Both the position numbers and the translations under genes were made by a program. The notes beneath the pieces were generated by a model. The model was given only the letters and a program-made list of their open reading frames with translations, had not been told where the DNA came from and made no database searches. From UHGV virus genome UHGV-0144373: a DNA stretch of 64,000 nucleotides, one strand, 5' to 3'. Each line of letters begins with the position of its first letter. Positions within the stretch are counted from its first letter, which is position 1. This document shows, piece by piece, positions 1 to 64,000 of the stretch. The DNA is from a virus.

Positions 1-2
1 GT

Positions 3-5395
<5,393 letters not shown>

Positions 5396-5397
5396 TA

Positions 5398-6570
5398 ATG
5401 GCAGTAGGTGAAATTCAAATTAGTGCCTTGCCTCAAGCAGCCTTACCAATTGACCTTAGTGATATCTTCCATCTTAAACAGGGTATTGAGGATAAGAGAT
5501 GTACTCTTGAGCAATTACTTGCTCCACACTCAAACCTAAGAAATAACCCTCATGGTGTTACTAAAACACAAATTGGTTTAGATAATGTTATTAACGCTCT
5601 TCAGTTAGTTGCTGCAAATAACTTATCAGACATTGTTAATGTAGCTGAGGCAAGAGCAAATCTACAGATTATGTCTTCAGAAGAGGTTAATAATCTTGTT
5701 CAACAGCATATTCAGGACAAGAGTAACCCGCACAATACAACTAAGGCACAGGTAGGGTTGAGTAATGTTCAGAACTGGACAACATCTAACCTTTATAACG
5801 AAGATGCAGATAAGTACGCTACAGCAAGAGCAGTAAATAACTTGTACAAGGCTGTTCAGGCTTCCTATCCAGTAGGTACTATCCATCTTTCCATGAACTC
5901 TGCAAACCCTTCTACATATTTAATTTGTGGAGGAACTTGGGAGTTAGTTTCAAAAGGTAGGGCATTGGTTGGTTATGACTCTAATGCAAGACCAGCAGGC
6001 TCTGTATTTGGTGCTTCAACTGTCACTTTGTCAGTTAATAATATGCCTCAACACTCACACTCTGTATCTCTTAGTGGTGGTGGTCACACTCATAATGCAA
6101 CTGTATCAATTTCAGCTTTTGACTATGGGGCTAAGACTACTAACTCTTTTGACTATGGAACAAAAGCTACTAACACAACTGGCAACCATACACACGGTGT
6201 GTCAGGCAACACAAGTTCAAATGGTACTCATAACCATGATGTGTACCCTAGAGAAGCTGATGGTACTGGTAATGCTGTAGCTGACTCTGATGGTGGCGGT
6301 GCAAGAAGGACATCAAGAACCTCTAGTGACGGTGCACACTCACATAGCTTTAGTGTTACATCTGGTGCATCCGGTGACCACAGCCACACAGTCGGTATTG
6401 GTGCTCACAGCCACACAGTCGGTATTGGCTCACATACACACAGTGGTACTGTGACAGTCTCTTCTTCTGAGCATACACATAGTGGTAATACGAATAGTGT
6501 TGGTGGAGGTCAGGCAGTTAATATTGAACAGCCATCCTTCGTACTGTATGTATGGCAGAGAACAGCTTAA
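5398..6570 (+). CDS. tail fiber protein with C-terminal His-x-His repeats
   Basis: C-terminal half carries repeated GxHxHS/HSHTVGIG motifs of the kind that coordinate metal in phage fibers such as T4 gp12/gp37; the C-terminal region is shared with the next gene. Confidence 0.6.
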   Translation: MAVGEIQISALPQAALPIDLSDIFHLKQGIEDKRCTLEQLLAPHSNLRNNPHGVTKTQIGLDNVINALQLVAANNLSDIVNVAEARANLQIMSSEEVNNLVQQHIQDKSNPHNTTKAQVGLSNVQNWTTSNLYNEDADKYATARAVNNLYKAVQASYPVGTIHLSMNSANPSTYLICGGTWELVSKGRALVGYDSNARPAGSVFGASTVTLSVNNMPQHSHSVSLSGGGHTHNATVSISAFDYGAKTTNSFDYGTKATNTTGNHTHGVSGNTSSNGTHNHDVYPREADGTGNAVADSDGGGARRTSRTSSDGAHSHSFSVTSGASGDHSHTVGIGAHSHTVGIGSHTHSGTVTVSSSEHTHSGNTNSVGGGQAVNIEQPSFVLYVWQRTA

Positions 6571-6580
6571 TTTCTTTACA

Positions 6581-6600
6581 GGGGCTTTATAGCCCCTTTT
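6581..6600 (+). terminator. weak intrinsic terminator
   Basis: Hairpin GGGGCTTTATAGCCCC followed by TTTT. Confidence 0.4.
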
Positions 6601-6616
6601 AAGAGGAAAATTTATA

Positions 6617-8971
6617 ATGGCAGATTACAAGTTGAGTGAGTTAAACTCGATTGACACAATTCGTTCAGACGACCTCCTTCATGTCAGAGTTAAAAAGAGA
6701 CCTGAAATGCTGGGTGATGAAGACCGTCGAATGACCTATCAAGACTTCTTAGCATCTTTTAAACTTGAAAGATTTGTTCAGATTGCTGGTAGCACTATGA
6801 CTGGTGACTTAGGGATTGTTAAGTTACTTTATGGTGGTAAGGTAGTCTTTGACCCAACAGGTTCTTCTGAGATTACTATTGGGGATGTTTTAAAGACTTT
6901 TAAAATCAACGCAAATGGCCTTAAACTAACTATTGCAGATGCTTCAAGGTCAGCAACTGTTTATCATACTCTGAATAAACCAAGTCCTAATGAGCTTGGC
7001 ATGAGAACTAATGAAGAGAATGATGCGAGATACTCAAGATTAGCTGTGAATAACACCTTTAGAGGTACTCAATCTATTCTCTCTGACAATGAAGCCTTTA
7101 TTATTAAGAATATTACACAAGGGACACCGCTATATATTCGTGGCCAAGATGCAGATGGGACTAACAGATGGTATCTAGGTAATGACCTTAAAGGTACAAA
7201 TAACCTTGTATTGAAGAATGTAAAAACTGATGTTTCAATTGCTATTTTAGAAAATTTGGTGACAGTCAATAGAACTCTTCAAATCGCTGGTCAAGTTCAG
7301 CCTTCAAGTTTTGCCAACTTAGATGCTAGATATTTTACCCAGACAGCAGCTAATCAGAGATTTGCACAGTTAGCTGGTGATAATACTTTTAGTGGCGTGA
7401 ACACATTTAACCAGACTTTATCAATTTTGACGAATAGCGGAGCCTTAAGGTTAAAAAATACTGTAGCAAATGGCGCACTGTACATTAAAGGTGAAAGTAG
7501 TGATGGCTCTGGTAAGTGGTATGTAGGTAATGGCGATAATACACCTGCTGTATTAATCCACAACTATAAGTATGGCTCTAATCTTAGACTTGATGATGGT
7601 TATGTTGAAGTTAACAAGCAGCTTAGGGTTGTTGGTCAAGTTCAACCTTCTGATTGGACTAACATTGACTCTAGATATATTCCAGCAGCTACTTTGAGTA
7701 GTCTTGCTAAGATTAATGTGGCAAACACTTTTACAAATGTGCAGACTATTGTATCTAACAATGAAGGTCTAGTATTGAGGAACTTAACACAGGGAAAGCC
7801 ACAATATATCCGTGGTGTTGATACCCAGAATGTATCTAGGTGGTGGGTAGGTGTGGGTGGCACAAATTCTACTGATGTGGCATTAAACAACAGCTACTCT
7901 GGGACTCAAATTACTCTTATGCCCTCAGCGATTAAGGCTAATAAGAATCTAACCATTACTGGTCAAGTACAACCTTCTGATTGGTCTAACTTAGATGCTA
8001 GATATTTCTTAAAAACAAAACTGTTAAACCAACCTTTAATGACAAGGACAACTAATAGATTGGATGACCCATCAGCATTCAATAAAGATTATTCAGGGTT
8101 TGTAAGAAACAATGGTATTGAGCAGGGTCTGAAAGATTTAGCCATCCATGTCGCACATTCTGCTGGTATTGCTCATGCCAGAGGTATTGCTTTTACCTAT
8201 GGGTCTAAAGGTCTTGATGTCTTCACATATGCTTATGGGCCAGATGGAGCATATGTTGGAGAGGCGCAGTTGTATTCAACGGCATTTAAACCAACCCCTT
8301 CAGGTATTGGTGCATATACTAAAGCTGAGACTGACCAGAAGATTGCACAGGCAGTAAGTGACTCTACAGACCTTAATAAAATCTACCCAGTTGGTATTGT
8401 AACGTGGTTTAACAGTAATGTTAACCCTAACACAGCGTTGCCTGGGTTAACTTGGACGTACCTGAACAATGGTGTTGGTAGAACTATCAGAATCGCAGCA
8501 GCAAACGGTTCAGATGTTGCTACAACTGGCGGTTCAGATTCTGTAACGTTAGCTGTTGGTAACTTACCATCACATACCCATAGTTTCTCTGCTACCACTT
8601 CATCTTTTGATTATGGTACGAAGGGAACTAACAGTACGGGTGGACACACTCACTCTGGTAGTGGTTCTACTAGCACAAATGGTAACCATACTCACTACAT
8701 CGCGGCATGGAACGGGACTGGTGCAGGTGGTAATAAGATGTCATCGTATGCCGTAGCATCTAGGGCGGGTGGGAGTAACACTGATGCAGCAGGAAACCAC
8801 AGCCACACTTTCTCTTTCTCAACTGACAATACTGGCGCTCACACACACTCTGTAGGTATTGGTGCTCACACTCATACAGTTAGTGGTAACACTGGTGGTA
8901 CAGGTTCTGGTTCAGCATTTAGTGTTACTAACCAGTTCTATAAGTTAATGGCTTGGGTAAGAACTGCTTAA
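6617..8971 (+). CDS. long tail fiber protein
   Basis: 784 aa; three internal modules each ending in a GQVQPS(D/S)(W/F)xN(L/I)D(A/S)RY motif; C-terminal HxH repeats matching those of the 5398-6570 product. Confidence 0.65.
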
Positions 8972-9050
8972 TCCCTCGTTGACTGATTGCTAAGATGGTG
9001 TTAATATTCTTTATGGGTATTCTCACCATCTTGGCTGATGAGGTGATTAA

Positions 9051-9245
9051 ATGCCTACAATCCTAGCAATTCTTCTAAAAAATCTAGGTAGCTTCTTCTG
9101 GAAACTCATTTTATCCCTTCTAAGTGAATACATGATTGAGAAAGTGTTCTTTAGGCTTGCAAGATATCTTGCGAGTAAAACAGACACACCTATTGATGAT
9201 GAGTTCGTAGATAACTTAGAAAAAGCTTTTAAGGGGGAGAAATAA
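9051..9245 (+). CDS. small hydrophobic protein
   Basis: 64 aa with a hydrophobic N-terminus; GAGGTGA upstream of the ATG. Confidence 0.4.
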   Translation: MPTILAILLKNLGSFFWKLILSLLSEYMIEKVFFRLARYLASKTDTPIDDEFVDNLEKAFKGEK

Positions 9246-9611
9246 ATGAAGTGGTTAGAGGAAGCTTATAAAAATAATATTGGTGCAATTGTTGTTGGTA
9301 TTTTTAGTGTTATTGGGATGTATACCACCATGCAAGTTTCAAGTGGTAAGCAAGAAGTGTCTGTCACAACAAAGTTACAGCAGCTAGATAATTATTCCAA
9401 AAGTAACTATTCAGCTATTCGTGATTTACAGTCTGACATGAGACTGATTCAGCTAGGGATGGAGAACCAGAAAGTTCAGTTAGAGAATGTTAAGGGTGAA
9501 AACGCAAAACTTACCAAAACTCTTGATAAGTTCTCTGACAGTGTAAATAATCTGGCTCAATCAGTATCAGCCCTCCAAGCTATTACTGAGAAGAACACAA
9601 AAGAACACTGA
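9246..9611 (+). CDS. membrane-anchored coiled-coil protein
   Basis: One N-terminal hydrophobic helix (IGAIVVGIFSVIGMY) followed by a heptad-like polar segment. Confidence 0.4.
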   Translation: MKWLEEAYKNNIGAIVVGIFSVIGMYTTMQVSSGKQEVSVTTKLQQLDNYSKSNYSAIRDLQSDMRLIQLGMENQKVQLENVKGENAKLTKTLDKFSDSVNNLAQSVSALQAITEKNTKEH

Positions 9612-9623
9612 AAATAAAATTTT

Positions 9624-9657
9624 AAGGCTCCTTTTTACGGGAGCCTTTTTTGTTTTT
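9624..9657. terminator. bidirectional intrinsic terminator between convergent gene blocks
   Basis: Hairpin GGCTCC-TTTTTAC-GGGAGCC flanked by an A-run on one side and a T-run on the other. Confidence 0.7.
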
Positions 9658-10555
9658 ACTTACCTACTGACAAAGGTGCTTCAATCTTCCCTGCATGTTT
9701 GTAGTTGTTGATGCCACCAATAAAGTCACTTGCAGTAAGATGTTTTAAATCACTTAGAGTGTTAAGCTGTACACCAATCTCAAAAGTAGGTGCATGGAAC
9801 TCTTCATTGCTCATCAGTTCATAAACCTGCTTCATGTGGTTCTGATAAATCTGAGTGTCTCCAAAGACACCTATCAAGTATCGTGGCGTGTATCCAGTCA
9901 TCTTACAAAGAACTTCTAGAATAAAACCATAAGATGCAATGTTAAATGGAAGTCCTAAAAAGGTGTCTACAGAACGTTGATACCATTGTAAGTCAACTTC
10001 ACCTTCGTTAGTGATATAAATCTGAAACAGAACATGACAAGGTGCTAAAGCCATCGAGTTAGCTGCAATATCTGCTGCATTCCAAGCATTAACAAGCATG
10101 TAGCGGTCTGTAATATCACCTTTCATCTTCGTTACTAAGGTTTCTAACTGGTCTACAACACAACCATTATGACCTTCAAAGTTTCTCCACTGAACCCCGT
10201 AGATTCTTCCACCTGCATCTTCTAACCAATCTTGTTCAGAGGAATAGTTAGAGCTTAACCAGCGTTTAAAATCATCTGACCAGATAGTCCAGCGTTCTCC
10301 ATCATTTTCACCCCAAGTACGGTAACGGAGTTCACCAAGTTTATTCTCACCATTCAGGAACCATAAAGCTTCCCCAATAACTTGCCGTGTAAACACCTGT
10401 TTAGATGTTAAGAGTGGAAAACCAGTCCTCATATCGAAGCGAAACTGTGGTGGAGCAAATGTAGAGATAACATCTCCAGTTCGTGTAGTACGCAGTTCAC
10501 CAACTGATAAAACATGGTTCAGGATATTTTTGTAACTTGAATCTGCTTGTGACAT
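9656..10555 (-). CDS. thyA: thymidylate synthase
   Basis: ThyA signatures: RTGxxxxSxFG-like N-terminus, FPLLTSK, LWFL, YGVQWR and the active-site segment ALAPCHVLFQ. Confidence 0.9.
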   Translation of the reverse strand: MSQADSSYKNILNHVLSVGELRTTRTGDVISTFAPPQFRFDMRTGFPLLTSKQVFTRQVIGEALWFLNGENKLGELRYRTWGENDGERWTIWSDDFKRWLSSNYSSEQDWLEDAGGRIYGVQWRNFEGHNGCVVDQLETLVTKMKGDITDRYMLVNAWNAADIAANSMALAPCHVLFQIYITNEGEVDLQWYQRSVDTFLGLPFNIASYGFILEVLCKMTGYTPRYLIGVFGDTQIYQNHMKQVYELMSNEEFHAPTFEIGVQLNTLSDLKHLTASDFIGGINNYKHAGKIEAPLSVGK

Positions 10556-10556
10556 A

Positions 10557-11102
10557 TCAAAAGTGTCCTTTTACTTGTGGAACATAAATTTCAAAGGTTG
10601 CTTTACCATCATCTGAGGGTCTTGACTGTACCTTTGCAAATACACGGTTATCATACAGCTTCTCAAAGAAGTTTTCAAAAGGTAAATGCACAGTGGCCTC
10701 TTCAGTAACTTTATGGAAAACAGTATGGAACACCACACCAGCATACGGTAAAGCATTGACAAGGACACCTGCACCACCAATTACAAAGACATCTTCATCA
10801 ATAGAGCTATCAAGATACTTCAAAAATGCTCCAAAGGACTCTTTACTAGCCTTAGCATACATTACATTGTCTTTGTCAAAGTCTATACCCAAATATGGAA
10901 CAGAGTTCGTTAAGACGAGGTTTGTACGTTCTGGTAATGGTTTACTACCCAGAGTCTTAAAAGTTTCATTACCCATAACTACCAAGTTGTCTTTAGTGAG
11001 TCTCTTAAATTCTTGCATATCTTGCTTATGTCGAGGCCACGGCATACCAGTTGGAGTACCAAACTCCCCATTTTCACCACTTGCAAAGATTAATTTAATC
11101 AT
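10557..11102 (-). CDS. folA: dihydrofolate reductase
   Basis: N-terminal IFASGENGEFGTPTGMPW and VIGGAGV motifs typical of DHFR; adjacent to thyA as in T4-type phages. Confidence 0.85.
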   Translation of the reverse strand: MIKLIFASGENGEFGTPTGMPWPRHKQDMQEFKRLTKDNLVVMGNETFKTLGSKPLPERTNLVLTNSVPYLGIDFDKDNVMYAKASKESFGAFLKYLDSSIDEDVFVIGGAGVLVNALPYAGVVFHTVFHKVTEEATVHLPFENFFEKLYDNRVFAKVQSRPSDDGKATFEIYVPQVKGHF

Positions 11103-11359
11103 TTTGTAAACCCTTTCTTAATGAACCAGTTGATAACATTCTTCACAGCTTTATTGCTATGGTAGACTAAGTTTGGTGTGGGTTGGTATGAACCATAAGC
11201 CCAGAAAGCAATGATTTCATTACATCCTGTACACCTTGTACTCTCTTCAGCAATATGACCGTTGACTATTTCACTTACCTCACCTTGTAAGTCTGTACAC
11301 CCACAATGTGGACATCGGATAGGTGTTCCATCAGACTCATAGCAGTGTTCAATTTTCAT
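11099..11359 (-). CDS. zinc-ribbon protein
   Basis: CPHCGC and CTGC cysteine pairs. Confidence 0.45.
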   Translation of the reverse strand: MKIEHCYESDGTPIRCPHCGCTDLQGEVSEIVNGHIAEESTRCTGCNEIIAFWAYGSYQPTPNLVYHSNKAVKNVINWFIKKGFTK

Positions 11360-11875
11360 CTATTTAACCTCAAAAACTGGCTCAAGAACCAATATAAAGT
11401 CTACACAGTCATCTTCTTCATCCAGAATACCATCAAAGTTCTTAGGAACGAAGTCGAAGAGGCTCATAACAAAACAGCCAGAAGCAACCTTTATAGTTCC
11501 TCCCATGTTCTCTACAGTTAACACTGTACGACTTTCTTTTACCTCCCTCAGAAGATTACCCACAAAGTCATCTAAGAAGTACTTCATCAATGACTTAAAA
11601 CCTTTAGGGTAATCTGTACCAGAGTATGTTTCAATCTGCGGTACAAGCTTAACATTTATACTAGTCTTTGTTAAGAACGTGTTAGAGAACATACTATCAG
11701 GTAGCTTACAAACAGTCTTTCCAGTACCTTCATGTTCAATCTCAACAAAACCAGCTTCATCGCCACATGTAACTATTTTAAAAGATGCTTCATTCTCATA
11801 CTGTGAAGCCATAAACTTTTTAAGCACCTCTTTAAGGAAATCTGCATGAGCATCTTGTAAGAAGATATCAATCAT
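11360..11875 (-). CDS. hypothetical protein
   Basis: 171 aa ORF packed in the - strand operon. Confidence 0.45.
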   Translation of the reverse strand: MIDIFLQDAHADFLKEVLKKFMASQYENEASFKIVTCGDEAGFVEIEHEGTGKTVCKLPDSMFSNTFLTKTSINVKLVPQIETYSGTDYPKGFKSLMKYFLDDFVGNLLREVKESRTVLTVENMGGTIKVASGCFVMSLFDFVPKNFDGILDEEDDCVDFILVLEPVFEVK

Positions 11876-11888
11876 AGTTAATCACCTA

Positions 11889-12164
11889 TTATAGGGACAA
11901 GCACTTAATGTCATCGTTTTTGAAAACAAAACTTGTGTAGTTATGACCGTCAACATCCAGCCAAACAGCCTGAACATCTACACCATCAAGATTCTGGTAA
12001 AGCTCTTTGATGAAGTGGTCTTTCACAATCTGGCTACTAGTGGTTTCCAGCTTAATGTTCGAGATTGCTGAACCTACAGCCATATAACCCATGACACGTC
12101 TCTTCTCAGTATGCTTAATCTTACCATCTTTGTAAGCCATAATGAGATTGGAGAGAATCTTCAC
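11889..12164 (-). CDS. hypothetical protein
   Basis: 91 aa ORF. Confidence 0.4.
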   Translation of the reverse strand: MKILSNLIMAYKDGKIKHTEKRRVMGYMAVGSAISNIKLETTSSQIVKDHFIKELYQNLDGVDVQAVWLDVDGHNYTSFVFKNDDIKCLSL

Positions 12165-12248
12165 ACCATAATACTTTCAAGGTGAGTGGGTACGCCATAA
12201 AAGCCTAATGCGAAGTTTTCAGAGTGAATAATGTTTTCACGTTTCATA

Positions 12249-12578
12249 TTAATCTGCCAACCTTAAATTGAAATTAACACCAAATTTTTCACACACTTCC
12301 AACATATACTCAAGGGAAACATTCCCAGTGAGGTGGATTATGTTGGATACACGAGCCTGAGAGATACCACAAATTTTAGCAACTTGTTCTTGAGAAAGAC
12401 CTCTGGATTTAATCTCTCTCTTAAAACGATGTGAAACGAAGTCTCTCATTTCGTCTACATCCATTGGACAAGTATAACTCTCCATTTCATCCTCTCTATC
12501 AGCCTCCCAATCATCTTGTGGAGCATAAGGGTCAAAAACCTCATTCATCTTTCTTCTTCCGTTTGCGTGAAGTGTCAA
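12249..12578 (-). CDS. putative HTH DNA-binding protein
   Basis: Helix-turn-helix-like segment LSQEQVAKICGISQARVSNIIH. Confidence 0.45.
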   Translation of the reverse strand: MTLHANGRRKMNEVFDPYAPQDDWEADREDEMESYTCPMDVDEMRDFVSHRFKREIKSRGLSQEQVAKICGISQARVSNIIHLTGNVSLEYMLEVCEKFGVNFNLRLAD

Positions 12579-12754
12579 TCAATGAATCTATGTTTGTAGC
12601 TCTAACCTTTTCACGTTCATCATTAAGATAATCATCAAGAGCCTTTTCAATCTGTGAATCATCTTGACAGATAACTGTAAAGACTGTAAAGCCGTCTGTA
12701 TCGTCAATTATCTTACCATAACCGCTTCTGGGATGTAACTTTTTAAGAGCCATA

Positions 12755-13138
12755 TCAAATACCTGTGCAGCTTCTGTTTTCTAAGAAATACTCAACACCA
12801 TACATAGCTTTTTGCATCAAATCTTCTTTAAACTGGATACGATGATTGAGCATAGCCTGTACATCAACATCATCATGGTGCTTCTCTTTAATATTTGCAG
12901 ATTGTAGGAAATACTCTGCAAGAACACGATACTGATAGTCAGTCACCTTATCAGTCATCTCTGTCAAAGACTCTTCAGAGATTGGTTTAAGTAACTCACC
13001 TTTAGATAGCGCAACACCTTTAACAATCTGGCAAGTGTCTTCTGGAACACCTGATAAGTCCACATTTGGAAGTTCTGTTGCATTGACTGGTAAATTCATT
13101 GCCATAACCATTGCAGCAGCTAATAAAACCTTTTTCAT
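12755..13138 (-). CDS. secreted/periplasmic protein with signal peptide
   Basis: N-terminus MKKVLLAAAMVMAMNLPVNA is a classic signal peptide; a perfect TATAAT lies on the - strand upstream. Confidence 0.5.
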   Translation of the reverse strand: MKKVLLAAAMVMAMNLPVNATELPNVDLSGVPEDTCQIVKGVALSKGELLKPISEESLTEMTDKVTDYQYRVLAEYFLQSANIKEKHHDDVDVQAMLNHRIQFKEDLMQKAMYGVEYFLENRSCTGI

Positions 13139-13566
13139 AATGACCTCAAAGTTATATTAAATTTTGTATTATATTGAGTATAAAAATAAGCTATAACACC
13201 TGACTTGTCAACAGATTTTATAGCTTATTTGGCAGATTTTTTATAAGGCTACTGCCATCCTTCCATACATTACCTTACCTTACCCGGCCTTACCCTACCA
13301 AACCCGACCGAACATTACTTAAAAACCCTCTTAGAAGACTCTTAAGTGATGCTGGTGAGTACCCGTTGGTTTATGCTGCTCAGTATACTCACCAAATTTT
13401 CTATGTCAACAACTTTTTATATAAAAGCCCTGATAGCTATATGTGTTACAAAACAGAAGATTGTGAACAAGACACCCATTGCAAAGGATGTGTCCAAAAG
13501 CTTACTTGTGATGTAAGACAACACAAAGATAACTAATGCAAACAGAATGATTGTACTTAACATAGT

Positions 13567-14670
13567 TTATTCATAATCCCTAATAACTAGCCCGACAGGG
13601 AACTGTAAAGAACCCTTACGAGTCATCTTCTGAAACTGAACCGTTAAAGGCTTCCCGATAAACTCTTCAGGATGTTCAGCAAGATACTGTTTCTTCTCGT
13701 GTGTAGTTTTCCATGAAACATCTACAAAGACGTTAGGAAGAGTCTCTACAACGAACTTGCCATGACCACGTTTATCAGTCTTTACACCAGTCACTTTAAA
13801 CTCTTCAGTGTGCATCTTCTTGTGCTTAATCAAGAAGTATGAACGGTGACCGCACTCATAGAATGAGTTTTCAGAGATTGAACGGTACATTGCACCTTCA
13901 AACTTAGCTTCAACCCACTTATCATGAGCTTCATCAAACTCTTCCCAAGAGTTAACACGACGGGATTTAACAGGAACAACTTTACAGCCGTCTCTAAAGT
14001 CATTCAATGGTGAAGTCTCAATAATATCTCTACGCTCAGGCCACGTCTTAGTACTGTCACAGATATCATACCAGTAAAACTTGAGTAAATGTCGGTCAGG
14101 ATTGTCTTCATTTTTAATCATGGAGACAATATCTTCTAAGTCCAACCCATGAGCATAGATTTCACCATCAAATTCATCAACATCTTTATGGAGCCTCAAC
14201 ATTGCCATAATGTCAGGTATTAGCTCAGTAGGAATTTTATAAATAGTGTTCTCACGAGAATATGCTGTAAATACACTGCCAATACTTAAGTGTCTTGAAA
14301 TTCTACAACGGACACCATCAAGTTTTGGTTGAGCATCAGCAGGGAACTTCAGATACTTTGCATGACTAACCTTTGCAGCATCATGAGCAAGCTGTACACC
14401 TACCTTCTCAGTATTCTGTGCAGACTCTTTTGTGTAAGCATAACCTTTGCGGTCAACTTGTTTCTTGTACTTAGCAGCAACTTCAAAGAGAGCTTGCTGT
14501 TCAGCGTTACGCTCATTCTTTTTACCGATGTTTTTAGGTTCTGCTGTATACTCTTCAAACATCATCTTGCCATTTTCTTTACCGTAGGTTGTAATAACTT
14601 TGTCACCTACAGCAGCACATGACCAGACGTTGAAGGAACCATCTTTATTTTGTTTGTACAGAATTGTCAT
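13567..14670 (-). CDS. lig: ATP-dependent DNA ligase
   Basis: Adenylation motif I KLDGVRC (KxDGxR) in a 367 aa product the size of T7/T4-type ligases. Confidence 0.8.
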   Translation of the reverse strand: MTILYKQNKDGSFNVWSCAAVGDKVITTYGKENGKMMFEEYTAEPKNIGKKNERNAEQQALFEVAAKYKKQVDRKGYAYTKESAQNTEKVGVQLAHDAAKVSHAKYLKFPADAQPKLDGVRCRISRHLSIGSVFTAYSRENTIYKIPTELIPDIMAMLRLHKDVDEFDGEIYAHGLDLEDIVSMIKNEDNPDRHLLKFYWYDICDSTKTWPERRDIIETSPLNDFRDGCKVVPVKSRRVNSWEEFDEAHDKWVEAKFEGAMYRSISENSFYECGHRSYFLIKHKKMHTEEFKVTGVKTDKRGHGKFVVETLPNVFVDVSWKTTHEKKQYLAEHPEEFIGKPLTVQFQKMTRKGSLQFPVGLVIRDYE

Positions 14671-14873
14671 TTTCTCTTACCACCAATTTCTACGTCAATA
14701 ACTTGAACATCGCCAGCAACATCAAACTTATGAATGATGCTTTCCACAGTGTAAGTCCAACCATCAATGCGAACAAACTCACCTTCTCGTGGGACGATTG
14801 GATTACGTTGAGCTACCGTTGTAGTGGAGTGAACAACATCATAACGATAGATATAGTTTACTAAGACTTGCAT
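14667..14873 (-). CDS. hypothetical protein
   Basis: 68 aa ORF translationally coupled to the ligase gene. Confidence 0.4.
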   Translation of the reverse strand: MQVLVNYIYRYDVVHSTTTVAQRNPIVPREGEFVRIDGWTYTVESIIHKFDVAGDVQVIDVEIGGKRK

Positions 14874-14882
14874 AGTTTTCCC

Positions 14883-15116
14883 TTAAAAGGCTAAGTCAAC
14901 ATCAATACGTTCACCCTTAAGGACTCCTGTACGGTCTCTTGCAATCTTCCCTTCAACAATAAGGATATGTGCAGTCTTTAAAGAGTCACTATTAAAACCT
15001 TTTACGAACTTACTAGGCATCACTACAATAAGCATCTCCTGAATCAACTCTGGAGTATAGCAGTTGTCGTGAAGTTGCTGAATAACGTCTGCAAGTGTCA
15101 TTTTTGATGTCTCCAA
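14883..15116 (-). CDS. hypothetical protein
   Basis: 77 aa ORF. Confidence 0.4.
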   Translation of the reverse strand: METSKMTLADVIQQLHDNCYTPELIQEMLIVVMPSKFVKGFNSDSLKTAHILIVEGKIARDRTGVLKGERIDVDLAF

Positions 15117-15307
15117 TACTCAATGTCAATAAGTTCTTGTGCAATGCTTTTCAGATTACCTTTCAAGAAAACCTTCTCAGAACCTGAAAGAGATGAGTTG
15201 TCAATTAACCTGTTCATCCTCTCAAACAACTTCTGTTTACGATTCTTGATAGTTTCCTTTGAAGCACCTTTCATCATTGCTGCATGGGTTCTTCCACGGT
15301 GGCTCAT
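15098..15307 (-). CDS. hypothetical protein
   Basis: 69 aa basic ORF. Confidence 0.35.
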   Translation of the reverse strand: MSHRGRTHAAMMKGASKETIKNRKQKLFERMNRLIDNSSLSGSEKVFLKGNLKSIAQELIDIEYWRHQK

Positions 15308-15347
15308 AGCAAACTCCTATATAAGGTACTCTTCCCTGAGCACCTTG

Positions 15348-15914
15348 TCAACTTAGTTTTGCAAACTCTCCGTGGAGTTTTACAGCAGCTTCGCAGTAAG
15401 CTTTATGGGCTTCTTCTGGTGTGTCATAGTAACCTAATGACATCTTTTTACCTTTATAGCTTATTTGTGCAACCCACCTACCAGACTTCTTCTTCAGACT
15501 TACACCCTTATAGCCTGATTTATTGGTGGATAGTTTGCTTTTATTCCAAGCACTTTGGTAGTCATCTGCTTCTCTTAAGTTTACAATCCTGTTATCAAGG
15601 GAGTCTCCATTAATATGGTCAATAACACCTTTCGGTAACCTACCATACACGTACAGCCATGCGAGTCTGTGTGCTTTATGTGCTTTCTTGTCAAAATAGA
15701 TAGTAATCTGCTTATGACCAGTTGAGTCAATCTGGATGCTCCCCGCTACCTGTCCTGCGTACTGACTATTAAAAACTTTAACAGCCTTTGAGTCGCCATC
15801 TCTACGAAGCCAAGTAAAGACCCCTGTTTCGGGGTCATAGTGTAGCAGTTCCTTTAAACGTTTTTGTGTAATCATTTTAATACCATCAATGTACCTCATA
15901 CCAACTTTTACCAA
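15348..15914 (-). CDS. HNH homing endonuclease with AP2-type DNA-binding domain
   Basis: HNH core DHINGDSLDNRIVNLREA and an AP2-like segment YKGVSLKKKSGRWVAQISYKGKKMSLGYY; overlaps the 3' end of the polymerase second segment. Confidence 0.7.
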   Translation of the reverse strand: MVKVGMRYIDGIKMITQKRLKELLHYDPETGVFTWLRRDGDSKAVKVFNSQYAGQVAGSIQIDSTGHKQITIYFDKKAHKAHRLAWLYVYGRLPKGVIDHINGDSLDNRIVNLREADDYQSAWNKSKLSTNKSGYKGVSLKKKSGRWVAQISYKGKKMSLGYYDTPEEAHKAYCEAAVKLHGEFAKLS

Positions 15915-16440
15915 CCTTACCAGTACCAGTTACAAGTGTATCTTTCTTCAAACCTAGATTCTTAGAGGCTTGACCATACATCCAGTCAGTGATTGCTTTA
16001 ACCTCTTGAGTCATTGTCTCTGGGCATTCCCAACTATTTTCATCATGGTATGCCAGTAAGAGTCTAGCACCAATTGCTGGTTTTCGTCCATTTAATTTTG
16101 TCAACCCTTCTTCACATGCTCTTCTACAAGCGAGGTTAATTGCCTCGTTCTGAATCTGGCTTTCCGAACCCATGAGCAAATAATTCAATAACTTATGTGG
16201 AGATTTACACCACAACCAAGCTCCAGCAACCTTTACAAAACCCCCTTTAGAGATTGCAGCAGTTTTGCCAAACACCTCTTCAAGTGCCTTCTTAGTTGCT
16301 TTGTAGTCAGCTTCCAAGTCATCTAACAGCTTCTTAATCTTTGGCAAACGCACAAAGTAAGTCTGTTTAGTTAATGCACCCTCCTGAGTAGTGGCTGCCT
16401 TAATAGTTTTAGCAAACTTCTCATCACCTGCACCGAACAA
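15886..16440 (-). CDS. DNA polymerase (family A, T7 gp5-like), C-terminal segment
   Basis: Begins within motif B (LFGAGDEK; the ORF-track M is a TTG codon); contains SPHKLLNYLL, motif C LLAYHDE and the C-terminal WYEVH, all collinear with the T7 gp5 C-terminus. No Shine-Dalgarno upstream. Confidence 0.8.
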   Translation of the reverse strand: MFGAGDEKFAKTIKAATTQEGALTKQTYFVRLPKIKKLLDDLEADYKATKKALEEVFGKTAAISKGGFVKVAGAWLWCKSPHKLLNYLLMGSESQIQNEAINLACRRACEEGLTKLNGRKPAIGARLLLAYHDENSWECPETMTQEVKAITDWMYGQASKNLGLKKDTLVTGTGKVGKSWYEVH

Positions 16441-16449
16441 TACATCTGG

Positions 16450-16757
16450 TCAATACACTCGCAAGGTGTACCAGTTCTCTTATGAACTTCTCCGCATTTC
16501 TACGGAGTGTCGGACTATATCACGTAGTAATAATACTACCGTTGCACTTGGGAATGGTCATTAGCTTACCACCCTACTCTACTCAGTTCATACATTAAGT
16601 ATGCTTTTCGATAGTCTCTGAACGTTTCTCTGTTAGGAACCTCTATAGTTATGTTATTTGCTTTAGGAGTCCTAACAGAGACTTCGCTGCTGATTACCAT
16701 ATCTTTACAGACTTAGGCTTCCAGCAATTCACAACGTTTTACATGCGCCACTGACGC
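16450..16757 (-). other. intervening sequence splitting the DNA polymerase gene (candidate group I intron)
   Basis: About 300 nt with stop codons in the polymerase frame, lying between KAKNGIY and LFGAGDEK of motif B. Exact boundaries unresolved. Confidence 0.4.
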
Positions 16758-18896
16758 ATAGATACCATTCTTAGCCTTCTTACGGCCTTTGCTAATCTCA
16801 TGAAGAAGATTCTCATCCTGAGTAGCTCGACAAGTCAAGATGTCCTGCTCATCATTCAAGCTAAAGTAAATACTATTCAGTGTATGTGCATCAGTCCCTG
16901 AATAGACAACGTACAGGTCATTCTCAGAGTCATAGCGAAGGTACTTATCAATATCTGGGTTGAGATACTCATCAAAGTGTTTACAGTAATAGCGTCCGTC
17001 TTCTTGACGAATAAACTCAATCTCTTCTTTACCTTGCGTTACCGCTTTGGTGAACTCTTTATCACCCATAAAGTCACAAAGGAGCACTAGCTGGGCTGAG
17101 TTCATATCAACGGAGACTACGTTGGTTCCCTCTTCACAAATCCACACCTCCCTCATAGGTGCTCCATAGACAGCAGCACCAGACGGTACGTTTACAATAC
17201 CATATTGTGTCATACGTCCAGTTGAAGTACCAAACACCATTGCACCAGCACTAAGGCGACCATCTGGACGAATCTGGTTCAACCAACCTTTTTCATCATC
17301 CTTTGAGTTCTCAATAGTTCTGCGTCGGTGCATCAAAGTATAGTACTTAGCAATCTTCTGTCCAAGTTCCCCTTCAATCGTATCATAAGATGATTCAGTA
17401 AGCTTTGGTGAAGTACGGATTAAGCAAGGCTCAAGCAAATCTGTGTACTTCTTCACAGACCAGTTATGCTCAATGTACTGTACACCTTCATGCTCAACAT
17501 AGCTCAAACCACACCGCTCAACCATTTCCTGCCACTTAGGATGTTTTGTAATCATCTTTTTATTGTCTTTGAAACGACAAACTTTGACAGGGCGACCGTC
17601 TGAGTCTTTCTTATAGTTCCAGTCATCTGGAATCCAACCAACTGATTTCAAGTAATCTTTAACAACTGCTACCTGAGTCATACGAGAAACTTCAAACTCA
17701 ATTGGTGTATATGGTGCATCAATCAAACCCGTGTAGCGACTTGACTCAAGCTCAAAGTGGTTAACAACGTGGCTGTTATAGTACTTCACAGTTTTGACTG
17801 TTTTTACTGGCTTCCAGTCTTTGCATTTCTTACCAATCTTTGCGTTCAACTCATTGCAAATTGCACGAGCATCCTTCATTGCTACAAAACCTTCCTTGTA
17901 CTCTTCACCAGTTACAGAGTTGGTTGGTGTATAGCAATTCCGCTTCTCAATGTTAAAAATCTTTGTAGTTGGCTTACCAAATGGTTTGATTTCATAAGTC
18001 TGCATCTCACCATTACGTACCTGCTGACGATACTTTGTCTTAGGGTACTTGGTAATTCTCTTCAGTCCATCTGCATGACCGAATGTTTCAACATACTCAT
18101 TCCAAGCTTTTGCAAACTCTTCTCCAGTGACTTTACCTTTGGTCTTAATAGTTGGAGGTAGATGTGGTTCAACCTCTGAAGCAAGCTCATTAGTCAACTT
18201 GTCAAGTTCCTTTACATGGAACTCCATAAGCTCTTTATCAGCTTTCCAACCATTGATAGCTTGCTGGCTCATCCAGAAAGATGTTTCTTTAGCTCGCATG
18301 TAAGTCTCATAAGTGTCTATACCACACTTCTTAAGCTTGAGATACTCGTTATCAAGTGCCCGTTTAGTTTTGGCGTTAATACGAATATCTTCTACAACAC
18401 GAGTGAAGATTTCTGCATTCCACACACCCCAATGTTCAATCTCTGGTTTACGAACACCAACACGAGCACCCCATGCAGCCAAACCATGAGCACCTTTATA
18501 ACCCTTTGGAGTTGGTCTATCCATCCACTGAACACGAGACTGGATAAGAGAGTCCTGAAAGAAATTACTCCACGGTTTACACTTTGGATTATCAAAGTTC
18601 CATAAATCAGGTGCAATGTGATTGAAAACCCACCAGTCATAACCTAGACCATTATGGATGCAAAGACGTTTTGCCTTTAACGCAAACTCAACACCTTCAC
18701 GTAAGCCACCCTTAATGTACTTAGTGTACTTGTGACCGAGGATAGGCTCATCTGTAAAGACCCATACAGGCGGCTCTTCATCGTCAGATTTATAATCTGC
18801 GAAAGCCATTACGTGCACTTTAGTGAACTCAAGGAGTAAACCATCAGTTTCTGTATCACCAACCAAATGTAAGTTTTTAAAATCTACGTTTTCCAT
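16713..18896 (-). CDS. DNA polymerase (family A, T7 gp5-like), N-terminal segment with 3'-5' exonuclease domain
   Basis: Exo motif DTETDG, motif A VVSVDMNSAQL and the start of motif B RKKAKNGIY, followed by 14 out-of-frame codons and a stop. Start set at the ATG at 18896, which has GAGGGAG upstream, rather than the ORF-track ATG at 18926. Confidence 0.85.
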   Translation of the reverse strand: MENVDFKNLHLVGDTETDGLLLEFTKVHVMAFADYKSDDEEPPVWVFTDEPILGHKYTKYIKGGLREGVEFALKAKRLCIHNGLGYDWWVFNHIAPDLWNFDNPKCKPWSNFFQDSLIQSRVQWMDRPTPKGYKGAHGLAAWGARVGVRKPEIEHWGVWNAEIFTRVVEDIRINAKTKRALDNEYLKLKKCGIDTYETYMRAKETSFWMSQQAINGWKADKELMEFHVKELDKLTNELASEVEPHLPPTIKTKGKVTGEEFAKAWNEYVETFGHADGLKRITKYPKTKYRQQVRNGEMQTYEIKPFGKPTTKIFNIEKRNCYTPTNSVTGEEYKEGFVAMKDARAICNELNAKIGKKCKDWKPVKTVKTVKYYNSHVVNHFELESSRYTGLIDAPYTPIEFEVSRMTQVAVVKDYLKSVGWIPDDWNYKKDSDGRPVKVCRFKDNKKMITKHPKWQEMVERCGLSYVEHEGVQYIEHNWSVKKYTDLLEPCLIRTSPKLTESSYDTIEGELGQKIAKYYTLMHRRRTIENSKDDEKGWLNQIRPDGRLSAGAMVFGTSTGRMTQYGIVNVPSGAAVYGAPMREVWICEEGTNVVSVDMNSAQLVLLCDFMGDKEFTKAVTQGKEEIEFIRQEDGRYYCKHFDEYLNPDIDKYLRYDSENDLYVVYSGTDAHTLNSIYFSLNDEQDILTCRATQDENLLHEISKGRKKAKNGIYASVAHVKRCELLEA

Positions 18897-19068
18897 TTTT
18901 ACTCCCTCTAAAATCATTAACCACATACATTACTGCAAAAAATTATAAAAAGCAAGTTGACAATGTACTTGACAAGGTGTTAATCTTTGCGAAGTGGGTT
19001 TTTACTTAAAAGGTTACTTAACAGTTTAACTATACAGATACTTTAAAACTCTTAAAAGATTATTTAAT

Positions 19069-19109
19069 AGCTTTTAAAAAGCTTTAAAGTATAACGTATA
19101 GAATACGTT
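19069..19109. promoter_or_regulatory. palindromic elements in the divergent intergenic region
   Basis: Perfect palindrome AGCTTTTAAAAAGCT (19069-19083) and inverted repeat AACGTAT-AGA-ATACGTT (19093-19109) between the divergently transcribed blocks; two TTGACA hexamers lie at 18956-18974. Confidence 0.35.
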
Positions 19110-19153
19110 AAGATAAAAGATTAAAACTTAATAGTTACTTAAAAGAGGCTTAC

Positions 19154-19576
19154 ATGCAGAAAATGTTTGTTCACCCAGACATAGCTGACTTTGTTAGAGC
19201 TTTGCAGAAGTTGGAAGAACTTGACATTGCTGCTCAACGGGAATATGCTCACCATCACAGGAGAATGGTTGATATACAACATGAAATAGAGTTGTCTGAA
19301 AACTATGAAGATGACTTAAAATGCTCTGTATTTGAGCATATGAAAGATGTTGCTACAGCGAGACGTAAAGCTAAAGACACAGTTGCTTTACTAGATTCTC
19401 TTAAAAAGAGGTTGCAAAGTGGTACAGACCTGTGTAATCTAGCGTCACTGATTAACGATGTTGAAACTTCTTGGGATAGGCACTATTATCCACGTTCTGA
19501 AAAGACACTTGACTTTTCTTCATCTGAAAACTTAAAATGTTCTAGAAAGAAACTTAACCAAATGAGAGAGAAATAA
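19154..19576 (+). CDS. hypothetical protein
   Basis: 140 aa; AAGAGG upstream of the ATG; first gene of the rightward block. Confidence 0.5.
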   Translation: MQKMFVHPDIADFVRALQKLEELDIAAQREYAHHHRRMVDIQHEIELSENYEDDLKCSVFEHMKDVATARRKAKDTVALLDSLKKRLQSGTDLCNLASLINDVETSWDRHYYPRSEKTLDFSSSENLKCSRKKLNQMREK

Positions 19577-19577
19577 T

Positions 19578-20378
19578 ATGAATATTGATGTAGAAAAGAT
19601 GCTTGAAGAAAAAGGTATTGACGAAGCATTTTTAATCAATGCCGTAGAAAGCATGGCTATGATTCTTCGTGGTAACAACTACACAGAACAGTTTATGCCT
19701 GCAAGCTATAACTTGCCTGAAGACAAGTCTGATAACGGTGCTTTTGCAGAACAGGTTAACATGATGTTGACAGACACTACACTTGCTCTGGCATCTATTG
19801 CGGTTGGTGTTGATGCACTTGCTGAGTTCATTTTTTATGAAATGCAAAAGAATGACTATATCAGGATGTCAGACGAAGATAAGGAACTGTTGCTGACTAA
19901 GGACACTGATTTCATTATTGATACACTTATCTCATCAACAAGTGCTGTTATGGCTGTTCTTGAGAAGCGTATGGAAGAGAAACTTTCACGATATGAAAAA
20001 CTTGATTGGGGCGTAGAAGAATTAAGCCCACGAATCAAAGAGATTATCCAGCAAACTCAAGAGTCTTTGGAAGAAGCTGTTGAGAATGACTCTGTAGCTG
20101 ATATAGAACCACTTCAGGTGAAAGTTGCACTGATGATTCCAGCTATCTCTACAATGATGAATATCGTTGCACTAATCCAACTTTCACAGATGATGGGTGT
20201 GAGTATGGAGTTCATTGAGGAGATGACTGGTGGTGTCAGTATGCAAGCAATCAATGATGTTTTGGTGAACATTGGCGCTTCAATCATTGAAGAGAAACTA
20301 CGCATTAACTTCGGTGATGATTTTGTGAAGCAACTCTCAGCTATGGCTGAAAAAGAGTCTGCTGAGCAACTGCACTAA
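19578..20378 (+). CDS. hypothetical protein
   Basis: 266 aa ORF coupled to the upstream gene. Confidence 0.5.
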   Translation: MNIDVEKMLEEKGIDEAFLINAVESMAMILRGNNYTEQFMPASYNLPEDKSDNGAFAEQVNMMLTDTTLALASIAVGVDALAEFIFYEMQKNDYIRMSDEDKELLLTKDTDFIIDTLISSTSAVMAVLEKRMEEKLSRYEKLDWGVEELSPRIKEIIQQTQESLEEAVENDSVADIEPLQVKVALMIPAISTMMNIVALIQLSQMMGVSMEFIEEMTGGVSMQAINDVLVNIGASIIEEKLRINFGDDFVKQLSAMAEKESAEQLH

Positions 20379-20395
20379 GTCTTTATAAATTTTAC

Positions 20396-20422
20396 AAGCC
20401 TCCTTAGTTGGGGGCTTTTTAG
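20396..20422 (+). terminator. intrinsic terminator
   Basis: AAGCCTCC-TTAGTT-GGGGGCTT followed by TTTTT. Confidence 0.6.
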
Positions 20423-20439
20423 TAATTAATGGAGATAAA

Positions 20440-21183
20440 ATGAGTAAAATCATCGCATTTACTGGAAAGGCACGTTCTGGAAAAGACACCTCATGTTCTA
20501 TTGTGAAGAACATCTTAGAGGATGAGTACGGCTACAATGTTGAAGTAATGGCCTTTGCAGACAACCTTAAACTATCTGCATCAAAGATATTTGACTTGAC
20601 TTGGAATGACCTGTACGGTGAAACTAAAGAGACTCCACAGGTTTTTGACTTATCATATCCTGAACTGATGTTTAAAGTTACGGAAGCTATGGAGTTCACC
20701 TTCAGAGATGAACGTTACCATATGGACTTCAAGCTTATGTCAGAGTTAACCGGACGATTAATCATGGAGCTTAAGAAGGTTGCTAAACCGACTCTATTGA
20801 CACGTCTGGGTTTTAGCAAAAAGTATAAATTCTCATCAAGACAAATTCAACAGATTTGGGGCACTGAAGTTATCCGTAAAGTAATGGGCGACAAGTTCTG
20901 GTCTAAAGACCTTGAAAAAAGAATGGTTAGATTCTATGAAATGTGCTCACTTAGGAATCAAGAAGGTGTTGTTTTAATCAGTGACTTAAGGTTTGACTCT
21001 GAAGCTGAGTGGCTGAGTAGATTTGCACACCAAACTATTGAAGTAAAAAGAGACAATGTGGACAAGGTTTCATCACATGTTTCAGAAAATGGAATTTCTA
21101 CCAAATATGCGCGTGACATTATTCATAATAATGGTACTCTTGAAGACCTTGAAAGCAAGCTAAGAGCTATCCTGAAAATTTAA
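20440..21183 (+). CDS. deoxynucleoside monophosphate kinase (T4 gp1-like)
   Basis: N-terminal P-loop FTGKARSGKDT resembling the T4 dNMP kinase GxKRSGKDT; 247 aa. Confidence 0.65.
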   Translation: MSKIIAFTGKARSGKDTSCSIVKNILEDEYGYNVEVMAFADNLKLSASKIFDLTWNDLYGETKETPQVFDLSYPELMFKVTEAMEFTFRDERYHMDFKLMSELTGRLIMELKKVAKPTLLTRLGFSKKYKFSSRQIQQIWGTEVIRKVMGDKFWSKDLEKRMVRFYEMCSLRNQEGVVLISDLRFDSEAEWLSRFAHQTIEVKRDNVDKVSSHVSENGISTKYARDIIHNNGTLEDLESKLRAILKI

Positions 21184-21191
21184 AAGAGAGA

Positions 21192-21392
21192 ATGAAGATG
21201 AGAGTAAAAGATAATTTTAAAGTTATTGACCATCGTTTAGTGGAACTCTCATCTCTTTCCAATGAGGTAATGATTGAACGTCTTAAGAGAGTTGAATCAC
21301 GAAGGAAAGAGATTGCAGATGAAATCCATGAACTGGACAAGATTGAAAATGGATTGAAGGCAGAACTACAACGAAGAGGTGCTAATGTCTAA
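21192..21392 (+). CDS. hypothetical protein
   Basis: 66 aa ORF overlapping the primase-helicase start. Confidence 0.4.
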   Translation: MKMRVKDNFKVIDHRLVELSSLSNEVMIERLKRVESRRKEIADEIHELDKIENGLKAELQRRGANV

Positions 21393-23370
21393 AGGTCGTA
21401 AATTGAAAGAAGCTGGTCAGTTTATTGGTCATTGTGCATGTCCACGTTGTGGTTCATCAGATGCTGGTTCAATCTACCATCATGACGATGATTCTTATTC
21501 GATGACTTGCTTTAGCTGTAACAAAGGTTTCCCAGAGTGGGATTTTGATAAAGGACAAATCGTGAGCACTTATTCTACTGGTTCAGATAATAAAAACCGT
21601 ACTTTCCGTGGAATGGATTTAGACGATGTAAAAGAAAACCTAGAAGCAATGGACTTGAAAGACAGGAAGATTCCTGCAAAAGTTCTTGAACGCTTAGGTA
21701 TCAAGGTTGACATTGACAGTGACGGCGAAATTGACGCGCATTTCTATCCAACTTACAAACGTAATGAAGATGGTAAGCTAGAGCACGTCGGTTATCGTGT
21801 ACGTCACCGTTACCCAGAAGACCACCCAAAAGAACATCTACGCGGTAAGTTAAAAGACTTTTCAGGTGGTGTTGGGGACATTAAAGGTGAACTGGCAATG
21901 TTCGGTTCATGGATTGCTCCAGAAGGTGGTAACCGTCTATTCATTTGGGAAGGTGAGATGGAATGTGCCACAGCAATCTACATGACTTCTCTGGCGATTA
22001 AAGATAAGTCTCGTCGTAAGAATTACTGTCACGTATCTGTTCCATCAGGTGCAAACATTAAGTCTATCAAAGACAACTATCAGTACATTACATCATTTGA
22101 TGAGATTTACTTGTGCTTTGATAACGATGAAGCAGGTGCTAAAGCTACCAAAGAAGCTGCTGGTATCCTACCTATTGAGAAGGTTCGTTTATTCCAGTAC
22201 CCAGAAGGCGTAAAAGACCTTAACGAATGGTGGACAAAGTTCTATAAAGAGAAAGACACAGTTCTGGAAGGATTTAAACAGCGTATCTACAACGCACCTC
22301 GTTACTGCCCTGCTGGTATCAAGAACTTCGCAGATGGTTTTGAGGCAATGAAGAATCGTGGTCAGATTCCTTTGATTCCTTTCCCAGAATCTTTCGGGGA
22401 TTTGAACAGACTGACTTATGGTGGTTATGGTTTAGGTGAGATTACAACTCTGGCAGCACCATCTTCAGTAGGTAAGTCAGCTTACACTCGTGAGATGATT
22501 TATTCAGCTTGGAAGGAAACCGATTACAATATTGGTGTAATTCCTGTAGAAGATACCTACGAAGAGTTGATGGAGATGCTCTGTGCAATCCACCTGAGTA
22601 AGCAGATTTCCGAGATTCCTTATGACGAACGTGATTGGGATGAATTAAAGGAAGCACACGCAGAACTATCTAAAGGCCGTCGTATCCACATCGTAGACCA
22701 TCAAGGGGCAATTGACCAAGATAACCTGCTGGAATTTGTTGACTATCTTGTTAACAGCTTAGACTGTAAGATTATAATTCTTGACCCTATTACGTTGGCT
22801 CTGTCACGTTCAGATACAGATGAAGAGGAGGTTTTGTCTGAACTATTACGTCGTTGCAAACGCTACCAGTATGCACAGGTTAACGTCTGTCACGTTCGTA
22901 AGAGTGCAGGTGGTCAGAAAGCCAACTCTGAAGGTGGAGACATCTCTGAAGAGGATATTAAGGGTTCTGGTGCATATTTTCAGATTTCTATGAATAACAT
23001 TCTGTTAATGCGTAATAAGGTTGACCCAGACCCTGTTAAGAAAAACTTGACAAAAATCAAGTTAACTAAGTGTCGTCGTCATGGTAAGTCAACAGGTATT
23101 GCTGGTCATACTTGGTACAATCCAGACACAGGACGTCTTATCAAAGCTTCTGGGTGTGGTGTTGACATTGATGGTGCAGCAGAAAATATTCGTCAACAGT
23201 TTGGTATTGGTGAAGCTGAAGACCATTATGACGATTCTTTACCTCATTATGAGGATGAAGTGTTTGACCGTGAGACTGGTGAAGCCTATACTGAAGAACA
23301 GCGTCAAAGCTCAACGATTCCACCTGTATTAAGTGAGGATGCAGATGACTGCCCATTCGAAACTGAGTGA
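21385..23370 (+). CDS. bifunctional primase-helicase (T7 gp4-like)
   Basis: N-terminal zinc finger (CACPRCG ... CFSCNKG), Toprim-like EGEMECATA, helicase Walker A APSSVGKSAY and IILDPI; start moved to the ATG at 21385 (AGAGGT upstream) because the ORF-track start at 21379 is GTG. Confidence 0.85.
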   Translation: MSKGRKLKEAGQFIGHCACPRCGSSDAGSIYHHDDDSYSMTCFSCNKGFPEWDFDKGQIVSTYSTGSDNKNRTFRGMDLDDVKENLEAMDLKDRKIPAKVLERLGIKVDIDSDGEIDAHFYPTYKRNEDGKLEHVGYRVRHRYPEDHPKEHLRGKLKDFSGGVGDIKGELAMFGSWIAPEGGNRLFIWEGEMECATAIYMTSLAIKDKSRRKNYCHVSVPSGANIKSIKDNYQYITSFDEIYLCFDNDEAGAKATKEAAGILPIEKVRLFQYPEGVKDLNEWWTKFYKEKDTVLEGFKQRIYNAPRYCPAGIKNFADGFEAMKNRGQIPLIPFPESFGDLNRLTYGGYGLGEITTLAAPSSVGKSAYTREMIYSAWKETDYNIGVIPVEDTYEELMEMLCAIHLSKQISEIPYDERDWDELKEAHAELSKGRRIHIVDHQGAIDQDNLLEFVDYLVNSLDCKIIILDPITLALSRSDTDEEEVLSELLRRCKRYQYAQVNVCHVRKSAGGQKANSEGGDISEEDIKGSGAYFQISMNNILLMRNKVDPDPVKKNLTKIKLTKCRRHGKSTGIAGHTWYNPDTGRLIKASGCGVDIDGAAENIRQQFGIGEAEDHYDDSLPHYEDEVFDRETGEAYTEEQRQSSTIPPVLSEDADDCPFETE

Positions 23371-23844
23371 TAGTTATAAAAGAGAGGGGTTTATACCCTT
23401 CTTTGAAGAAAAAAGTTTAAATGAATTTCAGGAAGAGTGTTTGACAAAGATTGATAGGTTCTATAGAATGCTCCTCATGAAATGCAATGGGGGAGTTGAG
23501 GTAAAAGAAGATTTCCACCAGAGCATGATTACAGTCGTCATTGCGCTACCTAAGCATAATATTAGTTGGCTGTTTATAATTAAAGAAAATGTGTTTGAAT
23601 ATCAAGTATATCGGAGAATATCATGAAACACTCTAAAGCATTTGAAAAAGTTTTTGGGGATTCCTTAAAAGCCACTGCTGGAAAACCAGCAAAATACTAT
23701 GAAGAAAAACGTGTAAGAACTGGAAAAACTGCACGTAAAGCAGCTTCTAAAGATAAGCACAACATCCAGTAATTAATGTTTGACAATAGAGTATCAACAA
23801 ATTAGAATTGATGCTCTTCATAAATTGAGATAGAGGTTTAAATA

Positions 23845-24702
23845 ATGTCTAAAGTTGTTAAAATGAAAGCTCCGGTAGAGAAGTACAAAGGTACTGAACG
23901 TCAAACTCTACGTTACCTTCTGAAAGATGTCTGGTTTTATTACCTGAACACTTCACCATATCCGGGGAAAGGTAAATCCATTGATAAGAAATTCCCAGGC
24001 AAAGACTGTAACTACAGCGTATCAATTCTGGCAGAAGACGGTAACAAACTCTTTAAAGAGTTTACTAAGTCTAAGAAAAACCCAGAAGGTTGGGATAAAG
24101 TTACTACTGAAGCAGTTGATGCAGATGACTTCGAAGAGAAGTTTGGTTGTAAACCACCTTTTGAAGCAGACACTTACTACATCTTGAAAGTAAGTCGTGC
24201 AGCAGCTTATAAAGATGGTGCTGTATGGACAGCTAAACAGTCATTCCCTGTAATGCTGATTGAAGAAGTAAATGGTAAGCGTGTAGCTGTTAAGCAGCCG
24301 ATGAAGAAAATCAAAGCTCAAGCATCTGATAAACATGAAGATGATAAGAACTATGATGTAATTCATCCAGATATTGCAGTTGGTAACGGTTCTTTTGGTA
24401 GTGTGATTCTTTCTACTCACTTCTACACTTTTGAGAACAATGTTCTGACAAAACCTATTCAGGAACAGTTTATCATTGATACTCTTGTACCTTACACTGG
24501 TGGTAACGGTGCTAACGGTGAACCTGAACTGGATGAAGACGAACTGGCTATGCTTGGTCTTGATGGTGTCGAAGATAACGGTGAAATCACTGAAGAAGAC
24601 GCAAAAGACCACAAACCTTCGAATGATTCTGATGATGGTGACGATGAAGATTTGCCAGACCCAGATGACGAAGAGGATGAAGACTTCGATACAGAAGACT
24701 AA
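23845..24702 (+). CDS. putative single-stranded DNA-binding protein
   Basis: Strongly acidic C-terminal tail (DDEEDEDFDTED) as in T7 gp2.5 and T4 gp32, located between the helicase and exonuclease genes. No clear fold signature by eye. Confidence 0.4.
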   Translation: MSKVVKMKAPVEKYKGTERQTLRYLLKDVWFYYLNTSPYPGKGKSIDKKFPGKDCNYSVSILAEDGNKLFKEFTKSKKNPEGWDKVTTEAVDADDFEEKFGCKPPFEADTYYILKVSRAAAYKDGAVWTAKQSFPVMLIEEVNGKRVAVKQPMKKIKAQASDKHEDDKNYDVIHPDIAVGNGSFGSVILSTHFYTFENNVLTKPIQEQFIIDTLVPYTGGNGANGEPELDEDELAMLGLDGVEDNGEITEEDAKDHKPSNDSDDGDDEDLPDPDDEEDEDFDTED

Positions 24703-24720
24703 TCTCTAAAAGTTACTTTA

Positions 24721-24748
24721 AAGCCCTGTACTCAGTATGGGGCTTTTT
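24721..24748 (+). terminator. intrinsic terminator
   Basis: AAGCCC ... GGGCTT stem followed by TTTTT. Confidence 0.5.
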
Positions 24749-24764
24749 CATATGGAGAGCCATA

Positions 24765-25805
24765 ATGGAGAAGTACACATTAACAAAACTTCCCGATTCA
24801 GTTACACACGTCTTTATTGACTCTGACAGTATTGCCTATAAAGGTGCTTGTGTAGTTGAGAAAGCAAAATATAAATACGTCAATAAACTCACAGCAGAAG
24901 AATCTGAGCCATTTGATAATGCGAAAGATGCTGCAAGATGGTTAGCAGACCAGAGAATCCTTGTGGAAGAGCTTGGCCTGACATTTGATGAAGATGAATG
25001 GGAAAGACAGACTTGGAAAGAAGCTAAGAGTGAAAAAGAAGCTATCATGGCTACTCAACAGGTTCTTCAGGAATGGCTTAAGGTTGTTGGTAAAGAGAGA
25101 ACTTGGGTAGGTTATTTAACAGAGAAAGGTGTGCATAAGCATAAAGACATTAAAGGTCTTGAGCACCAATATCAAGGTAACCGCAAAGATGCTGTCACGC
25201 CAACACACTTAGTTGCTTGTCGTGAATATCTTCTGTCAAGACCAGAGTTCAAACTGATTCTTGATGGATTTGAAGCTGACTCCATCGTTATTGCTAAAGC
25301 TGAAAAGATGGGTAAAAAAGCTGCCTTAATGAGTATTGACAAAGACCTTCGACAAGCTGAAGGGACTTATTGTATTGATATGACCTATGAAAAGTCACCT
25401 TTGATTTTCATTGCTGACAACAACGTAGGTGAAATTTGGGATTGCCCAATAAAATCGACACCAAAAGCTAAGAAGACAGTTGGGGTAGGTTTTAAATTTC
25501 TTTGTTACCAAGCTGTGGCTGGTGATAATGCTGATAATTATTTTGGTTTAAAGGGTGTTGGTAAGGTTACTATAATGAAAGCCCTTGAAGGTAAAACCAC
25601 TTACAAAGAGTGTCTTGATGCAATTTATGAGCTTTATGCTAAGAAAGAGTCATACACTTATGTCTCGTGGGATGGTCAAACAATTACCAGAACACCTTTA
25701 GAGTTAATGCAGCAACACTTTTTCTTAGCTTATCAGGAAAGAAACAAGAAAGACGATTTTACTTTTAAGAAATATAATTGGGAGCCGTGTATGAATGAAG
25801 ATTAA
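24765..25805 (+). CDS. 5'-3' exonuclease / flap endonuclease
   Basis: PIN-like N-terminal VFIDSDSIAYKGA and helix-3-turn-helix GDNADNYFGLKGVGKVT, typical of phage FEN/RNase H family proteins. Confidence 0.75.
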   Translation: MEKYTLTKLPDSVTHVFIDSDSIAYKGACVVEKAKYKYVNKLTAEESEPFDNAKDAARWLADQRILVEELGLTFDEDEWERQTWKEAKSEKEAIMATQQVLQEWLKVVGKERTWVGYLTEKGVHKHKDIKGLEHQYQGNRKDAVTPTHLVACREYLLSRPEFKLILDGFEADSIVIAKAEKMGKKAALMSIDKDLRQAEGTYCIDMTYEKSPLIFIADNNVGEIWDCPIKSTPKAKKTVGVGFKFLCYQAVAGDNADNYFGLKGVGKVTIMKALEGKTTYKECLDAIYELYAKKESYTYVSWDGQTITRTPLELMQQHFFLAYQERNKKDDFTFKKYNWEPCMNED

Positions 25806-26292
25806 AGGATTTGGCAATTGCCCTACCTATGGTCATTGGGTATCTTTATGTGGGGAAGTTGACCCCACTAAACATTTTGGCTTTGTCTATTTAGTACACT
25901 GTAAGAAAACCGGACAATATTATATAGGAAAAAAACAGTTTAACAGTGTTACTAAAAGAAAAGTTGCTGGGAAGACCCGTAAGAAGATAGTCACTAAGGA
26001 AAGTGATTGGATGACTTACGAGACTTCTTCTGAGTATATCAAAAAAGATATTGAAAGCTTTGGAAAAGAGTTTTTTGACTTTTACATTATCCAAACCTAC
26101 TACACAAAAGGTGGCCTAGTCTATGGTGAAGCAAACCTTCAACATAAATTCGATGTAATGACAAAAAGAATTGACTCGAAGCTCAGACTCTTCTACAATG
26201 CCAATATTGCAGCAATTAAGTTTATTACTAAAGAAACTTATGAAGATGCTGAAAAAAGAATCAATAAGGTAATGAAAGCAAATTGTGCTTGA
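25795..26292 (+). CDS. putative GIY-YIG family endonuclease
   Basis: GFVYLVHCKKTGQYYIGKK resembles the GIY-(10-11)-YIG motif. Confidence 0.5.
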   Translation: MKIKGFGNCPTYGHWVSLCGEVDPTKHFGFVYLVHCKKTGQYYIGKKQFNSVTKRKVAGKTRKKIVTKESDWMTYETSSEYIKKDIESFGKEFFDFYIIQTYYTKGGLVYGEANLQHKFDVMTKRIDSKLRLFYNANIAAIKFITKETYEDAEKRINKVMKANCA

Positions 26293-26298
26293 CAACTA

Positions 26299-26562
26299 TT
26301 GAGAGAGAATAAAATGTTTAACAAAAGCAAAGCTGTGAGTCATGTAGCAAAAGTTGACAGCAAGATTGAAGAACTTGAGCGCACTCTTGCAAATGCTAGA
26401 GAGTCAATAATTAAAGAAGTTGAAGCTGTTGAATCTCAAATGCAGCACCTAATGCTTAAACGCCAAGAGCTACGTGAGCATCTAGAATATATTGAAACAC
26501 GAGAGCTAAAGGTTAACAAATATTTTAAGGAGTCCGAATGTTTAACTCAAGAGAATCAGTAA
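26299..26562 (+). CDS. hypothetical coiled-coil protein
   Basis: 87 aa ORF. Confidence 0.4.
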   Translation: MRENKMFNKSKAVSHVAKVDSKIEELERTLANARESIIKEVEAVESQMQHLMLKRQELREHLEYIETRELKVNKYFKESECLTQENQ

Positions 26563-27293
26563 AAAACTGGAACCTTCGTTGTGGAAACACTCAAAAGCAA
26601 CCTTACAGTAATGAGTATTGGGAATCTTTGAAATCTCAATCTCTGTGTATGCTTGAAGAAGCAAAAGAGCTTGTAAAAGCAATTGAAGAGAAAGACCCCA
26701 TTGAGACACTGGATGCTCAGGCAGATTTGCAATATGTTCTTGACGGTTTGATTTACCTGTCACAACATGACCATAATGGTGCTATGAAAGCTGTTTGCCA
26801 TAATAATGACCTGAAGTACACAGACGATTATGAAGAAGCTTTAAAACGTCTTGCAGACATTGAAAAGCATACTGGTCAAGAGTGTATTATCAGAATGTCA
26901 GTAGTTGATGGTAAAGAGTGGTATGCGATTGTTCGTGTAGCCGATGGGAAGGTTATGAAGCAATCGAACCTCCCTAAAGTACAGCTTGGTGAATACATTG
27001 TAGAACTTGAAAGCCAAGAACTTTTTGTGGTAGTATCTGAGACATGCGTTATCTGCAAAGGTATTGTAGGTAGCTTAAAGGATTTGGGTGTAGATGGTTT
27101 TGTAGAAGTTAATCCAATTACCTCTAAAGCAGATAAAGACTTCTGTAAAGAGAATGGACTATGGATTGCAGATATTGTCTACTATGATGGTGAGCAGTTC
27201 CATGTAACCTCATACCCGAAACTGAATTATGATGCTAATAACCTGAAGTGCTGGTTAAAAGGGGTTGGTTATAATGGATTCACAGAACATTAA
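26538..27293 (+). CDS. hypothetical protein, possible MazG-like NTP pyrophosphohydrolase domain
   Basis: N-terminal EEAKELVKAIEE ... DLQYVLDGL resembles the MazG EExxE/D motif pair; weak. Confidence 0.3.
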   Translation: MFNSRESVKNWNLRCGNTQKQPYSNEYWESLKSQSLCMLEEAKELVKAIEEKDPIETLDAQADLQYVLDGLIYLSQHDHNGAMKAVCHNNDLKYTDDYEEALKRLADIEKHTGQECIIRMSVVDGKEWYAIVRVADGKVMKQSNLPKVQLGEYIVELESQELFVVVSETCVICKGIVGSLKDLGVDGFVEVNPITSKADKDFCKENGLWIADIVYYDGEQFHVTSYPKLNYDANNLKCWLKGVGYNGFTEH

Positions 27294-27597
27294 TAAAGAA
27301 GATGTGGCTCAGAAGAGCCACTTCTCAAACTACAATATCTCTATGACGGTGTTTATGAATGACCCGTTACTTGAGAAGTATGGTGAGACTCCAGATACAC
27401 TTCTGGATAATGAACAAGTTTTAAAAGCAGTCCTGTACAAATACGGGATTGACATTGAGAAAGAGTATTCTTTTGAAATCTGCCAACACAGGAATACTTT
27501 CGGTAAAGTTGTGATGGCTCCACTCTTTATGGGTGTAGAAAGGACTGACTATGGTTGGTTGTATCTAAAAAGAAACTTGGAGAAATACCGTGTCTAA
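27265..27597 (+). CDS. hypothetical protein
   Basis: 110 aa ORF. Confidence 0.4.
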   Translation: MVIMDSQNINKEDVAQKSHFSNYNISMTVFMNDPLLEKYGETPDTLLDNEQVLKAVLYKYGIDIEKEYSFEICQHRNTFGKVVMAPLFMGVERTDYGWLYLKRNLEKYRV

Positions 27598-27928
27598 AAC
27601 AAAAAAGTTATCTTATGATGACATTATCTCAGGTGCTAAATTAGGTGTTGATAGTATCGGACAAGATGTTAAGCACGGAGACACAGTTATGTACTGTGAC
27701 GACCTAAGAGGCAGAAGTGCAATCTTGTTTGGAAGAATTGTTTGCAAGATACGAGGTAATTACATTGTTGCAGACATGGATGTGAATATTACACAAAAAC
27801 TTGAAACACTTATGGACGATAATACACCATCATGGTTCTCCCTGAATTGTATGCACACCTCTTCAGTCACAAAGGTAAGTGATAAGTTTTACGATATGTG
27901 GCAGAATGAGCAAATTTTCAAGATTTAA
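27590..27928 (+). CDS. hypothetical protein
   Basis: 112 aa ORF. Confidence 0.4.
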   Translation: MSKTKKLSYDDIISGAKLGVDSIGQDVKHGDTVMYCDDLRGRSAILFGRIVCKIRGNYIVADMDVNITQKLETLMDDNTPSWFSLNCMHTSSVTKVSDKFYDMWQNEQIFKI

Positions 27929-27933
27929 ACTAC

Positions 27934-27956
27934 GGAGCCTCTTCGGAGGCTCTTTT
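27934..27956 (+). terminator. intrinsic terminator
   Basis: GGAGCCTC-TTCG-GAGGCTC followed by TTTT. Confidence 0.7.
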
Positions 27957-27974
27957 CACCTGTAGGATTCAAAA

Positions 27975-30209
27975 ATGATTAAGACAATTAAAAAATCAAA
28001 CGGTACAGTAGTAAGCTTTGACCCAGAAAGACTGAATAAGTGGGCATCATGGGCAGATAAACGTGGAATTATCTGGTCAGAAGTCACTATGGAAGCCATG
28101 AAGCGTGTCTATGAGGGTTGCACTACAAAAGAGATGCACCAAGCCATGATTGATGTTTGTGTTGATAAACAAACTCAAGAGTACTCAGATATGGCTGGAC
28201 GGCTACTTCTGGGGATTATCTACAAAGAAGCCTTTGGAGGCTTTACTAAGGTTCCTACTCTGATTACCTTCGTTAAAAATATGGAGAGAGCAGGACTTTG
28301 GGAGAAGATGGATTATTCACAGGAAGAGCTTGAATATCTGCAAGGTTACATCGTACACTCAAAAGATATCTCTTACGGCTATGCAGTATTGAAACAGTTC
28401 AGAGACAAGTATGGTATCCGTGATATTAAAACTGGAAGACTTTTTGAGTCACCACAATTTATGTTTATGGGTATGGCTATGAAAGCCTTTGAGAAGCAAC
28501 CAAAGCACCGTAGACTGCAAGATGTTATCAAGCTGTACACTTACCTATCTGACCTGAAGATTAACGCTCCTACGCCTTATTTAAACGGTTTAAGAGCCAC
28601 CAAGTCAGGCTATGCGTCATGCTGTTTGATTAAGGCAAATGATACTGCCGAATCTCTCGGTATTGCTGCAAAGGTTGCTTATGATATGACTACAAAGCAA
28701 GCTGGTATTGGTATGCTGATGGAGACACGTACTATTGGTGATGGTATCCGTCAAAATACAATTGAGCACATGGGTAAACTACCTTATTACAAGCTTGTAC
28801 GTTCATCTGTAGAGGCAAATAAACAGAAGAGTCGTGGTGGTTCAGCTAATAACTTCTACACTGCTCTAGACCCGCAGATTGAAGATTTACTGCGTTTGAA
28901 GCACCCTACAACGGTTCCTTCTAAACGTATTAATGAGATGGACTACTCATTCGGCACAAACGATTACTTCTGGCAGTGTGTTCAGTATGATACAGATTGG
29001 TTGCTATTCTCTTACAAAGATGCACCAAAACTCTATGACATGTTCTACACAGCATCTGCTGATGAGTTTGCTATGGCAGTTGGTCACGCAGTACATTCAG
29101 GAGTTAAGCACAGACGAGTAAAGGCTCGTGAAATTGCTAAGCTGTTTATTCAACAGCGTTATGCTACAGGTCGTGTGTATCCATTCTTCACTAACAATGC
29201 AAACACACATACACCATTTAAAGAACCATTGAAGATGTCAAATCTTTGTATGGAAATTGTGTTGCCAGTGTATGGTTTTGAGAAAGAGACAGACCTTTAC
29301 AGAGATGATGCTGTGAAAGAGGATGGTGAGGTGGCTCTTTGCTTCCTAGCTAGTTTGGTTGCAGGGAGAATTTCAGAAGATGAATACGCTGACGTTGCTT
29401 ATTATGCTCTTGCAATGGTTGACTCCGTTATTGACCTTATGGATTATCCGTATCCGTCGATGCGCAACCATGTTCAGAAGCGTCGTTCTGTTGGGATTGG
29501 CCTTACAAATGTGGCTCATTACCTTGCGAAGAACTATGTGAACTACTCTTCACGAGCAGGTAAAACGAAACTTCATGAACTTGCAGAGATGCACTCTTAC
29601 TATCTGCATGAAGCTTCTCTGAGACTTGCTAAAGAGCGTGGCGTTCCAGAGTACATGAAGTTCACTAAGTATCCTGAAGGCTGGGTTCCTCCAAAGACAG
29701 CTAACCAGAAGATTGATGAAAAGCATGATGCAAAACTACGATATGATTGGGATGACTTAGCACAACGTATCAAAGAGAATGGTGGAATCCGAAACTCTGT
29801 ATTAGAAGCTTACATGCCTAATGAGAGTTCTTCACTAGCAACTAATACGACAAATGGCTTGTACCCAATTCGTGACTTTATTTTAACTAAAAAGTCTGCA
29901 ACTGGTAACGTACTGTTTATTGTTCCAGATTATGAAGAGTTGAAGTATGTTTATGAAATTGCTTGGGATATTGACACCTTTGATATGATTGATTGTTATG
30001 CAATTGTTCAAAAGTTCACTGGTCAAGCTATTTCTTCAGACTTCTATGTTGACTATGCAAAGTCTAAGAAGGTATCATTGGCTCAAGCTTTGAAGTACAT
30101 GATTTATGCCAACTCGGTAGGTATGAAAACCATGTACTACCTTAACAGTCGCATTGGTGTAGGTAAATCTGCACTGCAAGATGCTTATTGCGAGGGTTGT
30201 GGTGTTTAG
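27975..30209 (+). CDS. nrdA: ribonucleotide reductase class I large subunit
   Basis: 744 aa with active-site NLCMEI and C-terminal cysteine pair CEGC. Confidence 0.9.
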   Translation: MIKTIKKSNGTVVSFDPERLNKWASWADKRGIIWSEVTMEAMKRVYEGCTTKEMHQAMIDVCVDKQTQEYSDMAGRLLLGIIYKEAFGGFTKVPTLITFVKNMERAGLWEKMDYSQEELEYLQGYIVHSKDISYGYAVLKQFRDKYGIRDIKTGRLFESPQFMFMGMAMKAFEKQPKHRRLQDVIKLYTYLSDLKINAPTPYLNGLRATKSGYASCCLIKANDTAESLGIAAKVAYDMTTKQAGIGMLMETRTIGDGIRQNTIEHMGKLPYYKLVRSSVEANKQKSRGGSANNFYTALDPQIEDLLRLKHPTTVPSKRINEMDYSFGTNDYFWQCVQYDTDWLLFSYKDAPKLYDMFYTASADEFAMAVGHAVHSGVKHRRVKAREIAKLFIQQRYATGRVYPFFTNNANTHTPFKEPLKMSNLCMEIVLPVYGFEKETDLYRDDAVKEDGEVALCFLASLVAGRISEDEYADVAYYALAMVDSVIDLMDYPYPSMRNHVQKRRSVGIGLTNVAHYLAKNYVNYSSRAGKTKLHELAEMHSYYLHEASLRLAKERGVPEYMKFTKYPEGWVPPKTANQKIDEKHDAKLRYDWDDLAQRIKENGGIRNSVLEAYMPNESSSLATNTTNGLYPIRDFILTKKSATGNVLFIVPDYEELKYVYEIAWDIDTFDMIDCYAIVQKFTGQAISSDFYVDYAKSKKVSLAQALKYMIYANSVGMKTMYYLNSRIGVGKSALQDAYCEGCGV

Positions 30210-30522
30210 TTTTAACAACTATGAGGGTCGTAAAAGACCCTCTAAAAATAACTTTGGAGAGACCATGAAAGATTTAATAGAAAAACATGAGCGGCCTATA
30301 TACTTGCTCCACAAGCCTCGGAAAACGATGTACTATGTGAGTAGCACAGACATGATGATAAAACAAAATGATGACTCATGGGTTGCTGGTATCTCTTACA
30401 TCTCTACAGCAGATGGTAAAATCTACGCAAGACCTTATGAGATGTTTAACAAAGAAAATTGGGAAGTTTTAGACAGAAAACAAGCCTTAGAAATGATAAA
30501 GAAAGGAGAAATCACGCTATGA
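30181..30522 (+). CDS. hypothetical protein between nrdA and nrdB
   Basis: 113 aa ORF overlapping both neighbours. Confidence 0.35.
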   Translation: MLIARVVVFSFNNYEGRKRPSKNNFGETMKDLIEKHERPIYLLHKPRKTMYYVSSTDMMIKQNDDSWVAGISYISTADGKIYARPYEMFNKENWEVLDRKQALEMIKKGEITL

Positions 30523-31592
30523 TTAACCAGCACCCAATCTTTTTAGGTGGTGAGAGAAAAACTTTTGACTCACTTAATAAGCACTACCCAAAAATCTTTG
30601 AACTTTATAAGCAACAAAAAGCACAAGACTGGTCAGAAGATGAGTTCCCTTTTGAACAATCACGTCTTGATTTTGAGAGTGTCCCAGCATCAATGTCAGG
30701 TGTAATGCTTGAGATTCTTAAGTGGCAATGGGAAGCAGACACTCAAGTTGCTAAGAGCTTGGCATTTGCCTTTGCACCATTTATCTCTGATGACATCTAT
30801 GCAACTGCAATTATGAAGCAGTCTGAGATTGAAAACCTACATGCCCTCACTTACTCGGAGATTGTAAGGCAATGTATTAAAAACCCTGAAACAATCTTAG
30901 ATGAGATTAACCAGAATGTTGCTGTGCAAGAACGATTAAAAACTGTGAATCGTGTTCTTGAAGAATTACTGGATGAAGGCATAAACTATCGGCTGAGTTA
31001 TGTCCGTGACTCACTTCTGGACAAAGACCCTTTACACTTCCATAAAGTGATTCTGAAAGGGCTGTTTGCAGTGACTGCACTTGAAGGTATATCTTTTATG
31101 GCATCCTTTGCATGTACTTTTGCACTTGATGCTCAAGATAAATTTCAGGGTATTGCTCAAGCTGTCCAGAAAATTATGCTTGACGAAATCCTTCACACTA
31201 AAATTGATATTGAAGTTTTAAAAGAAACTTTAAGAGATGATGAGTGGCAGAAAGCTTTTCAACAAATTCTTCCAGAGATTAAAGTAATCTTAGATGAAGT
31301 AGTTGAAAGTGAAGAGAAATGGTCGTATTATATCTTCTCCGAAGGACGTGCTGTAGTTGGCTTAAATACAAAGCTTCTTCATGAGTGGGTTTACTATAAT
31401 GCTGCCCCACTGTATGATATGTTTGGCATTCCCAGAGATTTTGTAGCTCCTAAAGAACCACCTTTGAAGTACATGATTAAGAAGATGGAAATTGATAAAG
31501 AGCAGAATGCTAATCAGGAGCAACAGAATGGTGCGTACCTATTGAATACTGTTGTAGATGATTTGAATAGTGGATTTTTAGAGGTTCCTTAA
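30519..31592 (+). CDS. nrdB: ribonucleotide reductase class I small subunit
   Basis: Ferritin-like helices with iron ligands (for example MLDEILH); start set at the ATG at 30519 with AAGGAG 10 nt upstream instead of the ORF-track start at 30459. Confidence 0.85.
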   Translation: MINQHPIFLGGERKTFDSLNKHYPKIFELYKQQKAQDWSEDEFPFEQSRLDFESVPASMSGVMLEILKWQWEADTQVAKSLAFAFAPFISDDIYATAIMKQSEIENLHALTYSEIVRQCIKNPETILDEINQNVAVQERLKTVNRVLEELLDEGINYRLSYVRDSLLDKDPLHFHKVILKGLFAVTALEGISFMASFACTFALDAQDKFQGIAQAVQKIMLDEILHTKIDIEVLKETLRDDEWQKAFQQILPEIKVILDEVVESEEKWSYYIFSEGRAVVGLNTKLLHEWVYYNAAPLYDMFGIPRDFVAPKEPPLKYMIKKMEIDKEQNANQEQQNGAYLLNTVVDDLNSGFLEVP

Positions 31593-31834
31593 TGACTTAT
31601 ATAATTTACTCCAAAACTGGATGCCCTCAGTGTGAGACTGCAAAGAATTTTGCAAAAGCTCGTGGTATTGACCATGTTGTAAGAATGTTAGGGCAGGACT
31701 ATGAACTATCAGACCTGATGGATATTGCACAGATGCCAGTTCGTCAGATGCCATTCATCATGAAAACTGATGGACAAAACCTAAAGCCTGTTGGTACGCT
31801 ACAGAATTTTATGGCAGAGGTGAATAATGCTTAA
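31592..31834 (+). CDS. glutaredoxin-like protein (NrdC/NrdH-type)
   Basis: 80 aa with CPQC active site in a thioredoxin-fold context, directly after nrdB. Confidence 0.7.
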   Translation: MTYIIYSKTGCPQCETAKNFAKARGIDHVVRMLGQDYELSDLMDIAQMPVRQMPFIMKTDGQNLKPVGTLQNFMAEVNNA

Positions 31835-32033
31835 ACGCATTTGGGAAGGTTTGGTTGTTGATGCACCAGCTATTGTGATTGGTATGCTGATTGTTAACCT
31901 ATTTACTGACTTTGAACAAGGTTCATTGTTTGGAGCCATGTTACTATGGGTTATCTTCGAAATATTAGAGATACAGTTAGGTATCACTGAAAAGCTAAGA
32001 GAACTCTTTTCGAAGTTTTCTAAAAAGATTTAA
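31827..32033 (+). CDS. small membrane protein
   Basis: 68 aa, hydrophobic. Confidence 0.35.
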   Translation: MLKRIWEGLVVDAPAIVIGMLIVNLFTDFEQGSLFGAMLLWVIFEILEIQLGITEKLRELFSKFSKKI

Positions 32034-32041
32034 AATGAAAT

Positions 32042-32062
32042 GGTCTCTTCGGAGACCTTTTT
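32042..32062 (+). terminator. intrinsic terminator
   Basis: GGTCTC-TTCG-GAGACC followed by TTTTT. Confidence 0.7.
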
Positions 32063-32081
32063 AGCATGTAAAGGGGCAATA

Positions 32082-34226
32082 ATGAACAAAGTACAGATTA
32101 TTAAAAAGAATGGCTCACTCGAAGAACCTGATATCAAAAAAGTTTTAGTAGCAGTCACAAAGTCAGCTAACAGAGTTGGTTATAAAGAGCTTCCACCAGA
32201 TGTTACTCAAGCTCTTGAGTCAGCATTTATGAGGATTCTGGTAAAGTCCACTAAACAGAATAATTTGCTAATTTCGGTAAATGATATTCACAGTATTGTT
32301 GAGGGTGCTTTGGCAGAAGTCAATCACGAAATCTATGAGTCTTACTCAACATATAGAAATTACCGTAAAGAAGTTGCTCAAAATTGGGATGAACTCTACC
32401 AGAAGACCAGAGATACACTCTTCTTAGGTGACAGAGAGAATGCTAACTTTGACAGCAGTTTAATTTCTACAAAAGGTTCAATTATTCGTGGTTATCTGAC
32501 TAAAGAAATCTTTAAACAGTACCATTTAACACCAGAGGAACTTGAAGCCATTGAAAAAGGGTTTATCTATATCCATGATTTAAGAGACCTAATTTTTGGT
32601 GGTATCAACTGTTGCCTGTTTGACATTGGTAAAGTCCTGAAAGGTGGCTTTGAAATGTCTGGCATCGAATATTGTGAACCGAAGTCTGTGCTGTCGGCCT
32701 TACAGGTTATTGGTGACGTAGTTCTTTCAGCAACTGCACAGCAATTTGGTGGTTTTACTTTAGCAGAGATTGATAAGGTACTTGTGCCGTATGCTAAGAA
32801 GTCTCTACGCTATCATGCTGAGAAAGCAGCATCTTATGGTATTCCTAAAGAACATTACCACAATTATGTCATGGAGCAGCTACAGCTTGAATTAACTCAG
32901 GGTTTCCAGTCACTCGAAATGAAACTAAATACTGTACCTTGTAGCCGTGGTGATTTTGCATTTACAACTTTGACATTTGGATTACTTGACTCAGATATGT
33001 CTAATGAAGACAACCGACTGCAATACATGATTGCAAACACCATTCTTGATGTTCGCATGAATGGACAAGGTAAGAGCAAGAAGCCTGTTGTATTCCCTAA
33101 ACTGGTTTATATTCATGACCAGAAGAGACACGATGAGGATATCTGTCAAGGCCAACTGTACAGCAAAGCTATTGAGTGTTGCTCTAAAGCGATGTATCCA
33201 GATTTCTTAAGTGTATCTGGTCATGGTGCTGTAGCAGAAGCTTTTGAGCGTTCTGGCAAGGTAATTTCACCGATGGGTTGCAGAGCTTTCTTATCCCCAT
33301 ATCTTAACGAGAATGGAGAAGAGTTCTACGTTGGTCGTGCTAATATTGGTGCTGTATCTTTGAACTTACCAATGATTTACCAGTATTCTAAAGAGAATGG
33401 TTTAGATTTCTGGAAAGAGCTTGATAAGTACCTAGAAATGATTCGTAGCTTCCATAAGAAACGTTACGAAATGATTGCCAATATGCCAGCAAGTTCTAAC
33501 CCTCTTGCATTCACACAAGGTGGTCTGTATAAAGGGACTAAGAAGCCTACTGACAAGGTTGGTTGGGATATTGTGAAGTCCTTCACAGCTTCTTTTGGGG
33601 TTACTGCTCTTGATGAGTTATCTGTTCTTGCTGAAGGTAAACGACTTCATGAAGTTGGAAGTTCTAGTTTTGCATACGATGTTCTGGCATACATTAACAT
33701 GAAAACTGAAGAGTTTAAGAATGAAGATGGCTTCCTGTATGCAGTATATGGCACTCCAGCAGAGTCATTGTGTGGAACTCAGCTAAAACAGTTCAGAGAT
33801 ATGTTTGGTGTTATTAAAGGCGTTTCTGACAAGGAATACTTTACAAACAGTTTCCATATGAATGTTGCAGCAAACATCTCACCATTTGAGAAGCAGGACT
33901 TAGAAGAGCCATTCTTCCATATCTGTAGAGGTGGCAGAATCCAGTATGTAAGGGTAGCTAACCCAGAAAACTTACCAGCACTTAAAAGTTGTATTACCAG
34001 AGGGATGTTGAAGGGTTTTTATCAGGGACTTAACTTTGACTTAGCAATCTGTGAACATTGTGGTAACAGACCAAAGGCTGATGTGGAAGAATGTGAGGTT
34101 TGTCATTCACACGATATCTCTGTGATTAACAGGGTGTGCGGGTACTTGTCATTCACAAAAATTAAAGGTCAGTCTCGAATGAATGACGCTAAGATGGCAG
34201 AAATTAAGGATAGAGTTTCTATGTAA
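32082..34226 (+). CDS. nrdD: anaerobic ribonucleotide reductase (class III)
   Basis: C-terminal glycyl-radical motif RVCGYLS and zinc site CEHCG ... CEVCH; start moved to 32082 (AGGGG upstream) because the ORF-track start at 32040 lies inside the terminator hairpin. Confidence 0.9.
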   Translation: MNKVQIIKKNGSLEEPDIKKVLVAVTKSANRVGYKELPPDVTQALESAFMRILVKSTKQNNLLISVNDIHSIVEGALAEVNHEIYESYSTYRNYRKEVAQNWDELYQKTRDTLFLGDRENANFDSSLISTKGSIIRGYLTKEIFKQYHLTPEELEAIEKGFIYIHDLRDLIFGGINCCLFDIGKVLKGGFEMSGIEYCEPKSVLSALQVIGDVVLSATAQQFGGFTLAEIDKVLVPYAKKSLRYHAEKAASYGIPKEHYHNYVMEQLQLELTQGFQSLEMKLNTVPCSRGDFAFTTLTFGLLDSDMSNEDNRLQYMIANTILDVRMNGQGKSKKPVVFPKLVYIHDQKRHDEDICQGQLYSKAIECCSKAMYPDFLSVSGHGAVAEAFERSGKVISPMGCRAFLSPYLNENGEEFYVGRANIGAVSLNLPMIYQYSKENGLDFWKELDKYLEMIRSFHKKRYEMIANMPASSNPLAFTQGGLYKGTKKPTDKVGWDIVKSFTASFGVTALDELSVLAEGKRLHEVGSSSFAYDVLAYINMKTEEFKNEDGFLYAVYGTPAESLCGTQLKQFRDMFGVIKGVSDKEYFTNSFHMNVAANISPFEKQDLEEPFFHICRGGRIQYVRVANPENLPALKSCITRGMLKGFYQGLNFDLAICEHCGNRPKADVEECEVCHSHDISVINRVCGYLSFTKIKGQSRMNDAKMAEIKDRVSM

Positions 34227-34235
34227 AACTTGACA

Positions 34236-34275
34236 AGGTGATGTGGGTCTTGATAGGCTTACATCACCTTTTTAT
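34236..34275 (+). terminator. intrinsic terminator
   Basis: AGGTGATGT ... ACATCACCT 9 bp stem followed by TTTTT. Confidence 0.65.
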
Positions 34276-34288
34276 TTGGAGTTACATT

Positions 34289-34624
34289 ATGGACTTGTGG
34301 CTTTATGTAGCAGTTTGTGGGATTGTATGTCTGATAATCTTATTTATTCTTGGAATAATGCGATTTAGAGACATCATACAGTCAGATTTTTTGCCTGAGT
34401 TTGCCATGATGGTTGGAGTTATTGCACTTTGTGTCTTGGCGGTGTTCTATTCATACAAAACTGTGATACGGATGAAGGCAAACAATTGTGTAAAAACTCA
34501 TCAACATCGTGAGGTTACTTATTTTGTGAGTGTACTTAGTGGGAACACCACTGTACTTGTCCCACAAACTTCTGTAGAGTATCTTTACACATGTGATAAT
34601 GGTAAAACTATATGGTGGAATTAA
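34289..34624 (+). CDS. small integral membrane protein
   Basis: Two hydrophobic helices; start moved to the ATG at 34289 (GGAG upstream) because the ORF-track start at 34238 lies inside the terminator. Confidence 0.45.
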   Translation: MDLWLYVAVCGIVCLIILFILGIMRFRDIIQSDFLPEFAMMVGVIALCVLAVFYSYKTVIRMKANNCVKTHQHREVTYFVSVLSGNTTVLVPQTSVEYLYTCDNGKTIWWN

Positions 34625-34827
34625 CAATGACAACAATCTTAAAGGTATTGACACCCATACTACACATAGTAATCTTCTTCTTTGGTGTTAGTGTTATGGT
34701 ATGGGGTTTTTCAGACCCACAATGGAATTTCTCATATCATGGTAAGATGGATTTATGGTCATGCTTCAAACCATTTTTAGGGTTAGCTATAGCATTCAGT
34801 GCATTACCAACTAAGGCGAGATTATGA
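34612..34827 (+). CDS. small membrane protein
   Basis: 71 aa, hydrophobic. Confidence 0.4.
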   Translation: MVELTMTTILKVLTPILHIVIFFFGVSVMVWGFSDPQWNFSYHGKMDLWSCFKPFLGLAIAFSALPTKARL

Positions 34828-35219
34828 TTAAGTTGAACCAAAAACAGTTAGAGTGGATTAAAGATTACGCCTCAGAGTGTGGCTCTTGCGAAAAGAATCA
34901 CGTAAGATATTCAACATTCCATACGACCTTCACATTGTACATCAGCGACAACGTTCTAAGTGATTCTGTAGAAGATGGTGTAGCATTGCCTAATGAATTG
35001 CTTGACAAATTAGCTGTAGTCACTGGAACTTGGTCTGAAGAAGACGGTCATGAACTATCTAACGATGTTGCCTTCTACAGTCTTGAAAACATTATGAATC
35101 CAGAGTACATTATGCTAATGACTTGTGCACAAGACTGTGTGCCATTACAAAACTTTATTAAAGAGCACTGTGAAGAGTTTATTACTAAACAGGTTCCTTG
35201 TCAGGTGGTATTTGAATGA
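34824..35219 (+). CDS. hypothetical cysteine-rich protein
   Basis: 131 aa, contains CGSCE. Confidence 0.45.
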   Translation: MIKLNQKQLEWIKDYASECGSCEKNHVRYSTFHTTFTLYISDNVLSDSVEDGVALPNELLDKLAVVTGTWSEEDGHELSNDVAFYSLENIMNPEYIMLMTCAQDCVPLQNFIKEHCEEFITKQVPCQVVFE

Positions 35220-35515
35220 GCAAAACAATTCGAAGAAAAGGTTTAAAGAACGTTCATGGACTTTATGAGTGGAGAAATGAGGTACGTAACAGAGAAAATG
35301 CTTCAGAGGTCTACTACCACTCTGATATGATGTCCAGAAAAGGTGGCTTTTACGACTTCACAAGTCAGCCTTGTAGAGAAATTAAGAAGGCTACTAAACG
35401 TCTTACAAGAACACAAATAAGGCAGCTTTCTAAGACATCCTTCTTAGATGAAGACTTTGACATTGATAGTAAGTCTCCAAAGAAAGCTGCTAAGAACACT
35501 TATATGTATTGGTGA
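35216..35515 (+). CDS. hypothetical basic protein
   Basis: 99 aa. Confidence 0.45.
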   Translation: MSKTIRRKGLKNVHGLYEWRNEVRNRENASEVYYHSDMMSRKGGFYDFTSQPCREIKKATKRLTRTQIRQLSKTSFLDEDFDIDSKSPKKAAKNTYMYW

Positions 35516-35524
35516 GGTAACTAG

Positions 35525-36010
35525 ATGAATTACATGGAGATTAGACCATTTGACACAGCTAATGGTGAAGGGGTTCGTGTAAGCCTCTTCGTAGCTGGTT
35601 GTAAGCATCACTGTGAAGGCTGCTTTAACAGGGAGTCTTGGAAGTTTAATGCTGGTAAAGAGTTTACTTATGCAAACCTCTATGGAATCATCCAGCTAAT
35701 GGGTGATAATGCTATCAGTGGGTTGTCAATACTTGGTGGAGAACCTCTGGATGATAGAAATATTCGAGAGGTCACCAATATATGCAAACGTATTAAAACT
35801 ATTTATCCAGAGAAATCTATATGGCTCTGGACAGGTTTTCAACTACACGAAAAAATTCACCTAGATGTGATGAAATATGTTGACGTGGTGATTGATGGTA
35901 AGTATGATTCATCTAAACCCACAGTTAAACCATATCGTGGTTCTGATAACCAAAACCTCTGGAGAAAAGAGTATGGGTGGCAAGGTGATTGTCAGTGGAG
36001 AGCCGAGTAA
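35525..36010 (+). CDS. nrdG: anaerobic ribonucleotide reductase activating protein (radical SAM)
   Basis: CKHHCEGC (CxxxCxxC) radical-SAM cluster motif in a 161 aa product, the size of T4 NrdG. Confidence 0.8.
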   Translation: MNYMEIRPFDTANGEGVRVSLFVAGCKHHCEGCFNRESWKFNAGKEFTYANLYGIIQLMGDNAISGLSILGGEPLDDRNIREVTNICKRIKTIYPEKSIWLWTGFQLHEKIHLDVMKYVDVVIDGKYDSSKPTVKPYRGSDNQNLWRKEYGWQGDCQWRAE

Positions 36011-36134
36011 GTCTCGTCATAAAGTAGGTTATCGGTAAAGGACACTTTACAATGTTCTACAGAACAAACTTAACCGTTTGTGTCACTGAAAAAGAACTTA
36101 AAACATTTTGTGAAAATATTGAGAGAGATACGAA

Positions 36135-36392
36135 ATGGGACTCTGGAACAGTTTTAAATCAAGAGTAAAAGCAGCACTAGCCTCATTAGGTATGCTCACT
36201 GGCGTTGATGTGACTCATCTTATGCAGAACTTTAAGATGGATGAGAAGCTGGCTAATGAGATTATGAAAAGTATCTATGTAGGCCGTGGTAAAGGTGGTA
36301 AGAAACAAGCCCACCGTCCGTCTGGTGCAGCAGCTATTAAACGAGCAGCTAAGAAAGCTCGTAACCGTAAACGTAATAAGAAGGCTAAATAA
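36135..36392 (+). CDS. small protein with highly basic C-terminal tail
   Basis: C-terminus AAKKARNRKRNKKAK. Confidence 0.4.
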   Translation: MGLWNSFKSRVKAALASLGMLTGVDVTHLMQNFKMDEKLANEIMKSIYVGRGKGGKKQAHRPSGAAAIKRAAKKARNRKRNKKAK

Positions 36393-36394
36393 TC

Positions 36395-36715
36395 ATGAGC
36401 AAAGTTTATAACACTCGTAAATTACAGATTTTCGTACTGTGCCAGTTTATGGCTAAAGAATACAACTTCTACTATTGTGGTACAGGTTTTATTAGCGACG
36501 ATGATGGTTCATACCTACCATTCAAAGAAGCTGTAAAACTCTTTAATGAAGAGAAAAGCTCTAAGAAAGATATTGAAAAGGTTAAGCTAACCTACAGTAA
36601 GAAAGATAAGAAAATTATCTGCCTAGATAACTTTGTAAAAGTTACTGGAGAAGCAAAAGAGTTTATGGATGAGAGTGAGATTTCATTCACAAGCATCTTG
36701 AAAGTAGCTCAGTAA
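36395..36715 (+). CDS. hypothetical protein
   Basis: 106 aa. Confidence 0.4.
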   Translation: MSKVYNTRKLQIFVLCQFMAKEYNFYYCGTGFISDDDGSYLPFKEAVKLFNEEKSSKKDIEKVKLTYSKKDKKIICLDNFVKVTGEAKEFMDESEISFTSILKVAQ

Positions 36716-36728
36716 ACAGATACTATAA

Positions 36729-36752
36729 GGGAACTGTAAAGGTTCCCTTTTT
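36729..36752 (+). terminator. intrinsic terminator
   Basis: GGGAAC-TGTAAAG-GTTCCC followed by TTTTT. Confidence 0.7.
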
Positions 36753-36766
36753 ATTTTGGAGATGAT

Positions 36767-37282
36767 ATGTATCTGTCAAACCTGAAACGTTCTGCTGCAA
36801 TGTCAGTGTTAAGACTCAGCTTTGAGGAACGTCAAGAGTTCATTGACTCCCACCAATACGACCCTTCCAACTCGAATCACATGATACTCTGGAATCGTGA
36901 GAGTACTCGTGAAAGAGCACTATTCCGCTATTACCCACACTACACTATAGATAACCTGTATGAATTGTTTGTTGTGAAGAACACCATTACAGTGCTCAAT
37001 CAACTTTGCAGATACACAGGTAGTCAATCCTTCACATTAGGCCACCACAAACCTGTTACAAAGGGTGGTGAGCATCACTGTGCAAACTGGTTTATCCAGA
37101 CTAAACTTGATAACCAGAAGCAGGGAGATAACCTTCTAAGCACACCTAAGATGACCTACGAAGAGCAAGAGAAATATATCAAAAATAATATGCCAGATGT
37201 GCTTGACAACAACTATACAGATTTGGCAATATCTCTCCTGTTGAAGTTCGAGACAGTTTATAGGGCAACTTACAATGGCTAA
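36767..37282 (+). CDS. putative HNH nuclease
   Basis: LGHHKPVTKGGEHHCANW ... NQKQGDN resembles an HNH His-Me finger. Confidence 0.45.
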   Translation: MYLSNLKRSAAMSVLRLSFEERQEFIDSHQYDPSNSNHMILWNRESTRERALFRYYPHYTIDNLYELFVVKNTITVLNQLCRYTGSQSFTLGHHKPVTKGGEHHCANWFIQTKLDNQKQGDNLLSTPKMTYEEQEKYIKNNMPDVLDNNYTDLAISLLLKFETVYRATYNG

Positions 37283-37553
37283 AGAGAAGTGGGAGATTTT
37301 ACCATTAGTCAGTGAAGGCGGTAATGGTTGCGAAATGTACATGATACGTGGTCATGTTCCAGAACCAATTGCACTTGAGATGGTAAACAACTTTACAGAT
37401 GGCTCTTACAAAGACTTAGGGGAGCCAACTATAAAGCAGCAATGGGTAAAGCCTGTACCAGACAGCACAGGTGGCTGTAGTGTACTTTATCACGTTGTAG
37501 ACCCTGCAAAATGCAAATCTGCAATGGCAGTAACAAACGTAACTTTTGATTGA
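37275..37553 (+). CDS. hypothetical protein
   Basis: 92 aa. Confidence 0.4.
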   Translation: MAKEKWEILPLVSEGGNGCEMYMIRGHVPEPIALEMVNNFTDGSYKDLGEPTIKQQWVKPVPDSTGGCSVLYHVVDPAKCKSAMAVTNVTFD

Positions 37554-37562
37554 GAGAAAATT

Positions 37563-38018
37563 ATGATTTTTTGCAGCTTCCAAAAAAGAATTATTGAGAT
37601 TCTATACAATAAGTTTGGGACAGATAACACATTTGACTCAAATGAAGCTATTGAAGCCCTACAAGAAGGAAGTGATTATATCAAAAAACAGCCAATAGCA
37701 AACATCAGGTACTACTTGACTCAGATGAGAAAGTGGGGTGTGCTCATCGTGGTAGGACAGATTAAGCAACAAGGGAGGATGCTCATCAACCAATTAAACA
37801 GAGGTTTTATTGAGAAGCACATTCAGCTAGACTATTTACTTAAAGAGCCACGAAACCAACGTGAAGAGCAGCAAAAAGACTTAAGTGGTGGTGTAGGTGT
37901 GTCTCCAGACATAAAATTCTTTATTGGTGAGTTGATGTTTGATACACTCCAAGATGCTGTTGAACACTGCAAAAAGTATATTATCAAAGTAAAACGTGCA
38001 AAAATTATTTGGGAGTAA
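37563..38018 (+). CDS. tandem paralog family member 1 (type a)
   Basis: Shares N-terminal (I/L)LYNKFG(T/Y)(D/E)(N/K)TF and C-terminal (A/E)(V/I)EHCKK ... K(R/H)(A/R)K(I/V)IWE with the next three genes. Confidence 0.6.
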   Translation: MIFCSFQKRIIEILYNKFGTDNTFDSNEAIEALQEGSDYIKKQPIANIRYYLTQMRKWGVLIVVGQIKQQGRMLINQLNRGFIEKHIQLDYLLKEPRNQREEQQKDLSGGVGVSPDIKFFIGELMFDTLQDAVEHCKKYIIKVKRAKIIWE

Positions 38019-38022
38019 TAAC

Positions 38023-38418
38023 ATGTTTGAGCTTCTGAAGGTTCTGTATATAAATTTTGGCTATGATAAAACATTTTCTGGCTCACAACTAACTAAGGTT
38101 TTTAATAAATATCTACCACATGCTTCAATCAGGGATAAAGCTAATTGGTCTCACAGATTACGTAAAAGTGGGTATATTAGCGTTGTTGGGGCGACAGGCT
38201 TTAATAATGAGTATCTTATGAGAATCAATGAAAGCAAAGCTAAAAATGTGCTTTTAAATTGTAATGACTATCAACAAAAGGATGAAGAGGTCAGTGTAGG
38301 TGAAGTAGGGTACTTCATAGGTGACATACACTTTACCAGTATGGAGGCAGCAGTTGAGCATTGTAAGAGAACGGTTATCCAAACAAAAAGAAAGCGTATT
38401 GTTTGGGAAGAAGTTTAA
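38023..38418 (+). CDS. tandem paralog family member 2 (type b)
   Basis: Start set at the ATG at 38023 (GGGAG overlapping the upstream stop); the ORF-track start at 37996 is in-frame read-through. Same N- and C-terminal signatures. Confidence 0.6.
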   Translation: MFELLKVLYINFGYDKTFSGSQLTKVFNKYLPHASIRDKANWSHRLRKSGYISVVGATGFNNEYLMRINESKAKNVLLNCNDYQQKDEEVSVGEVGYFIGDIHFTSMEAAVEHCKRTVIQTKRKRIVWEEV

Positions 38419-38439
38419 ACATTTGATTAGGAATACACT

Positions 38440-38904
38440 ATGATTTTTTGCAATTTACAGAAGCACGTAATAGAGATTTTATACAAAACCTTCGGGACAG
38501 AAAACACTTTTGACTCTAACGAAGCAATTGACACATTAAGAGAGAATAGCCTTTTTATACGAGGCCAGTCAATCAGTAATACCCGTGGGTATCTGACAAT
38601 GTTAAGACAGTCTGGTGTACTGCTGACTGTAGGGCAGGTAAAAAGCAAAGGTAGACTAAGTATTAATCAATTAAATCGAGCCTTTATGGAGAAGCACATA
38701 CAACTGTCAAGGATGCTAGATAATACGTGTGAAGAGTTGGGGAGTCCACAAAAAGCGAGTTCATCTGATGTTAAAGATGTGGATGCACAACCTGACGTAA
38801 GATACTTTATTGCTGATGTTATGTTTAAAACACTCGATGAAGCTATTGAGCACTGCAAAAAGCATCTTATTAAAGTTAAACATGCAAAAGTTATTTGGGA
38901 GTGA
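38440..38904 (+). CDS. tandem paralog family member 3 (type a)
   Basis: Closest to member 1 (MIFCNLQKHVIEILYKTFGTENTFDSNEAI ... IEHCKKHLIKVKHAKVIWE). Confidence 0.6.
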   Translation: MIFCNLQKHVIEILYKTFGTENTFDSNEAIDTLRENSLFIRGQSISNTRGYLTMLRQSGVLLTVGQVKSKGRLSINQLNRAFMEKHIQLSRMLDNTCEELGSPQKASSSDVKDVDAQPDVRYFIADVMFKTLDEAIEHCKKHLIKVKHAKVIWE

Positions 38905-38908
38905 TGCT

Positions 38909-39289
38909 ATGATTGAACTGTTAAAAGTCCTATATAATAAGTTTGGTTATGATAAAACTTTTACTTGTTCACAGATACGTAGTATCCATGATAAGGAATT
39001 TCCAAATGTATCCAAGACAAACAAGTCAACTCGGTTCAATCGTCTTCGCCAGAGGGGTTACATTAAAATAGTTGGATACAAGAATAACTCTTTCGAGTAT
39101 GTAATGCAGATTAATAGAGAAGTGTCAAGTAAAATACTTGAAGAGCCAACAGCCGAAGAACAAAAGATACAAGACGGTGAAGTTCGCTTCTTTGTGGAGA
39201 AGGAAAGTTTTGGGTCAATAGATGAAGCTATCGAATATTGTAAAAAGAACATTATTCAGGTAAAGCGTAGAAAGGTTATTTGGGAATAA
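38909..39289 (+). CDS. tandem paralog family member 4 (type b)
   Basis: Start set at 38909; closest to member 2 (MIELLKVLYNKFGYDKTFT ... IEYCKKNIIQVKRRKVIWE). Confidence 0.6.
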   Translation: MIELLKVLYNKFGYDKTFTCSQIRSIHDKEFPNVSKTNKSTRFNRLRQRGYIKIVGYKNNSFEYVMQINREVSSKILEEPTAEEQKIQDGEVRFFVEKESFGSIDEAIEYCKKNIIQVKRRKVIWE

Positions 39290-39290
39290 A

Positions 39291-39306
39291 GAGAGAGAGA
39301 GAGAGA
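39291..39306. repeat. (GA)8 dinucleotide microsatellite at the prs ribosome-binding site
   Basis: gagagagagagagaga occupies the whole space between the stop of paralog 4 and the ATG at 39311. Confidence 0.9.
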
Positions 39307-39310
39307 AGCT

Positions 39311-40192
39311 ATGAAAACATCTATCCGTGTTACAGTTCATTCACCGACTAAAGGGACTCACGAAGAAGAGTTTAACATTATCCAATTCCCTTCTGGTGAG
39401 ATTGGTGGACACTTTTCACAAGAGCTTGTTGATTTTACTGCTTATGCAGCATCATCCATCAACAACGTGGTTATGATTGTAAAGGGTTATGACAAAGACA
39501 CATTGTTTGCTGTTGCACTTGCTAAAGAAGCAATTGATGATTTAGTTCCTCATGATTATGCTCTGAAGACTGTCATTTTTTACTACTTGCCAAATGCACG
39601 ATATGACCGTCACATGTTTAAAGGCGACGCAGCAGCTTTAAAGGTTTTTGCTAAACAGATTAATGCAATGGGGTTTGGCGCAGTCTGTGCAGTTGACCCT
39701 CACAGCTATGTACCAGATAACCTGTTTAACTGCTTCCAGAGTATCCCTCAAAAGGAAATTGCAGTCCACTATGCAAATGACCCTCTGATTGATTACTTAG
39801 TAGCTCCAGATGCAGGTGCTTCTAAGAAGATTGCAGAGACTGCTAAAGAGGTAGATAAACCATACATCACAATGTCTAAAGTACGCAACCTCAAGACTGG
39901 TGAAATCACTGGTATGCGAATCCTTGATGATGTTGATTTGACAGATAAAACTGTCATGATTCTGGATGATATTTGTGATGGAGGCCGAACCTTCATAGAA
40001 GCAGCTAAACACCTCCGTAAAGCAGGTGCAAAACGTGTGGAACTATATGTAACACATGGTATCTTCTCTAAAGGTGTTGAAAACTTACTTGACAATGGTA
40101 TTGACCATATCTACACTACAAACTCTTTAGGCGAAGCTAAAGACCGTGGCTTAACACATTACGGCCAAGTTACTGTAGCAACCATTGATTGA
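39311..40192 (+). CDS. prs: ribose-phosphate pyrophosphokinase-like protein (Prs family; possibly an ADPR pyrophosphokinase of a NAD+ reconstitution pathway)
   Basis: Type I PRT motif MILDDICDGGRT and overall Prs-like length (293 aa). Confidence 0.75.
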   Translation: MKTSIRVTVHSPTKGTHEEEFNIIQFPSGEIGGHFSQELVDFTAYAASSINNVVMIVKGYDKDTLFAVALAKEAIDDLVPHDYALKTVIFYYLPNARYDRHMFKGDAAALKVFAKQINAMGFGAVCAVDPHSYVPDNLFNCFQSIPQKEIAVHYANDPLIDYLVAPDAGASKKIAETAKEVDKPYITMSKVRNLKTGEITGMRILDDVDLTDKTVMILDDICDGGRTFIEAAKHLRKAGAKRVELYVTHGIFSKGVENLLDNGIDHIYTTNSLGEAKDRGLTHYGQVTVATID

Positions 40193-40201
40193 AACTTTAT
40201 A

Positions 40202-40223
40202 GGGGCTTAAAAGCCCCATTTTG
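40202..40223 (+). terminator. hairpin, possible weak terminator
   Basis: GGGGCTT-AAA-AGCCCC followed by ATTTT. Confidence 0.4.
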
Positions 40224-40237
40224 AGAGAGATTAAAAG

Positions 40238-42019
40238 ATGACTAAATCACTTTATGCAGTACCAGCAGGTCTTAATGCAGATGCTTACAAGGCATCACAT
40301 ATATATCAGTATCCAGATGCTACACAATATCTTATGTTGAACCTGACACCACGTAGTGATAAATGGTTTAACAGTCCTTTAGCAATTGACGGTGTAGTGG
40401 CTTTTGGTATTCAACGTTTTGTTAAAGATTACTTGATAGACCACTGGAATGCCACTTTCTTTGAACGTGATAAAAAAGAAGCAATTGACGAAATCTTAGA
40501 AGTCATGAATGGTGTTCTGGGTAAAGATGCTATCGGTCGAGAGCATTGGGAAGCACTTCACGACTTAGGCTATCTACCAGTTGAAGTATACGCTGTAGAA
40601 GAAGGTGCAGTTGTTCCTATGCGTGTCCCAATGATTGTCTTCCAGAACACTGTTTCAGGCTTCCATTGGGTAGCAGGGTATCTGGAAGATGCTTTCTCTG
40701 CTGAGATTTGGAAGGCTTGCACTATTGCAACTATTGCATTGCATTACAAACGCATCTGTAAGAAGTGGGCTGACCTTACTTGCGACAATGACTTACATTT
40801 ACCCTATCAGTGCCATGACTTTGCTATGCGTGGTATGTCCGGCTTTACTGATGACGCATTTAACGCTGTAGGTCACTTAACCAGCTTTAAAGGAACTGAT
40901 AGCTTCCCTGCTGTGTATACGGCTAAACGAATCTATGGACAGTCCTACCCAATCTCTGATATTGGTAGCTCTGTACCAGCCACTGAACACTCTGTGATGT
41001 GTGCAAACATTGCTTGGGAAGGTGGTAATGAATTGATTGAAGATGAAAGACGTTTTAAAGGTGAGTTACAAACCTTCCGTCGTTTCTTAACAGAAACTTA
41101 CCCAACTGGTATTGCAAGTATTGTTTCAGACACTTATAACTTCTGGAGAACTGTGTCAGAAATCTTACCAGCACTACGTAAAGAAATTATGGAACGTGAC
41201 GGTAAACTGGTAATTCGCCCTGACTCTGGAGACCCTGTACATATTGTCACAGGTTATAAAGCAATCCACTTAGAGTGTGCTAAAAAGGCTTATTATGAGC
41301 ACCTAAGCAAGCTGGAAGCCAGTGACACAATGCTGAATGCTGTTCTGAACATGAAGCTTGAAAACATCAGCTATGGTATTGCTGGATGGCTACTGTCAGA
41401 AGGATACGAAATGGTTGTTGATAGAGAAGACTTTGAAGTTGCTGATACAGTGATGTTGAAAAATGCTTATATGGTTGGTTCTGCAAACGTTATAACACGT
41501 CCTGTGGCTGAGATTGATGGAGCTATTAAGACACTGTACAACATCTTTGGAGGAACTATTAACTCTAAAGGGTTTAAGGTACTGGATGAGCATATCGGTC
41601 TTATCTATGGTGACTCTATCACACTGGAACGTGCAAACGAAATCCTGAAGCGTCTGTATGAAATGGGTTTTGCAAGCTCTAACGTAGTATTTGGTGTAGG
41701 CTCTTACACTTACCAGTACATGACTCGTGACACCTTTGCATTTGCTGTCAAAGCAACTCTTGCAAGCATTGGTGGTAAAGAGATTATGCTTGCAAAAGAC
41801 CCTAAAACAGATAGTGGTGTTAAGAAATCTGCTTTTGGCGGTGTAGCACCTATGTGGGATGGTGATAAGTTGAAAGCTGTAGATGGCTATGGATTCCAGA
41901 GCTTTGCAGATGCACTTGAACATCCAGCTTGTGCTTTACGTTTAGTCTTTAGTGACTCTGAGCAGTACGGTTACACATCTCTTGGTGATATTCGAAATAA
42001 TATTGACAAGCAGCTTTAA
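40238..42019 (+). CDS. nadV: nicotinamide phosphoribosyltransferase-like protein (Nampt/NadV family)
   Basis: GTDSFPA ... SVPATEHS matches the conserved Nampt GTD(T/S) ... S(V/I)PA(A/T)EHS region; 593 aa. Confidence 0.8.
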   Translation: MTKSLYAVPAGLNADAYKASHIYQYPDATQYLMLNLTPRSDKWFNSPLAIDGVVAFGIQRFVKDYLIDHWNATFFERDKKEAIDEILEVMNGVLGKDAIGREHWEALHDLGYLPVEVYAVEEGAVVPMRVPMIVFQNTVSGFHWVAGYLEDAFSAEIWKACTIATIALHYKRICKKWADLTCDNDLHLPYQCHDFAMRGMSGFTDDAFNAVGHLTSFKGTDSFPAVYTAKRIYGQSYPISDIGSSVPATEHSVMCANIAWEGGNELIEDERRFKGELQTFRRFLTETYPTGIASIVSDTYNFWRTVSEILPALRKEIMERDGKLVIRPDSGDPVHIVTGYKAIHLECAKKAYYEHLSKLEASDTMLNAVLNMKLENISYGIAGWLLSEGYEMVVDREDFEVADTVMLKNAYMVGSANVITRPVAEIDGAIKTLYNIFGGTINSKGFKVLDEHIGLIYGDSITLERANEILKRLYEMGFASSNVVFGVGSYTYQYMTRDTFAFAVKATLASIGGKEIMLAKDPKTDSGVKKSAFGGVAPMWDGDKLKAVDGYGFQSFADALEHPACALRLVFSDSEQYGYTSLGDIRNNIDKQL

Positions 42020-42032
42020 AAGTATATGATAA

Positions 42033-42055
42033 GAGGCTCCTACGGGAGCCTTTTT
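42033..42055 (+). terminator. intrinsic terminator
   Basis: GAGGCTCC-TACG-GGAGCC followed by TTTTT. Confidence 0.7.
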
Positions 42056-42072
42056 AATTTCTGGAGAAAACT

Positions 42073-42408
42073 ATGAAAATCAAAGAGATGAATATCAACA
42101 TTGTCCTAGAAGAACGTTGGGAGAATATTAAGAAATCTGAAGATGGTAAAAAGTTCCTTAACAAAATTTTAGTAGCAGCTAAAGAAGAACTAACAGGTAA
42201 GGTTGCAGCAGCAATCACAATAAAGGTTTGTGTAAAAGGTCTCCCAGACAATCACCAATTTGCACTTGACGAGTTTAAAGAAGGCTTCTACAATCCAAAC
42301 AAACAGATGATTGAAAGTAACTTTGCAGTATCTACAAGTATCGTCCATGACAGAAGCTTTATCCTTTACAAAAATATGAGAGGTGAGTCATGCAAGCATA
42401 TTGGATAG
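42073..42408 (+). CDS. hypothetical protein
   Basis: 111 aa. Confidence 0.4.
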   Translation: MKIKEMNINIVLEERWENIKKSEDGKKFLNKILVAAKEELTGKVAAAITIKVCVKGLPDNHQFALDEFKEGFYNPNKQMIESNFAVSTSIVHDRSFILYKNMRGESCKHIG

Positions 42409-42563
42409 AAATTTTACTGTCACTTGGTAGTGTAGCAGTATTTGTTTACCTTCTTTGCAAGTACTATGCAGAGTGCAAGAAGTGTGATTACTGCAACGGG
42501 GAAGGGTATACAAGAGCAGGTTGTTGCCCTATTTGTGGTGGTTCTGGTAAAATGTTTAATAAG
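42390..42563 (+). CDS. small membrane-anchored zinc-finger protein (not in ORF track, 57 aa)
   Basis: ATG at 42390 with GAGAGGTGAG upstream; product MQAYWIEILLSLGSVAVFVYLLCKYY ... CDYCNGEG ... CPICGGSG has one TM helix and two DnaJ-type CxxCxGxG motifs. Confidence 0.45.
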
Positions 42564-42594
42564 TAATTTAACAGTAAACTAAGAGGAAAGTATT

Positions 42595-44961
42595 ATGCGC
42601 ATGGTAAACGACCACGCAGAAGTGCTTAAGAGTTCAACTTCTTTGGAGACATCTCAAGCACAGATTACAATGACACCTGAAATGTTCAGCCTTTTGAGTT
42701 CTGGTGTATACACATTTAAAGAGCGAGCAGTGATTCGTGAACTGTCATGTAATGCAGTGGATGCTCAGAAAGAAGCTGGAAAAGAGAACATCCCGTTCCA
42801 TGTGCATTTACCTACTCGATTTGAGCCTTACTTTGAAGTCCGTGACTTTGGAACTGGATTGACTCATGATAAAGTTATGAGTTTGTACCTAAACTACGGA
42901 GCTTCTACGAAGAATGACTCTAATGATTACATTGGTGCAATGGGTATCGGCTCAAAATCTCCATTTGCAATTGCTCAGTCATTCACAGTATCTAGCTATG
43001 TTGACGGTGTTGTTAATAAGTACTCTGTTTACCTTGAGAATGGTATCCCTCAAGTAACTAAGCTTACTACTAACCAAACAAATGAACCTAATGGTTTAGC
43101 TGTACGTGTGGCAGTTGCTGACCACCGTATTTCAAAGTTCTTTGAAGAGGCTGGTCACGTATACTCATACTTTGCTGTAAAACCAGAAAGTAACATTGTA
43201 TATGATGACGTGTTAGCAGATATGAACGTCATTGCCCGTGAAGAAGGTGTTTATGATGCTATGATTCATAAGCAAAGCTGGCGTTCTAGTGGCAACAGGA
43301 CAGATTTTAATGTGGTAATGGGTAATATTGCCTACCCAGTTAATATGGAAGCATTACTTGGCGATGATTTCTTCAAAGTCTTGCCAGAATTTTTCCGTAG
43401 GAGCGTAGACCTTGTAAACATTTACATGCCTATTGGTTCAGTGGCTATTGCAGCTTCTCGTGAAGCATTGCAGATGAATGATACGACAAAAAATGTTATT
43501 ATCGAGGCCACCAAAAAGATAACTGGAGCAATTACAAAGGATGTTATCAAGAAAGTTAATAGTCAACCTACACTCATGGATGCTGCACAGGCTTATGCTG
43601 AGTTACGTTTGAACTCACGAGAGATGTTTAATGCTGTGTGTCCAAAGCTGGAGTGGGGTGGTGTTAAGCTTGATTCTCTGGAAGAAGAATTACTAAACAT
43701 TCGTCGTGGGATTATCTACGCAGAAGACGGCTCAGTCATTTATGAACGTGACGGCAAAGGTAATATTAAGGTTGATAGGAACGGGAACAATATCCCTAAA
43801 GTAGATTATCTTTATAATCCAGTTGCTTATGTCAAGTTCAACTCTTTAGAGAGTAAGATTCGTGCAACAGCACTTTCCTACACTCAAGAGGCAAGTATGT
43901 TCAATATCTTTGGTGCAATGCGTAAAAGCCAAATTGAACAGTTTTTGTTCGTGATTAATGACCGTCGCAATAAAAATGGCACTGAGAAGACTGTAGGCCG
44001 CAATCAGATTCTGCGTGGTGCATGTCGAGATTACGCCAATGAGTCAAGTCTGTTTCACAGATACAATGGTATTGTGTTTGTATTCTCGACTGAAAAAGAG
44101 TTAGATGATTTAATCAACCTGCATAAACTTGATAAAAGCTTGTTAAAGATTGTGAAAATGTCTGATAAGGAACACCATTACCAGCGTAAAGAAGCTGTCA
44201 GGGGTGTTGTAAAACTCTGGAAAGCTGTTCCAGCAGAAGGTGTAGCCTCATACACAGAGGTGTCAGAAGACTTTGATACAATTGAAGAACCTCAGCTTTA
44301 CATTAAGGCAGTTGGTGATACAGTTGATGGCGAATGTTTTTGCTCATCTCCAGAAGATGTAGCTAAGTCAGTTGCTAATGTTACAGGGAAGACAGTCTAT
44401 GTTTTCCGAAAAGCAAATTGGAAAAAGATACCAGAAGACTGGATTGAAGTAGATGAGAAGCTCTTGAACGACAGTTTAACTGATGTTCACTGGATTAATC
44501 ATAACAGGTATATGACACGCATCTGTATGCGTGGTGTCCTTAACCTTACAAGCTGTTGGATTATTACCAGAAACTTTACGTTCAATAACAGGAAGATTTC
44601 TGATGGTTATTGCTATTCACGGGACACAAACAAAACTATCTTCCTAGAAGGTAATGAAGATGCTGTTGAGGCAATGTTCGGTAAAATCCAATACGTTGCT
44701 GCACAATTTGCATACACTTACACTATTAGTGTGTTGCAAGATTTGAAAAGGTGTCTTGACAATGATACAAAGCTTTATAAGAAAATTAAGAAAGCTGGTG
44801 ACCGTATGTTTATTAAGGTGACAAACTACTTCTCAAAAAGAAAACAAGAAAACTTCTTGCTTTCTCATTTAGATTGGAATAAAGTGTCACCCATTGAAGT
44901 GAGTAAGTTCTTGGGCTTTGATGTGAAGTGTGTTCCAGAAGGGACTACAATTTACGATTAA
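42595..44961 (+). CDS. rIIA: rIIA-like protein (GHKL ATPase fold)
   Basis: N-terminal GHKL boxes (ELSCNAVDA, VRDFGTGL, GAMGIGSKS), 788 aa, immediately upstream of an rIIB-like gene. Confidence 0.65.
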   Translation: MRMVNDHAEVLKSSTSLETSQAQITMTPEMFSLLSSGVYTFKERAVIRELSCNAVDAQKEAGKENIPFHVHLPTRFEPYFEVRDFGTGLTHDKVMSLYLNYGASTKNDSNDYIGAMGIGSKSPFAIAQSFTVSSYVDGVVNKYSVYLENGIPQVTKLTTNQTNEPNGLAVRVAVADHRISKFFEEAGHVYSYFAVKPESNIVYDDVLADMNVIAREEGVYDAMIHKQSWRSSGNRTDFNVVMGNIAYPVNMEALLGDDFFKVLPEFFRRSVDLVNIYMPIGSVAIAASREALQMNDTTKNVIIEATKKITGAITKDVIKKVNSQPTLMDAAQAYAELRLNSREMFNAVCPKLEWGGVKLDSLEEELLNIRRGIIYAEDGSVIYERDGKGNIKVDRNGNNIPKVDYLYNPVAYVKFNSLESKIRATALSYTQEASMFNIFGAMRKSQIEQFLFVINDRRNKNGTEKTVGRNQILRGACRDYANESSLFHRYNGIVFVFSTEKELDDLINLHKLDKSLLKIVKMSDKEHHYQRKEAVRGVVKLWKAVPAEGVASYTEVSEDFDTIEEPQLYIKAVGDTVDGECFCSSPEDVAKSVANVTGKTVYVFRKANWKKIPEDWIEVDEKLLNDSLTDVHWINHNRYMTRICMRGVLNLTSCWIITRNFTFNNRKISDGYCYSRDTNKTIFLEGNEDAVEAMFGKIQYVAAQFAYTYTISVLQDLKRCLDNDTKLYKKIKKAGDRMFIKVTNYFSKRKQENFLLSHLDWNKVSPIEVSKFLGFDVKCVPEGTTIYD

Positions 44962-45040
44962 AGTGTTTGACAAGGGGCTTTGAAGCCCCTTAGAATAGCC
45001 TCACAAAATGAGTTATTAACTAACAAGAGAGAGTAATAAG

Positions 45041-46150
45041 ATGACTACTAAAACTAAAGCACAGATTGACGCAGAAATTTACAAACTGGTTAAAGAAGGT
45101 AAGCTTACTAAAACAGCTATTGCACAGAAGTTCAATACTTCAACCCGTTCAGTTGGTCGTGCTGTAGAGCGTCATGAAGCAACCTTAAAAGGTAAGAAAA
45201 AGGTAGCTTCTAAACCAGCTACGAAGACTTTGAAGCAAGTTGCTAAGTCAGTTAAAAAGAAAGCTGGAAAACCAGTTGAAAAGGTTGTTAAAGAGGTTGT
45301 ACAAAAGGCTCCGGTAAATAAACTACACGAAGCTATGCAGAATGGCAACCAGATTGAGTACATGATTACTGGTGACTCTGTTATCATGACTTTCGGTGCA
45401 GATTCTGAAATAGTTGAATCTACCCATCCGAACTACAAAGAAATCGTGATGGCTGTTGTATCCGGTGAGTTTAAGAAAGCCTTTGAACTGATGAACATTC
45501 GTAAGTCTATCGAAAACTTCACTCAGGGTGCTATCACAATCAAGGGTGACAAACTATTCTACGGTGCTGTTGAGATGCGTTCTACTCTGGTTGACCGTAT
45601 TCTTCACATGATGAAGACTGGAGATAAAGGTTTTGAACGCCTTGTAATGTTCTTTGAAAAACTGATGGAAAACCCATCTAAAGATTCTGTAGAACAACTT
45701 TGGGGCTTCGTATCCCACCTTGATGTTGAAATTGATGAAGAAGGTTACATCATTGGTTGGAAGAAAGTCTCTACTCGTGAAGGTAAGCTGGTTGACTCCC
45801 ACACCTACAGAGTACCTAATGATTTAGGTAACATTGTAGAAATGCCACGTTGGATGGTTGATAATAACCGTAACGTGACTTGCTCACAAGGTCTTCACGT
45901 TGGTGCTTGGGATTATGTTCGTTGCTTCTCAGGTGATACAATTCTGAAGGTTCGTGTCCATCCACGAGATGTTGTATCTGTTCCAACTGATTACAACGAT
46001 ATGAAGATGCGTTCATCACGTTATGAAGTTGCAGCAATCGTTGACAATCAACGTAAAGTGCTGAAAGCATGGGATGGCAAGACTGAAGCTTTGCATGTCA
46101 TCGTTGGTACTGCTGGCGAACTTATTTCTCAGCGTAAACGTGAAATCTAA
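45041..46150 (+). CDS. rIIB: rIIB-like protein
   Basis: C-terminal segment LKVRVHPRDVVSVPTDYNDMKMRSSRYEV closely resembles the conserved C-terminus of T4 rIIB as recalled from memory; position after rIIA. Confidence 0.7.
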   Translation: MTTKTKAQIDAEIYKLVKEGKLTKTAIAQKFNTSTRSVGRAVERHEATLKGKKKVASKPATKTLKQVAKSVKKKAGKPVEKVVKEVVQKAPVNKLHEAMQNGNQIEYMITGDSVIMTFGADSEIVESTHPNYKEIVMAVVSGEFKKAFELMNIRKSIENFTQGAITIKGDKLFYGAVEMRSTLVDRILHMMKTGDKGFERLVMFFEKLMENPSKDSVEQLWGFVSHLDVEIDEEGYIIGWKKVSTREGKLVDSHTYRVPNDLGNIVEMPRWMVDNNRNVTCSQGLHVGAWDYVRCFSGDTILKVRVHPRDVVSVPTDYNDMKMRSSRYEVAAIVDNQRKVLKAWDGKTEALHVIVGTAGELISQRKREI

Positions 46151-46167
46151 TAAGTAATTTCTTAAAA

Positions 46168-46189
46168 GGCTGCTTCGGCGGCCTTTTTT
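46168..46189 (+). terminator. intrinsic terminator
   Basis: GGCTGC-TTCG-GCGGCC followed by TTTTTT; a perfect TATAAT follows at 46214-46219. Confidence 0.65.
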
Positions 46190-46250
46190 ATTTGTATTTT
46201 GTGCAGAGTGCTGTATAATTGTTGTCACGATAAACTAAACAGGAGAACCA

Positions 46251-46799
46251 ATGAAGAAATTGATTCTAGGTTTGTGCTTAATGTTTACAGCACACTTATC
46301 TTATGCAGTTGACTGCCCAGAGCTATCAATTAGCCAAAAAGTAAACATGTTAAAAGCTTACCAGTATGGCGAGAATAACATGGGTAAAGGTTGGGGTATC
46401 ACTCTAGCTGCTATAGCCTTACAAGAGTCAGAGTTAGGTCTGAAGGTAGAGAATAAAAAGACACATGATTATGGTATTTTCCAGAACCACTTGAAGACTG
46501 TTGTAAAGCGTAACAAAATCAGTCCTAATGTGGCTAAAAAGAAACTCTTAAAAGATTTTGACTATGCTGCAAAGGAAACTCACAAAGAGCTTGAATTTTG
46601 GACTAAGGTACACGGTCAACCAAAGTCAAAGAAGACTTTACAAAAAGTTTTAGCATCATATAATGCTGGGTATTCGTACAAAATCCCTAAAGCTAAGAAA
46701 TATTCTCAAGATGTCTATAACAACATGAAAGTCATTGCTCAATGTGAATTTGCAACAAACATTTCTAAGGTAAACCATGAAAAAATTAAAAAAGTCTGA
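46251..46799 (+). CDS. lytic transglycosylase (SLT domain) with signal peptide
   Basis: N-terminal MKKLILGLCLMFTAHLSYA signal peptide; SLT motifs ALQESEL, DYGIFQ and YNAGYSY. Confidence 0.6.
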   Translation: MKKLILGLCLMFTAHLSYAVDCPELSISQKVNMLKAYQYGENNMGKGWGITLAAIALQESELGLKVENKKTHDYGIFQNHLKTVVKRNKISPNVAKKKLLKDFDYAAKETHKELEFWTKVHGQPKSKKTLQKVLASYNAGYSYKIPKAKKYSQDVYNNMKVIAQCEFATNISKVNHEKIKKV

Positions 46800-47472
46800 T
46801 GAAGTACTGTGTCATGCTTACGACTTACATCCTCATGAGTTAGGTCTTGATTCCTGTGTATGGACTCCAGAACAGTGTAGGGATTTTGAAGACACTGCAA
46901 GAGAAGTTGTATGTTCACTCGAAGAGTTCCACACATCAGAGCCAATTGTGAATGTTGTAGATAAAGAGACTGGACAAACTATAGGTGTAAGTCATGATAG
47001 CTTAGTCATAGTCAATAAAGACCTTGTAGAAAAAGGTAACCTCATCTTAGCAGATATTGATGGTGTTCTTACAAATTTTAATCACGAAGATTACTCAACG
47101 GAATTGACTGATGGTTCATTCTCACAGTATACCAATCTTCTTGATTCTGTAAGAGCAAAGCCAACGTATGTTTTCAATATCATTGATGCAATTGCTAATC
47201 ATGCTGCCATTGGACTCTTGACAGCGAGAGGTGAATCTCAGAGAATACCTACTGAGATGTTTTTAAGGCATAACACAGAGCATGACTACATGCTCTTTAT
47301 GCGTGGTTTTGGGACTAACTCTATAAGTGCAGAAAGTTTGAAAGTGAGGATGATTCAGTCTTGCATTCTGCCTTACTTTAATATAGTATGTTTTATAGAA
47401 GACACAGAGAAGAATGTGCAGAAGGTGAACAGAATCCTTCCACACATCAAAACCATGTTAGTTAAACATTGA
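46777..47472 (+). CDS. putative HAD-family phosphatase
   Basis: LILADIDGVLT resembles HAD motif I (hhhDxDGxL); weak. Confidence 0.3.
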   Translation: MKKLKKSDEVLCHAYDLHPHELGLDSCVWTPEQCRDFEDTAREVVCSLEEFHTSEPIVNVVDKETGQTIGVSHDSLVIVNKDLVEKGNLILADIDGVLTNFNHEDYSTELTDGSFSQYTNLLDSVRAKPTYVFNIIDAIANHAAIGLLTARGESQRIPTEMFLRHNTEHDYMLFMRGFGTNSISAESLKVRMIQSCILPYFNIVCFIEDTEKNVQKVNRILPHIKTMLVKH

Positions 47473-47482
47473 GAGAAAACTT

Positions 47483-47947
47483 ATGAACAATATCATTACG
47501 GTAGCACTTGACGTTACGGCAAACAAATCTGAAGTAGTTCGTAACATTATCAAGAGCAACTTTGAGGGTAAAATCTTCCGTGCTGTCAACGTAAAAGCAG
47601 ACGGTAACATCCGAGAGTATCGTGCTCTTTTGAATGTTAAGAAACACGTAAAAGGTTCTGGCTCAACGACAGCACATAAAGAAAATCTGATGACTATCTA
47701 TGATATGGGTATGGCTTCAGAATTAGGTGCTGAAGGTATCGTTAAAGAAGGTGCTCCGTATCGCTCTTTCAATCTGGAAACTACTCTCATGCTTTCCTTT
47801 ACAAGTGGTTCTAAAACAACTACTTATCTCTTTACTGATGCTGCAACGGTATCTGCTATCAAGGATAGCACTGTCAAAGCTGGGGTAGCTGCTGCTGCAA
47901 AAGCTTCTTCGATGGCTGCAAATGTCCTTGCTAAAGTCCTCGGTTAA
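47483..47947 (+). CDS. hypothetical protein
   Basis: 154 aa with an Ala-rich C-terminus, followed by a strong terminator. Confidence 0.45.
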   Translation: MNNIITVALDVTANKSEVVRNIIKSNFEGKIFRAVNVKADGNIREYRALLNVKKHVKGSGSTTAHKENLMTIYDMGMASELGAEGIVKEGAPYRSFNLETTLMLSFTSGSKTTTYLFTDAATVSAIKDSTVKAGVAAAAKASSMAANVLAKVLG

Positions 47948-47958
47948 GGTTAAGATAC

Positions 47959-47980
47959 AGGCTCCTTCGGGAGCCTTTTT
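47959..47980 (+). terminator. intrinsic terminator
   Basis: AGGCTCC-TTCG-GGAGCC followed by TTTTT. Confidence 0.75.
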
Positions 47981-47999
47981 CATTTTAGGAGATTGTTAA

Positions 48000-48347
48000 A
48001 TGACATTTAAAGAGTTCTGTCAAGCTACCTTCATAATTGTTTTCTTAGTTGGGGCAGGTGTCTGGGGAGGATACTCTTACAGAGACTATCAAGTTGCTGA
48101 AGCTGAGCTAAACAATCAAAAGCTCATAAGTGTTGCTAAAGATGCTTATCAGGAAGGTTTAGTCACACTGAGCACCAATTACAAAAATGATTTGAAAGAT
48201 GTGCTTGCTAAGAATAAGCATACAAAAGAGGTACTAACATATGAAAAAACTAAGCCAGAGTTTTATAATGTTTGTGTTACTGATAACTATGTCAGGGTGT
48301 TCAACGAACAAAGTGAACAGTACATTCAAAAACTCCCAAGTAAGTGA
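48000..48347 (+). CDS. putative i-spanin (Rz-like)
   Basis: N-terminal TM helix (ATFIIVFLVGAGVWGGY) followed by a coiled-coil-like periplasmic domain; overlaps the next ORF in another frame. Confidence 0.35.
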   Translation: MTFKEFCQATFIIVFLVGAGVWGGYSYRDYQVAEAELNNQKLISVAKDAYQEGLVTLSTNYKNDLKDVLAKNKHTKEVLTYEKTKPEFYNVCVTDNYVRVFNEQSEQYIQKLPSK

Positions 48348-48510
48348 GAGTGACAAGTACACTCAAGAAGAATCAAGATTCACTGTCAAAGGTAATACTG
48401 GCAGCGATGTGGCAGCAGCCCTTGAGTTCTATCGTGATGGATTTTACCAGTGCACAATCAAAGCTAATAACCTTATTGATATGATTTTATTAGGAAACAA
48501 ACAGCAATGA
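48241..48510 (+). CDS. putative o-spanin (Rz1-like lipoprotein)
   Basis: Signal peptide plus lipobox-like LLITMSGC; overlaps the 3' part of the preceding gene out of frame, the classic Rz/Rz1 arrangement. Confidence 0.35.
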   Translation: MKKLSQSFIMFVLLITMSGCSTNKVNSTFKNSQVSESDKYTQEESRFTVKGNTGSDVAAALEFYRDGFYQCTIKANNLIDMILLGNKQQ

Positions 48511-48776
48511 CAGAGAATGAAGATACTTTTTACATAGAAGGGTACTTACTGTTGCCACGACCAAAAGAAACTTATATGCGAATTGATTTCTCACCAACCA
48601 TTATGGATAATGTGATGTGCCATATCTTTATGCAAGGTGTCACAGCACAGCTTAAGTATGTTGGTAAAGAGTGCAAAATAAAGGTTGACACTCATCCAGA
48701 AATCAAAGAGAATCACTACACATGGTTCTTACCAGACTCTAAAGAAATCTTAGCAGTTCTTAAAACGAGGAAGTAG
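48507..48776 (+). CDS. hypothetical protein
   Basis: 89 aa. Confidence 0.4.
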   Translation: MTENEDTFYIEGYLLLPRPKETYMRIDFSPTIMDNVMCHIFMQGVTAQLKYVGKECKIKVDTHPEIKENHYTWFLPDSKEILAVLKTRK

Positions 48777-48778
48777 CT

Positions 48779-49102
48779 ATGCAGATTAATGGAAGAGACT
48801 TTGTAGCCGTTTACTACGAGAAGGATAAAGAGGTTGGTGTAGCACAAGTAACCTATGGCAATGGTAAGTGGCTATATGGAACAATCGCAGTAGTAGGAAC
48901 AAGAAGTGATACAAAAACCTTTAAAGATTGTGTTGACCTTCTTGAAGAATCCATCCAGAATCATTGGTGTCTGATATGGATGACTGACAACGAAGTGATG
49001 GAGCGTTTCAAAAAGATTGATATCAACATTGATAGTATTGAGCATGTTGATTTATATGAACTGACCGAAAAGGTAAACTATGAAAGCTCTAGAGGTAATT
49101 GA
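48779..49102 (+). CDS. hypothetical protein
   Basis: 107 aa. Confidence 0.4.
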   Translation: MQINGRDFVAVYYEKDKEVGVAQVTYGNGKWLYGTIAVVGTRSDTKTFKDCVDLLEESIQNHWCLIWMTDNEVMERFKKIDINIDSIEHVDLYELTEKVNYESSRGN

Positions 49103-49307
49103 CAAAGATACTGGAGAAGTCACGTCAGCATGTGTTTTCGTGAGTCACGACACAGTGATACCATTTTACAACCTCGACAGTTTTAGTTTTACAGGGATAA
49201 CTTCAGAGGAATACTTTGAAGACCTCACCTTTGCCAGAATCTCTATAGACACATTCTATAAATGCTTCTATGATGAAGGTAAAGAATTACGAGAAACTGA
49301 ACTATAA
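49080..49307 (+). CDS. hypothetical protein
   Basis: 75 aa. Confidence 0.35.
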   Translation: MKALEVIDKDTGEVTSACVFVSHDTVIPFYNLDSFSFTGITSEEYFEDLTFARISIDTFYKCFYDEGKELRETEL

Positions 49308-49319
49308 GGTATATATTAT

Positions 49320-49520
49320 ATGGCTGACTTCTGCAAAGACTGTTCTATCGAAATGTTCGGACGTGATACAGGTGACTTAAAAGGTCTTATCACTGAAGAT
49401 GACTTTAAAGCTGGCTATGCAATGCCAGTAATCTGTGAAGGTTGTGGGTGCATCTGGGTAGACCACGAAGGACAGCGTGTAAAACCTTCAGAAGATAAAG
49501 AATCTTGGGAGAGATGTTAA
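49320..49520 (+). CDS. small zinc-ribbon protein
   Basis: CKDC ... CEGCGC cysteine pairs. Confidence 0.4.
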   Translation: MADFCKDCSIEMFGRDTGDLKGLITEDDFKAGYAMPVICEGCGCIWVDHEGQRVKPSEDKESWERC

Positions 49521-50306
49521 ATGGGTATTGTAAAAATAATCAATGGTGATATCTTTGCCGCATTTGATAAAGGTAAGTTTGACATCATCGGTCACGGTTG
49601 CAACTGTATGAATTTAATGGGTGCAGGTATTGCAGCAACTATTTCTAAGCGTTATCCAAAAGTGTATGATACTGACACAGAAGTTTACCTGTTTGCAGGC
49701 GGCATCCGTCACAAACCCTGTGAAAATTTACTGGGTAATTTCTCCGTAGCACGTTTAAAACAAGGCCGTATAGCTAACCTTTACACCCAACTTCATACTG
49801 GTAAAGATGCCCGATACAGTGCTTTAGAGTCATCTTTGAAACAGCTTAACAGATACTGTGAAGTTAACCAGTTGAAGAAAGTTGGTCTACCTATGATTGG
49901 TGCAGGTATTGGTGGACTCGACCCTCAAGCCGCCACAGTTATCATTAATCAGGTGATGAAAAGTGTAGATGTTTATCTGTATGTCTACGAAGGAGAGATG
50001 TACCACAAGTTACTCTCAGGTTGGAAGAACTACTGTGAACCAGAATACTTTGCAGGTGTAGTAACGTTCACAGATAATACAGTTACCCTCTTCAGACGAA
50101 GAAAAGGTAAGATACATCAAAGTAACCCTCCGGTTGAAAAGATGTCTCTAAGTAACGCTCTAGTTACCCACCTGTCGAAGAGCAATCACAGAATTGCTGT
50201 GACATTTGGTAGTGATGCCGATGCTTACATTTATGCAAGAACTGATGAGGATATCGAGGCAATCTTCTCTTCACCAGAAGTTACCTTCTTAGACGCAAAG
50301 AACTAA
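49521..50306 (+). CDS. macro-domain (ADP-ribose binding/processing) protein with C-terminal extension
   Basis: VKIINGDIF ... DIIGHGCNCMNLMGAGIAATI and VGLPMIGAGIGGLDPQAA align in pattern with YmdB/MacroD (GDIT ... IVNAAN ... GGGGVDGAIH and FPAISTGVYGYP). Confidence 0.6.
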   Translation: MGIVKIINGDIFAAFDKGKFDIIGHGCNCMNLMGAGIAATISKRYPKVYDTDTEVYLFAGGIRHKPCENLLGNFSVARLKQGRIANLYTQLHTGKDARYSALESSLKQLNRYCEVNQLKKVGLPMIGAGIGGLDPQAATVIINQVMKSVDVYLYVYEGEMYHKLLSGWKNYCEPEYFAGVVTFTDNTVTLFRRRKGKIHQSNPPVEKMSLSNALVTHLSKSNHRIAVTFGSDADAYIYARTDEDIEAIFSSPEVTFLDAKN

Positions 50307-50368
50307 GAAACTCTGTAGGATATTCACAATAGGCTAAGCCTTTCTTATCTGGTAAATTTTTCAGGTAA

Positions 50369-50560
50369 GGAGGGCTTTTTCATTTCAGATTTGTGCAGGT
50401 AGAGTTCTGTAGAGGAATCTATAGAGAAAATTTTGAACTCCAAAGAGCTTTTTCATTTTCAAACTGTGCAGGTAATCTCCAAAGAGCTTTTTCATTTTCA
50501 AAACGTGCAGAGAAAAATCAGGTCGGGCAAGAAAAATCATTTTAGAATTGTGCAGGTAGG
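50369..50560. repeat. four direct repeats of about 33 bp (iteron-like)
   Basis: Units at about 50369, 50440, 50478 and 50527 share GCTTTTTCATTTTCAAA(C/A)(T/C)GTGCAGGTA; a G-rich tract GGTAGGTGGGTGTAGGTGGGG follows. Confidence 0.8.
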
Positions 50561-50733
50561 TGGGTGTAGGTGGGGATGTCGCCATTTCTCACAAGGCTAC
50601 CACATCCGAAAAGAAAAGTCAACAGAAAAATTTGTAGCGGATTGAAAAATAATTCTTGATTTGTTTTCTGTTTTGTGGTATTCGCGTGCGCCCGTTTCAT
50701 TACATTTTGCCAAAAATATTTTTAAAATTTTTC

Positions 50734-50762
50734 TTGACTCCTCGAACGGGTTTTTATAGTAT
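50734..50762 (+). promoter_or_regulatory. sigma70-like promoter heading the small-gene cassette array
   Basis: TTGACT-N17-TAGTAT with an AT-rich UP-like tract upstream; same architecture and spacer (GGTTTTTA) as the type B promoters downstream. Confidence 0.5.
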
Positions 50763-50811
50763 TTGCATCAGACGGGGCGACAAGCTCCCTTCCTAAAATG
50801 GAAAGTCTAGA

Positions 50812-50870
50812 AAGTACTTTACAAGGGGCTTAAAAGTTGTTACCTTAAGCCCCAGATAAAGAGCTTTACC
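50812..50870 (+). promoter_or_regulatory. type A leader module copy 1
   Basis: AAGTACTTTACAA + hairpin GGGGCTTAA-(11 nt)-TTAAGCCCC + AGATAAAGAGCTTTACC, then the RBS. Confidence 0.6.
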
Positions 50871-50898
50871 AACAACCTTAAACTAGGAGAATATGAAA

Positions 50899-51282
50899 AT
50901 GGCATATCGTGCACCTAAATTCATCAATAAAGATAATTTCCGCAATGCACTGGAAAAATCACTTGATGAGAATTTTACAGGTCAGATTATTGTTGTTCAC
51001 GCATTCAATTTTAAGTATGATATTAACGGGAATAAAATCAATCATTACACGGCAACAATGTTAGATGGCACGCTTTCAAGTGAAAAAGCCGTACTAAATG
51101 CGCTTGCAGGACGTGGTAAAAACCTGATAAGATGCGATAAGAGACGTTATCAGGGCGGCGCATATGGTTATGATGATACTGTTTATCATCTTGAAAACAT
51201 GGGCTATCAAGTAGAAAAAGCTGGAGTGTCGCAGATTATTGGTCGTGATGGTTATGTAACTATCTTCAAAATTAACAAATAA
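50899..51282 (+). CDS. cassette gene 1, hypothetical protein
   Basis: Start set at the second ATG (50899), whose spacing from GGAGA matches the other cassettes; 127 aa. Confidence 0.5.
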   Translation: MAYRAPKFINKDNFRNALEKSLDENFTGQIIVVHAFNFKYDINGNKINHYTATMLDGTLSSEKAVLNALAGRGKNLIRCDKRRYQGGAYGYDDTVYHLENMGYQVEKAGVSQIIGRDGYVTIFKINK

Positions 51283-51340
51283 AGTACTTTACAAGGGGCT
51301 TATAGTTCGATAAAGTAAGCCCCAGATAAAGAGCTTTACC
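51282..51340 (+). promoter_or_regulatory. type A leader module copy 2 (variant loop)
   Basis: Same module with hairpin GGGGCTTA-TAGTTCGATAAAG-TAAGCCCC; the stem is preserved by compensatory changes. Confidence 0.6.
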
Positions 51341-51369
51341 ACTAAATCCTAAATTGGAGAATCTGAAAA

Positions 51370-51627
51370 ATGGCTATTATTAAAAACGTTGTAATTACTG
51401 CAAAAACTCGTGATGACGCTCGCGTTATGGCTAAAAAGTTATGTGGGAAAGTGGTTGACAACGGGAAAAAATCTGCTGTAAGATGGGGCGTCAAGGTTGA
51501 TAAACATTTAACCTTAAGACGCAGTTCAAACAACCTTTTTAAAGGTGTAAAATCACTCGGTAAAGTGAACGTTTTTACCAAAAAAGGCTATAAAATGCAC
51601 TTATCATTAACTGGCAATTTAATCTGA
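51370..51627 (+). CDS. cassette gene 2, hypothetical basic protein
   Basis: 85 aa; GGAGAATCTGAAAA-ATG. Confidence 0.5.
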   Translation: MAIIKNVVITAKTRDDARVMAKKLCGKVVDNGKKSAVRWGVKVDKHLTLRRSSNNLFKGVKSLGKVNVFTKKGYKMHLSLTGNLI

Positions 51628-51628
51628 T

Positions 51629-51690
51629 AAAGTACTTTACAAGGGGCTTAAAAGTTGTTACCTTAAGCCCCAGATAAAGAGCTTTACCAC
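51629..51690 (+). promoter_or_regulatory. type A leader module copy 3
   Basis: Identical to copy 1 over the hairpin. Confidence 0.6.
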
Positions 51691-51715
51691 TAAATCCTAA
51701 ATTGGAGATTCTAAA

Positions 51716-52228
51716 ATGAAAACTGTAGACGCTACCTTTGAAGTTGTAAAAGAAAAATTTTCAATTATCTATGAAGCGGTGAATTGCTACGAACCAAGCC
51801 ATAATCTTGATGATTGGAAGTTTACAGATGACCATCAAGGCGGTGTGACTATTAAAAACCCCAACTATCGTCATAATGCCTTTAAATATGCAATCCCTTT
51901 AAATTATAGCCTTAAGCAGCTTTCTAGTGACTATGCAAAGCAAGGCCGGGAAAATCCATCCCGTGAGGCTTACATCAGCTTACAAAGAGAACTGGAAAGG
52001 GATTTAGAGGCTTCAGAATACAACCTTGCTGCAAAAGTTATTGATGCAAATGGTCAAACAATTTTAGACAGTTTTTATATTGGTTACGCTTTCGATTGGT
52101 GCTATAGCGACGGCGTCGATTTAGAGGATAGACTAAAAGAGGAAGTGAGCAATTCAGGCGCAGAATCTGAAGTTATGGAACAACTAGAAGCCTTAAAAGA
52201 TTCAGTGATGAATATCTTTAAGAACTAA
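51716..52228 (+). CDS. cassette gene 3, hypothetical protein
   Basis: 170 aa; GGAGATTCTAAA-ATG. Confidence 0.5.
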   Translation: MKTVDATFEVVKEKFSIIYEAVNCYEPSHNLDDWKFTDDHQGGVTIKNPNYRHNAFKYAIPLNYSLKQLSSDYAKQGRENPSREAYISLQRELERDLEASEYNLAAKVIDANGQTILDSFYIGYAFDWCYSDGVDLEDRLKEEVSNSGAESEVMEQLEALKDSVMNIFKN

Positions 52229-52235
52229 ATAGATT

Positions 52236-52290
52236 TCTTTACACGGGGTTATCAAGCTGATAAGATAGCCCCAGATAAAGAGCTTTATTT
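52236..52290 (+). promoter_or_regulatory. type A leader module copy 4 (degenerate)
   Basis: TTTACA retained; hairpin GGGGTTATC ... GATAGCCCC with a G-U-compatible change; AGATAAAGAGCTTTA retained. Confidence 0.5.
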
Positions 52291-52320
52291 AAATCAACCC
52301 TTAAACTAGGAGATTCTAAA

Positions 52321-52617
52321 ATGAAATTATCAAATAAAGTTAGGGAAAATCTAAGCAAGTTACTCAACAAAATCGATTTTATCGAGACCTCAAGAAATAC
52401 TCATGAGGTTATGGAATGGTTACACGGGAAAATAAATGGCCGCCGTGTAGTGATTTGTTTATGGAATAGTTGCAGGGAGTATAAAAAACCTGTATTACAA
52501 ATTAATGTTTATGATGATACTTTTAAAAGTCCAGTAAAGTCTAAAAGCGATTTATTAGAATCTTATGAGATATCTGTAAATGGTAAAATCTCACAAAAAG
52601 AGGCAATACCATGCTGA
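52321..52617 (+). CDS. cassette gene 4, hypothetical protein
   Basis: 98 aa. Confidence 0.5.
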   Translation: MKLSNKVRENLSKLLNKIDFIETSRNTHEVMEWLHGKINGRRVVICLWNSCREYKKPVLQINVYDDTFKSPVKSKSDLLESYEISVNGKISQKEAIPC

Positions 52618-52943
52618 TGACTGGTGTCACCGCAATTATAGCCATTTTCGCGCTCTATAAGGCATATAAAGCCTATAATCTGGCAAGTAAGGCAATCACG
52701 CAGCAGGTTAGTAATAGCCTTGTAGAGAGCTTTCTAGAGCGTTTAAACGATGAACAAATAAAACGGTTAGAAATGAGCTTCAGATTTCAATCAAAAACTT
52801 ATCAAATCAGCGACATTTTCAAAGATGATTTTCAGCTTGTCGATGATTATAACTCTCTGATAAATGCTTTAAATATCAGTGACTTAAAAGACTACTACGC
52901 TGTAATTGTCCAAGAAATGAGCAAACGAAAACAAAATGCTTGA
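52611..52943 (+). CDS. cassette gene 5, membrane-anchored protein
   Basis: N-terminal hydrophobic helix MLMTGVTAIIAIFALY; overlaps the upstream stop. Confidence 0.45.
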   Translation: MLMTGVTAIIAIFALYKAYKAYNLASKAITQQVSNSLVESFLERLNDEQIKRLEMSFRFQSKTYQISDIFKDDFQLVDDYNSLINALNISDLKDYYAVIVQEMSKRKQNA

Positions 52944-52968
52944 CACTGGTTTTTAGATAAATTAAATT
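52940..52968 (+). promoter_or_regulatory. type B sigma70-like promoter copy 1
   Basis: TTGACA-N17-TAAATT, followed by the 5' leader hairpin GGGGAGG-AAATGA-CCCCCCC and a conserved linker ending GGAGATTCAAAA-ATG. Confidence 0.55.
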
Positions 52969-53032
52969 ACACATCAACGGGGAGGAAATGACCCCCCCAC
53001 TAAATAAAACCCTTAAACTAGGAGATTCAAAA

Positions 53033-53305
53033 ATGTATGCTACTAACAATGGTCGTACTCTAAATGTCACTCTGCGTCACTATGTAGACGGTGTGATGCA
53101 CTTTGAGGATTTACGGGCTGAACAATATATCTTAGATTGGCAAGTCGCAGGACTCCAAAAAACTGTTACGGGATACGGTAAAAAGATTCCAACCAGTTGG
53201 AAAGTTCACTACAAAGGACGTTTGCGCAGAATTTATCAGGATGTTTGTAGCAATAGCGCATCAAGTTACATCATGGTAAAAGGTAAAAAGCTGCATTTAG
53301 TTTAA
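53033..53305 (+). CDS. cassette gene 6, hypothetical protein
   Basis: Start set at 53033 after the conserved RBS; the ORF-track start at 52988 lies in the hairpin loop. Confidence 0.5.
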   Translation: MYATNNGRTLNVTLRHYVDGVMHFEDLRAEQYILDWQVAGLQKTVTGYGKKIPTSWKVHYKGRLRRIYQDVCSNSASSYIMVKGKKLHLV

Positions 53306-53365
53306 AGTACTTTACAAGGGGCTTAAAAGTTGTTACCTTAAGCCCCAGATAAAGAGCTTTACCAC
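53305..53365 (+). promoter_or_regulatory. type A leader module copy 5
   Basis: Identical hairpin to copies 1 and 3. Confidence 0.6.
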
Positions 53366-53390
53366 TAAATCCTAAATTGGAGATTCAAAA

Positions 53391-53795
53391 ATGGCTATTA
53401 ATAATCGTGAATTATCAATCTTAAAAGCACGTTTGACCATTAATAGAATTAATGTTATGACATCAGCAGCGCCAGATGAAACCTTATATAATATTATTGG
53501 AAAGATTCAAAGTGTTATCTTAGACGTTGAAAACGTGAAAAACTCATTAACTGACGTTGCAGCAGGTATCACGCTAGACGGTGCACAATACGAAATGGCT
53601 GACATGTTGGGCAAATCTAAGGTAATGAATAAAGAGCTGGATTTAAAAATTTTTAGGTTCGCCGTGAAAGTATGGCTATCCGTCGAGTATGATGCTAATT
53701 ATGCAATCGCTGACTTTTTCGCCACTTGGTTACAACGTAATTTGACAAATCACGATTTTCGTGGTATCTGCGATGCAATTTATGCAGAACTCTAA
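53391..53795 (+). CDS. cassette gene 7, hypothetical protein
   Basis: 134 aa. Confidence 0.5.
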   Translation: MAINNRELSILKARLTINRINVMTSAAPDETLYNIIGKIQSVILDVENVKNSLTDVAAGITLDGAQYEMADMLGKSKVMNKELDLKIFRFAVKVWLSVEYDANYAIADFFATWLQRNLTNHDFRGICDAIYAEL

Positions 53796-53805
53796 AAAAT
53801 TTTCT

Positions 53806-64000: not shown

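Follow-up and report, generated by a model that had tools for sequence, protein, structure and literature searches.

Felixounavirus (Felix O1-like) phages are already on record as carrying an intron within their gene for DNA polymerase: an intron without an endonuclease was noted in phage Meda (PMC6486253), and the endonuclease VII-type genes of JH2, EC6 and FSL SP-010 have been listed as intron-encoded (PMC6083498); the literature we searched held no splicing experiment for any of these four introns, nor one for Felixounavirus at large, be it in infected cells or in vitro. Other polymerase-gene introns are known at sites different from the motif B one described here, namely positions 674, 676 and 881 of E. 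coli Pol I (PMC3428280), and encode HNH enzymes, in contrast to the endonuclease VII-type enzyme of the Felixounavirus family. Two further systems, mobE/nrdB of T4 (PMC2790892) and F-CphI/psbA of cyanophage S-PM2 (PMC3984707), place a non-autonomous intron beside a free-standing endonuclease gene; a layout shared by the locus described here.

This locus lies within a stretch of 64,000 nucleotides from a Felixounavirus phage, the whole of which was analysed and is referred to below as the window. A minus-strand gene in it, encoding a family A DNA polymerase, is interrupted inside motif B, as seen from the list of open reading frames (ORFs) and from comparison with homologues; very probably, the insert is a group I intron that was acquired horizontally and persists as an endonuclease-less remnant. 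It shares gene, nucleotide position and ribozyme (core identity 96–100%) with the recorded Felixounavirus intron and, with such introns on record in related phages, is an ordinary case. The Meda intron is likewise ORF-less but belongs to a 268-nt class (and has a joined CDS annotated), whereas those of JH2, EC6 and FSL SP-010 belong to a class of ~805 nt in which the gene is intact; that of the window is 311 nt long, with a long P6a stem and a scar. The features of the locus are:

16713..18926, minus strand: upstream polymerase ORF, 737 aa, containing DTETDG and ending in RKKAKNGIYASVAHVKRCELLEA before its stop
16754..18896, minus strand: polymerase exon 1, placed by the ORF list, the annotation of REP5 and S19cd, the U·G pair of P1 and intron-less alleles
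16443..16753, minus strand: group I intron, 311 nt, starting CAGUGGCGCAUG and ending ACCAGAUG, with its terminal G at 16443
15886..16442, minus strand: polymerase exon 2, with motif C (LLAYHDE) through to the C-terminal His, stop codon (15888-15886) included
15886..16440, minus strand: downstream polymerase ORF, 184 aa, with a TTG start, LFGAGDEK, LLAYHDE and the C-terminus WYEVH
15348..15914, minus strand: HNH-AP2 gene, full ORF (Pfam HNH_3 56.4 bits, AP2 50.1 bits)
15348..15875, minus strand: HNH-AP2 gene from its conserved ATG, 175 aa, beginning MITQKRLKELL

Exon 1 encodes DTETDG, the 3'-5' exonuclease motif, together with motif A and, of motif B, the first half; its open frame reaches upstream to 18926, beyond the ATG at 18896 (MENVDF...) that is annotated as the polymerase start in the relatives REP5 and S19cd. 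Its 3' end reads ...AAU GGU AUC UAU GCG U, the Ala codon after RKKAKNGIY being exonic and the Leu codon that follows being split by the intron (U/UA); exon 2 begins UA UUG UUC GGU..., completing this Leu and continuing into LFGAGDEK. Against Pfam DNA_pol_A (cut-off 34.3) the joined protein scores 56.9 bits over one stretch (681–897) that crosses the junction, whereas the halves taken separately, at 17.9 and 27.4 bits, both remain below the cut-off; with motifs A, B and C also present, the product is a member of family A. The label 'T7-like', given to it in the initial annotation, is loose: similarity to T7 gp5, as to Taq, is distant (E about 1e-3 to 1e-4). Motif B does align to T7 gp5 (query 154 = T7 517, hence R = R518), and the stretches of motifs A and C can be aligned with Taq.

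The Rfam model RF00028 matches the intron at 63.3 bits (gathering score 50) over positions 1–253 of its 253; with E = 1e-13 across the whole window, and as the sole Rfam match in 64 kb, this argues that the split in the polymerase is not a chance feature. The 268-nt variant of sister phages also scores above the gathering score, at 59.2 bits. Alignment with intron-less homologues fixes the insertion site to a single nucleotide: excision of exactly 311 nt gives ...RKKAKNGIYA-L-LFGAGDEK..., in which NGIYALLFGAG is identical, without a gap, to intron-less Felix O1, UAB_Phi87 and DaR-2019b and to 25 IMG/VR loci. At the 5' splice site U occupies position -1 within a U·G pair and the intron ends in G, as the splice-site rules for group I introns demand. 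The sequence UAUGCGU^UAUUG, complementary to the guide sequence, surrounds the site in 12/12 intron-containing alleles, and most intron-less alleles differ from it. Together, the covariance score, the splice sites, a core running from P3 to P8 and the frame restored on excision identify the insert, at the level of sequence, as a probable group I intron. Both the covariance-model search and the alignment had been put forward as checks in the initial annotation, and its reading of two collinear segments split in motif B by such an intron has stood up to them. Its estimate of ~300 nt described a real intervening sequence but needs adjusting: the two ORFs are separated by 272 nt, whereas the intron proper (16753..16443) is 311 nt long, the frame of exon 1 entering the intron to meet a TAA at 16715-16713. 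An intein, already discounted there, is rejected on account of this in-frame TAA, which follows the final motif B residue in exon 1 by 14 codons, and also because 311 nt is not divisible by three. Within the intron, the ORF list contains only a 44-aa frame running through the core, and this has no Pfam match.

The predicted ribozyme can be divided as follows:

16742..16760, minus strand: P1 helix, 8 bp, exon UAUGCGU plus intron C (16760-16753) with GGCGCAUG (16749-16742)
16512..16736, minus strand: catalytic core, from the Rfam alignment and a hand-built structure
16736-16730 with 16546-16540, minus strand: P3
16726-16721 with 16693-16688, minus strand: P4
16717-16697, minus strand: P5, with a GUAA loop
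16687-16686 with 16623-16622, minus strand: P6
about 16628..16681, minus strand: P6a, a perfect 12-bp stem (16681-16670 with 16638-16627) and a 31-nt loop (16669-16639)
16618-16612 with 16517-16512, minus strand: P7
16603-16589, minus strand: P7.1
16573-16553, minus strand: P7.2
16539-16524, minus strand: P8
16448..16507, minus strand: peripheral 3' helices P9 (16507-16490, GAAA tetraloop), P9.1 (16488-16473) and P9.2 (16472-16448)

In P1, U16754·G16748 forms the splice-site wobble pair with the internal guide sequence GGCGCAUG, and intron nucleotides 1–5 (CAGUG) could form a 5-bp P10 with the start of exon 2, UAUUG (16442-16438); beyond P9.2, AUG precedes the end of the intron at its terminal G. 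Within the core, with its P3/P7 pseudoknot and J8/7-P7 segment, GAUAUAGUC and AGACUA agree with the RF00028 consensus. The minimum-free-energy fold (z = -3.9) recovers P1, P3–P6a, P7.1, P7.2, P8, P9 and P9.1. Across 12 distinct variants, 99.8% of cells in the 82 pairs of the hand-built model are paired, as against 28–45% when the partners are slid by 1–3 columns. P8 and the base of P6a show compensatory changes from U-A to C-G, P3 and P7.2 show one-sided ones from G·U to G-C, and wobble-compatible changes are seen in P3, P7.2 and P8. The covariation is thin, with two-sided changes in only two pairs, a count that 239/500 shuffles also reach, and the ribozyme is nearly invariant (mean column identity 94%); P9, P9.1 and P9.2 do not vary in any of the 12 variants and thus come without covariation evidence. 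The Rfam alignment lacks P2, and both P7.1 and P7.2 fold. Subgroup IA2 is marked by helices P7.1 and P7.2 lying after P7 and ahead of the 3' strand of P3, and its phage members often lack P2 (PMC3428280); on a comparison by eye with that description, the intron is possibly phage IA2-like.

Sister phages carry a 160-aa endonuclease VII-type ORF (Pfam Endonuclease_7, 71.4 bits) at exactly the position of the P6a loop, in the intron form of ~805 nt. The loop of the window reads GGACUCCUAA followed directly by AGCAAAUAACAUAACUAUAGAG; here the 5' flank of the sister ORF runs straight into its final codons (Ser-Lys-stop) and then its 3' flank, with AGC AAA UAA and the 13 nt that follow identical to locus L036 at 22/22 nt. 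The junction falls within a direct repeat, GACU(A)CCUAA, that is imperfect and has a copy at either end of the ORF. Last codons retained next to a junction within a direct repeat form the pattern left by a deletion, and the 311-nt form looks like a deletion derivative of the ORF-containing intron; the direction being one of parsimony, from the retained codons. One relative holds a frameshifted copy of the endonuclease VII-type gene, and a search of the whole window found no such gene elsewhere in it. The window intron encodes no homing endonuclease and is not an autonomous homing intron; on sequence comparison, the endonuclease historically linked to it is the endonuclease VII-type gene of the sister-phage introns, which the window copy would have lost. 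Deletion derivatives of a lysin-gene group I intron were reportedly described in Streptococcus thermophilus phages (by Foley et al., in 2000, cited in PMC11878797); there too one intron would occur in a phage population both at full length and in shorter forms deprived of the internal ORF, though gene, host and endonuclease are different.

Among ~260 GenBank relatives, ~97 have a polymerase intron at the same site, in three sizes: ~805 nt (with the endonuclease VII-type gene), 311 nt (as in the window) and 268 nt. About 60% of the relatives encode a single uninterrupted polymerase. Between phages the intron is 96–100% identical and the flanking exons only 76–85%, which argues for horizontal spread of the intron. 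In the window the exon flanks match intron-type alleles between -32 and +3 only, and further out, past -38 and +32, they match intron-less ones; this call of a co-conversion tract rests on two neutral markers (-32 and -23), positions -2, -1, +2 and +3 being constrained by P1/P10. Biologically, the polymerase intron is a textbook case that brings no new principle; the genus nevertheless provides a series, with the endonuclease gene intact, frameshifted, deleted (311 nt), trimmed further (268 nt) and possibly lost precisely with the intron, that could serve studies of the homing-intron life cycle.

Directly after the polymerase stop, otherwise syntenic genomes vary in the presence, absence, type or replacement of an HNH gene. 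In the initial annotation the HNH/AP2 gene of the window overlapped the 3' end of the polymerase; the two domains are indeed present, but the overlap arises because the ORF was extended upstream of the ATG at 15875, which is conserved among homologues and lies 11 nt downstream of the polymerase stop (15886-15888). Its two domains and its presence or absence at one site suggest that this putative nuclease is a free-standing homing endonuclease, independent of the intron and with an insertion site of its own at the polymerase stop; no further copy of its type was found in a search of the whole window.

That this gene drives the mobility of the intron, a reading with which the initial annotation had found the layout consistent, is not borne out. 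Under such a scheme, homing in trans or collaborative homing, the HNH-AP2 endonuclease and its neighbour, the ORF-less intron, would make up a two-part mobile unit: the enzyme would cut intron-less genomes either at or close to the intron site or, 557 nt off, at a site of its own, and repair would copy endonuclease gene and intron alike into the recipient. A separation of 557 nt is within the ~2 kb of co-conversion reported for T4 homing, the layout works for mobE/nrdB and F-CphI/psbA, and some HNH gene lies downstream of every 311-nt and 268-nt ORF-less intron sampled. We nonetheless consider this unlikely: HNH genes of the same type (86–95% aa identity) sit behind intron-less polymerases in five loci (L003, L017, L018, L024 and L025), endonuclease VII-type introns occur with or without an HNH gene, and every combination of intron type and HNH type is seen. 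In L003, which has the HNH gene (94% aa identity) and no intron, the insertion site is intact, its 75 nt being identical to those of the HNH-less L014 and L016, which argues that the enzyme cannot cut this site without cutting its own genome and that the intron site is probably not its target. Into the polymerase gene, similarity around the HNH gene extends no further than the final ~250 nt: between window and L003 the HNH gene is 95.6% identical and the adjacent 257 nt of exon 2 only 73%, indicating HNH conversion tracts that end well short of the intron. Joint inheritance of the mobE/nrdB kind, a rare event of which is possible, does not appear to operate here; unlike the partners in the mobE/nrdB and F-CphI/psbA systems, window-type intron and HNH gene seem to assort independently, as judged from their distribution among genomes.

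The order of events could also be reversed, the 311-nt form being ancestral and the endonuclease VII-type gene having invaded its P6a loop later. The accepted origin of mobile introns is a free-standing endonuclease gene invading an intron that has no ORF (PMC3984707). Terminal loops such as P6a are the usual landing sites. Set against the retained ORF end and 3' flank, the repeat at the junction and the existence of a frameshifted intermediate, we hold this order to be very unlikely for the locus. Synthesis of the polymerase as two assembling polypeptides (82 kDa and 20 kDa) without RNA splicing, raised in the initial annotation as the alternative to an intron, would fit the two 'DNA polymerase' CDSs (together with stray 'hypothetical' ORFs) in most GenBank records of the genus, and the TTG could formally start the exon 2 ORF. 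However, this TTG is the conserved motif B Leu codon, lacks a Shine-Dalgarno sequence, as previously pointed out, and has no in-frame ATG upstream; furthermore, the break falls amid residues that every family A polymerase folds into a single helix, the gap is filled by a complete group I ribozyme, and the majority of relatives make one uninterrupted protein, leaving this explanation barely credible. Scarcely any weight attaches either to a dead intron or assembly artefact in a polymerase pseudogene: beyond the loss of the endonuclease gene nothing specific speaks for it, whilst the insert occupies the identical nucleotide in ~97 independently sequenced, plaque-forming phages, every core helix is intact, and no polymerase other than this one was seen in the conserved replication module.

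For the preferred reading of a group I intron remnant, we propose that the polymerase gene is transcribed as one pre-mRNA in which the ribozyme folds. An external guanosine would attack after U16754, which the guide sequence GGCGCAUG holds in P1; the freed exon 1 would then attack after G16443, with exon 2 aligned by P10, ligating ...UAUGCGU to UAUUGUUC. The product would be one polymerase of 899/909 aa reading ...RKKAKNGIYALLFGAGDEK..., with NGIYALLFGAGDEK as the peptide across the predicted exon junction. Recognition of the intron would give this correct single product in place of two, a matter of relevance to phage taxonomy, pangenomes and therapeutic-phage dossiers. The window intron itself would be the non-autonomous remnant of a mobile intron, its 160-aa endonuclease VII (DHHRN)-type gene, with the activity presumed for such enzymes, having probably been deleted between short direct repeats to leave the last three codons. 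Its entry into this polymerase allele would have been by horizontal gene conversion, taking along no more than ~37 nt of exon upstream and ~31 nt downstream.

Motif B coding DNA is also where the introns of YpP-G and of LUZ24-like phages sit, their endonucleases being related to that of Felixounavirus (46–52% aa identity). The insertion sites differ: after nucleotide 2 of the codon for T7 F524 in YpP-G, after nucleotide 1 of the Y526 codon in the LUZ24-like phages, and after nucleotide 1 of the equivalent of T7 gp5 codon 528 in the window; all three within 11 nt. Taking T7 Y526 to be Pol I F762, the window site would presumably lie at about Pol I 764. It is conceivable, though we think it improbable, that the motif B DNA of family A phage polymerases is a shared landing zone for one endonuclease lineage and that remnants persist there by way of HNH-AP2. 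Related endonuclease VII (DHHRN)-type enzymes may be paired with introns in Felixounavirus, Berlinvirus and LUZ24-like phages, and the Felixounavirus remnants might be carried along by the unrelated HNH-AP2 at the polymerase stop; were both to hold, the locus would represent a natural series in which a mobile intron could be followed as it is born, decays and is rescued. By BLAST, the window intron shows no overall nucleotide similarity to those of YpP-G or the LUZ24-like phages; the hairpin sequence AGUUCAUAAGAGAAC is common to the introns of YpP-G and the window.

The region between positions 15300 and 19000 of the window finds matches in 262 phage records, with Salmonella phage S19cd as the best (95.9% identity), and the window phage is a Felix O1-like myophage belonging to Felixounavirus. 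The open reading frames (ORFs) discussed below all lie on the minus strand; in a listing of that strand, the polymerase and HNH frames are just as the initial annotation had described them:

16713..18926, minus strand: polymerase ORF 1, 737 amino acids, containing DTETDG and ending in ...RKKAKNGIYASVAHVKRCELLEA and a stop codon
15886..16440, minus strand: polymerase ORF 2, 184 amino acids, with a TTG start, LFGAGDEK at its start and ...WYEVH at its end
15348..15914, minus strand: HNH ORF, with Pfam HNH_3 and AP2 domains
16566..16700, minus strand: 44-amino-acid ORF with an ATG start, within the ribozyme core and spanning helices P5 to P7.2

An Rfam scan of the whole 64-kb window returns a single match, to the group I catalytic intron model RF00028 (16765..16490, minus strand; 63.3 bits, E = 1e-13), which exceeds the gathering score of 50 and covers the full model (1–253); the initial annotation had proposed both a covariance-model search of this kind and a group I intron splitting the polymerase gene, a reading borne out by the match together with the restored reading frame described below. 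P1 joins the end of the 5′ exon, UAUGCGU, to the internal guide sequence GGCGCAUG, and within it U16754·G16748 provides the wobble pair marking a group I 5′ splice site; as the last base of the intron is G16443, these two features place it at 16753..16443, a length of 311 nt. A P10 helix is possible between the intron's first five bases (CAGUG) and the first five of exon 2 (UAUUG).

Helices P1, P3–P9.2 and P7.1/P7.2 were written out by hand from the sequence; an unconstrained minimum-free-energy fold (z = -3.9 versus shuffles) recovers P1, P3, P4, P5, P6, P6a, P7.1, P7.2, P8, P9 and P9.1. The hand-built model has 82 pairs; in the aligned sequences of 12 distinct variants, all from related phages, they are 99.8% paired, compared with 28–45% for a control in which partners were slid by 1–3 columns. 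P8 and the P6a base show compensatory U-A to C-G changes, and P3, P7.2 and P8 show one-sided wobble changes. With a ribozyme that hardly varies, this covariation is thin, and our assignment of the insert as a group I intron draws chiefly on the score of the covariance model and on the precise geometry of the splice sites. With P2 absent and P7.1/P7.2 present, the fold fits, on a subgroup assignment made by eye, the phage IA2 type described for PhiI, W31 and Pf-WMP3 (PMC3428280). The ORF-containing introns of VSe11, YpP-G and WS1160 give nothing at the Rfam gathering score, presumably since the ORF breaks up their alignment to the model, and this is not evidence against them. Stretches of 50–70 nt that are 80–87% similar to intron nt 3–72 (window 16682–16751) also occur in unrelated phages (Staphylococcus phage 6ec-like genomes, Erwinia phage MIF8 and an uncultured crAss-like phage); presumably these belong to further group I introns with core sequence in common.

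The 44-amino-acid ORF was considered as a gene and set aside as spurious: it has no match in a Pfam search, overlaps P5–P7.2 and is disrupted in 268-nt variants of the intron, where it falls within the deleted part. It is the likely source of ‘hypothetical protein’ calls in GenBank relatives.

Exact removal of the 311 nt gives a frame of 909 amino acids (899 from the ATG annotated in relatives) that reads ...RKKAKNGIYALLFGAGDEK..., and intron-less relatives (DaR-2019b, UAB_Phi87, Felix O1 and 25 IMG/VR loci) carry the same residues with no gap at the removal site, which answers the initial annotation's call for an alignment with intron-less homologues. The spliced RNA would be 311 nt shorter than the genomic sequence, with the junction ...GGUAUCUAUGCGU/UAUUGUUCGGUGCAGG..., and would encode the junction peptide NGIYALLFGAGDEK. 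Against a cut-off of 34.3 bits for Pfam DNA_pol_A, the joined protein scores 56.9 bits, with one stretch crossing the junction; the separate halves score 17.9 and 27.4 bits. Alignment of the motif B region to T7 gp5 sets R opposite R518, so that the split Leu codon corresponds to T7 residue 528; we take this site to be at about codon 764 of Pol I, via the correspondence of T7 Y526 with Pol I F762. All 12 intron-containing alleles have UAUGCGU^UAUUG in common at the junction. Most intron-less alleles encode the same amino acids as GCA CUG CUG or GCC CUG UUA, neither of which can pair with the guide sequence; the exceptions are two IMG/VR loci, L017 and L018 (UViG_2706796097 and 2706796096; positions about 3457–3500), where UAUGCG UUG/UUA CUG resembles a spliced intron-bearing allele and may reflect either precise intron loss or a natural variant of the homing site.

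Other explanations for the split fare poorly. An intein is excluded, as the initial annotation had argued, by the in-frame TAA at 16715–16713, and the length of the insert is not a multiple of three. That annotation had also offered a polymerase made as two polypeptides, an arrangement we reject as very unlikely: exon 2 has neither an in-frame ATG nor a Shine-Dalgarno sequence, its apparent ‘start’ is a motif B leucine, and the break falls within motif B itself. A dead polymerase gene is likewise unlikely, given that about 97 of ~260 sequenced, viable relatives carry the same insert at the identical nucleotide.

Introns in related phages fall into three size classes, of about 805 nt, 310–311 nt (including that of the window) and 268 nt, the last with a short P6a. 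In the ~805-nt class, a 160-amino-acid ORF sits in the P6a loop; it scores 71.4 bits against Pfam Endonuclease_7, its product belongs to the endonuclease VII/DHHRN homing endonuclease family, and the copies in JH2, EC6 and FSL SP-010 have already been listed as intron-encoded (PMC6083498). The P6a loop of the window intron, GGACUCCUAA/AGCAAAUAACAUAACUAUAGAG, fuses the 5′ flank of this ORF to the ORF's final codons (Ser-Lys-stop) and 3′ flank, and the two parts meet inside a direct repeat that is imperfect, GACU(A)CCUAA. Over 22 nt, the 3′ part of the loop is identical to L036, a VpaE1-like locus (IMG/VR UViG_2706796285) with a 780-nt intron whose endonuclease VII-type gene is frameshifted and cut to 101 amino acids, in what looks like an intermediate stage of decay. 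We read this arrangement as deletion of the endonuclease gene from the window intron; the reverse order, in which the ORF reached the intron later, is less parsimonious. A search of the 64-kb window found no endonuclease VII-type gene elsewhere, and the window intron, judged from its sequence, appears to be a non-autonomous remnant.

The intron's 3′ 185 nt are 96–99.5% identical between the window and other intron-bearing phages, and its first 84 nt 98–100% identical among forms with a long P6a stem; over 555–600 nt of flanking exon, identity is just 76–85%, S19cd excepted. Counting exon nucleotides upstream (-) or downstream (+) of the insertion site, the window's flanks agree with intron-type alleles only at -32, -23, -2, -1, +2 and +3, and beyond -38 and +32 match intron-less UAB_Phi87-like alleles at 95–98%, a pattern suggesting that gene conversion, acting over a very short tract, brought the intron into this allele. 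Such a tract is the expected footprint of homing, though -32 and -23 alone among these sites escape structural constraint. Compared with 40 polymerase loci of related phages (L001–L040), the gene's 3′ third (15886–17050), which reaches from ~300 nt before the intron site to the polymerase stop codon, is a recombination mosaic: nucleotide identity ranges from 72 to 97%, the nearest relative differs segment by segment, and both the intron and the HNH gene coincide with breakpoints. The N-terminal two thirds are 94–98% identical in most genomes.

The HNH gene does adjoin the polymerase 3′ end, as first annotated, but the overlap described arises only from upstream extension of the ORF: the start codon that homologues conserve is the ATG at 15875, 11 nt past the polymerase stop codon. 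Since HNH-less genomes (for example L004, positions 3358–3410) have a promoter-like, sigma-70-type TTGACA...TATACT element, read by eye, directly after that stop codon, the HNH gene, inserted between the two, has its own insertion site. We cross-tabulated intron and HNH status in the 40 loci, compared insertion-site sequences, and found all combinations. The window's HNH type lies behind six intron-less polymerases (L003, L011, L017, L018, L024 and L025; 76–95% amino-acid identity, five of them at 86–95%), and intron-bearing polymerases are followed by other HNH types or by none. In intron-less L003, which carries the HNH gene, the 75 nt around the insertion site equal those of HNH-less L014 and L016, which argues that its enzyme cannot target the motif B site. 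The HNH genes of the window and L003 share 95.6% identity, which drops to 73% in the neighbouring 257 nt of exon 2; the intron, at a distance of 557 nt, would therefore lie beyond the reach of HNH conversion tracts. With no linkage on either count, we discard the HNH-AP2 protein as the intron's homing enzyme, and with it the HNH-driven mobility initially suggested; the gene appears to be a free-standing endonuclease gene unrelated to the intron. Occasional homing in trans, demonstrated in T4 with mobE and the nrdB intron (PMC2790892), may take place, though our data do not suggest it.

Group I introns are well known in phage family A polymerase genes, at positions equivalent to E. coli Pol I 674 (SPO1, Bastille, Pf-WMP3), 676 (phiL7) and 881 (PhiI and W31) (PMC3428280); unlike these, the window intron lies in motif B. 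Motif B introns are also present in Yersinia phage YpP-G (about 2319–3015 of its locus), after nucleotide 2 of the F524 codon and 11 nt upstream of the insertion in the window, and in the LUZ24-like Pseudomonas phage WS1160 (about 2331–3007), after nucleotide 1 of the Y526 codon and 6 nt upstream; all three sites fall within 11 nt. Their endonuclease VII-type genes are 46–52% identical to that of Felixounavirus, and the YpP-G intron has the hairpin AGUUCAUAAGAGAAC in common with the window's. Exon 2 of both polymerases is annotated too short in GenBank.

The genome announcement for Meda describes an endonuclease-less intron interrupting the polymerase gene, with a joined CDS in its GenBank record (PMC6486253), and the Felix O1 genome paper gives ‘introns absent’ (PMC3185647), correctly for Felix O1, whose polymerase is uninterrupted. 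The literature searched yielded no splicing experiment for Felixounavirus. The window intron is real; it is an ordinary group I intron and has been recorded before. The main practical value of the finding lies in correcting the widespread two-CDS annotation of the Felixounavirus polymerase. Two GenBank records, MG065664.1 and MG065668.1 (‘Campylobacter phage A132/A126’), share about 90% identity with the 15300–19000 region of this enterobacterial phage across 3.7 kb, the 268-nt form of the intron included, and are probably mislabelled or contaminant assemblies.

What the first reader, a model, noticed from the sequence alone, without database searches (positions are those of the whole stretch)
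37563..39289. Tandem array of four paralogous small genes in an a-b-a'-b' arrangement
Four consecutive genes of about 130-150 aa share an N-terminal (I/L)LYNKFG(T/Y)(D/E)(N/K)TF(D/T) region and a C-terminal (A/E)(V/I)EHCKK.(I/V)I(K/Q)(V/T)K(R/H)(A/R)K(I/V)IWE tail. Members 1 and 3 are most alike, as are 2 and 4, so a two-gene unit appears to have been duplicated. The N-terminal region looks like a winged-helix-type fold and the middle of each protein is the most divergent part. Diversified tandem paralogs in phages often mark specificity determinants such as regulators, decoys or inhibitors with different targets. The array sits immediately upstream of the Prs-like/Nampt-like pair.
Basis: seen in the sequence. 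Interest (0 to 1): 0.65.

Follow-up and report, generated by a model that had tools for sequence, protein, structure and literature searches.

The report
Paired winged-helix genes inside NARP1 operon
Four related small genes in a Felix O1-like phage are two stacked copies of an optional two-gene module that encodes predicted DNA-binding-type (winged-helix) proteins of unknown function. The module is inserted in an operon whose neighbouring genes are known to defeat bacterial immunity, which makes it a testable candidate counter-defence or regulatory module.

Summary
Four real, full-length paralogous genes lie at 37563-39289 in a-b-a'-b' order. Identities are a/a' 55%, b/b' 41% and a/b-type 24-31%, with BLASTP E-values from 1e-13 to 1e-63.

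The window is a Felixounavirus. The "Prs/Nampt" pair just downstream is the NARP1 NAD+-reconstitution operon (Adps/Namat; orthologues of Bas63 gp79/gp80).

The array is optional. About 82% of Ounavirinae records have an empty site. Other phages carry one a-b pair or a different pair (alpha-beta). The count is always even.

Phylogeny and 12 class-specific columns show that every cassette is a position-1 (X) gene plus a position-2 (Y) gene. The window holds two anciently diverged X-Y modules, with synonymous sites saturated. It is not a recent duplication.

Each cassette is flanked by direct repeats of the junction sequence, up to 37 nt and perfect in Mordin. This explains gain and loss.

The family is an ORFan: 17 clusters among 5.8 billion proteins, with no Pfam, PADLOC or PDB match. 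Orthologues are under purifying selection (dN/dS 0.08-0.20). Function remains untested.

The parts
37563..38018 (+). Gene a: position-1 (X-class, clade A1) paralogue, 151 aa. Winged helix at about residues 5-78, post-wing helices to about residue 96, disordered acidic linker at about 97-117, beta-beta-alpha C-terminal module 118-142, and basic tail ending IIWE.
38023..38418 (+). Gene b: position-2 (Y-class, clade B1) paralogue, 131 aa. It starts 4 nt after the stop codon of a. Its Shine-Dalgarno sequence (GGGAG) lies in the W-E codons that end gene a.
38440..38904 (+). Gene a': position-1 (X-class, clade A2) paralogue, 154 aa. It is orthologous to the first gene of the two-gene cassettes in Mordin and Pr103Blw.
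   Evidence: Bootstrap support is 100% for clade A2 and 92% for a' grouping with Pr103Blw_123. dN/dS 0.17.
38909..39289 (+). Gene b': position-2 (Y-class, clade B2) paralogue, 126 aa. It starts 4 nt after the stop codon of a', again behind a GGGAG sequence.
   Evidence: The B1+B2 clade has 100% support. dN/dS 0.11. B2 was seen only in four-gene arrays.
37541..37562 (+). Left junction J: the last codons of the upstream 92-aa gene (..TTTTGATTGA), the GAGAG ribosome-binding site, and the spacer before gene a.
   Evidence: The empty site in heid carries a single copy of this sequence directly in front of prs.
38419..38439 (+). Spacer between the two pairs. It retains a decayed copy of junction J (AACATTTGATTAGGAATACACT compared with AACTTTTGATTGAGAGAAAATT).
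   Evidence: Local alignment of the sequence upstream of a against the sequence upstream of a'.
39290..39310 (+). Right junction: an expanded (AG)n run plus the ribosome-binding site in front of prs/Adps. This is the third copy of the GAGAG junction core.
   Evidence: The run length differs between array-bearing phages (window, finno, L020).
37945..38014 (+). 70-nt 3'-terminal stretch of gene a that is 84% identical at the DNA level to 38831-38900 in a'. It is a possible intragenomic gene-conversion tract.
   Evidence: Repeat family D1. pS is 0.20 over the last 32 codons of a against a', compared with 0.81 over the rest of the gene and 0.37-0.81 for the same 32 codons in A1/A2 pairs from different genomes.
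36767..37553 (+). Context: the two upstream operon genes. They are the 171-aa orthologue of Bas63 gp77 (36767-37282) and the 92-aa orthologue of gp78 (37275-37553).
   Evidence: 97.7% and 98.9% identity to bas63_0077 and bas63_0078. gp77 is reported to counter retron Ec67 (PMC11482910). There is a weak HNH-endonuclease PHROG match.
39311..42019 (+). Context: the NARP1 genes. Adps is annotated Prs (39311-40192) and Namat is annotated Nampt (40238-42019).
   Evidence: Pfam Pribosyltran/Pribosyl_synth and NAPRTase/NAMPT_N. 78.5% and 97.3% identity to Bas63 gp79 and gp80. NARP1 function was shown in Bas63 (10.1101/2024.02.11.579819; PMC11482910).
36698..36749 (+). Context: a promoter-like site (TTGAAA-17-TACTAT) followed by a terminator-like hairpin, at the upstream boundary of the transcription unit.
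   Evidence: The sequence is nearly identical in array-bearing and empty-site phages.
42031..42054 (+). Context: a terminator-like hairpin that closes the unit after Namat.
   Evidence: A terminator is annotated at the equivalent place in Mordin.

Best explanation
The array is two stacked copies of an optional, horizontally exchanged two-gene module (X-Y). It is inserted into the short spacer between the gp78 orthologue and Adps (prs) of the NARP1 counter-defence operon of a Felix O1-like phage.

What is shown:
- All four genes are real paralogues under purifying selection.
- Every occupied locus holds alternating position-1 (X: clades A1/A2) and position-2 (Y: clades A3/B1/B2) genes in equal numbers: 0, 2 or 4 genes in total.
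- The a-b pair exists alone in other phages, and a' has orthologues paired with a different Y gene.
- Cassettes are bracketed by direct repeats of the junction sequence (end of the upstream gene plus the GAGAG RBS plus ATGA).
- The array is more uniform between phages than its flanks.

What is predicted:
- Each protein is a MarR/PadR-like winged-helix domain with a basic recognition helix.
- This is followed by a disordered acidic linker.
- The protein ends in a small family-specific beta-beta-alpha module with a basic tail ending in W-E.

What is inferred:
- The genes are co-transcribed with gp77, gp78, Adps and Namat, and Y is translationally coupled to X in the a-b type.
- X and Y work together, probably as a hetero-oligomer held by the conserved C-terminal modules.
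- The complex binds nucleic acid through the winged helices.
- It gives a conditional, host-dependent benefit, either counter-defence or regulation linked to it, rather than a core function.

Stacking two diverged modules would add a second specificity. Gain, loss and stacking occur by recombination between the flanking junction repeats.
For: Paralogy.

Optional locus: 209 of 255 Ounavirinae records have the empty junction, including Felix O1, Moogle, phiSUSP1 and Bas63. Only 16 records carry the family, 11 with 4 copies and 5 with 2 copies.

Other states of the locus: stand-alone a-b cassettes, alpha-beta cassettes and further four-gene arrays.

X/Y classes: the split {A1,A2} against {A3,B1,B2,c} has 96% bootstrap support and all clades have 100%. 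Twelve alignment columns separate X from Y perfectly, for example wing R72 and A146 in X against Y74 and K/R146 in Y.

Coupling: a 4-nt spacer and a GGGAG inside the W-E codons, in both a->b and a'->b' and in all stand-alone a-b cassettes.

Flanking repeats: perfect 37 nt in Mordin, 23 nt in L016, 29 nt imperfect in L021, 16-17 nt elsewhere, and a relic between the two pairs.

Diversity: 0.4-4.6% inside the array against 5-10% in the flanks. pS is 0.03-0.07 inside against 0.20-0.21 in the flanks.

Operon: terminator-like hairpins at 36727-36749 and 42031-42054, and none predicted between the four genes (one terminator-like stem at 38181-38209 lies inside gene b; the scan total of 4 is no more than the 4.3 expected from shuffles).

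Context: Bas63 gp79/gp80 form NARP1 and counter SIR2-HerA, gp77 counters retron Ec67, and rIIA/B counter Qat. Extra genes in NARP1 operons have twice proved to be counter-defence genes. The same upstream segment is deleted or replaced by a DNA methyltransferase in other Felixounaviruses.
Against: - No experiment or homology links the family to any function. There is no Pfam, NCBIfam, PADLOC or PDB sequence match.
- The X-Y interaction is inferred only from co-occurrence and coupling.
- No candidate operator was found. The operon's control region is the same with and without the array, and the junction motif is not repeated elsewhere in the window.
- The C-terminal module and tail are only moderately or poorly predicted (pLDDT 73-76 and below 50).
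- A text search of a preprint cataloguing 268 anti-defence proteins found no mention of winged-helix, helix-turn-helix or HTH.
- One contig keeps the alpha-beta pair after Adps-Namat was deleted (L021), so the module does not strictly depend on NARP1.
- Lower diversity inside the array could partly reflect constraint rather than recent spread.
Confidence: 0.55

Rival explanations
1. The proteins are ordinary accessory transcription regulators. As MarR/PadR-like winged-helix dimers they bind phage or host promoters to tune gene expression, for example of the NARP1 operon or of host genes, in the way Aca proteins control anti-CRISPR operons or NrtR controls bacterial prs-nadV. They would have no direct role against host immunity.
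For: The best structural matches are dimeric DNA-binding regulators: SarX, PadR, MarR, Fur and RosR. The recognition helix and wing are basic, and the ..L..(L/M)R..G(V/Y)(L/I).. signature ends the recognition helix. The variable surface of helix 3 between clades fits different DNA specificities.
Against: The family is absent from about 82% of relatives that have the same operon and an identical control region. No repeated operator-like motif was found. One contig retains the pair without Adps/Namat. The proteins lack the dimerisation helices typical of MarR and have an unrelated C-terminal module instead. There is no sequence match to any HTH family.
Confidence: 0.25
2. One reading: a recent in-situ tandem duplication of an a-b unit, followed by diversifying selection. 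The copies would then be fast-evolving specificity determinants (decoys or inhibitors with different targets).
For: The a-b-a'-b' order, with a/a' and b/b' as sister clades. Identical 4-nt coupling spacers in both units. A relic of the junction sequence between the units.
Against: Synonymous sites between the units are saturated (pS 0.69-0.86). Clade A2 (a') includes genes from Mooglevirus and other cassettes at 73-81% identity, so the a/a' split predates this array. Orthologues show purifying selection with dN/dS 0.08-0.20. The most divergent segment is a predicted disordered linker.
Confidence: 0.1
3. The proteins are protein-binding inhibitors or decoys rather than nucleic-acid binders. The winged helix would mimic kleisin-type or other protein-interaction winged helices, and would block a host SMC-type or NLR-type defence complex such as Wadjet or MukBEF.
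Confidence: 0.07
4. The cassette is selfish passenger DNA. It persists and spreads only because its flanking repeats and co-infection recombination move it, with no benefit to the phage.
For: Patchy distribution, precise presence/absence junctions, flanking direct repeats, and lower diversity than the flanks.
Against: All four reading frames are intact in all 10 phages compared and in both metagenomic arrays, with dN/dS 0.08-0.20. No nuclease, integrase or transposase domain is present. The conserved histidine and asparagine ligands of a beta-beta-alpha-Me nuclease are absent from the C-terminal module. Translational coupling is conserved.
Confidence: 0.05

Closest known systems
Extended NARP1 operons: accessory genes inside the Adps-Namat operon, namely Adpp (Macro-domain ADPR-1P phosphatase; bioRxiv 10.64898/2026.01.28.702374) and RyDEP (DyoEdafos gp78; bioRxiv 10.64898/2026.05.28.727677)
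   Same: These are variable extra genes present in only some phages and placed within or against the NARP1 operon. RyDEP was recognised by comparison with a close relative that lacks it. The array here was delimited in the same way.
   Different: The proteins here have no Macro or RyR domain and no enzyme-like fold. They are winged-helix proteins, come as X-Y pairs and are stacked. No biochemical link to ADPR or NAD is indicated. One contig keeps the pair without NARP1.
MarR/PadR/SarA-type winged-helix transcription regulators (PDB 6k8e SarX, 3l7w and 5zqh PadR-like, 5h3r MarR) and small viral winged-helix proteins (STIV F93, 2co5)
   Different: Sequence identity is 6-16% and no HMM match exists. 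The proteins have a unique C-terminal beta-beta-alpha module and W-E tail in place of the MarR or PadR dimerisation elements. They are encoded as heterologous pairs rather than as a single homodimeric regulator.
Aca (anti-CRISPR-associated) HTH regulators next to phage anti-defence genes (from my own knowledge)
   Same: Small DNA-binding-fold proteins encoded inside phage counter-defence operons.
   Different: Aca proteins are single HTH genes that are consistently linked to acr genes and bind inverted repeats in the acr promoter. Here the genes are paired, absent from most phages that have the same operon, and no array-specific operator exists in the control region.
PeSL-mediated modular shuffling in hyperplastic regions of T4-type phages (Arbiol et al. 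2010, PMC2839356)
   Same: Small ORFan genes are gained, lost or replaced between conserved genes through recombination at short repeated flanking sequences. The indels are precise between close relatives.
   Different: The repeat here is a local duplication of the junction (end of the upstream gene plus RBS plus start codon). It is not a genome-wide promoter/stem-loop motif, and there is only one good copy in the window.
PHROG phrog_29478 (unknown function)
   Same: All four proteins and the distant homologue P0018 match it.
   Different: The PHROG carries no annotation. The split into X and Y classes and the domain architecture are not described there.

Membership tests
Winged-helix (wHTH) fold, MarR/PadR-like | H1-S1-H2-H3-S2-wing-S3 topology | tested here: met
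Winged-helix (wHTH) fold, MarR/PadR-like | Sequence membership in a curated HTH or winged-helix family (Pfam MarR, PadR, HTH_*; NCBIfam) | tested here: not met
   No family reaches its threshold. The best hits are unrelated, at E 0.03-0.1. The PDB profile search gave only chance SH2 hits at E 0.1.
Winged-helix (wHTH) fold, MarR/PadR-like | Sequence-specific DNA binding as a dimer | not testable with these tools
   There is only indirect support from a basic helix 3 and wing.
NARP1-associated accessory counter-defence genes (Adpp, RyDEP) | Encoded within or adjacent to the Adps-Namat operon and variably present | tested here: met
   The array lies 21 nt upstream of Adps, with no intergenic terminator predicted within the array. 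The site is empty in 209 of 255 records.
NARP1-associated accessory counter-defence genes (Adpp, RyDEP) | Macro or RyR-type ADPR-processing domain | tested here: not met
   No Pfam match, and the fold is a winged helix.
NARP1-associated accessory counter-defence genes (Adpp, RyDEP) | Rescues the phage from a defence system | not testable with these tools
   Needs plaque assays.
Recent tandem gene duplication | Low synonymous divergence between copies, with copies forming a monophyletic group within the genome | tested here: not met
   pS is 0.69-0.86, which is saturated. The a' gene groups with genes from other phages' cassettes, 100% for clade A2. Only the last 32 codons of a against a' show low pS (0.20), which suggests local gene conversion.
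HNH / beta-beta-alpha-Me nuclease (considered for the C-terminal module) | Conserved catalytic His at the end of beta1 and Asn/His metal ligands in the helix | tested here: not met
   The invariant residues of the module are F120, F126, A132, C136, I141, K144, W150 and E151. H135 alternates with Y, and no histidine lies in or after the first strand.
Known anti-phage defence proteins (PADLOC) | Match to a PADLOC model | tested here: not met
   No families matched any of the four proteins.
PeSL-type mobile cassette | Cassette flanked by copies of a repeated sequence | tested here: met
   Direct repeats of 16-37 nt flank every cassette.
PeSL-type mobile cassette | The repeat is a genome-wide early promoter plus stem-loop motif | tested here: not met
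   Only one copy within 3 mismatches in 64 kb. The repeat is the gene end plus the RBS.
phrog_29478 | Significant HMM match | tested here: met
   E 5e-63, 3e-14, 9e-67 and 7e-15.

The most novel reading that the evidence does not exclude
The X-Y winged-helix pair could be a new class of phage counter-defence module that rides in the NARP1 operon. In this reading, a heteromeric winged-helix complex neutralises a host immune system, for example by sequestering or masking a nucleic-acid component or trigger, or by blocking a DNA-binding defence complex. Different X-Y types (a-b, a'-b', alpha-beta) would target different systems or alleles, and stacking two modules would broaden protection.
Probability: 0.25. 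Interest if true: 0.75.

Novelty: new member of a known kind. Interest (0 to 1): 0.5.

Why it matters
The NARP1 operon and its neighbours in Felix O1-like phages are experimentally shown counter-defence genes. Variable extra genes in NARP1 operons have twice led to new immune-evasion mechanisms.

This family is an unannotated ORFan restricted to Ounavirinae. It occupies exactly such a position, is clearly optional yet under purifying selection, and has an unusual rule: it always comes as X-Y pairs, which are sometimes stacked.

Natural near-isogenic comparisons exist. Finno carries four genes and heid carries none; both were isolated on E. coli MG1655 from Danish wastewater. Bas63 has an empty site and established genetics. 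The function is therefore directly testable.

Even if the genes prove to be plain regulators, the locus is a clean example of how short junction repeats let phages gain, lose and stack gene modules at one site.

Tried and rejected
- Curated family scans (Pfam, NCBIfam, PADLOC) of all four proteins gave nothing above threshold.
- A PDB sequence profile search gave only chance SH2 (Nck) matches at E 0.1 to the YFIG..F.T..EA.EH segment.
- An exhaustive HMM search of 1.84 billion representatives found only the family itself, one distant homologue (P0018) and two repeat proteins. P0019 is a beta-propeller-like repeat protein. P0020 has Listeria-Bacteroides-type repeats with an F.GWFIG..EFKTL.DCF.Y motif. 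I rejected both as compositional or repeat artefacts.
- A search with the C-terminal domain alone returned nothing, not even family members, so it was uninformative. P0018 is a singleton.
- BFVD Foldseek returned only the family itself and generic small winged-helix proteins. The afdb50 library was unavailable.
- Scans of IMG/VR and GTDB genomes found no relatives. The JGI metagenome scan added one more four-gene array and one frameshifted alpha-type fragment.
- A beta-beta-alpha-Me nuclease reading of the C-terminal module was rejected because no ligands are conserved.
- A zinc-finger reading was rejected because only one cysteine is invariant.
- No operator-like repeats or array-specific changes were found in the operon control region.
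- No Rfam family matches in 36000-42500.
- No further family copies exist in the window.
Full report
**1. Observation**

The four ORFs are at the stated coordinates. I place the starts of the second and fourth genes at the ATGs at 38023 and 38909. Each lies 4 nt after the preceding stop codon and 7-8 nt behind a GGGAG sequence formed by the terminal W-E codons of the upstream gene. This gives a = 151 aa, b = 131 aa, a' = 154 aa and b' = 126 aa.

The alignment shows the N-terminal LYxxFG..TF motif and the C-terminal A(V/I)E(H/Y)CK...K..K(I/V)(I/V)WE motif in all four. BLASTP gives:
- a/a' 55% (E 2e-63)
- b/b' 41% (E 5e-35)
- a-type against b-type 24-31% (E 1e-13 to 1e-17), over the full length

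All four match phrog_29478, which has unknown function. No other copy exists in the 64-kb window.

**2. The genome and the locus**

The region is 97-98% identical to a subset of Felixounavirus (Felix O1-like, Ounavirinae) genomes.

- Only 11 GenBank records (10 distinct phages) hold the four genes.
- In heid, and in 209 of 255 Ounavirinae records, the upstream 92-aa gene abuts prs directly. These include Felix O1, Moogle, phiSUSP1 and Bas63.
- Five records (Mordin, which is held twice, Henu11, BSwM KMM2 and Pr103Blw) and several metagenomic contigs carry two a-type genes at the same site. I call these alpha and beta.
- Five metagenomic Ounavirinae contigs carry a single a-b pair with the same 4-nt spacer.
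- Two further metagenomic genomes carry a-b-a'-b'.

The gene count is therefore 0, 2 or 4, and never odd.

**3. Rarity of the family**

A profile search of 5.8 billion proteins found 17 clusters, all 90-154 aa and all without a Pfam domain. Every encoding contig I then examined was Ounavirinae-like. An exhaustive HMM search of 1.84 billion representatives added one credible distant homologue, P0018 (125 aa). Only its last ~40 residues are clearly conserved (...FFVGEIWFHSEAEAIEHCRQHIIQKKTRKIVWE). It is encoded elsewhere in a related phage contig and is a singleton. IMG/VR and GTDB genomes hold none.

**4. History of the array**

Neighbour-joining with bootstrap gives five clades, each at 100%:
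- A1 (a)
- A2 (a' and alpha)
- A3 (beta)
- B1 (b)
- B2 (b'), which groups with B1

The split {A1,A2} | {A3,B1,B2,P0018} has 96% support. All first-position genes fall in A1+A2 and all second-position genes fall outside it.

Twelve alignment columns separate first-position from second-position genes without exception. They include a wing arginine and A146 in X, against a wing tyrosine and K/R146 in Y. Beta shares these Y features even though it looks a-like overall. The simplest reading is that every cassette is an X-Y pair and that the window carries two such pairs.

The pairs are old:
- Synonymous sites between a/a' and b/b' are saturated (pS 0.69-0.86).
- The a' gene is closer to the first gene of Pr103Blw (81%) and of Mordin (73%) than to a (56%).

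So "a two-gene unit was duplicated" fits the topology, because a/a' and b/b' are sister clades. But the event long predates this phage lineage. The present array could equally have arisen by stacking two diverged cassettes through recombination.

One local exception exists. The last 32 codons of a and a' in the same genome have pS 0.20. This compares with 0.81 over the rest of the gene, and with 0.37-0.81 for the same 32 codons in A1/A2 pairs taken from different genomes. It points to a short gene-conversion tract, which is the 70-nt repeat at 37945-38014 and 38831-38900. The sample is small, at 17 synonymous sites.

**5. How cassettes come and go**

Every cassette is preceded and followed by copies of the junction sequence: the last codons of the upstream gene, the GAGAG RBS, and ATGA.
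- Mordin: a perfect 37-nt direct repeat
- L016: 23 nt
- L021: 29 nt, imperfect
- Elsewhere: 16-17 nt
- This window: the right-hand copy has an expanded (AG)n run

The b-to-a' spacer (38419-38439) retains a decayed copy. The empty site has a single copy. The motif is not a genome-wide element. Such repeats allow precise loss, gain and stacking by homologous or unequal recombination during co-infection.

Diversity data fit recent exchange. Among ten array-bearing phages, nucleotide diversity is 0.4-4.6% inside the array but 5-10% in the flanks, and it changes near the array borders. pS is 0.03-0.07 inside and 0.20-0.21 outside.

**6. The proteins**

AlphaFold2 models of a (mean pLDDT 77.7) and b (75.2) agree:
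- A confident winged helix (H1-S1-H2-H3-S2-wing-S3; pLDDT 93-95 in a and 87-92 in b) with a following helix.
- A low-confidence acidic linker.
- A beta-beta-alpha module (pLDDT about 73-76).
- A poorly predicted basic tail ending in W-E.

The recognition helix carries net charge +2 to +6. It ends in the ..L..(L/M)R..G-hydrophobic signature common to ArsR, MarR and Lrp-type winged-helix proteins (the signature is from my own knowledge).

The C-terminal module has an invariant stripe (E134 in at least 90% of sequences, then C136, K137, I141, K144) and the terminal W-E. It has no conserved metal ligands, so a nuclease or zinc-finger reading is rejected.

**7. Selection**

All four genes are intact in all ten phages compared. 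dN/dS is 0.08 (a), 0.20 (b), 0.17 (a') and 0.11 (b'). These values are similar to the flanking genes, at 0.06 and 0.12. The genes are functional and under purifying selection. No sign of diversifying selection is seen at this depth.

**8. Context**

Terminator-like hairpins at 36727-36749 and 42031-42054 bracket a unit of eight genes: the 171-aa gene, the 92-aa gene, a, b, a', b', prs and nampt. No terminator-like site lies between the four genes. One low-GC stem (38181-38209) falls inside gene b, and the scan as a whole found no more sites than shuffled sequence gives (4 found, 4.3 expected).

The four flanking proteins are 97.7%, 98.9%, 78.5% and 97.3% identical to Bas63 gp77, gp78, gp79 and gp80. 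The published evidence for Bas63 is:
- gp79/gp80 are Adps and Namat, the NARP1 pathway. It rebuilds NAD+ from ADPR and nicotinamide and overcomes SIR2-HerA and other NAD-depleting defences (bioRxiv 10.1101/2024.02.11.579819).
- A knockout screen confirmed this. It also reported gp77 as a counter to retron Ec67 and rIIA/rIIB as counters to QatABCD (PMC11482910).

Extra genes inside NARP1 operons have twice proved to be immune-evasion factors:
- The Macro-domain phosphatase Adpp (10.64898/2026.01.28.702374).
- The glycosidase RyDEP, which was found by comparing near-identical phages (10.64898/2026.05.28.727677).

The segment upstream of Adps is also plastic in other Felixounaviruses. gp78 is lost in BPS17W1. 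gp77 and gp78 are lost in 35FD. Both are replaced by an adenine DNA methyltransferase in SEP1. The array thus sits in a counter-defence hotspot.

Against a strict functional tie to NARP1, contig L021 keeps the alpha-beta pair although Adps-Namat has been deleted.

**9. Mechanism**

Shown: paralogy, the optional and paired nature of the cassettes, the flanking repeats, and purifying selection.

Predicted: the winged-helix fold and the two-domain architecture.

Inferred: co-transcription with the counter-defence genes, translational coupling of Y to X, X-Y hetero-oligomerisation through the conserved C-terminal modules, nucleic-acid binding through basic winged helices, and a conditional host-dependent benefit.

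I put about 0.55 on this overall picture. Within it, I put about 0.35 on a direct counter-defence role and about 0.25 on the separate rival of plain transcriptional regulation.

Two findings argue against a dedicated regulator of this operon. The control region is essentially identical with and without the array. No operator-like repeat was found.

**10. Comparison and verdict**

The family works most like small phage winged-helix DNA-binding proteins. It occupies the kind of position held by Adpp and RyDEP in extended NARP1 operons. It fails the sequence and domain criteria for MarR, PadR, Macro, RyR, HNH and PADLOC families. It is an unannotated ORFan (phrog_29478).

I rate it a new member of a known kind: accessory winged-helix genes in a phage counter-defence hotspot. 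Its distinctive feature is an obligate X-Y pairing rule with stackable modules. Interest is moderate (0.5). Nothing here is mechanistically surprising yet. The locus is nonetheless a well-delimited candidate that can be tested directly, because natural phages with and without the cassette are available.

Noticed in passing
window 39290-39310: An (AG)n run lies directly in front of the Adps (prs) start codon. Its length varies between otherwise near-identical array-bearing phages: AGAGAGAGAGAGAGAGAAGCT in the window, AGAGAGAGAAAACT in finno and ACAGAGAGAGAGAAACT in L020. It overlaps the RBS and could modulate Adps translation.
   Followed up: partly
window 39311-40192: Adps (prs) is only 78.5% identical to Bas63 gp79, whereas the flanking gp77, gp78 and Namat orthologues are 97-99% identical. 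The junction search also split the records into two identity bands, 90-95% and 60-80%. This suggests two Adps allele types exchanged by recombination.
   Followed up: partly
window 36767-37282: The 171-aa orthologue of Bas63 gp77 (reported to counter retron Ec67) contains a GHHKPVTKGGEHHCANWF..DNQKQG motif. It gives a weak HNH-endonuclease PHROG match (E 1.8e-4) and a sub-threshold DUF7167 hit. The PhageMaP preprint describes gp77 as GIY-YIG. The two assignments disagree.
   Followed up: no
L021 3527-3901: In this metagenomic Ounavirinae contig, Adps-Namat has been deleted. What remains is a fusion ORF: the first ~22 codons of prs joined to the 111-aa gene that normally follows Namat. The alpha-beta pair upstream is intact.
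   Followed up: partly
L029 1732-2434 (Salmonella phage SEP1); L028; L027: Other Felixounaviruses vary in the same segment upstream of Adps. SEP1 has an adenine DNA methyltransferase (annotated as two CDS) in place of gp77 and gp78. 35FD lacks both genes. BPS17W1 lacks gp78.
   Followed up: partly
window 36698-36749: A promoter-like site (TTGAAA-17-TACTAT) runs straight into a strong terminator-like hairpin (AAGGGAACTGTAAAGGTTCCCTT plus a T-run). It is conserved from Felixounavirus to Mooglevirus. The layout resembles the composite promoter/stem-loop (PeSL) motifs of T4-type phages.
   Followed up: no
window 37945-38014 and 38831-38900: The 3' ends of a and a' are 84% identical at the DNA level, with pS 0.20. 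This compares with 0.81 over the rest of the gene, and with 0.37-0.81 for the same codons in A1/A2 pairs from different genomes. It points to a short intragenomic gene-conversion tract.
   Followed up: partly
window 37996-38022 and 38882-38908: The mechanical ORFs of b and b' begin with near-identical extensions, MQKLFGSNN and MQKLFGSDA. These are the conserved 3' ends of a and a' read in another frame. Several GenBank records annotate the long form of b' (135 aa, overlapping a' by 23 nt).
   Followed up: partly
protein database result compared with contig L020 3470-3850: The b' type (126 aa) was not returned by the 5.8-billion-protein profile search, although a gene of that length is called on contig L020. 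I could not explain the omission. It may be a limit of the word index.
   Followed up: no
L013 10505-11245: The contig that encodes the lone distant homologue P0018 also encodes a Macro-domain protein and a WYL_2-like protein a few genes downstream. An NAPRTase-family gene and rIIA/rIIB lie upstream.
   Followed up: no

Follow-up and report, generated by a model that had tools for sequence, protein, structure and literature searches.

Very probable re-identification of the NARP1 operon in a Felixounavirus genome from the sequence of its adps and namat genes

The stretch of DNA analysed here (the window, 64,000 nucleotides of UHGV virus genome UHGV-0144373) contains two adjacent + strand genes separated by a gap of 45 nt. 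According to the ORF listing, the first gene, adps (39311-40192), encodes a PRPP-synthetase-like protein of 293 aa and the second, namat (40238-42019), a Nampt-like protein of 593 aa. The sequence VMILDDICDGGRTF is located within adps, and the sequences FKGTDSFPAV and SSVPATEHSV within namat. The product of the first ORF matches the Pfam families Pribosyltran (1.3e-11) and Pribosyl_synth (6.9e-9) and PHROG 619, annotated as 'ribose-phosphate pyrophosphokinase' (2e-97), and that of the second ORF matches NAPRTase (5.6e-35), NAMPT_N (9.4e-6) and PHROG 448 (1.8e-201). Judged by these profile matches, both family assignments are far beyond chance. The description in the initial annotation of a Prs-like gene directly followed by a Nampt-like gene thus holds, with both ORFs found at these positions and Pfam and PHROG in agreement.

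The window belongs to a Felixounavirus and is colinear with positions 14102-78778 of Escherichia phage JohannRWettstein (Bas63), at 86-96% nucleotide identity. When the 2.7-kb pair is used as query, 259 phage records match, almost all of them Felix O1-like, with identities of up to 96%. The two genes are orthologous to Bas63 genes 79-80 (bas63_0079 and bas63_0080; MZ501086), in which NARP1 was discovered (bioRxiv 10.1101/2024.02.11.579819). The Bas63 genes are 882 and 1782 nt long and separated by a 45-nt spacer, gene lengths and spacer being the same in the window. In both phages, which are of the same genus, the pair follows nrdG and the gp77/gp78 homologues and precedes rIIA/rIIB, and the nrdA/B/D/G nucleotide-metabolism block lies directly upstream of it. 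Window Adps is 78% identical to Bas63_0079, at equal length and without gaps, and window Namat is 97% identical to Bas63_0080, also at equal length. The neighbourhoods differ in two respects: between the gp78 homologue and adps the window has four paralogous ORFs, spanning 1.8 kb, which Bas63 lacks, and Bas63 gene 81 is absent from the window. The two-gene order of the window is also that of the SpbetaL1 and ICP1 NARP1 operons.

In the mechanism proposed for this pair, a host NADase defence of the SIR2, TIR or SEFIR type (e.g., Sir2-HerA/Nezha, Thoeris type I or DSR1/2) would cleave NAD+ into ADP-ribose and nicotinamide. Adps (39311-40192) would then use ATP to pyrophosphorylate ADP-ribose at its 1'' position, yielding ADPR-PP, and in the reaction of Namat (40238-42019) nicotinamide would displace the pyrophosphate of ADPR-PP to give NAD+ directly. 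NAD+ would in this way be rebuilt with neither an NMN intermediate nor an adenylyltransferase. What is known of the two reactions comes from the enzymes of SpbetaL1 and ICP1, and what is known of the anti-defence phenotype from Bas63. ICP1 Adps converts ADPR and ATP to ADPR-PP and makes no PRPP (PMC13586617), and the SpbetaL1 homologues, once purified, accepted ADPR but not ribose-5-phosphate and favoured ADPR-PP (bioRxiv 10.1101/2024.02.11.579819). Deletion of Bas63 genes 79-80 produced ~20-fold fewer plaques on SIR2-HerA, wild-type Bas63 restored NAD+ partly, ADPR-PP (m/z 720.010) occurred only when defence system and operon were present together, and protection was independent of host PncC and NadR (bioRxiv 10.1101/2024.02.11.579819). 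In the PhageMaP study, phages deleted for g79 or g80 plated 1e4- to 1e6-fold less well on Sir2-HerA, a defect that complementation rescued (bioRxiv 10.1101/2024.10.10.617714). Sensitivity to Sir2-HerA upon deletion of the Bas63 NARP1 genes has therefore been described in two independent studies (bioRxiv 10.1101/2024.02.11.579819; 10.1101/2024.10.10.617714). By analogy, the window allele would be expected to act like its Bas63 orthologues.

Residues that define Adps were taken from the work on the ICP1 enzyme (PMC13586617) and located in the window protein through an alignment of five sequences that included the ICP1 gene from GenBank. Window Adps shares 96% identity with wV8 gp136 and 33% with the structurally characterised ICP1 Adps. 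In this alignment, window residues F26, R97, D99, R100 and H131 correspond to ICP1 F18, R87, D89, R90 and H121; D167, K190 and R192 to D161, K185 and R187; and D219, D220, I221, C222 and D223 to D212, D213, I214, C215 and D216. The catalytic beta-hairpin lysine (ICP1 K185) is thus conserved as K190, and the acceptor-site residues are conserved except for the adenine contact F92, where window Adps has Met, with a Phe at the +1 position. The PP loop, which in Adps is remodelled to form the donor site for ATP and is conserved, reads C222-DGGRTF in the window protein, CDGAASF in ICP1, SDGGASF in Dax and IDTGGTL in E. coli Prs; at the level of sequence the window loop keeps the Phe cap (ICP1 F221) as well as the Cys/Asp/Gly core, and has Glu in place of ICP1 F223. 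E. coli Prs is ~20-25% identical to window Adps, as judged by eye from the five-sequence alignment, and most of its C-terminal regulatory segment is missing from the window protein, which has a shortened C-terminus. Every NCBIfam equivalog cut-off for Prs was failed (best score 103.9 bits vs a cut-off of 296), and the broad subfamily model TIGR01251 was passed with 118.9 bits (cut-off 113). A PDB search returned archaeal Prs 4twb as best match, with Prs matches from 7e-18; the ICP1 Adps structures (PMC13586617) were not among the PDB matches of window Adps. By its sequence, window Adps groups with phage Adps and away from cellular Prs, and this placement is not in doubt because the Bas63 proteins, to which the window proteins are 78% and 97% identical, define the clade. 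Identity to Bas63 Adps is unevenly distributed, being 97% over residues 181-293 and 67% over the N-terminal 180 residues, and the first 500 nt of the gene show 59-77% nucleotide identity. The Bas63 allele for which function was tested therefore differs from that of the window in the domain with the regulatory flexible loop. The N-terminal allele of the window is shared with wV8 and vB_Si_35FD, and is found in ~155 records besides wV8.

Namat can be told from Nampt by an adenine clamp, for which the consensus GSx-Phi-x-Phi-x-Phi-TRD has been defined (PMC12774641). The SCH motif of the window protein, G488-SYTYQYMTRD-498 (GSYTYQYMTRD), fits this consensus; its third Phi position is Met, Asn or Val being more usual, and Bas63 is identical there. 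The stacking residue of the selectivity-clamp loop (SCL) is expected to be either Arg, or Lys or Tyr with an aromatic residue directly after it, and the window protein has K42-W43 (TPRSDK42-W43F), exactly as Bas63. This segment aligns with TPRTSR40VE of SpbetaL1, the SCL of which uses Arg where that of the window uses Lys-Trp. SpbetaL1 Namat is 48% identical to window Namat, and its SCH is GSFTYQYNTRD. In contrast, the NARP2-type Nampt of phage nt-1, a relative of KVP40, with 30% identity to window Namat, has GGGLLQQLDRD at the SCH site and no aromatic clamp. The catalytic His (H251) and the Arg and Asp of the RPDSG motif (R327 and D329) do not vary between the window protein and its aligned counterparts from SpbetaL1, Dax, ICP1 and nt-1. 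Among solved structures in the PDB, SpbetaL1 Namat (9w5w/9w5x) ranks first with 5e-128, well ahead of Xanthomonas Nampt (9e-52) and human Nampt (~1e-41). On sequence criteria, the Namat-specific adenine clamp is present in the second ORF. Felixounavirus Namat further contains insertions of ~85 aa (aa 343-426) and ~15 aa (aa 265-280), which are absent in SpbetaL1 and ICP1; in Dax Namat, the first of these sites holds a shorter insertion, and Bas63 Namat carries both insertions and the K-W clamp loop, as does the window protein.

An NMN adenylyltransferase was sought in several ways. Pfam scans of 60 window ORFs of at least 110 aa produced no cytidylyltransferase-like or NMNAT family among the matches listed, which for the first ORF set reach E ~2e-5, and a Pfam rescan at E <= 0.1 of the ten first-set ORFs without obvious function yielded neither family. 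E. coli NadD, E. coli NadR, a KVP40-group NadR-like protein and a T5-like phage NMNAT were used as phmmer --max and tblastn queries against the six-frame ORFs of the window and of the complete 87.1-kb Bas63 genome, with nothing better than E = 0.36. The remark in the initial annotation that the window has no recognisable Nmnat gene is therefore borne out by both kinds of search, which extend it to the complete Bas63 genome. Two other pathways were ruled out on these grounds: NARP2, which combines a PRPP-preferring Nampt with an Nmnat, as no Nmnat was found and the Namat clamp is present; and NARP3, which consists of a PnuC-like nicotinamide riboside transporter and a NadR-like bifunctional enzyme (PMC13464706), as no match to E. 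coli NadR or the T5-like phage NMNAT was obtained. In NARP2 of Vibrio phage KVP40 (NadV Nampt and NatV Nmnat/Nudix) a Nampt-family enzyme restores NAD+, as is proposed here. However, NARP2 needs an Nmnat, uses PRPP and has no Adps, whereas in the window no Nmnat was found and Adps is present.

Bas63 orthology, the Namat clamp, the Adps residues and the outcome of the Nmnat search all back the NARP1 reading that the initial annotation had put forward, and the two genes are very probably the NARP1 pair, adps and namat, already described from Felix O1-like phages. The same annotation had held that sequence inspection alone could not tell true Prs and Nampt from their ADPR-utilising variants; computational comparison of the clamp motif, the Adps residues and the orthology to Bas63 does separate them. 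How well this particular case is already known was underestimated in that annotation. The locus is a re-identification of the known NARP1 operon in the genus of its discovery, and an ordinary member of it. Because the described NARP1 pathway is this very operon of this very phage genus, the identification is correct and does not constitute a new lead.

Several other readings of the pair were considered. In classical salvage, the first ORF would be a true PRPP synthetase and the second a true Nampt that make NMN from ribose-5-phosphate, ATP and nicotinamide, and the host (NadR, or PncC with NadD and NadE) would complete NAD+. The Pfam and NCBIfam names fit such a pathway (TIGR01251 just over its cut-off; NF006629 with 470 vs a cut-off of 405), and nearly all GenBank records among the matches listed annotate the pair accordingly. 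The cellular pair of Prs and Nampt (human or Xanthomonas), which salvages NMN, shares folds and catalytic chemistry with the window pair, and automatic naming as Prs and Nampt/NAPRTase follows from this; the substrates differ, as published for orthologues of the window pair. Namat enzymes also keep some synthesis of NMN from nicotinamide and PRPP in vitro (PMC12774641), which leaves room for a minor classical activity. As the main function, classical salvage is nevertheless very improbable. Protection of Bas63 did not depend on host pncC or nadR and ADPR-PP built up in vivo (bioRxiv 10.1101/2024.02.11.579819), and the purified Prs-like homologue of SpbetaL1, which stood in for the poorly purifying Bas63 protein, gave no product in a PRPP-synthetase assay (bioRxiv 10.1101/2024.02.11.579819). 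Moreover, the Namat, nearly identical to the Bas63 enzyme, has the adenine clamp that is missing from NARP2-type Nampt, and the first ORF fails all equivalog-level Prs models and is without most of the E. coli Prs C-terminal regulatory segment. A pair in dual use, acting as NARP1 when ADP-ribose is abundant and supplying NMN or PRPP in ordinary infection, would explain why its neighbours include the genes for nrd, thymidylate synthase and dNMP kinase. The position directly downstream of the nrdA/B/D/G block and the residual in vitro activity of Namat (PMC12774641) are in line with this, as is the finding that the Bas63 genes also partly counter retron Ec86 and hhe, neither of them a classical NADase (bioRxiv 10.1101/2024.10.10.617714). 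Dual use is still improbable, given that SpbetaL1 Adps formed no product in the PRPP-synthetase assay (bioRxiv 10.1101/2024.02.11.579819), that NARP1 reportedly builds NAD+ only once the depleting system is activated (10.64898/2026.01.28.702374) and that the PhageMaP phenotypes of g79 and g80 are described, in the passages considered, only on defence-expressing hosts (bioRxiv 10.1101/2024.10.10.617714).

The window leaves out about a quarter of the genome, and some NARP1 phages, e.g., ICP1, have a NadR-like gene elsewhere, so a NARP2-like or NARP3-like pathway with its adenylyltransferase in the ~22 kb outside the window was also weighed. The corresponding parts of Bas63 (1-14101 and 78779-87100) hold the terminase-to-tape-measure module, a few hypothetical ORFs and a tRNA cluster, the six-frame search of the complete Bas63 genome with the four queries gave its best value at E = 0.36, and no PnuC/NadR-like pair was found. 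The chance that such a pathway operates is next to nil, and this reading can be regarded as largely refuted already.

In NARP1-AP (Adps-Adpp-Namat) of Vibrio phage Gary, compared here through its relative Dax (MT459144 gp175-177), a Macro-domain ADPR-1''-phosphate phosphatase (Adpp) is by definition encoded within two genes of NARP1. The Adps and Namat of Dax are homologous to the window proteins. No Macro gene lies within two genes of the window pair, the flanking ORFs belonging to PHROG families of unknown function. The sole Macro gene found (49521-50306, + strand), a candidate accessory gene, is located 7.5 kb downstream of namat and encodes a 261-aa protein that matches Pfam Macro (7.7e-8) over aa 25-141 and PHROG 335, 'phosphatase' (5e-112). 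The best PHROG of the Dax Macro protein is also 335 (3e-50), and the two proteins share 30% identity (E 1e-16) and the ADPR-binding motifs HxCNC..MGxGIA and GLPxIGxG. Unlike the Dax gene, which is part of an Adps-Macro-Namat operon, the window gene stands outside the operon, ~13 genes downstream, and its product has an extra C-terminal extension of ~100 aa; the C-terminal 104 aa gave no Pfam and no PDB match. These similarities suggest that the Macro gene may be linked to NARP1. It is conceivable, but on balance doubtful, that Felix O1-like phages run a dispersed NARP1-AP in which the conserved Macro protein would turn ADPR-1''-phosphate or other modified ADP-ribose into ADP-ribose for Adps and Namat. 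In that case the phages could withstand NAD+ cleavage of the RES type (aRES) as well, and the published figure of 15% of NARP1 phages with a phosphatase, which counts genes within two genes, would be too low.

Signals for expression of the pair were examined through consensus scans and inspection of the spacers. The 21-nt spacer before adps (39290-39310, + strand), TAAAGAGAGAGAGAGAGAGAAGCT, which precedes the ATG, contains a (GA)n purine run that is likely to be its ribosome-binding site. In the adps-namat spacer, a small G+C-rich hairpin (GGGGCT-TAAA-AGCCCC, then ATTTT; 40202-40222, + strand) was read from the sequence. Its T-run is under the threshold of the terminator scan, and the hairpin may act as an attenuator or RNA-stability element. 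The genomes of ASO1A and of Felix O1-type phages carry a gene for an HNH endonuclease in this spacer. A terminator-like hairpin (42031-42054, + strand), with a 10-bp stem that includes 5 G-C pairs and with a T-run, begins 12 nt past the namat stop, and a matching hairpin (36727-36749) would mark the upstream end of the putative transcription unit. On the basis of consensus scans only, adps and namat would be co-transcribed as the last genes of a unit that these two hairpins delimit. A promoter-like sequence, TTGACA-16-TATGAT (11/12 matches), overlaps 42003-42030, and phage ASO1A has an annotated promoter at the equivalent site. Over the whole region, neither promoter-like sites (22 vs 17.6 +/- 4.1 in shuffled sequence) nor terminator-like sites (4 vs 4.1) were above expectation.

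NARP1 is a significant recent discovery, in which viruses rebuild a metabolite destroyed by host immunity. The window locus adds no new principle, since operon and phage genus are those of the discovery. It is a clean case of systematic misannotation, as Prs and Nampt/NAPRTase, in NCBIfam models and in nearly all GenBank records among the matches listed, and one in which the published clamp motif tells Namat from Nampt by sequence. The variable neighbourhood is of interest for the arms race over NAD+, with its unlinked Macro phosphatase and winged-helix paralogue array, the two Adps N-terminal alleles and, in relatives, an HNH gene that has invaded the spacer.

Some further features of the region were observed. 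A RyR-domain (RyDEP-like) identity of the ORFs adjoining NARP1 was rejected, as no such Pfam match was obtained. The DNA polymerase gene is split by a group I intron. The four paralogues, of the winged-helix type, form an insertion immediately before adps (37563-39289); in two Ounavirinae genera this family, which had no match in IMG/VR, is always placed next to adps on its upstream side. The predicted structure of one of them (mean pLDDT 70.8) gave only a generic winged-helix match in Foldseek (E ~1e-2). In a weaker variant of the interpretation, the four paralogues might regulate the NARP1 operon or act as an accessory to it.

The pair of genes at 39311-40192 and 40238-42019 had been read in the initial annotation as a possible NARP1 pathway, in which a PRPP-synthetase-like enzyme (Adps) makes ADPR-pyrophosphate (ADPR-PP) from ADP-ribose and a Nampt-like enzyme (Namat) joins it to nicotinamide to rebuild NAD+. 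This reading is supported by orthology to a characterised operon, by specificity residues in both enzymes and by the lack of an adenylyltransferase match. Both plus-strand ORFs are present at these coordinates (293 and 593 aa, separated by a 45-nt spacer), they contain the quoted peptide strings, and the families proposed for them are confirmed: in Pfam, the adps product hits Pribosyltran (1.3e-11) and Pribosyl_synth (6.9e-9), and the namat product hits NAPRTase (5.6e-35) and NAMPT_N; their PHROG families are, respectively, 619 'ribose-phosphate pyrophosphokinase' (2e-97) and 448 'nicotinamide phosphoribosyl transferase' (1.8e-201). The gene-pair observation is thus real and far beyond chance.

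A megablast search with the 2.7-kb pair gave 259 matches among phage records, nearly all to Felix O1-like phages (hosts Escherichia, Salmonella, Shigella and Citrobacter), with identity up to 96%. By local blastn, Escherichia phage JohannRWettstein (Bas63; MZ501086, Felixounavirus) matches the entire window colinearly over its positions 14102-78778 (86-96% identity), and by this colinearity the part of the genome outside the window is the counterpart of the tRNA cluster and of the module from terminase to tape measure. The Bas63 genes bas63_0079 and bas63_0080 match the two window ORFs exactly in length and are likewise 45 nt apart, and their proteins align without gaps (78% identity for Adps, 97% for Namat). 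Judged by sequence comparison, the window pair is therefore orthologous to the operon in which NARP1 was discovered. The system itself has been described before, from this same genus. Its discovery started from Bas63 genes 79-80, whose removal caused a ~20-fold plaque loss on SIR2-HerA; wild-type Bas63 partly preserved NAD+, the new metabolite ADPR-PP appeared only when defence system and operon were both present, host pncC and nadR were not needed for protection, and purified homologues from SpbetaL1 added pyrophosphate to ADP-ribose and coupled ADPR-PP with nicotinamide (bioRxiv 10.1101/2024.02.11.579819). In an independent Bas63 knock-out screen, removal of g79 or g80 cut plating on Sir2-HerA 1e4- to 1e6-fold and was complemented (bioRxiv 10.1101/2024.10.10.617714).

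Inspection of the sequence alone had been judged unable to tell a true Prs/Nampt pair from the ADPR-using variants; sequence-level tests on both enzymes do separate them. In Namat, an adenine 'selectivity clamp' has been defined that consists of a helix with the motif GSx-Phi-x-Phi-x-Phi-TRD, in which the x positions are aromatic, and a loop that has, at its third position, either Arg or Lys/Tyr with a stacking residue after it (PMC12774641). The window protein has the helix G488-SYTYQYMTRD-498 and the loop K42-W43, and the helix aligns with GSFTYQYNTRD in SpbetaL1, GSFTYQYVTRD in Vibrio phage Dax and GSYTYQYVTCD in ICP1, whereas nt-1, a KVP40-like phage, has a NARP2-type Nampt that reads GGGLLQQLDRD at this site. 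The catalytic residues H251 and R327/D329 are kept, and among solved structures SpbetaL1 Namat (9w5w, 9w5x) is matched at 5e-128, compared with 9e-52 for Xanthomonas Nampt and ~1e-41 for mammalian Nampt. Felixounavirus Namat also carries two inserts, one of ~85 aa that separates the RPDSGDP strand from the next helix (aa 343-426; 41264-41515) and one of ~15 aa after the catalytic His motif (aa 265-280; 41030-41077). SpbetaL1 and ICP1 Namat lack both, and Dax Namat has a shorter insert at the first site; in the Namat structure paper the word 'insert' occurs once, in the cloning methods (PMC12774641).

In Adps, the residues named for the ICP1 enzyme are F18, R87, F92, H121, D161, K185, D212, D213, I214 and D216 (PMC13586617), and all are kept in the alignment except F92, which aligns with Met and is followed one position later by Phe. 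The PP loop is similar, not identical, to that of ICP1, and the C-terminus is shorter than that of E. coli Prs. Against the NCBIfam Prs models the protein passes only the broad subfamily model and falls far below every equivalog model. The gene is mosaic (39311-39850, plus strand): over the first 500 nt, identity is 59-77% to Bas63 and ~95% to phages wV8 and vB_Si_35FD, whereas the remainder of the pair shares 90-98% with each of the three, and protein identity to Bas63 rises from 67% over residues 1-180 to 97% over residues 181-293. A tblastn search suggests that two alleles of the adps N-terminal domain circulate in the genus: ~155 records share at least 90% identity with the window and ~94 share 60-80%. 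The in vivo evidence from Bas63 comes from the other allele; this difference hardly weakens the assignment, because enzymes only 33% identical to the window Adps catalyse the same reaction.

The absence of an Nmnat-like gene from the window, claimed earlier from inspection, was borne out: Pfam scans of 60 window ORFs of at least 110 aa listed no NMNAT-type family among their matches, and phmmer --max and tblastn searches of the six-frame ORFs of the window and of complete Bas63 gave no match better than E = 0.36 with E. coli NadD, E. coli NadR, a T5-like phage NMNAT or a NadR-like protein of the KVP40 group. NARP2 (Nampt with Nmnat) and NARP3 (PnuC with a NadR-like protein; PMC13464706) are therefore excluded. 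The NARP1 carrier ICP1 (MW794143) encodes elsewhere in its genome a NadR-like protein with 36% identity to E. coli NadR, so some phages may combine NAD+ pathways; nothing comparable was found by homology searches in the window or complete Bas63. Nearly all GenBank records among the annotations listed name the pair ribose-phosphate pyrophosphokinase and nicotinamide/nicotinate phosphoribosyltransferase, and NCBIfam TIGR01251 and NF006629 exceed their cut-offs for it; automatic annotation thus still misnames Adps and Namat in public records.

A (GA)n purine run lies just 5' of the adps start codon on the plus strand, and the adps-namat spacer (40193-40237) contains GGGGCT-TAAA-AGCCCC, a small G+C hairpin with ATTTT after it. 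As a strong terminator-like hairpin follows namat (42031-42054) and a similar one lies at 36727-36749, the pair may end a transcription unit starting with the Bas63 gp77 homologue, although these signals are consensus matches only and their overall number in the region does not exceed the shuffled expectation. ASO1A and Felix O1-type genomes carry a 492-nt HNH endonuclease gene inside the spacer (L096 1191-1682), so the operon can accommodate a mobile gene between adps and namat. Bas63 gene 81 (345 nt, hypothetical), located between namat and gene 82, is missing from the window, where just 54 nt (42019-42073), with a promoter-like site and a terminator-like hairpin, part namat from the gene 82 homologue.

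NARP1 is flanked on the plus strand by homologues of Bas63 gp77 (36767-37282), rIIA (42595-44961) and rIIB (45041-46150). In Bas63, gp77 is reported to counter retron Ec67 and rIIA/B to counter QatABCD (bioRxiv 10.1101/2024.10.10.617714), and the region is a block rich in counter-defence genes proven in that phage. Directly upstream of adps, between it and the gp78 homologue, four tandem paralogous plus-strand ORFs are inserted in an A-B-A'-B' pattern (37563-39289; 135-154 aa), all belonging to PHROG 29478, a family of unknown function. The block was found in only 11 Felixounavirus records and is absent from Bas63, wV8 and vB_Si_35FD; Mooglevirus phages have a two-copy version in the same position (Henu11 gp29-30). 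In an AF2 model of a paralogue, the N-terminal winged helix is predicted with confidence, the small C-terminal domain is of low confidence, and nothing more specific emerges.

Further downstream, a plus-strand gene (49521-50306) encodes a Macro-domain 'phosphatase' of 261 aa (Pfam Macro 7.7e-8), homologous to the 'putative phosphatase' Bas63_0095 and with an extra C-terminal ~100 aa without Pfam or PDB match. RES-type defence yields ADPR-1''-phosphate, which NARP1 cannot use, and 15% of NARP1 operons hold a Macro phosphatase, Adpp, that restores ADPR, by a search that reached no further than two genes from the operon (Osterman et al. 2026, bioRxiv 10.64898/2026.01.28.702374). The window protein and the operon-borne Macro protein of Dax (Adps-Macro-Namat) share PHROG 335 as best match (5e-112 and 3e-50, respectively), 30% identity (E 1e-16) and ADPR-binding motifs. 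In IMG/VR, all Ounavirinae loci with enough flank have the Macro gene downstream of namat, at a distance of 7.5-7.8 kb. Of 53 distant Macro homologues (32-44% identity), 12 lie within 10 kb of an Adps and/or Namat/Nampt homologue and another two have a NadR-like gene nearby, about eight independent cases after removal of duplicates. Compared with the reported prevalence of NARP1 (~4%) and NARP2 (~1%) in phages (10.64898/2026.01.28.702374), this enrichment is suggestive, and the protein may feed NARP1 as an enzyme encoded outside the operon. Because such neighbours are missing from most of the homologues, members of the family are also common among T4-like phages and the domain also resembles DarG and TARG1-type glycohydrolases, this link is a hypothesis, not a result.

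The window and Bas63 also differ in their introns. Bas63 nrdD is annotated as a two-piece join with an internal homing endonuclease, and this insertion (Bas63 47827-48569) has no counterpart in the window, where nrdD (32040-34226, plus strand) is continuous, including at ~33279. Conversely, a minus-strand group I intron (16490-16765; Rfam RF00028, full-length model, 63.3 bits, E 1e-13) divides the family-A DNA polymerase gene of the window into ORFs 16713-18926 and 15886-16440, followed by a homing-endonuclease ORF with HNH_3 and AP2 domains (15348-15914), whereas the Bas63 polymerase gene is uninterrupted and lacks this intron.

What the first reader, a model, noticed from the sequence alone, without database searches (positions are those of the whole stretch)
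49521..50306. Macro-domain protein with an extra C-terminal region, near the NAD+/ADP-ribose genes
The first ~170 residues carry macro-domain hallmarks (NGDIF, GHGCNCMNLMGAGIA, PMIGAGIGG) and are followed by about 90 residues of unknown function. Macro domains bind or hydrolyse ADP-ribose, O-acetyl-ADP-ribose or ADP-ribosylated substrates. In a phage, a plausible role is reversing host ADP-ribosylation-based defence (for example DarT-type DNA ADP-ribosylation) or processing ADPR produced by NAD+-cleaving immunity.
Basis: partly seen in the sequence, partly recalled or inferred. Interest (0 to 1): 0.55.

Follow-up and report, generated by a model that had tools for sequence, protein, structure and literature searches.

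The report
Phage anti-DarT macrodomain with orphan tail
This Felix O1-like phage gene encodes a common phage macrodomain enzyme, a relative of T4 Tk.4/AdfM that probably strips defensive ADP-ribose tags off phage DNA, fused to a roughly 100-residue extra domain of unknown role that resembles nothing known.

Summary

The window is a Felixounavirus. The macro domain is 40% identical to T4 Tk.4 and falls in the same PHROG (335) as T4 Tk.4 and PhiKZ gp104. Both have recently been shown to be AdfM, anti-DarTG2 factors.

The active-site Asn is kept (N28). The DarG/TARG1 catalytic Lys is Gln (Q90), as in T4 Tk.4.

The link to the NAD+ salvage genes is weak. They lie 7.5 kb upstream, beyond rIIA and rIIB.

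Verdict: a new variant of a known kind, of modest interest.

The parts
49507..49513 (+). Shine-Dalgarno-like GGGAGAG, 7 nt upstream of the ATG. The stop codon (TAA, 49518-49520) of the upstream 66-aa Cys-rich ORF abuts the ATG.
   Evidence: Read directly from the sequence; ORF list.
49521..50306 (+). Complete CDS, 261 aa: an AdfM/Tk.4-type macrodomain protein with a C-terminal extension.
   Evidence: PHROG 335 E=5e-112 over residues 1-260; full-length orthologues in 271 phage records, all Felix O1-like.
49521..49988 (+). Macro domain (residues 1-156) of the TARG1/DarG/Poa1p-like branch.
49602..49604 (+). Codon for Asn28. It aligns with the active-site Asn of DarG (N22) and PhiKZ AdfM (N23) and is invariant in the family.
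   Evidence: Alignments A1 and A3; active-site residues are named in PMC13309987.
49788..49790 (+). Codon for Gln90 in the invariant NLYTQ motif. It occupies the position of the catalytic Lys of DarG (K80), PhiKZ AdfM (K78) and TARG1 (K84). T4 Tk.4 also has Gln here.
   Evidence: HMMER alignments to TARG1, MAFFT alignment A3, numbering check.
49890..49919 (+). Glycine-rich phosphate-binding loop PMIGAGIGGL (residues 124-133).
   Evidence: P124, G127, G129, I130, G132 and L133 are invariant in A1. The loop aligns with PPLGxGNGGL of DarG.
49989..50303 (+). C-terminal orphan domain (residues 157-261): a linker helix at 158-167, six beta strands between 179 and 238, and a helix at 242-250.
50336..50387 (+). 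Terminator-like hairpin followed by a T-run, 30 nt after the stop codon. The macro gene is therefore the last gene of its transcription unit.
   Evidence: sequence.

Best explanation
The gene encodes an early-expressed, orphan-antitoxin-like counter-defence enzyme of the AdfM (T4 Tk.4) family. The N-terminal macro domain binds ADP-ribose attached by host DarT2-type toxins to thymidine in single-stranded phage DNA and hydrolyses the glycosidic link, which restores replication. This activity is inferred from homologues, not shown for this protein. Two active-site features are read from the sequence: the conserved Asn (N28) and the glycine-rich loop are present, and the DarG/TARG1 catalytic Lys is replaced by an invariant Gln (Q90), as in T4 Tk.4. 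Chemistry in this sub-clade therefore cannot be the Lys-dependent DarG/TARG1 mechanism in detail. The extra C-terminal domain of about 105 residues is a lineage-specific beta-rich module. It is under purifying selection but evolves about three times faster than the catalytic core. I infer that it is an accessory targeting or partner-binding module, for example binding the toxin, the phage replisome or single-stranded DNA. It is not a catalytic domain and it is not a homologue of DarG's toxin-binding domain.
For: Macro fold and family. Same PHROG (335) as T4 Tk.4 (E=1.3e-65) and PhiKZ gp104 (E=8.2e-43). BLASTP to T4 Tk.4 gives 40% identity, E=5e-24. Experimental function of homologues: deleting T4 tk.4 sensitises T4 to DarTG2, and PhiKZ AdfM removes DarT2 ADP-ribose from DNA and rescues DarT2 toxicity, with N23A reducing activity. 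N28 is conserved, and the NLYTQ motif is shared with T4 Tk.4. The gene sits in the early-type region downstream of rIIA/rIIB among small ORFs and ends its transcription unit. The C-domain is real: AF2 gives pLDDT about 76-91 in the full-length model with pTM 0.88; it is intact in 28 of 28 orthologues, with dN/dS 0.18 against 0.06 for the macro domain; it is conserved in syntenic distant phages (rIIB ... HAD_PNKP ... Macro); and it is found only fused to this macro core.
Against: No experiment exists for any Felixounavirus protein, and I found no paper linking these phages to DarTG. Identity to T4 Tk.4 is only 40%, and macro domains switch substrate easily. The catalytic Lys of DarG/PhiKZ AdfM is missing (Q90). 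For the Gln-type sub-clade only genetics exists (T4), with no biochemistry. The best sequence hits in the PDB are TARG1, a protein/OAADPr hydrolase, rather than DarG. The role proposed for the C-domain rests on no direct evidence. Its net charge is near neutral (pI about 6, variable in relatives), so neither DNA binding nor DNA mimicry is indicated.
Confidence: 0.55

Rival explanations
1. The protein is a small-molecule ADP-ribose-derivative hydrolase, either a Poa1p-like ADP-ribose-1''-phosphate phosphatase or an O-acetyl-ADP-ribose deacetylase. It would serve phage NAD+/nucleotide metabolism or RNA-repair by-product clearance rather than DNA de-ADP-ribosylation.
Against: The database names are transferred annotations, not tested functions. 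The only experimentally studied members of the same PHROG act against DarTG2. The NAD+ genes are 7.5 kb away, beyond rIIA and rIIB. No KptA/Tpt1, 2H or RNA ligase gene was found among the neighbours scanned.
Confidence: 0.15
2. The protein is a macrodomain eraser aimed at a different ADP-ribosylated macromolecule, with the C-terminal domain providing the new substrate or partner specificity. Candidate targets are protein ADP-ribosylation, RNA ADP-ribosylation by host toxins, or the phage's own regulation.
For: The closest solved sequences are TARG1/OARD1, which is a protein-Glu-ADPr and OAADPr hydrolase (E=2.3e-12 with the profile). The DarG-type catalytic Lys is absent. The extra fast-evolving domain is absent from the two characterised AdfMs, which are 155 and 162 aa, and is what would be expected of a specificity module.
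Against: TARG1's catalytic dyad K84/D125 is not conserved either, being Q90/G131. T4 Tk.4 shares the same Gln motif and still works against DarTG2. No ART gene or other contextual clue was found in the neighbourhood.
Confidence: 0.15
3. The protein is a non-catalytic ADP-ribose binder. It would act as a reader or sponge that shields or sequesters ADP-ribosylated DNA or ADPr-derived signals, having lost the catalytic Lys.
For: The K-to-Q replacement at the DarG K80 / TARG1 K84 position is invariant in the family. Many macro domains are binders only (general knowledge).
Against: The active-site Asn and the glycine-rich loops are strictly conserved, with very low dN/dS of 0.06. T4 Tk.4 carries the same Gln and gives full resistance to DarTG2. 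Stoichiometric shielding of DNA lesions by an early protein seems inefficient; this last point is my inference.
Confidence: 0.07

Closest known systems
T4 Tk.4 = AdfM (anti-DarT factor Macrodomain; bioRxiv 10.1101/2025.11.20.689424)
   Same: Same PHROG (335). 40% identity over the macro core (E=5e-24). Same HGCNC, MGxG, NLYTQ and IGAGIG motifs, including Gln in place of the DarG catalytic Lys. Both are phage early-region orphan genes.
   Different: Tk.4 is a bare macro domain of 155 aa. The window protein carries an extra C-terminal domain of about 105 residues. The host phage lineage also differs: Ounavirinae (my assignment of Felix O1-like phages, not shown by a tool) versus Tevenvirinae. 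The anti-DarTG2 role has been shown only for T4.
PhiKZ gp104 AdfM (Cell Rep 2026, PMC13309987)
   Same: A phage macrodomain in the same PHROG 335, with a conserved active-site Asn (N23 = N28 here). Its biochemically proven activity, removal of DarT2 ADP-ribose from DNA, is the one proposed here.
   Different: gp104 is much closer to bacterial DarG (E=9e-25 to 5m3i) and keeps the catalytic Lys (K78). It has no C-terminal domain and is imported into the phage nucleus. Identity to the window protein is about 21%.
Bacterial DarG (DarTG2 antitoxin; NCBIfam NF048014, PADLOC DarG)
   Different: The C-terminal domains are unrelated. DarG's is about 190 residues; by my reading of the sequence alignment (no structure was computed) it looks mainly helical. 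The phage domain is about 105 residues and beta-rich, and hhalign gives probability 0.25%. There is no adjacent DarT (DUF4433) gene. The catalytic Lys is replaced by Gln. The score of 49.7 bits is far below the equivalog cut-off of 250.
Human TARG1/OARD1 (C6orf130; PDB 4j5r, 2eee)
   Different: The catalytic K84 and D125 correspond to Q90 and G131 here. TARG1 is a eukaryotic protein/OAADPr hydrolase and a single domain.
Yeast Poa1p (ADP-ribose 1''-phosphate phosphatase; PDB 6lfq/6lfu)
   Different: Only the N-terminal third aligns at sequence level. Nothing in the context indicates tRNA-splicing or RNA-repair by-product metabolism.

Membership tests
Macro domain superfamily (Pfam PF01661) | Significant match to the family profile above the curated threshold | tested here: met
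   E=7.7e-8, 32.7 bits against a gathering score of 22, residues 25-141.
Macro domain superfamily (Pfam PF01661) | Macro fold (three-layer alpha/beta/alpha with a mixed sheet) | tested here: met
AdfM (phage anti-DarT2 macrodomain) | Phage-encoded stand-alone macro protein homologous to the characterised AdfMs (T4 Tk.4, PhiKZ gp104) | tested here: met
   All three fall in PHROG 335. Identity to Tk.4 is 40%, E=5e-24. No DarT gene is adjacent.
AdfM (phage anti-DarT2 macrodomain) | Conserved active-site Asn (PhiKZ N23 / DarG N22) | tested here: met
   N28 aligns with it and is invariant in 20 of 20 family members.
AdfM (phage anti-DarT2 macrodomain) | Active-site Lys (PhiKZ K78 / DarG K80) | tested here: not met
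   Gln90 occupies this position and is invariant. T4 Tk.4, itself an AdfM by genetics, also has Gln, so this feature does not define the whole family.
AdfM (phage anti-DarT2 macrodomain) | Removes DarT2-installed ADP-ribose from ssDNA and confers resistance to DarTG2 | not testable with these tools
   This needs in vitro de-ADP-ribosylation and plaque assays. It has been shown only for homologues.
DarG antitoxin (type II TA, NF048014) | Full-length match including the C-terminal DarT-binding domain | tested here: not met
   The HMM match covers only model positions 4-150 of 338, with 49.7 bits against a cut-off of 250. hhalign of the C-domain profile against the DarG C-domain profile gives probability 0.25%.
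DarG antitoxin (type II TA, NF048014) | Encoded next to a DarT (DUF4433) toxin gene | tested here: not met
   Bona fide DarG loci have DUF4433 immediately upstream. Here the neighbours are small phage ORFs with no Pfam hit.
TARG1/OARD1-type hydrolase | Catalytic Lys84 and Asp125 | tested here: not met
   These positions align to Q90 and G131.
Poa1p-like ADP-ribose-1''-phosphate phosphatase (the 'phosphatase' label of PHROG 335) | Appr1p phosphatase activity | not testable with these tools

The most novel reading that the evidence does not exclude
The orphan C-terminal domain is a new-fold module that gives the phage macrodomain a second, non-enzymatic mode of action. It would directly bind and neutralise DarT2-type toxins, or dock the enzyme onto the replisome or ssDNA. 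This would be analogous to, but evolved independently of, DarG's toxin-binding domain. Its faster evolution would then reflect an arms race with variable host toxins. In addition, the invariant Gln in place of the DarG/TARG1 catalytic Lys would mean that the Tk.4-type clade removes ADP-ribose from DNA by a Lys-independent mechanism not yet described.
Probability: 0.2. Interest if true: 0.6.

Novelty: new variant of a known kind. Interest (0 to 1): 0.35.

Why it matters
Phage macrodomains are very common: about 41% of myoviruses carry one (PMC9503650), and tblastn found relatives in 2,798 phage records. Until 2025-26 they had no demonstrated role. This gene extends the newly defined AdfM anti-DarTG2 family to Felix O1-like phages, which are used for Salmonella and E. 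coli typing, biocontrol and therapy, so it bears on predicting host range against DarTG-carrying strains. Two features go beyond the published AdfMs. One is a conserved, fast-evolving C-terminal domain with no detectable relatives. The other is a Gln at the catalytic-Lys position, shared with T4 Tk.4. Both are cheap to test and could reveal a second neutralisation mode or a variant hydrolytic mechanism. Otherwise the finding is an ordinary member of a widespread, already annotated phage gene family.

Tried and rejected
1. C-domain as a DarG-like DarT-binding domain. I fetched four bona fide DarT-DarG loci from plasmids, aligned their C-domains and ran hhalign against the phage C-domain profile. 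Probability was 0.25%. Rejected.

2. C-domain as cREC/REC, as in the metagenomic Tk.4-like fusion P0028. hhalign probability was 0.06%. Rejected.

3. Pfam scans of the C-domain alone, and of all 15 aligned C-domains at E<=10, gave no consistent family.

5. A profile search of 1.84 billion representatives returned only macro-fusion relatives and fragments. The long hits (P0037, P0038, P0040, P0041, P0043) are repeat-rich proteins, beta-propellers among them. I attribute their hits to summed scores over repeated segments and treat them as artefacts.

6. No paralogue of the C-domain was found elsewhere in the window.

7. The upstream Cys-rich 66-aa ORF as a conserved partner: it is not conserved in distant syntenic relatives.

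8. A search with the DarG macro domain to retrieve full-length DarG returned only short macro proteins in its top 120, so it did not serve that purpose.

9. Literature searches for a Felixounavirus, Bas63 or Felix O1 link to DarTG or macrodomains found nothing relevant.

10. Rfam on the downstream intergenic repeats gave no match.

11. The internal AAGGAG + ATG at M160 as a separate start for the C-domain: the spacing is only 2 nt and the Met is not conserved in the second subgroup, so I consider it unlikely.

Full report
**Observation.** Window 49521..50306 (+) is an intact ATG-to-TAA ORF of 261 aa. A GGGAGAG ribosome-binding site lies 7 nt upstream. The ATG abuts the stop codon of a 66-aa Cys-rich ORF. 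A terminator-like hairpin with a T-run follows 30 nt after the stop (50336-50387), so this is the last gene of its transcription unit.

**Genome and context.** The window is a Felix O1-like phage (Felixounavirus). It is 92-94% identical in DNA to Salmonella phage Meda, Escherichia phages REP5-7, warpig and many others. The order on the + strand is:
- PRS-like gene, 39311..40192
- NAMPT, 40238..42019 (Pfam)
- rIIA, 42595..44961
- rIIB, 45041..46150
- an SLT-like gene
- a HAD-type gene annotated 'polynucleotide kinase', 46777..47472
- eight small ORFs without Pfam hits
- the macro gene

The NAD+ salvage genes are therefore real, but they lie 7.5 kb away and are not in a tight cluster with the macro gene.

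**The N-terminal domain is a macro domain.**
- Pfam Macro: E=7.7e-8, 32.7 bits against a cut-off of 22.
- NCBIfam DarG E=3e-13 and PADLOC DarG E=2e-13, both restricted to the macro part.
- The AF2 model built on a 20-sequence family alignment is confident (pLDDT 90.6, pTM 0.88).
- By sequence, TARG1 is the closest solved protein (E=2.3e-12 with the family profile), followed by DarG at 1.8e-8.

**It is a homologue of the recently characterised AdfM proteins.**
- tblastn finds relatives of residues 1-160 in 2,798 phage records, among them T4 tk.4.
- BLASTP to T4 Tk.4 gives 40% identity, E=5e-24.
- The window protein, T4 Tk.4 and PhiKZ gp104 all fall in PHROG 335, labelled 'phosphatase'.
- A 2025 preprint (10.1101/2025.11.20.689424) found tk.4 as the single T4 gene conditionally required on a DarTG2 host. 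It confirmed this with a clean knockout and named the gene adfM.
- A 2026 Cell Reports paper (PMC13309987) showed that PhiKZ gp104 removes DarT2-installed ADP-ribose from a DNA oligonucleotide, that N23A reduces this activity, and that the protein rescues DarT2 toxicity.

No paper I could find addresses Felix O1-like phages.

**Active site.** In alignments of the window protein with T4 Tk.4, PhiKZ gp104, two DarG macrodomains and TARG1, Asn28 aligns with DarG N22 and PhiKZ N23 and is invariant in the family. The glycine-rich loop PMIGAGIGGL aligns with PPLGxGNGGL of DarG. The catalytic Lys differs. DarG K80, PhiKZ K78 (named as active-site residues in PMC13309987) and TARG1 K84 (numbering checked) correspond to an invariant Gln90 within the motif NLYTQ. 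T4 Tk.4 has the same NLYTQ. TARG1 D125 corresponds to Gly131. The Tk.4-type sub-clade therefore lacks the Lys on which, to my knowledge of the DarG and TARG1 literature, hydrolysis depends, yet T4 Tk.4 is functional genetically. The mechanism in this sub-clade has not been shown biochemically.

**The C-terminal region is a real domain.**
- Residues 157-261 are present in full-length form in 271 phage records, all Felix O1-like.
- More distant proteins of 246-264 aa have the same architecture. Their contigs show the same synteny, rIIB ... HAD_PNKP ... Macro.
- In 28 orthologous genes (the window plus 27 IMG/VR loci) the ORF is intact throughout. Nei-Gojobori dN/dS is 0.06 for the macro domain and 0.18 for the C-domain. 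For more divergent pairs the values are 0.17 and 0.42, with dS saturating.
- Amino-acid identity falls much faster in the C-domain: for example 78% against 54%, and 42% against 19%.
- AF2 predicts a linker helix (158-167), six beta strands (179-238) and a helix (242-250). pLDDT is about 76-91 in the full-length model and 77.5 when the domain is modelled alone.

**The C-terminal domain has no detectable relatives.**
- There is no Pfam hit for it, nor for any of 15 aligned homologues.
- A profile search of 1.84 billion representative proteins returned only macro-fusion family members and fragments. It also returned a few repeat-rich proteins, beta-propellers among them, whose multi-segment hits I treat as repeat artefacts.
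- Foldseek against BFVD returned only the orthologue of phage SUSP2.
- No paralogue exists in the window.
- It is not related to the DarT-binding C-terminal domain of DarG. I retrieved four DarT(DUF4433)-DarG loci and aligned their roughly 190-residue C-domains. hhalign gave probability 0.25%.
- It is not the cREC domain found fused to a Tk.4-like macro domain in a metagenomic protein.
- Net charge is near neutral and varies among relatives, so neither DNA binding nor DNA mimicry is suggested.
- The Erwinia phiEa21-4-type protein P0020 has a longer tail that aligns only weakly (hhalign E=0.024).

**Interpretation.** The best-supported explanation (confidence about 0.55) is an early, orphan-antitoxin-like counter-defence enzyme of the AdfM family. 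It would remove DarT2-type ADP-ribose from phage ssDNA and carry a lineage-specific accessory domain. What is shown here is the macro fold, membership of the Tk.4/AdfM homology group, conservation of Asn28 and the Gly-rich loop, the K-to-Q change, and the reality, restriction and faster evolution of the C-domain. What is inferred is the substrate (DarT2-modified DNA) and any role of the C-domain in targeting or partner binding.

The rivals are:
- a small-molecule Appr1p/OAADPr hydrolase (0.15)
- an eraser for another ADP-ribosylated macromolecule, with the C-domain as specificity module (0.15)
- a non-catalytic binder (0.07)

**Novelty and interest.** The protein is already annotated in hundreds of phage genomes as 'macro domain-containing protein', 'phosphatase' or 'O-acetyl-ADP-ribose deacetylase', and the function of the family has just been published. 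What is not described is the two-domain architecture with an orphan, possibly new-fold C-domain, and the Gln-for-Lys active site shared with T4 Tk.4. I rate it a new variant of a known kind, with interest 0.35.

Noticed in passing
window 50354-50558 (within the 586-bp non-coding gap 50307-50892): There are four imperfect direct repeats of about 34-48 nt with the core CTTTTTCATTT...TGTGCAGGTA. The first overlaps the 3' arm and T-run of the terminator-like hairpin. TGTGCAGGTA occurs three times here and nowhere else in the 64 kb. There is no Rfam match. They could be a regulatory or promoter array ahead of the next gene block.
   Followed up: partly
window 49320-49520 (+): A 66-aa Cys-rich ORF (CxxC ... 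CxxCxC, zinc-ribbon-like) has its TAA directly abutting the macro ATG, which suggests translational coupling. It is identical in phage pEP20 but has no clear homologue upstream of the macro gene in distant syntenic relatives.
   Followed up: partly
window 49990-50000: AAGGAG followed by the ATG of Met160 lies exactly at the macro/C-domain boundary. The spacing is only 2 nt and the Met is not conserved in the second subgroup, so separate translation of the C-domain seems unlikely, but it was not excluded.
   Followed up: no
window 39311-42019 (+): A PRS-like phosphoribosyl-pyrophosphate synthetase gene and a 593-aa NAMPT sit side by side. They form an NAD+ salvage pair typical of Felix O1-like phages, upstream of rIIA/rIIB. 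They may matter for countering NAD+-depleting defences independently of the macro gene.
   Followed up: partly
window 46777-47472 (+); L003 5675-6361; L004 5565-6227: A HAD-type phosphatase gene with a DIDGVL motif is annotated 'polynucleotide kinase' in relatives and gives weak or faint HAD_PNKP hits. It is conserved in synteny about 2 kb upstream of the macro gene across distant relatives. A functional link (RNA or DNA end repair) was not tested.
   Followed up: no
protein P0028 (metagenomic, 339 aa): A Tk.4-type macro domain (NLYTQ motif) is fused to a cREC_REC cyclic-phosphate-processing domain. P0027 carries an N-terminal extension that I read by eye as GIY-YIG-like (not scanned). The Tk.4-type macro core has therefore acquired different accessory domains more than once.
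   Followed up: partly
one search hit list (bacterial and metagenomic proteins P0044-P0163): More than 5,000 proteins match the M. tuberculosis DarG macro domain at E<=1e-10. The best 120 are all short (139-248 aa), that is, without the full DarG C-terminal domain. Some may be truncated gene calls, but many look like stand-alone DarG-like macro proteins.
   Followed up: no

Follow-up and report, generated by a model that had tools for sequence, protein, structure and literature searches.

What is the function of a bank of direct repeats lodged in a conserved non-coding region of a Felix O1-type phage? The DNA analyzed here, hereafter the window, is a 64,000-nucleotide stretch of the viral genome UHGV-0144373, which belongs to the genus Felixounavirus of the subfamily Ounavirinae. 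The repeats lie in 586 bp of non-coding DNA that separate the macro-domain gene from the first gene of the early cassettes. A 2-kb stretch around them matches 254 phage records, mostly Felix O1-type phages of Escherichia, Salmonella, and Shigella, the closest of which show 91–94% identity. A preliminary description of the sequence had proposed that the repeat block is either an operator array for a regulator of the early cassette region or an origin-type iteron set. The comparative data strongly support a functional, non-gene, and probably factor-binding repeat block beside a real sigma70-type promoter; either of the two proposed functions is tentative.

Organization of the repeat array

The array consists of four copies, all in one orientation, with start-to-start spacings of 73, 39, and 45 bp (Table 1). 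Alignment of all copies defines an 18-bp motif, TCATTT-N7-GTGCA(G/T), which is asymmetric, two-part, and non-palindromic and has less conserved flanks. The number and location of the repeats thus agree with the preliminary description, but its unit of about 33 bp does not, as the common core spans 24–30 bp. Copies 2 and 3 share 94% identity over 34 nt, and the left flank of copy 4, GGCAAGAAAAATCATTTT, is the same in Erwinia phage phiEa21-4. The array directly follows the terminator of the macro-domain operon, which is t13 in the Felix O1 list (PMC3185647) and whose stem is conserved in its 3′ half. A TTTTT(C/T)ATTT tail is common to several terminators of this phage, t2, t5, t13, and t35 among them, and at several terminators other than t13 it stands without a GTGCA box. 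Therefore, the left half of the motif is not diagnostic by itself, and it is the pair of half-sites that defines the motif.

Matches to the loose pattern TCATTT-N5-9-GTGCA number four in the 64-kb window, all of them within the array. In shuffled sequences its mean count is 0.42, and none of 100 shuffles reaches four; for the strict 24-mer, the chance expectation is 0.00. A weight matrix derived from the copies in 15 genomes gives 36–43 bits for the four copies and 25 bits for a further site at 46179, and scores stay at or below 9.3 at all other positions of the window and of the remaining Felix O1 genome.

Open reading frames do run through the repeats, and the preliminary description considered them probably not to be genes. 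Indeed, their frame, length, and strand differ from genus to genus; hence, they show no conservation at the protein level, and protein-coding repeats can be dismissed. One such frame is Felix O1 'ORF14' (8042–8254), a spurious ORF over repeats 2–4 that was listed by Whichard et al. (PMC3185647).

Table 1. Features of the repeat region and of the outlying motif copy (window coordinates; motif scores from the weight matrix).
Feature	Coordinates	Strand	Description
Fifth, weaker motif copy	46179–46219	+	TTTTTATTTGTATTTTGTGCAG; score 25.2 against a background maximum of 9.3
Macro-domain 'phosphatase' gene	49521–50306	+	Pfam Macro; upstream of the gap
Intrinsic terminator hairpin of the macro-domain operon	50336–50377	+	17-pair stem, then T-run; the T-tail TTTTTCATTT is also the left half of copy 1
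Repeat copy 1	50377–50401	+	TTTTCATTTCAGATTTGTGCAGGTA; score 42.0; core invariant across genera
Repeat copy 2	50450–50474	+	TTTTCATTTTCAAACTGTGCAGGTA; score 43.2; absent from one natural three-copy lineage
Repeat copy 3	50489–50513	+	TTTTCATTTTCAAAACGTGCAGAGA; score 39.5
Repeat copy 4	50534–50558	+	AAATCATTTTAGAATTGTGCAGGTA; score 36.2
Variable GC-rich tract	50559–50613		G-rich allele in the window, GGTGGGTGTAGGTGGGG...
Candidate leftward sigma70 promoter	50594–50622	-	TTGACT, 17-nt spacer ending in TGG, TAGCCT; from sequence only
Nearly invariant block	50614–50660		AAAAGTCAA(C/G)AGAAAAATTTGTAGCGGATTGAAAAATAATTCTTGA; left end is the reverse complement of TTGACT
A/T-rich tract, UP-element-like	50711–50733	+	CAAAAATATTTTTAAAATTTTTC; palindromic; directly 5′ of the -35
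Sigma70-type promoter	50734–50762	+	TTGACT-N17-TAGTAT; 9/12 consensus; first promoter of the early cassette block
Cassette-junction hairpin	50811–50867	+	AAAGTACTTTACAAGGGGCTTAA...TTAAGCCCC; contains an inverted repeat
First small early cassette gene present in the window	50893–51282		Downstream of the gap

Conservation across phages

In Felixounavirus, Suspvirus, Mooglevirus, and Kolesnikvirus, the location of the array is the same, namely after the macro-domain gene and before a conserved early promoter. Its position, strand, and copy order are kept in these four genera and in one additional contig, L127, whose macro-domain protein is 37% identical. About 40 more arrays are present in viral and metagenomic contigs, nearly all of them with four copies spaced by 73, 39, and 45 bp. 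Repeat number, which the preliminary description had singled out for comparison among relatives, is usually four and sometimes three or five, and the units are conserved: one lineage has three copies, copy 2 being missing, and the distant contig L127 has five recognizable copies, two of them degenerate. The spacing is 75, 41, and 45 bp in Mooglevirus and 37, 37, and 39 bp in Kolesnikvirus, giving an overall range of 37–75 bp. The repeat region is also matched by 29 Erwinia phages. In phiEa21-4, the repeat block is the sole portion of the query that still aligns; it comprises four copies, likewise spaced by 37, 37, and 39 bp, and the array ends in GTGCATAG.

Among 14 diverse sequences of Felixounavirus, Suspvirus, and Mooglevirus, 41 of the 44 core positions (93%) are invariant. 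The same sequences keep only 29% of the columns in the N7 spacer, 44% in the remaining array, and 13.5% in the GC-rich tract that follows. Every copy retains its own flanks across genera; hence, selection acts on each copy, and the similarity of the copies is not due to recent homogenization. The core persists even where other intergenic DNA is no longer alignable and the proteins are only about 40% identical. The sites are real, are confined to these positions, and experience strong purifying selection, and the array is among the best-conserved non-coding elements seen in the subfamily Ounavirinae.

A fifth site near 46.2 kb

A TGTGCAG-containing sequence had also been reported just upstream of a perfect TATAAT at 46214. 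It is indeed present, as TTTTTTATTTGTATTTTGTGCAG immediately upstream of TATAAT, and is a true fifth copy of the motif, corresponding to the 25-bit match of the weight matrix. The site (46179–46208) overlies the T-tail of the rIIB terminator together with the -35 and spacer of a strong promoter, the -10 of which is TATAAT at 46214–46219; the promoter core reads TTGAAA or TTGTAT, N16, and TATAAT. Its GTGCAG is fixed in at least five sequence variants, in which the flanking and spacer bases differ. The site is present in Felixounavirus, Suspvirus, and Mooglevirus. Across the whole 84.6-kb genome of phiEa21-4, neither the fifth site nor a motif at any promoter was detected. The 46214 promoter heads a 4.1-kb operon (46251–50306) that ends at the array and encodes an SLT-like protein, polynucleotide kinase, spanins, the macro-domain protein, and small unknown proteins.

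Promoters and other intergenic elements

Between the array and the first early gene lie several elements with very different degrees of conservation. The G-run described earlier, GGTAGGTGGGTGTAGGTGGGG at 50556–50576, is present, but it is one of two alleles and not a conserved feature. A C-rich allele of exactly equal length, CCCCTCTCCCCCTCTTACTCCCCC, is found in Felix O1, Suspvirus, and Mooglevirus, and the tract of Kolesnikvirus is also C-rich; the C-rich allele, which is C-rich on the strand where the window is G-rich, is probably the older of the two. The possibility that the G-rich tract is an inverted C-rich allele was rejected, because the alignment is no better than that of shuffled sequences (153 of 1000 do as well).

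In the nearly invariant block that follows, 83% of the 48 scored columns (50613–50660) are fixed across Felixounavirus, Suspvirus, and Mooglevirus. On the minus strand, TTGACT with a TA-starting hexamer 17 nt further on occurs in all 27 sequences of these three genera. The -10 hexamer is TAGCCT in the allele of the window and TAAGAG in the C-rich allele, while the equivalent site of Kolesnikvirus, TTGACG-N18-TATACT, matches 10 of 12 consensus positions. The candidate in the window scores under the promoter-scan threshold. As judged from its conserved sequence, this candidate leftward promoter points at the repeats and would transcribe back through them; it appears weak in the C-rich allele.

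The segment at 50610–50733 is A/T-rich. Within the intergenic region, no 40-bp stretch is less stable than the tract directly upstream of the rightward -35, the only one to reach the 99.4th percentile of the window; windows of 80–120 bp reach about the 90th. The rightward promoter TTGACT-N17-TAGTAT, proposed in the preliminary description, is found at that location, is conserved in relatives, and stands in front of a gene. Its TTGAC, TA.TAT, and the downstream TTGCATCA are kept in all genera, including phiEa21-4, and phage ASO1A carries a promoter annotation at this site. The preceding A/T tract and the predicted start region are likewise conserved in each genus. Because the first cassette gene (a Felix01p030 homologue) is missing in this phage, the promoter leader directly enters the cassette junction.

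Exclusion of other element types

Several familiar identities do not apply to the array. It is not a genome terminus or packaging site, since the annotated terminal repeat of a relative maps about 7 kb away: the 581-bp terminal repeat of Pr103Blw (MW481326), determined with PhageTerm (PMC8303462), aligns to 57377–57973 of the window with 87.5% identity. For UAB_Phi87, a 608-bp terminal repeat has been demonstrated experimentally. A structured RNA was also rejected; Rfam gave no relevant match at E-values up to 1, and folding was not better than that of shuffled sequence for either strand (z = -1.0 and +0.1). Mimicry of a host element was rejected, as no array was found in E. coli genomes, in plasmids, or in a set of one genome per bacterial species. 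Matches in the latter search came from unrelated, non-enterobacterial genomes.

DnaA boxes do not account for the repeats either. No consensus TT(A/T)TNCACA is present in 50300–50900, and the whole window holds 8 where 11 are expected. Read on the other strand, the repeats of the window contain ACCTGCACA or CTCTGCACG, which match 5–6 of the 9 positions of the box. The Kolesnikvirus copies reach 8 of 9 (CTATGCACA and TTATGCACG), in a stretch that is not conserved between genera. Mini-CRISPRs and solitary repeat units were set aside on inspection of the sequence, there being almost no spacer between units and no likeness. Nor is each repeat a sigma70 promoter, for no consistent -10 is found in either orientation, and the promoter-like matches inside the Kolesnikvirus array do not exceed shuffle expectation.

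An XRE-type protein (12249–12578, minus strand), the only Pfam-recognizable helix-turn-helix protein tested, is present in Felixounavirus, Suspvirus, and Mooglevirus. It is rejected as a universal binder of the repeats because it was not detected in Erwinia phages, none of which appeared among the tblastn matches at E-values up to 1e-3. Within the 4.1-kb operon flanking the array, no Rep, initiator, origin-binding, or other DNA-binding domain was found. The repeats are not described in the Felix O1 genome paper, the UAB_Phi87 paper, or the Bas63 knockout screen. Searches of the literature on iterons, origin, and transcriptome in the Felix O1 group returned no account of them and no description of a replication origin for this group.

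Possible functions of the array

The contrast in conservation between half-sites and spacer is the pattern that a protein footprint would leave. Combined with the confinement of the array to one place in the genome and with a fifth site embedded in a promoter, the half-site conservation most likely reflects a sequence-specific DNA-binding protein. At a probability of roughly 35%, the four repeats may be a bank of binding sites for one such putative protein acting on transcription, and this protein is probably phage-encoded; both the binding of the sites and the effect on transcription are what we infer from comparative sequence data. The protein would recognize the asymmetric two-part site TCATTT-N7-GTGCA(G), and its putative bank lies in the main non-coding control region of Ounavirinae. 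To the left of the bank is the terminator of the rIIB-to-macro-domain operon block, and to its right a conserved promoter region with the rightward early promoter (50734–50762) and the candidate leftward promoter (50622–50594). Occupancy of the fifth site would switch off or re-program the operon of the 46214 promoter in Felixounavirus, Suspvirus, and Mooglevirus, while occupancy of the array would insulate the two transcription blocks from each other, stopping both the read-through that enters from the left and the antisense transcripts that come from the right. According to the Felix O1 genome paper, the mechanism of temporal transcription control is not known (PMC3185647).

An operator bank is favored by the restriction of the motif to five places in a Felix-type genome, by the overlap of the fifth site with a promoter core, by the irregular spacing, and by the lack of an outstanding unwinding region. 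However, no copy in the array overlaps a recognizable promoter, the nearest repeat ending 176 bp upstream of the -35 at 50734, and about ten downstream cassette promoters carry no motif copy according to the weight matrix. Both observations weaken the earlier suggestion of an operator array that regulates the early cassettes. In addition, phiEa21-4 has the array yet no promoter site genome-wide, and the helix-turn-helix protein that was tested was not detected in Erwinia phages, which carry the array. Finally, the site is non-palindromic, whereas most repressor operators are palindromic.

About equally likely, and just as tentative, is a role as replication-origin iterons, at which an initiator or helicase loader would bind and flanking sigma70 transcription would open or prime the DNA for a T7-like replisome. 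The array does consist of three to five asymmetric, same-orientation repeats in a large conserved non-coding region, is confined to a single place in the whole phiEa21-4 genome, and is adjoined by promoters and an A/T-rich stretch, with the copies themselves distant from any promoter core. Felix O1 encodes a T7 gp4-like primase-helicase along with a polymerase of the PolA type and a gp6-like exonuclease, and it lacks a phage RNA polymerase; host-promoter-primed initiation is therefore plausible. Nevertheless, a T7-type replisome works without iterons and so would not require them. The 37–75-bp spacing is irregular compared with the contiguous period of about 22 bp in classical iterons, and the flanking DNA is not among the least stable of the window, where the minima lie at about 19.0 kb, 13.1 kb, and 58.0–58.5 kb. 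No switch of GC or AT skew occurs at the array, the skew merely tracking gene direction; no Rep-like or origin-binding domain is found in the flanking operon; and the fifth site sits in the promoter of an RNA-repair/lysis operon rather than that of an initiator gene. Thus, the origin-type iterons of the preliminary description are borne out in the asymmetric one-way repeats and their single location but not in regular spacing, an outstanding unwinding region, or a recognizable initiator gene. Under the origin model, the leftward promoter would produce a G-rich, R-loop-prone RNA in the C-rich allele. The leftward transcript would start with GAGGGGCUGG... in the ancestral allele and in Kolesnikvirus, although the allele of the window itself would give a C-rich, not G-rich, leftward RNA. 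A more specific proposal, that the array is the origin of a host-RNA-polymerase-dependent T7-like replisome, where a promoter firing into protein roadblocks yields the primer, or else a T5-like entry stop behind a 7.4-kb block, is unlikely. Taken separately, a boundary for DNA entry resembling the injection stop of T5, at which entry would pause until the early proteins have been produced, is very improbable. In its favor, the array is separated by about 7.4 kb, or roughly 8–9% of a genome of the relative's size, from the right end of the stretch that aligns with the relative's terminal repeat, and it coincides exactly with the inner border of the early cassette block, several cassettes of which peak at 5 min. 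Given that the terminal repeat of the relative maps to 57377–57973, the early cassettes fill the interval from the array to the genome end. The T5 stop region, too, is untranslated, repetitive, and conserved, and it delimits the first 7.9% of the genome (bioRxiv 10.1101/866236). Against this, neither two-step injection nor a leading end is known for Felix O1-type phages; among the proteins encountered, none was recognized as a homologue of T5 A1 or A2; and the intergenic region of the window has no consensus DnaA box. In L127, moreover, the array directly precedes TTAACA-type repeats resembling those of the terminal repeat, and the geometry may differ there.

The repeats might also act as RNA. 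Through leftward transcription that starts at the candidate promoter, or rightward transcription that passes the macro-operon terminator, they could yield an RNA bearing multiple sites, such as a sponge or decoy that captures an RNA-binding protein or nuclease, comparable to the repeat antitoxins of type III toxin–antitoxin systems. Such a role is improbable, although the copies share one orientation, stand nearly head to tail with a period of 39–45 nt for copies 2–4, and face a conserved leftward promoter candidate. An RT-PCR amplicon over the array end was positive in Felix O1 (PMC3185647). This 'ORF14' product begins immediately 5′ of copy 4, reaches into the C-rich tract, and has its maximum at 25 min, compared with 5 min for the macro-domain gene (PMC3185647). 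Since its downstream primer covers the proposed leftward -10, the template was most likely rightward RNA reading through the terminator; moreover, the assay did not distinguish strands, and its signal may stem from read-through or leftover DNA. The units are unequal (73, 39, and 45; 37, 37, and 39 in Kolesnikvirus), with a core of only 18–24 nt in common. The folding and Rfam results given above, and the lack of a related repeat in E. coli genomes, plasmids, and one genome per bacterial species, also speak against an RNA-level role, which would leave the fifth site, a promoter element, unexplained. Lastly, the array could be a functionless relic, duplicated terminator tails or cassette junctions that merely persist. 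The left half TTTTT(C/T)ATTT is an ordinary terminator tail, as at t2, t5, t13, and t35, and copies 2 and 3 are near-duplicates. This explanation is hardly credible, however, given a core that is kept amid unalignable surroundings and proteins of about 40% identity, the 93% of invariant core columns against 29% in N7, and the copy-specific flanks across genera, which exclude recent homogenization.

Comparison with known systems

The origin of phage lambda has four repeats bound by the O protein, and comparable iterons occur in plasmids such as P1, pSC101, and R6K. The present array resembles them in having three to five asymmetric one-way repeats in non-coding DNA, at a single place near A/T-rich DNA and promoters, and the extra site at a promoter recalls the autoregulation of Rep genes in iteron plasmids. 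It differs in its irregular spacing of 37–75 bp and in lacking an adjacent initiator gene and an outstanding unwinding element, and its extra site heads an RNA-repair/lysis operon. In phi29, four sites for protein p4 lie between divergent early and late promoters; these sites are inverted repeats, whereas the operators of P1 C1 are asymmetric. The operator bank proposed here shares with such multi-site operator regions several copies of one recognition sequence between oppositely directed promoters (the leftward one being a candidate) and a single site on another promoter; with the P1 C1 operators it shares asymmetry. Yet the copies in the array lie off the promoter cores, and the phi29 sites, as inverted repeats, are of another type.

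With the T5 injection stop signal, the array has in common that it is a conserved untranslated repeat region and that, about 8% into the genome, it delimits a terminal group of very early genes. Like the array, the T5 region is better conserved than its neighboring genes (bioRxiv 10.1101/866236). The T5 region, however, is 1.2–1.6 kb long and built from palindromes and nested inverted repeats, with DnaA boxes in pairs, in contrast to the four simple direct repeats found here, which lack a consensus DnaA box. The type III antitoxin RNAs of the ToxI kind and their phage mimics consist of tandem one-way units of about 36–45 nt in a transcribed region, as may be said of the array. Unlike ToxI, CptI, and TenpI, the units of the array are unequal and only partly similar, and they have no predicted structure, Rfam match, host counterpart, or adjacent toxin gene. 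A bank of direct repeats that binds protein is a well-known kind of element; this unusually well-conserved array is new.

Implications for Felix O1-type phages

Felix O1 and related phages are classic diagnostic tools that also find wide use in therapy and biocontrol. Because the array is highly conserved and located at the hinge of two transcription blocks, it offers a concrete bait for the missing regulator or initiator, and its conservation supplies a short list of bases for mutation. Its importance would rise sharply if it served as the origin or controlled DNA entry; under both versions, one conserved protein–DNA complex at this place would time the whole infection. For phage engineering, the array region should be kept intact when reporter or payload genes are added. 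Conversely, an array cloned on a plasmid might titrate an essential phage factor and thereby protect cells, just as cloned origins protect cells against lactococcal phages.

Variation of the Repeat Array and Its Flanks

Only three repeat copies are present in one natural lineage, formed by the related sequences L112, L051, L189, L240, L259, and L160, with spacings of 75 and 45 or of 75 and 39 and with a different flank at the first copy (CGGCCTTTTTCATTTT); thus, the array can do without one of its copies. L127, a divergent, Ounavirinae-like metagenomic contig, contains five recognisable copies (5337–6000 of its reverse complement), two of which are degenerate. They are arranged as 2 + 3, with a C-rich stretch between the two groups. 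Immediately after them come TTAACA-type repeats that resemble those found in the Felix-type terminal repeat. In this lineage, the genome end may adjoin the array.

For the tract downstream of repeat 4, there are two alleles, unrelated to each other and identical in length. On the + strand, the G-rich allele is carried by the window, Meda, Barry, and GEC_B1, and the C-rich allele by Felix O1, ASO1A, SUSP2, and Mooglevirus; the minus strand of the C-rich allele would be G-quadruplex-prone. The adjacent block (AAAAGTCAACAGAAAAATTTGTAGCGGATTGAAAAATAATTCTTGA) shows almost no variation over three genera. GAAAAAT occurs twice in this block, and most phages also have an inverted repeat of 6 bp there, TCAAGA...TCTTGA. 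Beyond the conserved promoter, the window lacks the first early cassette gene of its relatives (Felix01p030 and similar genes), and the cassette-junction hairpin AAAGTACTTTACAAGGGGCTTAA...TTAAGCCCC is joined directly to the promoter leader. The gene was probably lost through a deletion between short CTTTACA homologies.

The tail TTTTT(C/T)ATTT(T) is common to several intrinsic terminators and has a second role as a ribosome-site spacer, a promoter −35 region, or a repeat half-site.

Coordinates of the features discussed
Feature	Window	Strand	Related sequence	Context
XRE/HTH_3 protein, 109 aa	12249–12578	minus		within replication gene cluster
A/T-rich region	18927–19155			between DNA polymerase gene and next + strand gene
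Terminators with shared tail	46164–46195; 47959–47990; 50336–50387
Two-allele tract	50559–50613		L004 3170–3225	3′ of repeat 4
Low-variation block	50614–50660
Cassette-junction region	50763–50892
Probable genome end	57377–57973			non-coding

Other Regions of the Window

The probable genome end shows 87.5% identity to the annotated 581-bp direct terminal repeat of the relative Pr103Blw and is crowded with short CTTGTTAG, CTGTTAAGA, and TTAACA repeats. This region is probably both the physical end of the genome and the terminase recognition region.

Among the matches of the XRE/HTH_3 protein there are no Erwinia phages, and the sole match outside this phage group is in a Zymomonas record. Since this match lies beside a HigB-like toxin annotation, the protein may be antitoxin-like rather than a phage regulator.

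The divergent intergenic region next to the DNA polymerase gene has the lowest stability and the highest A/T content of all DNA in the window. It also contains tandem TTGACA boxes and is an alternative candidate for the replication origin.
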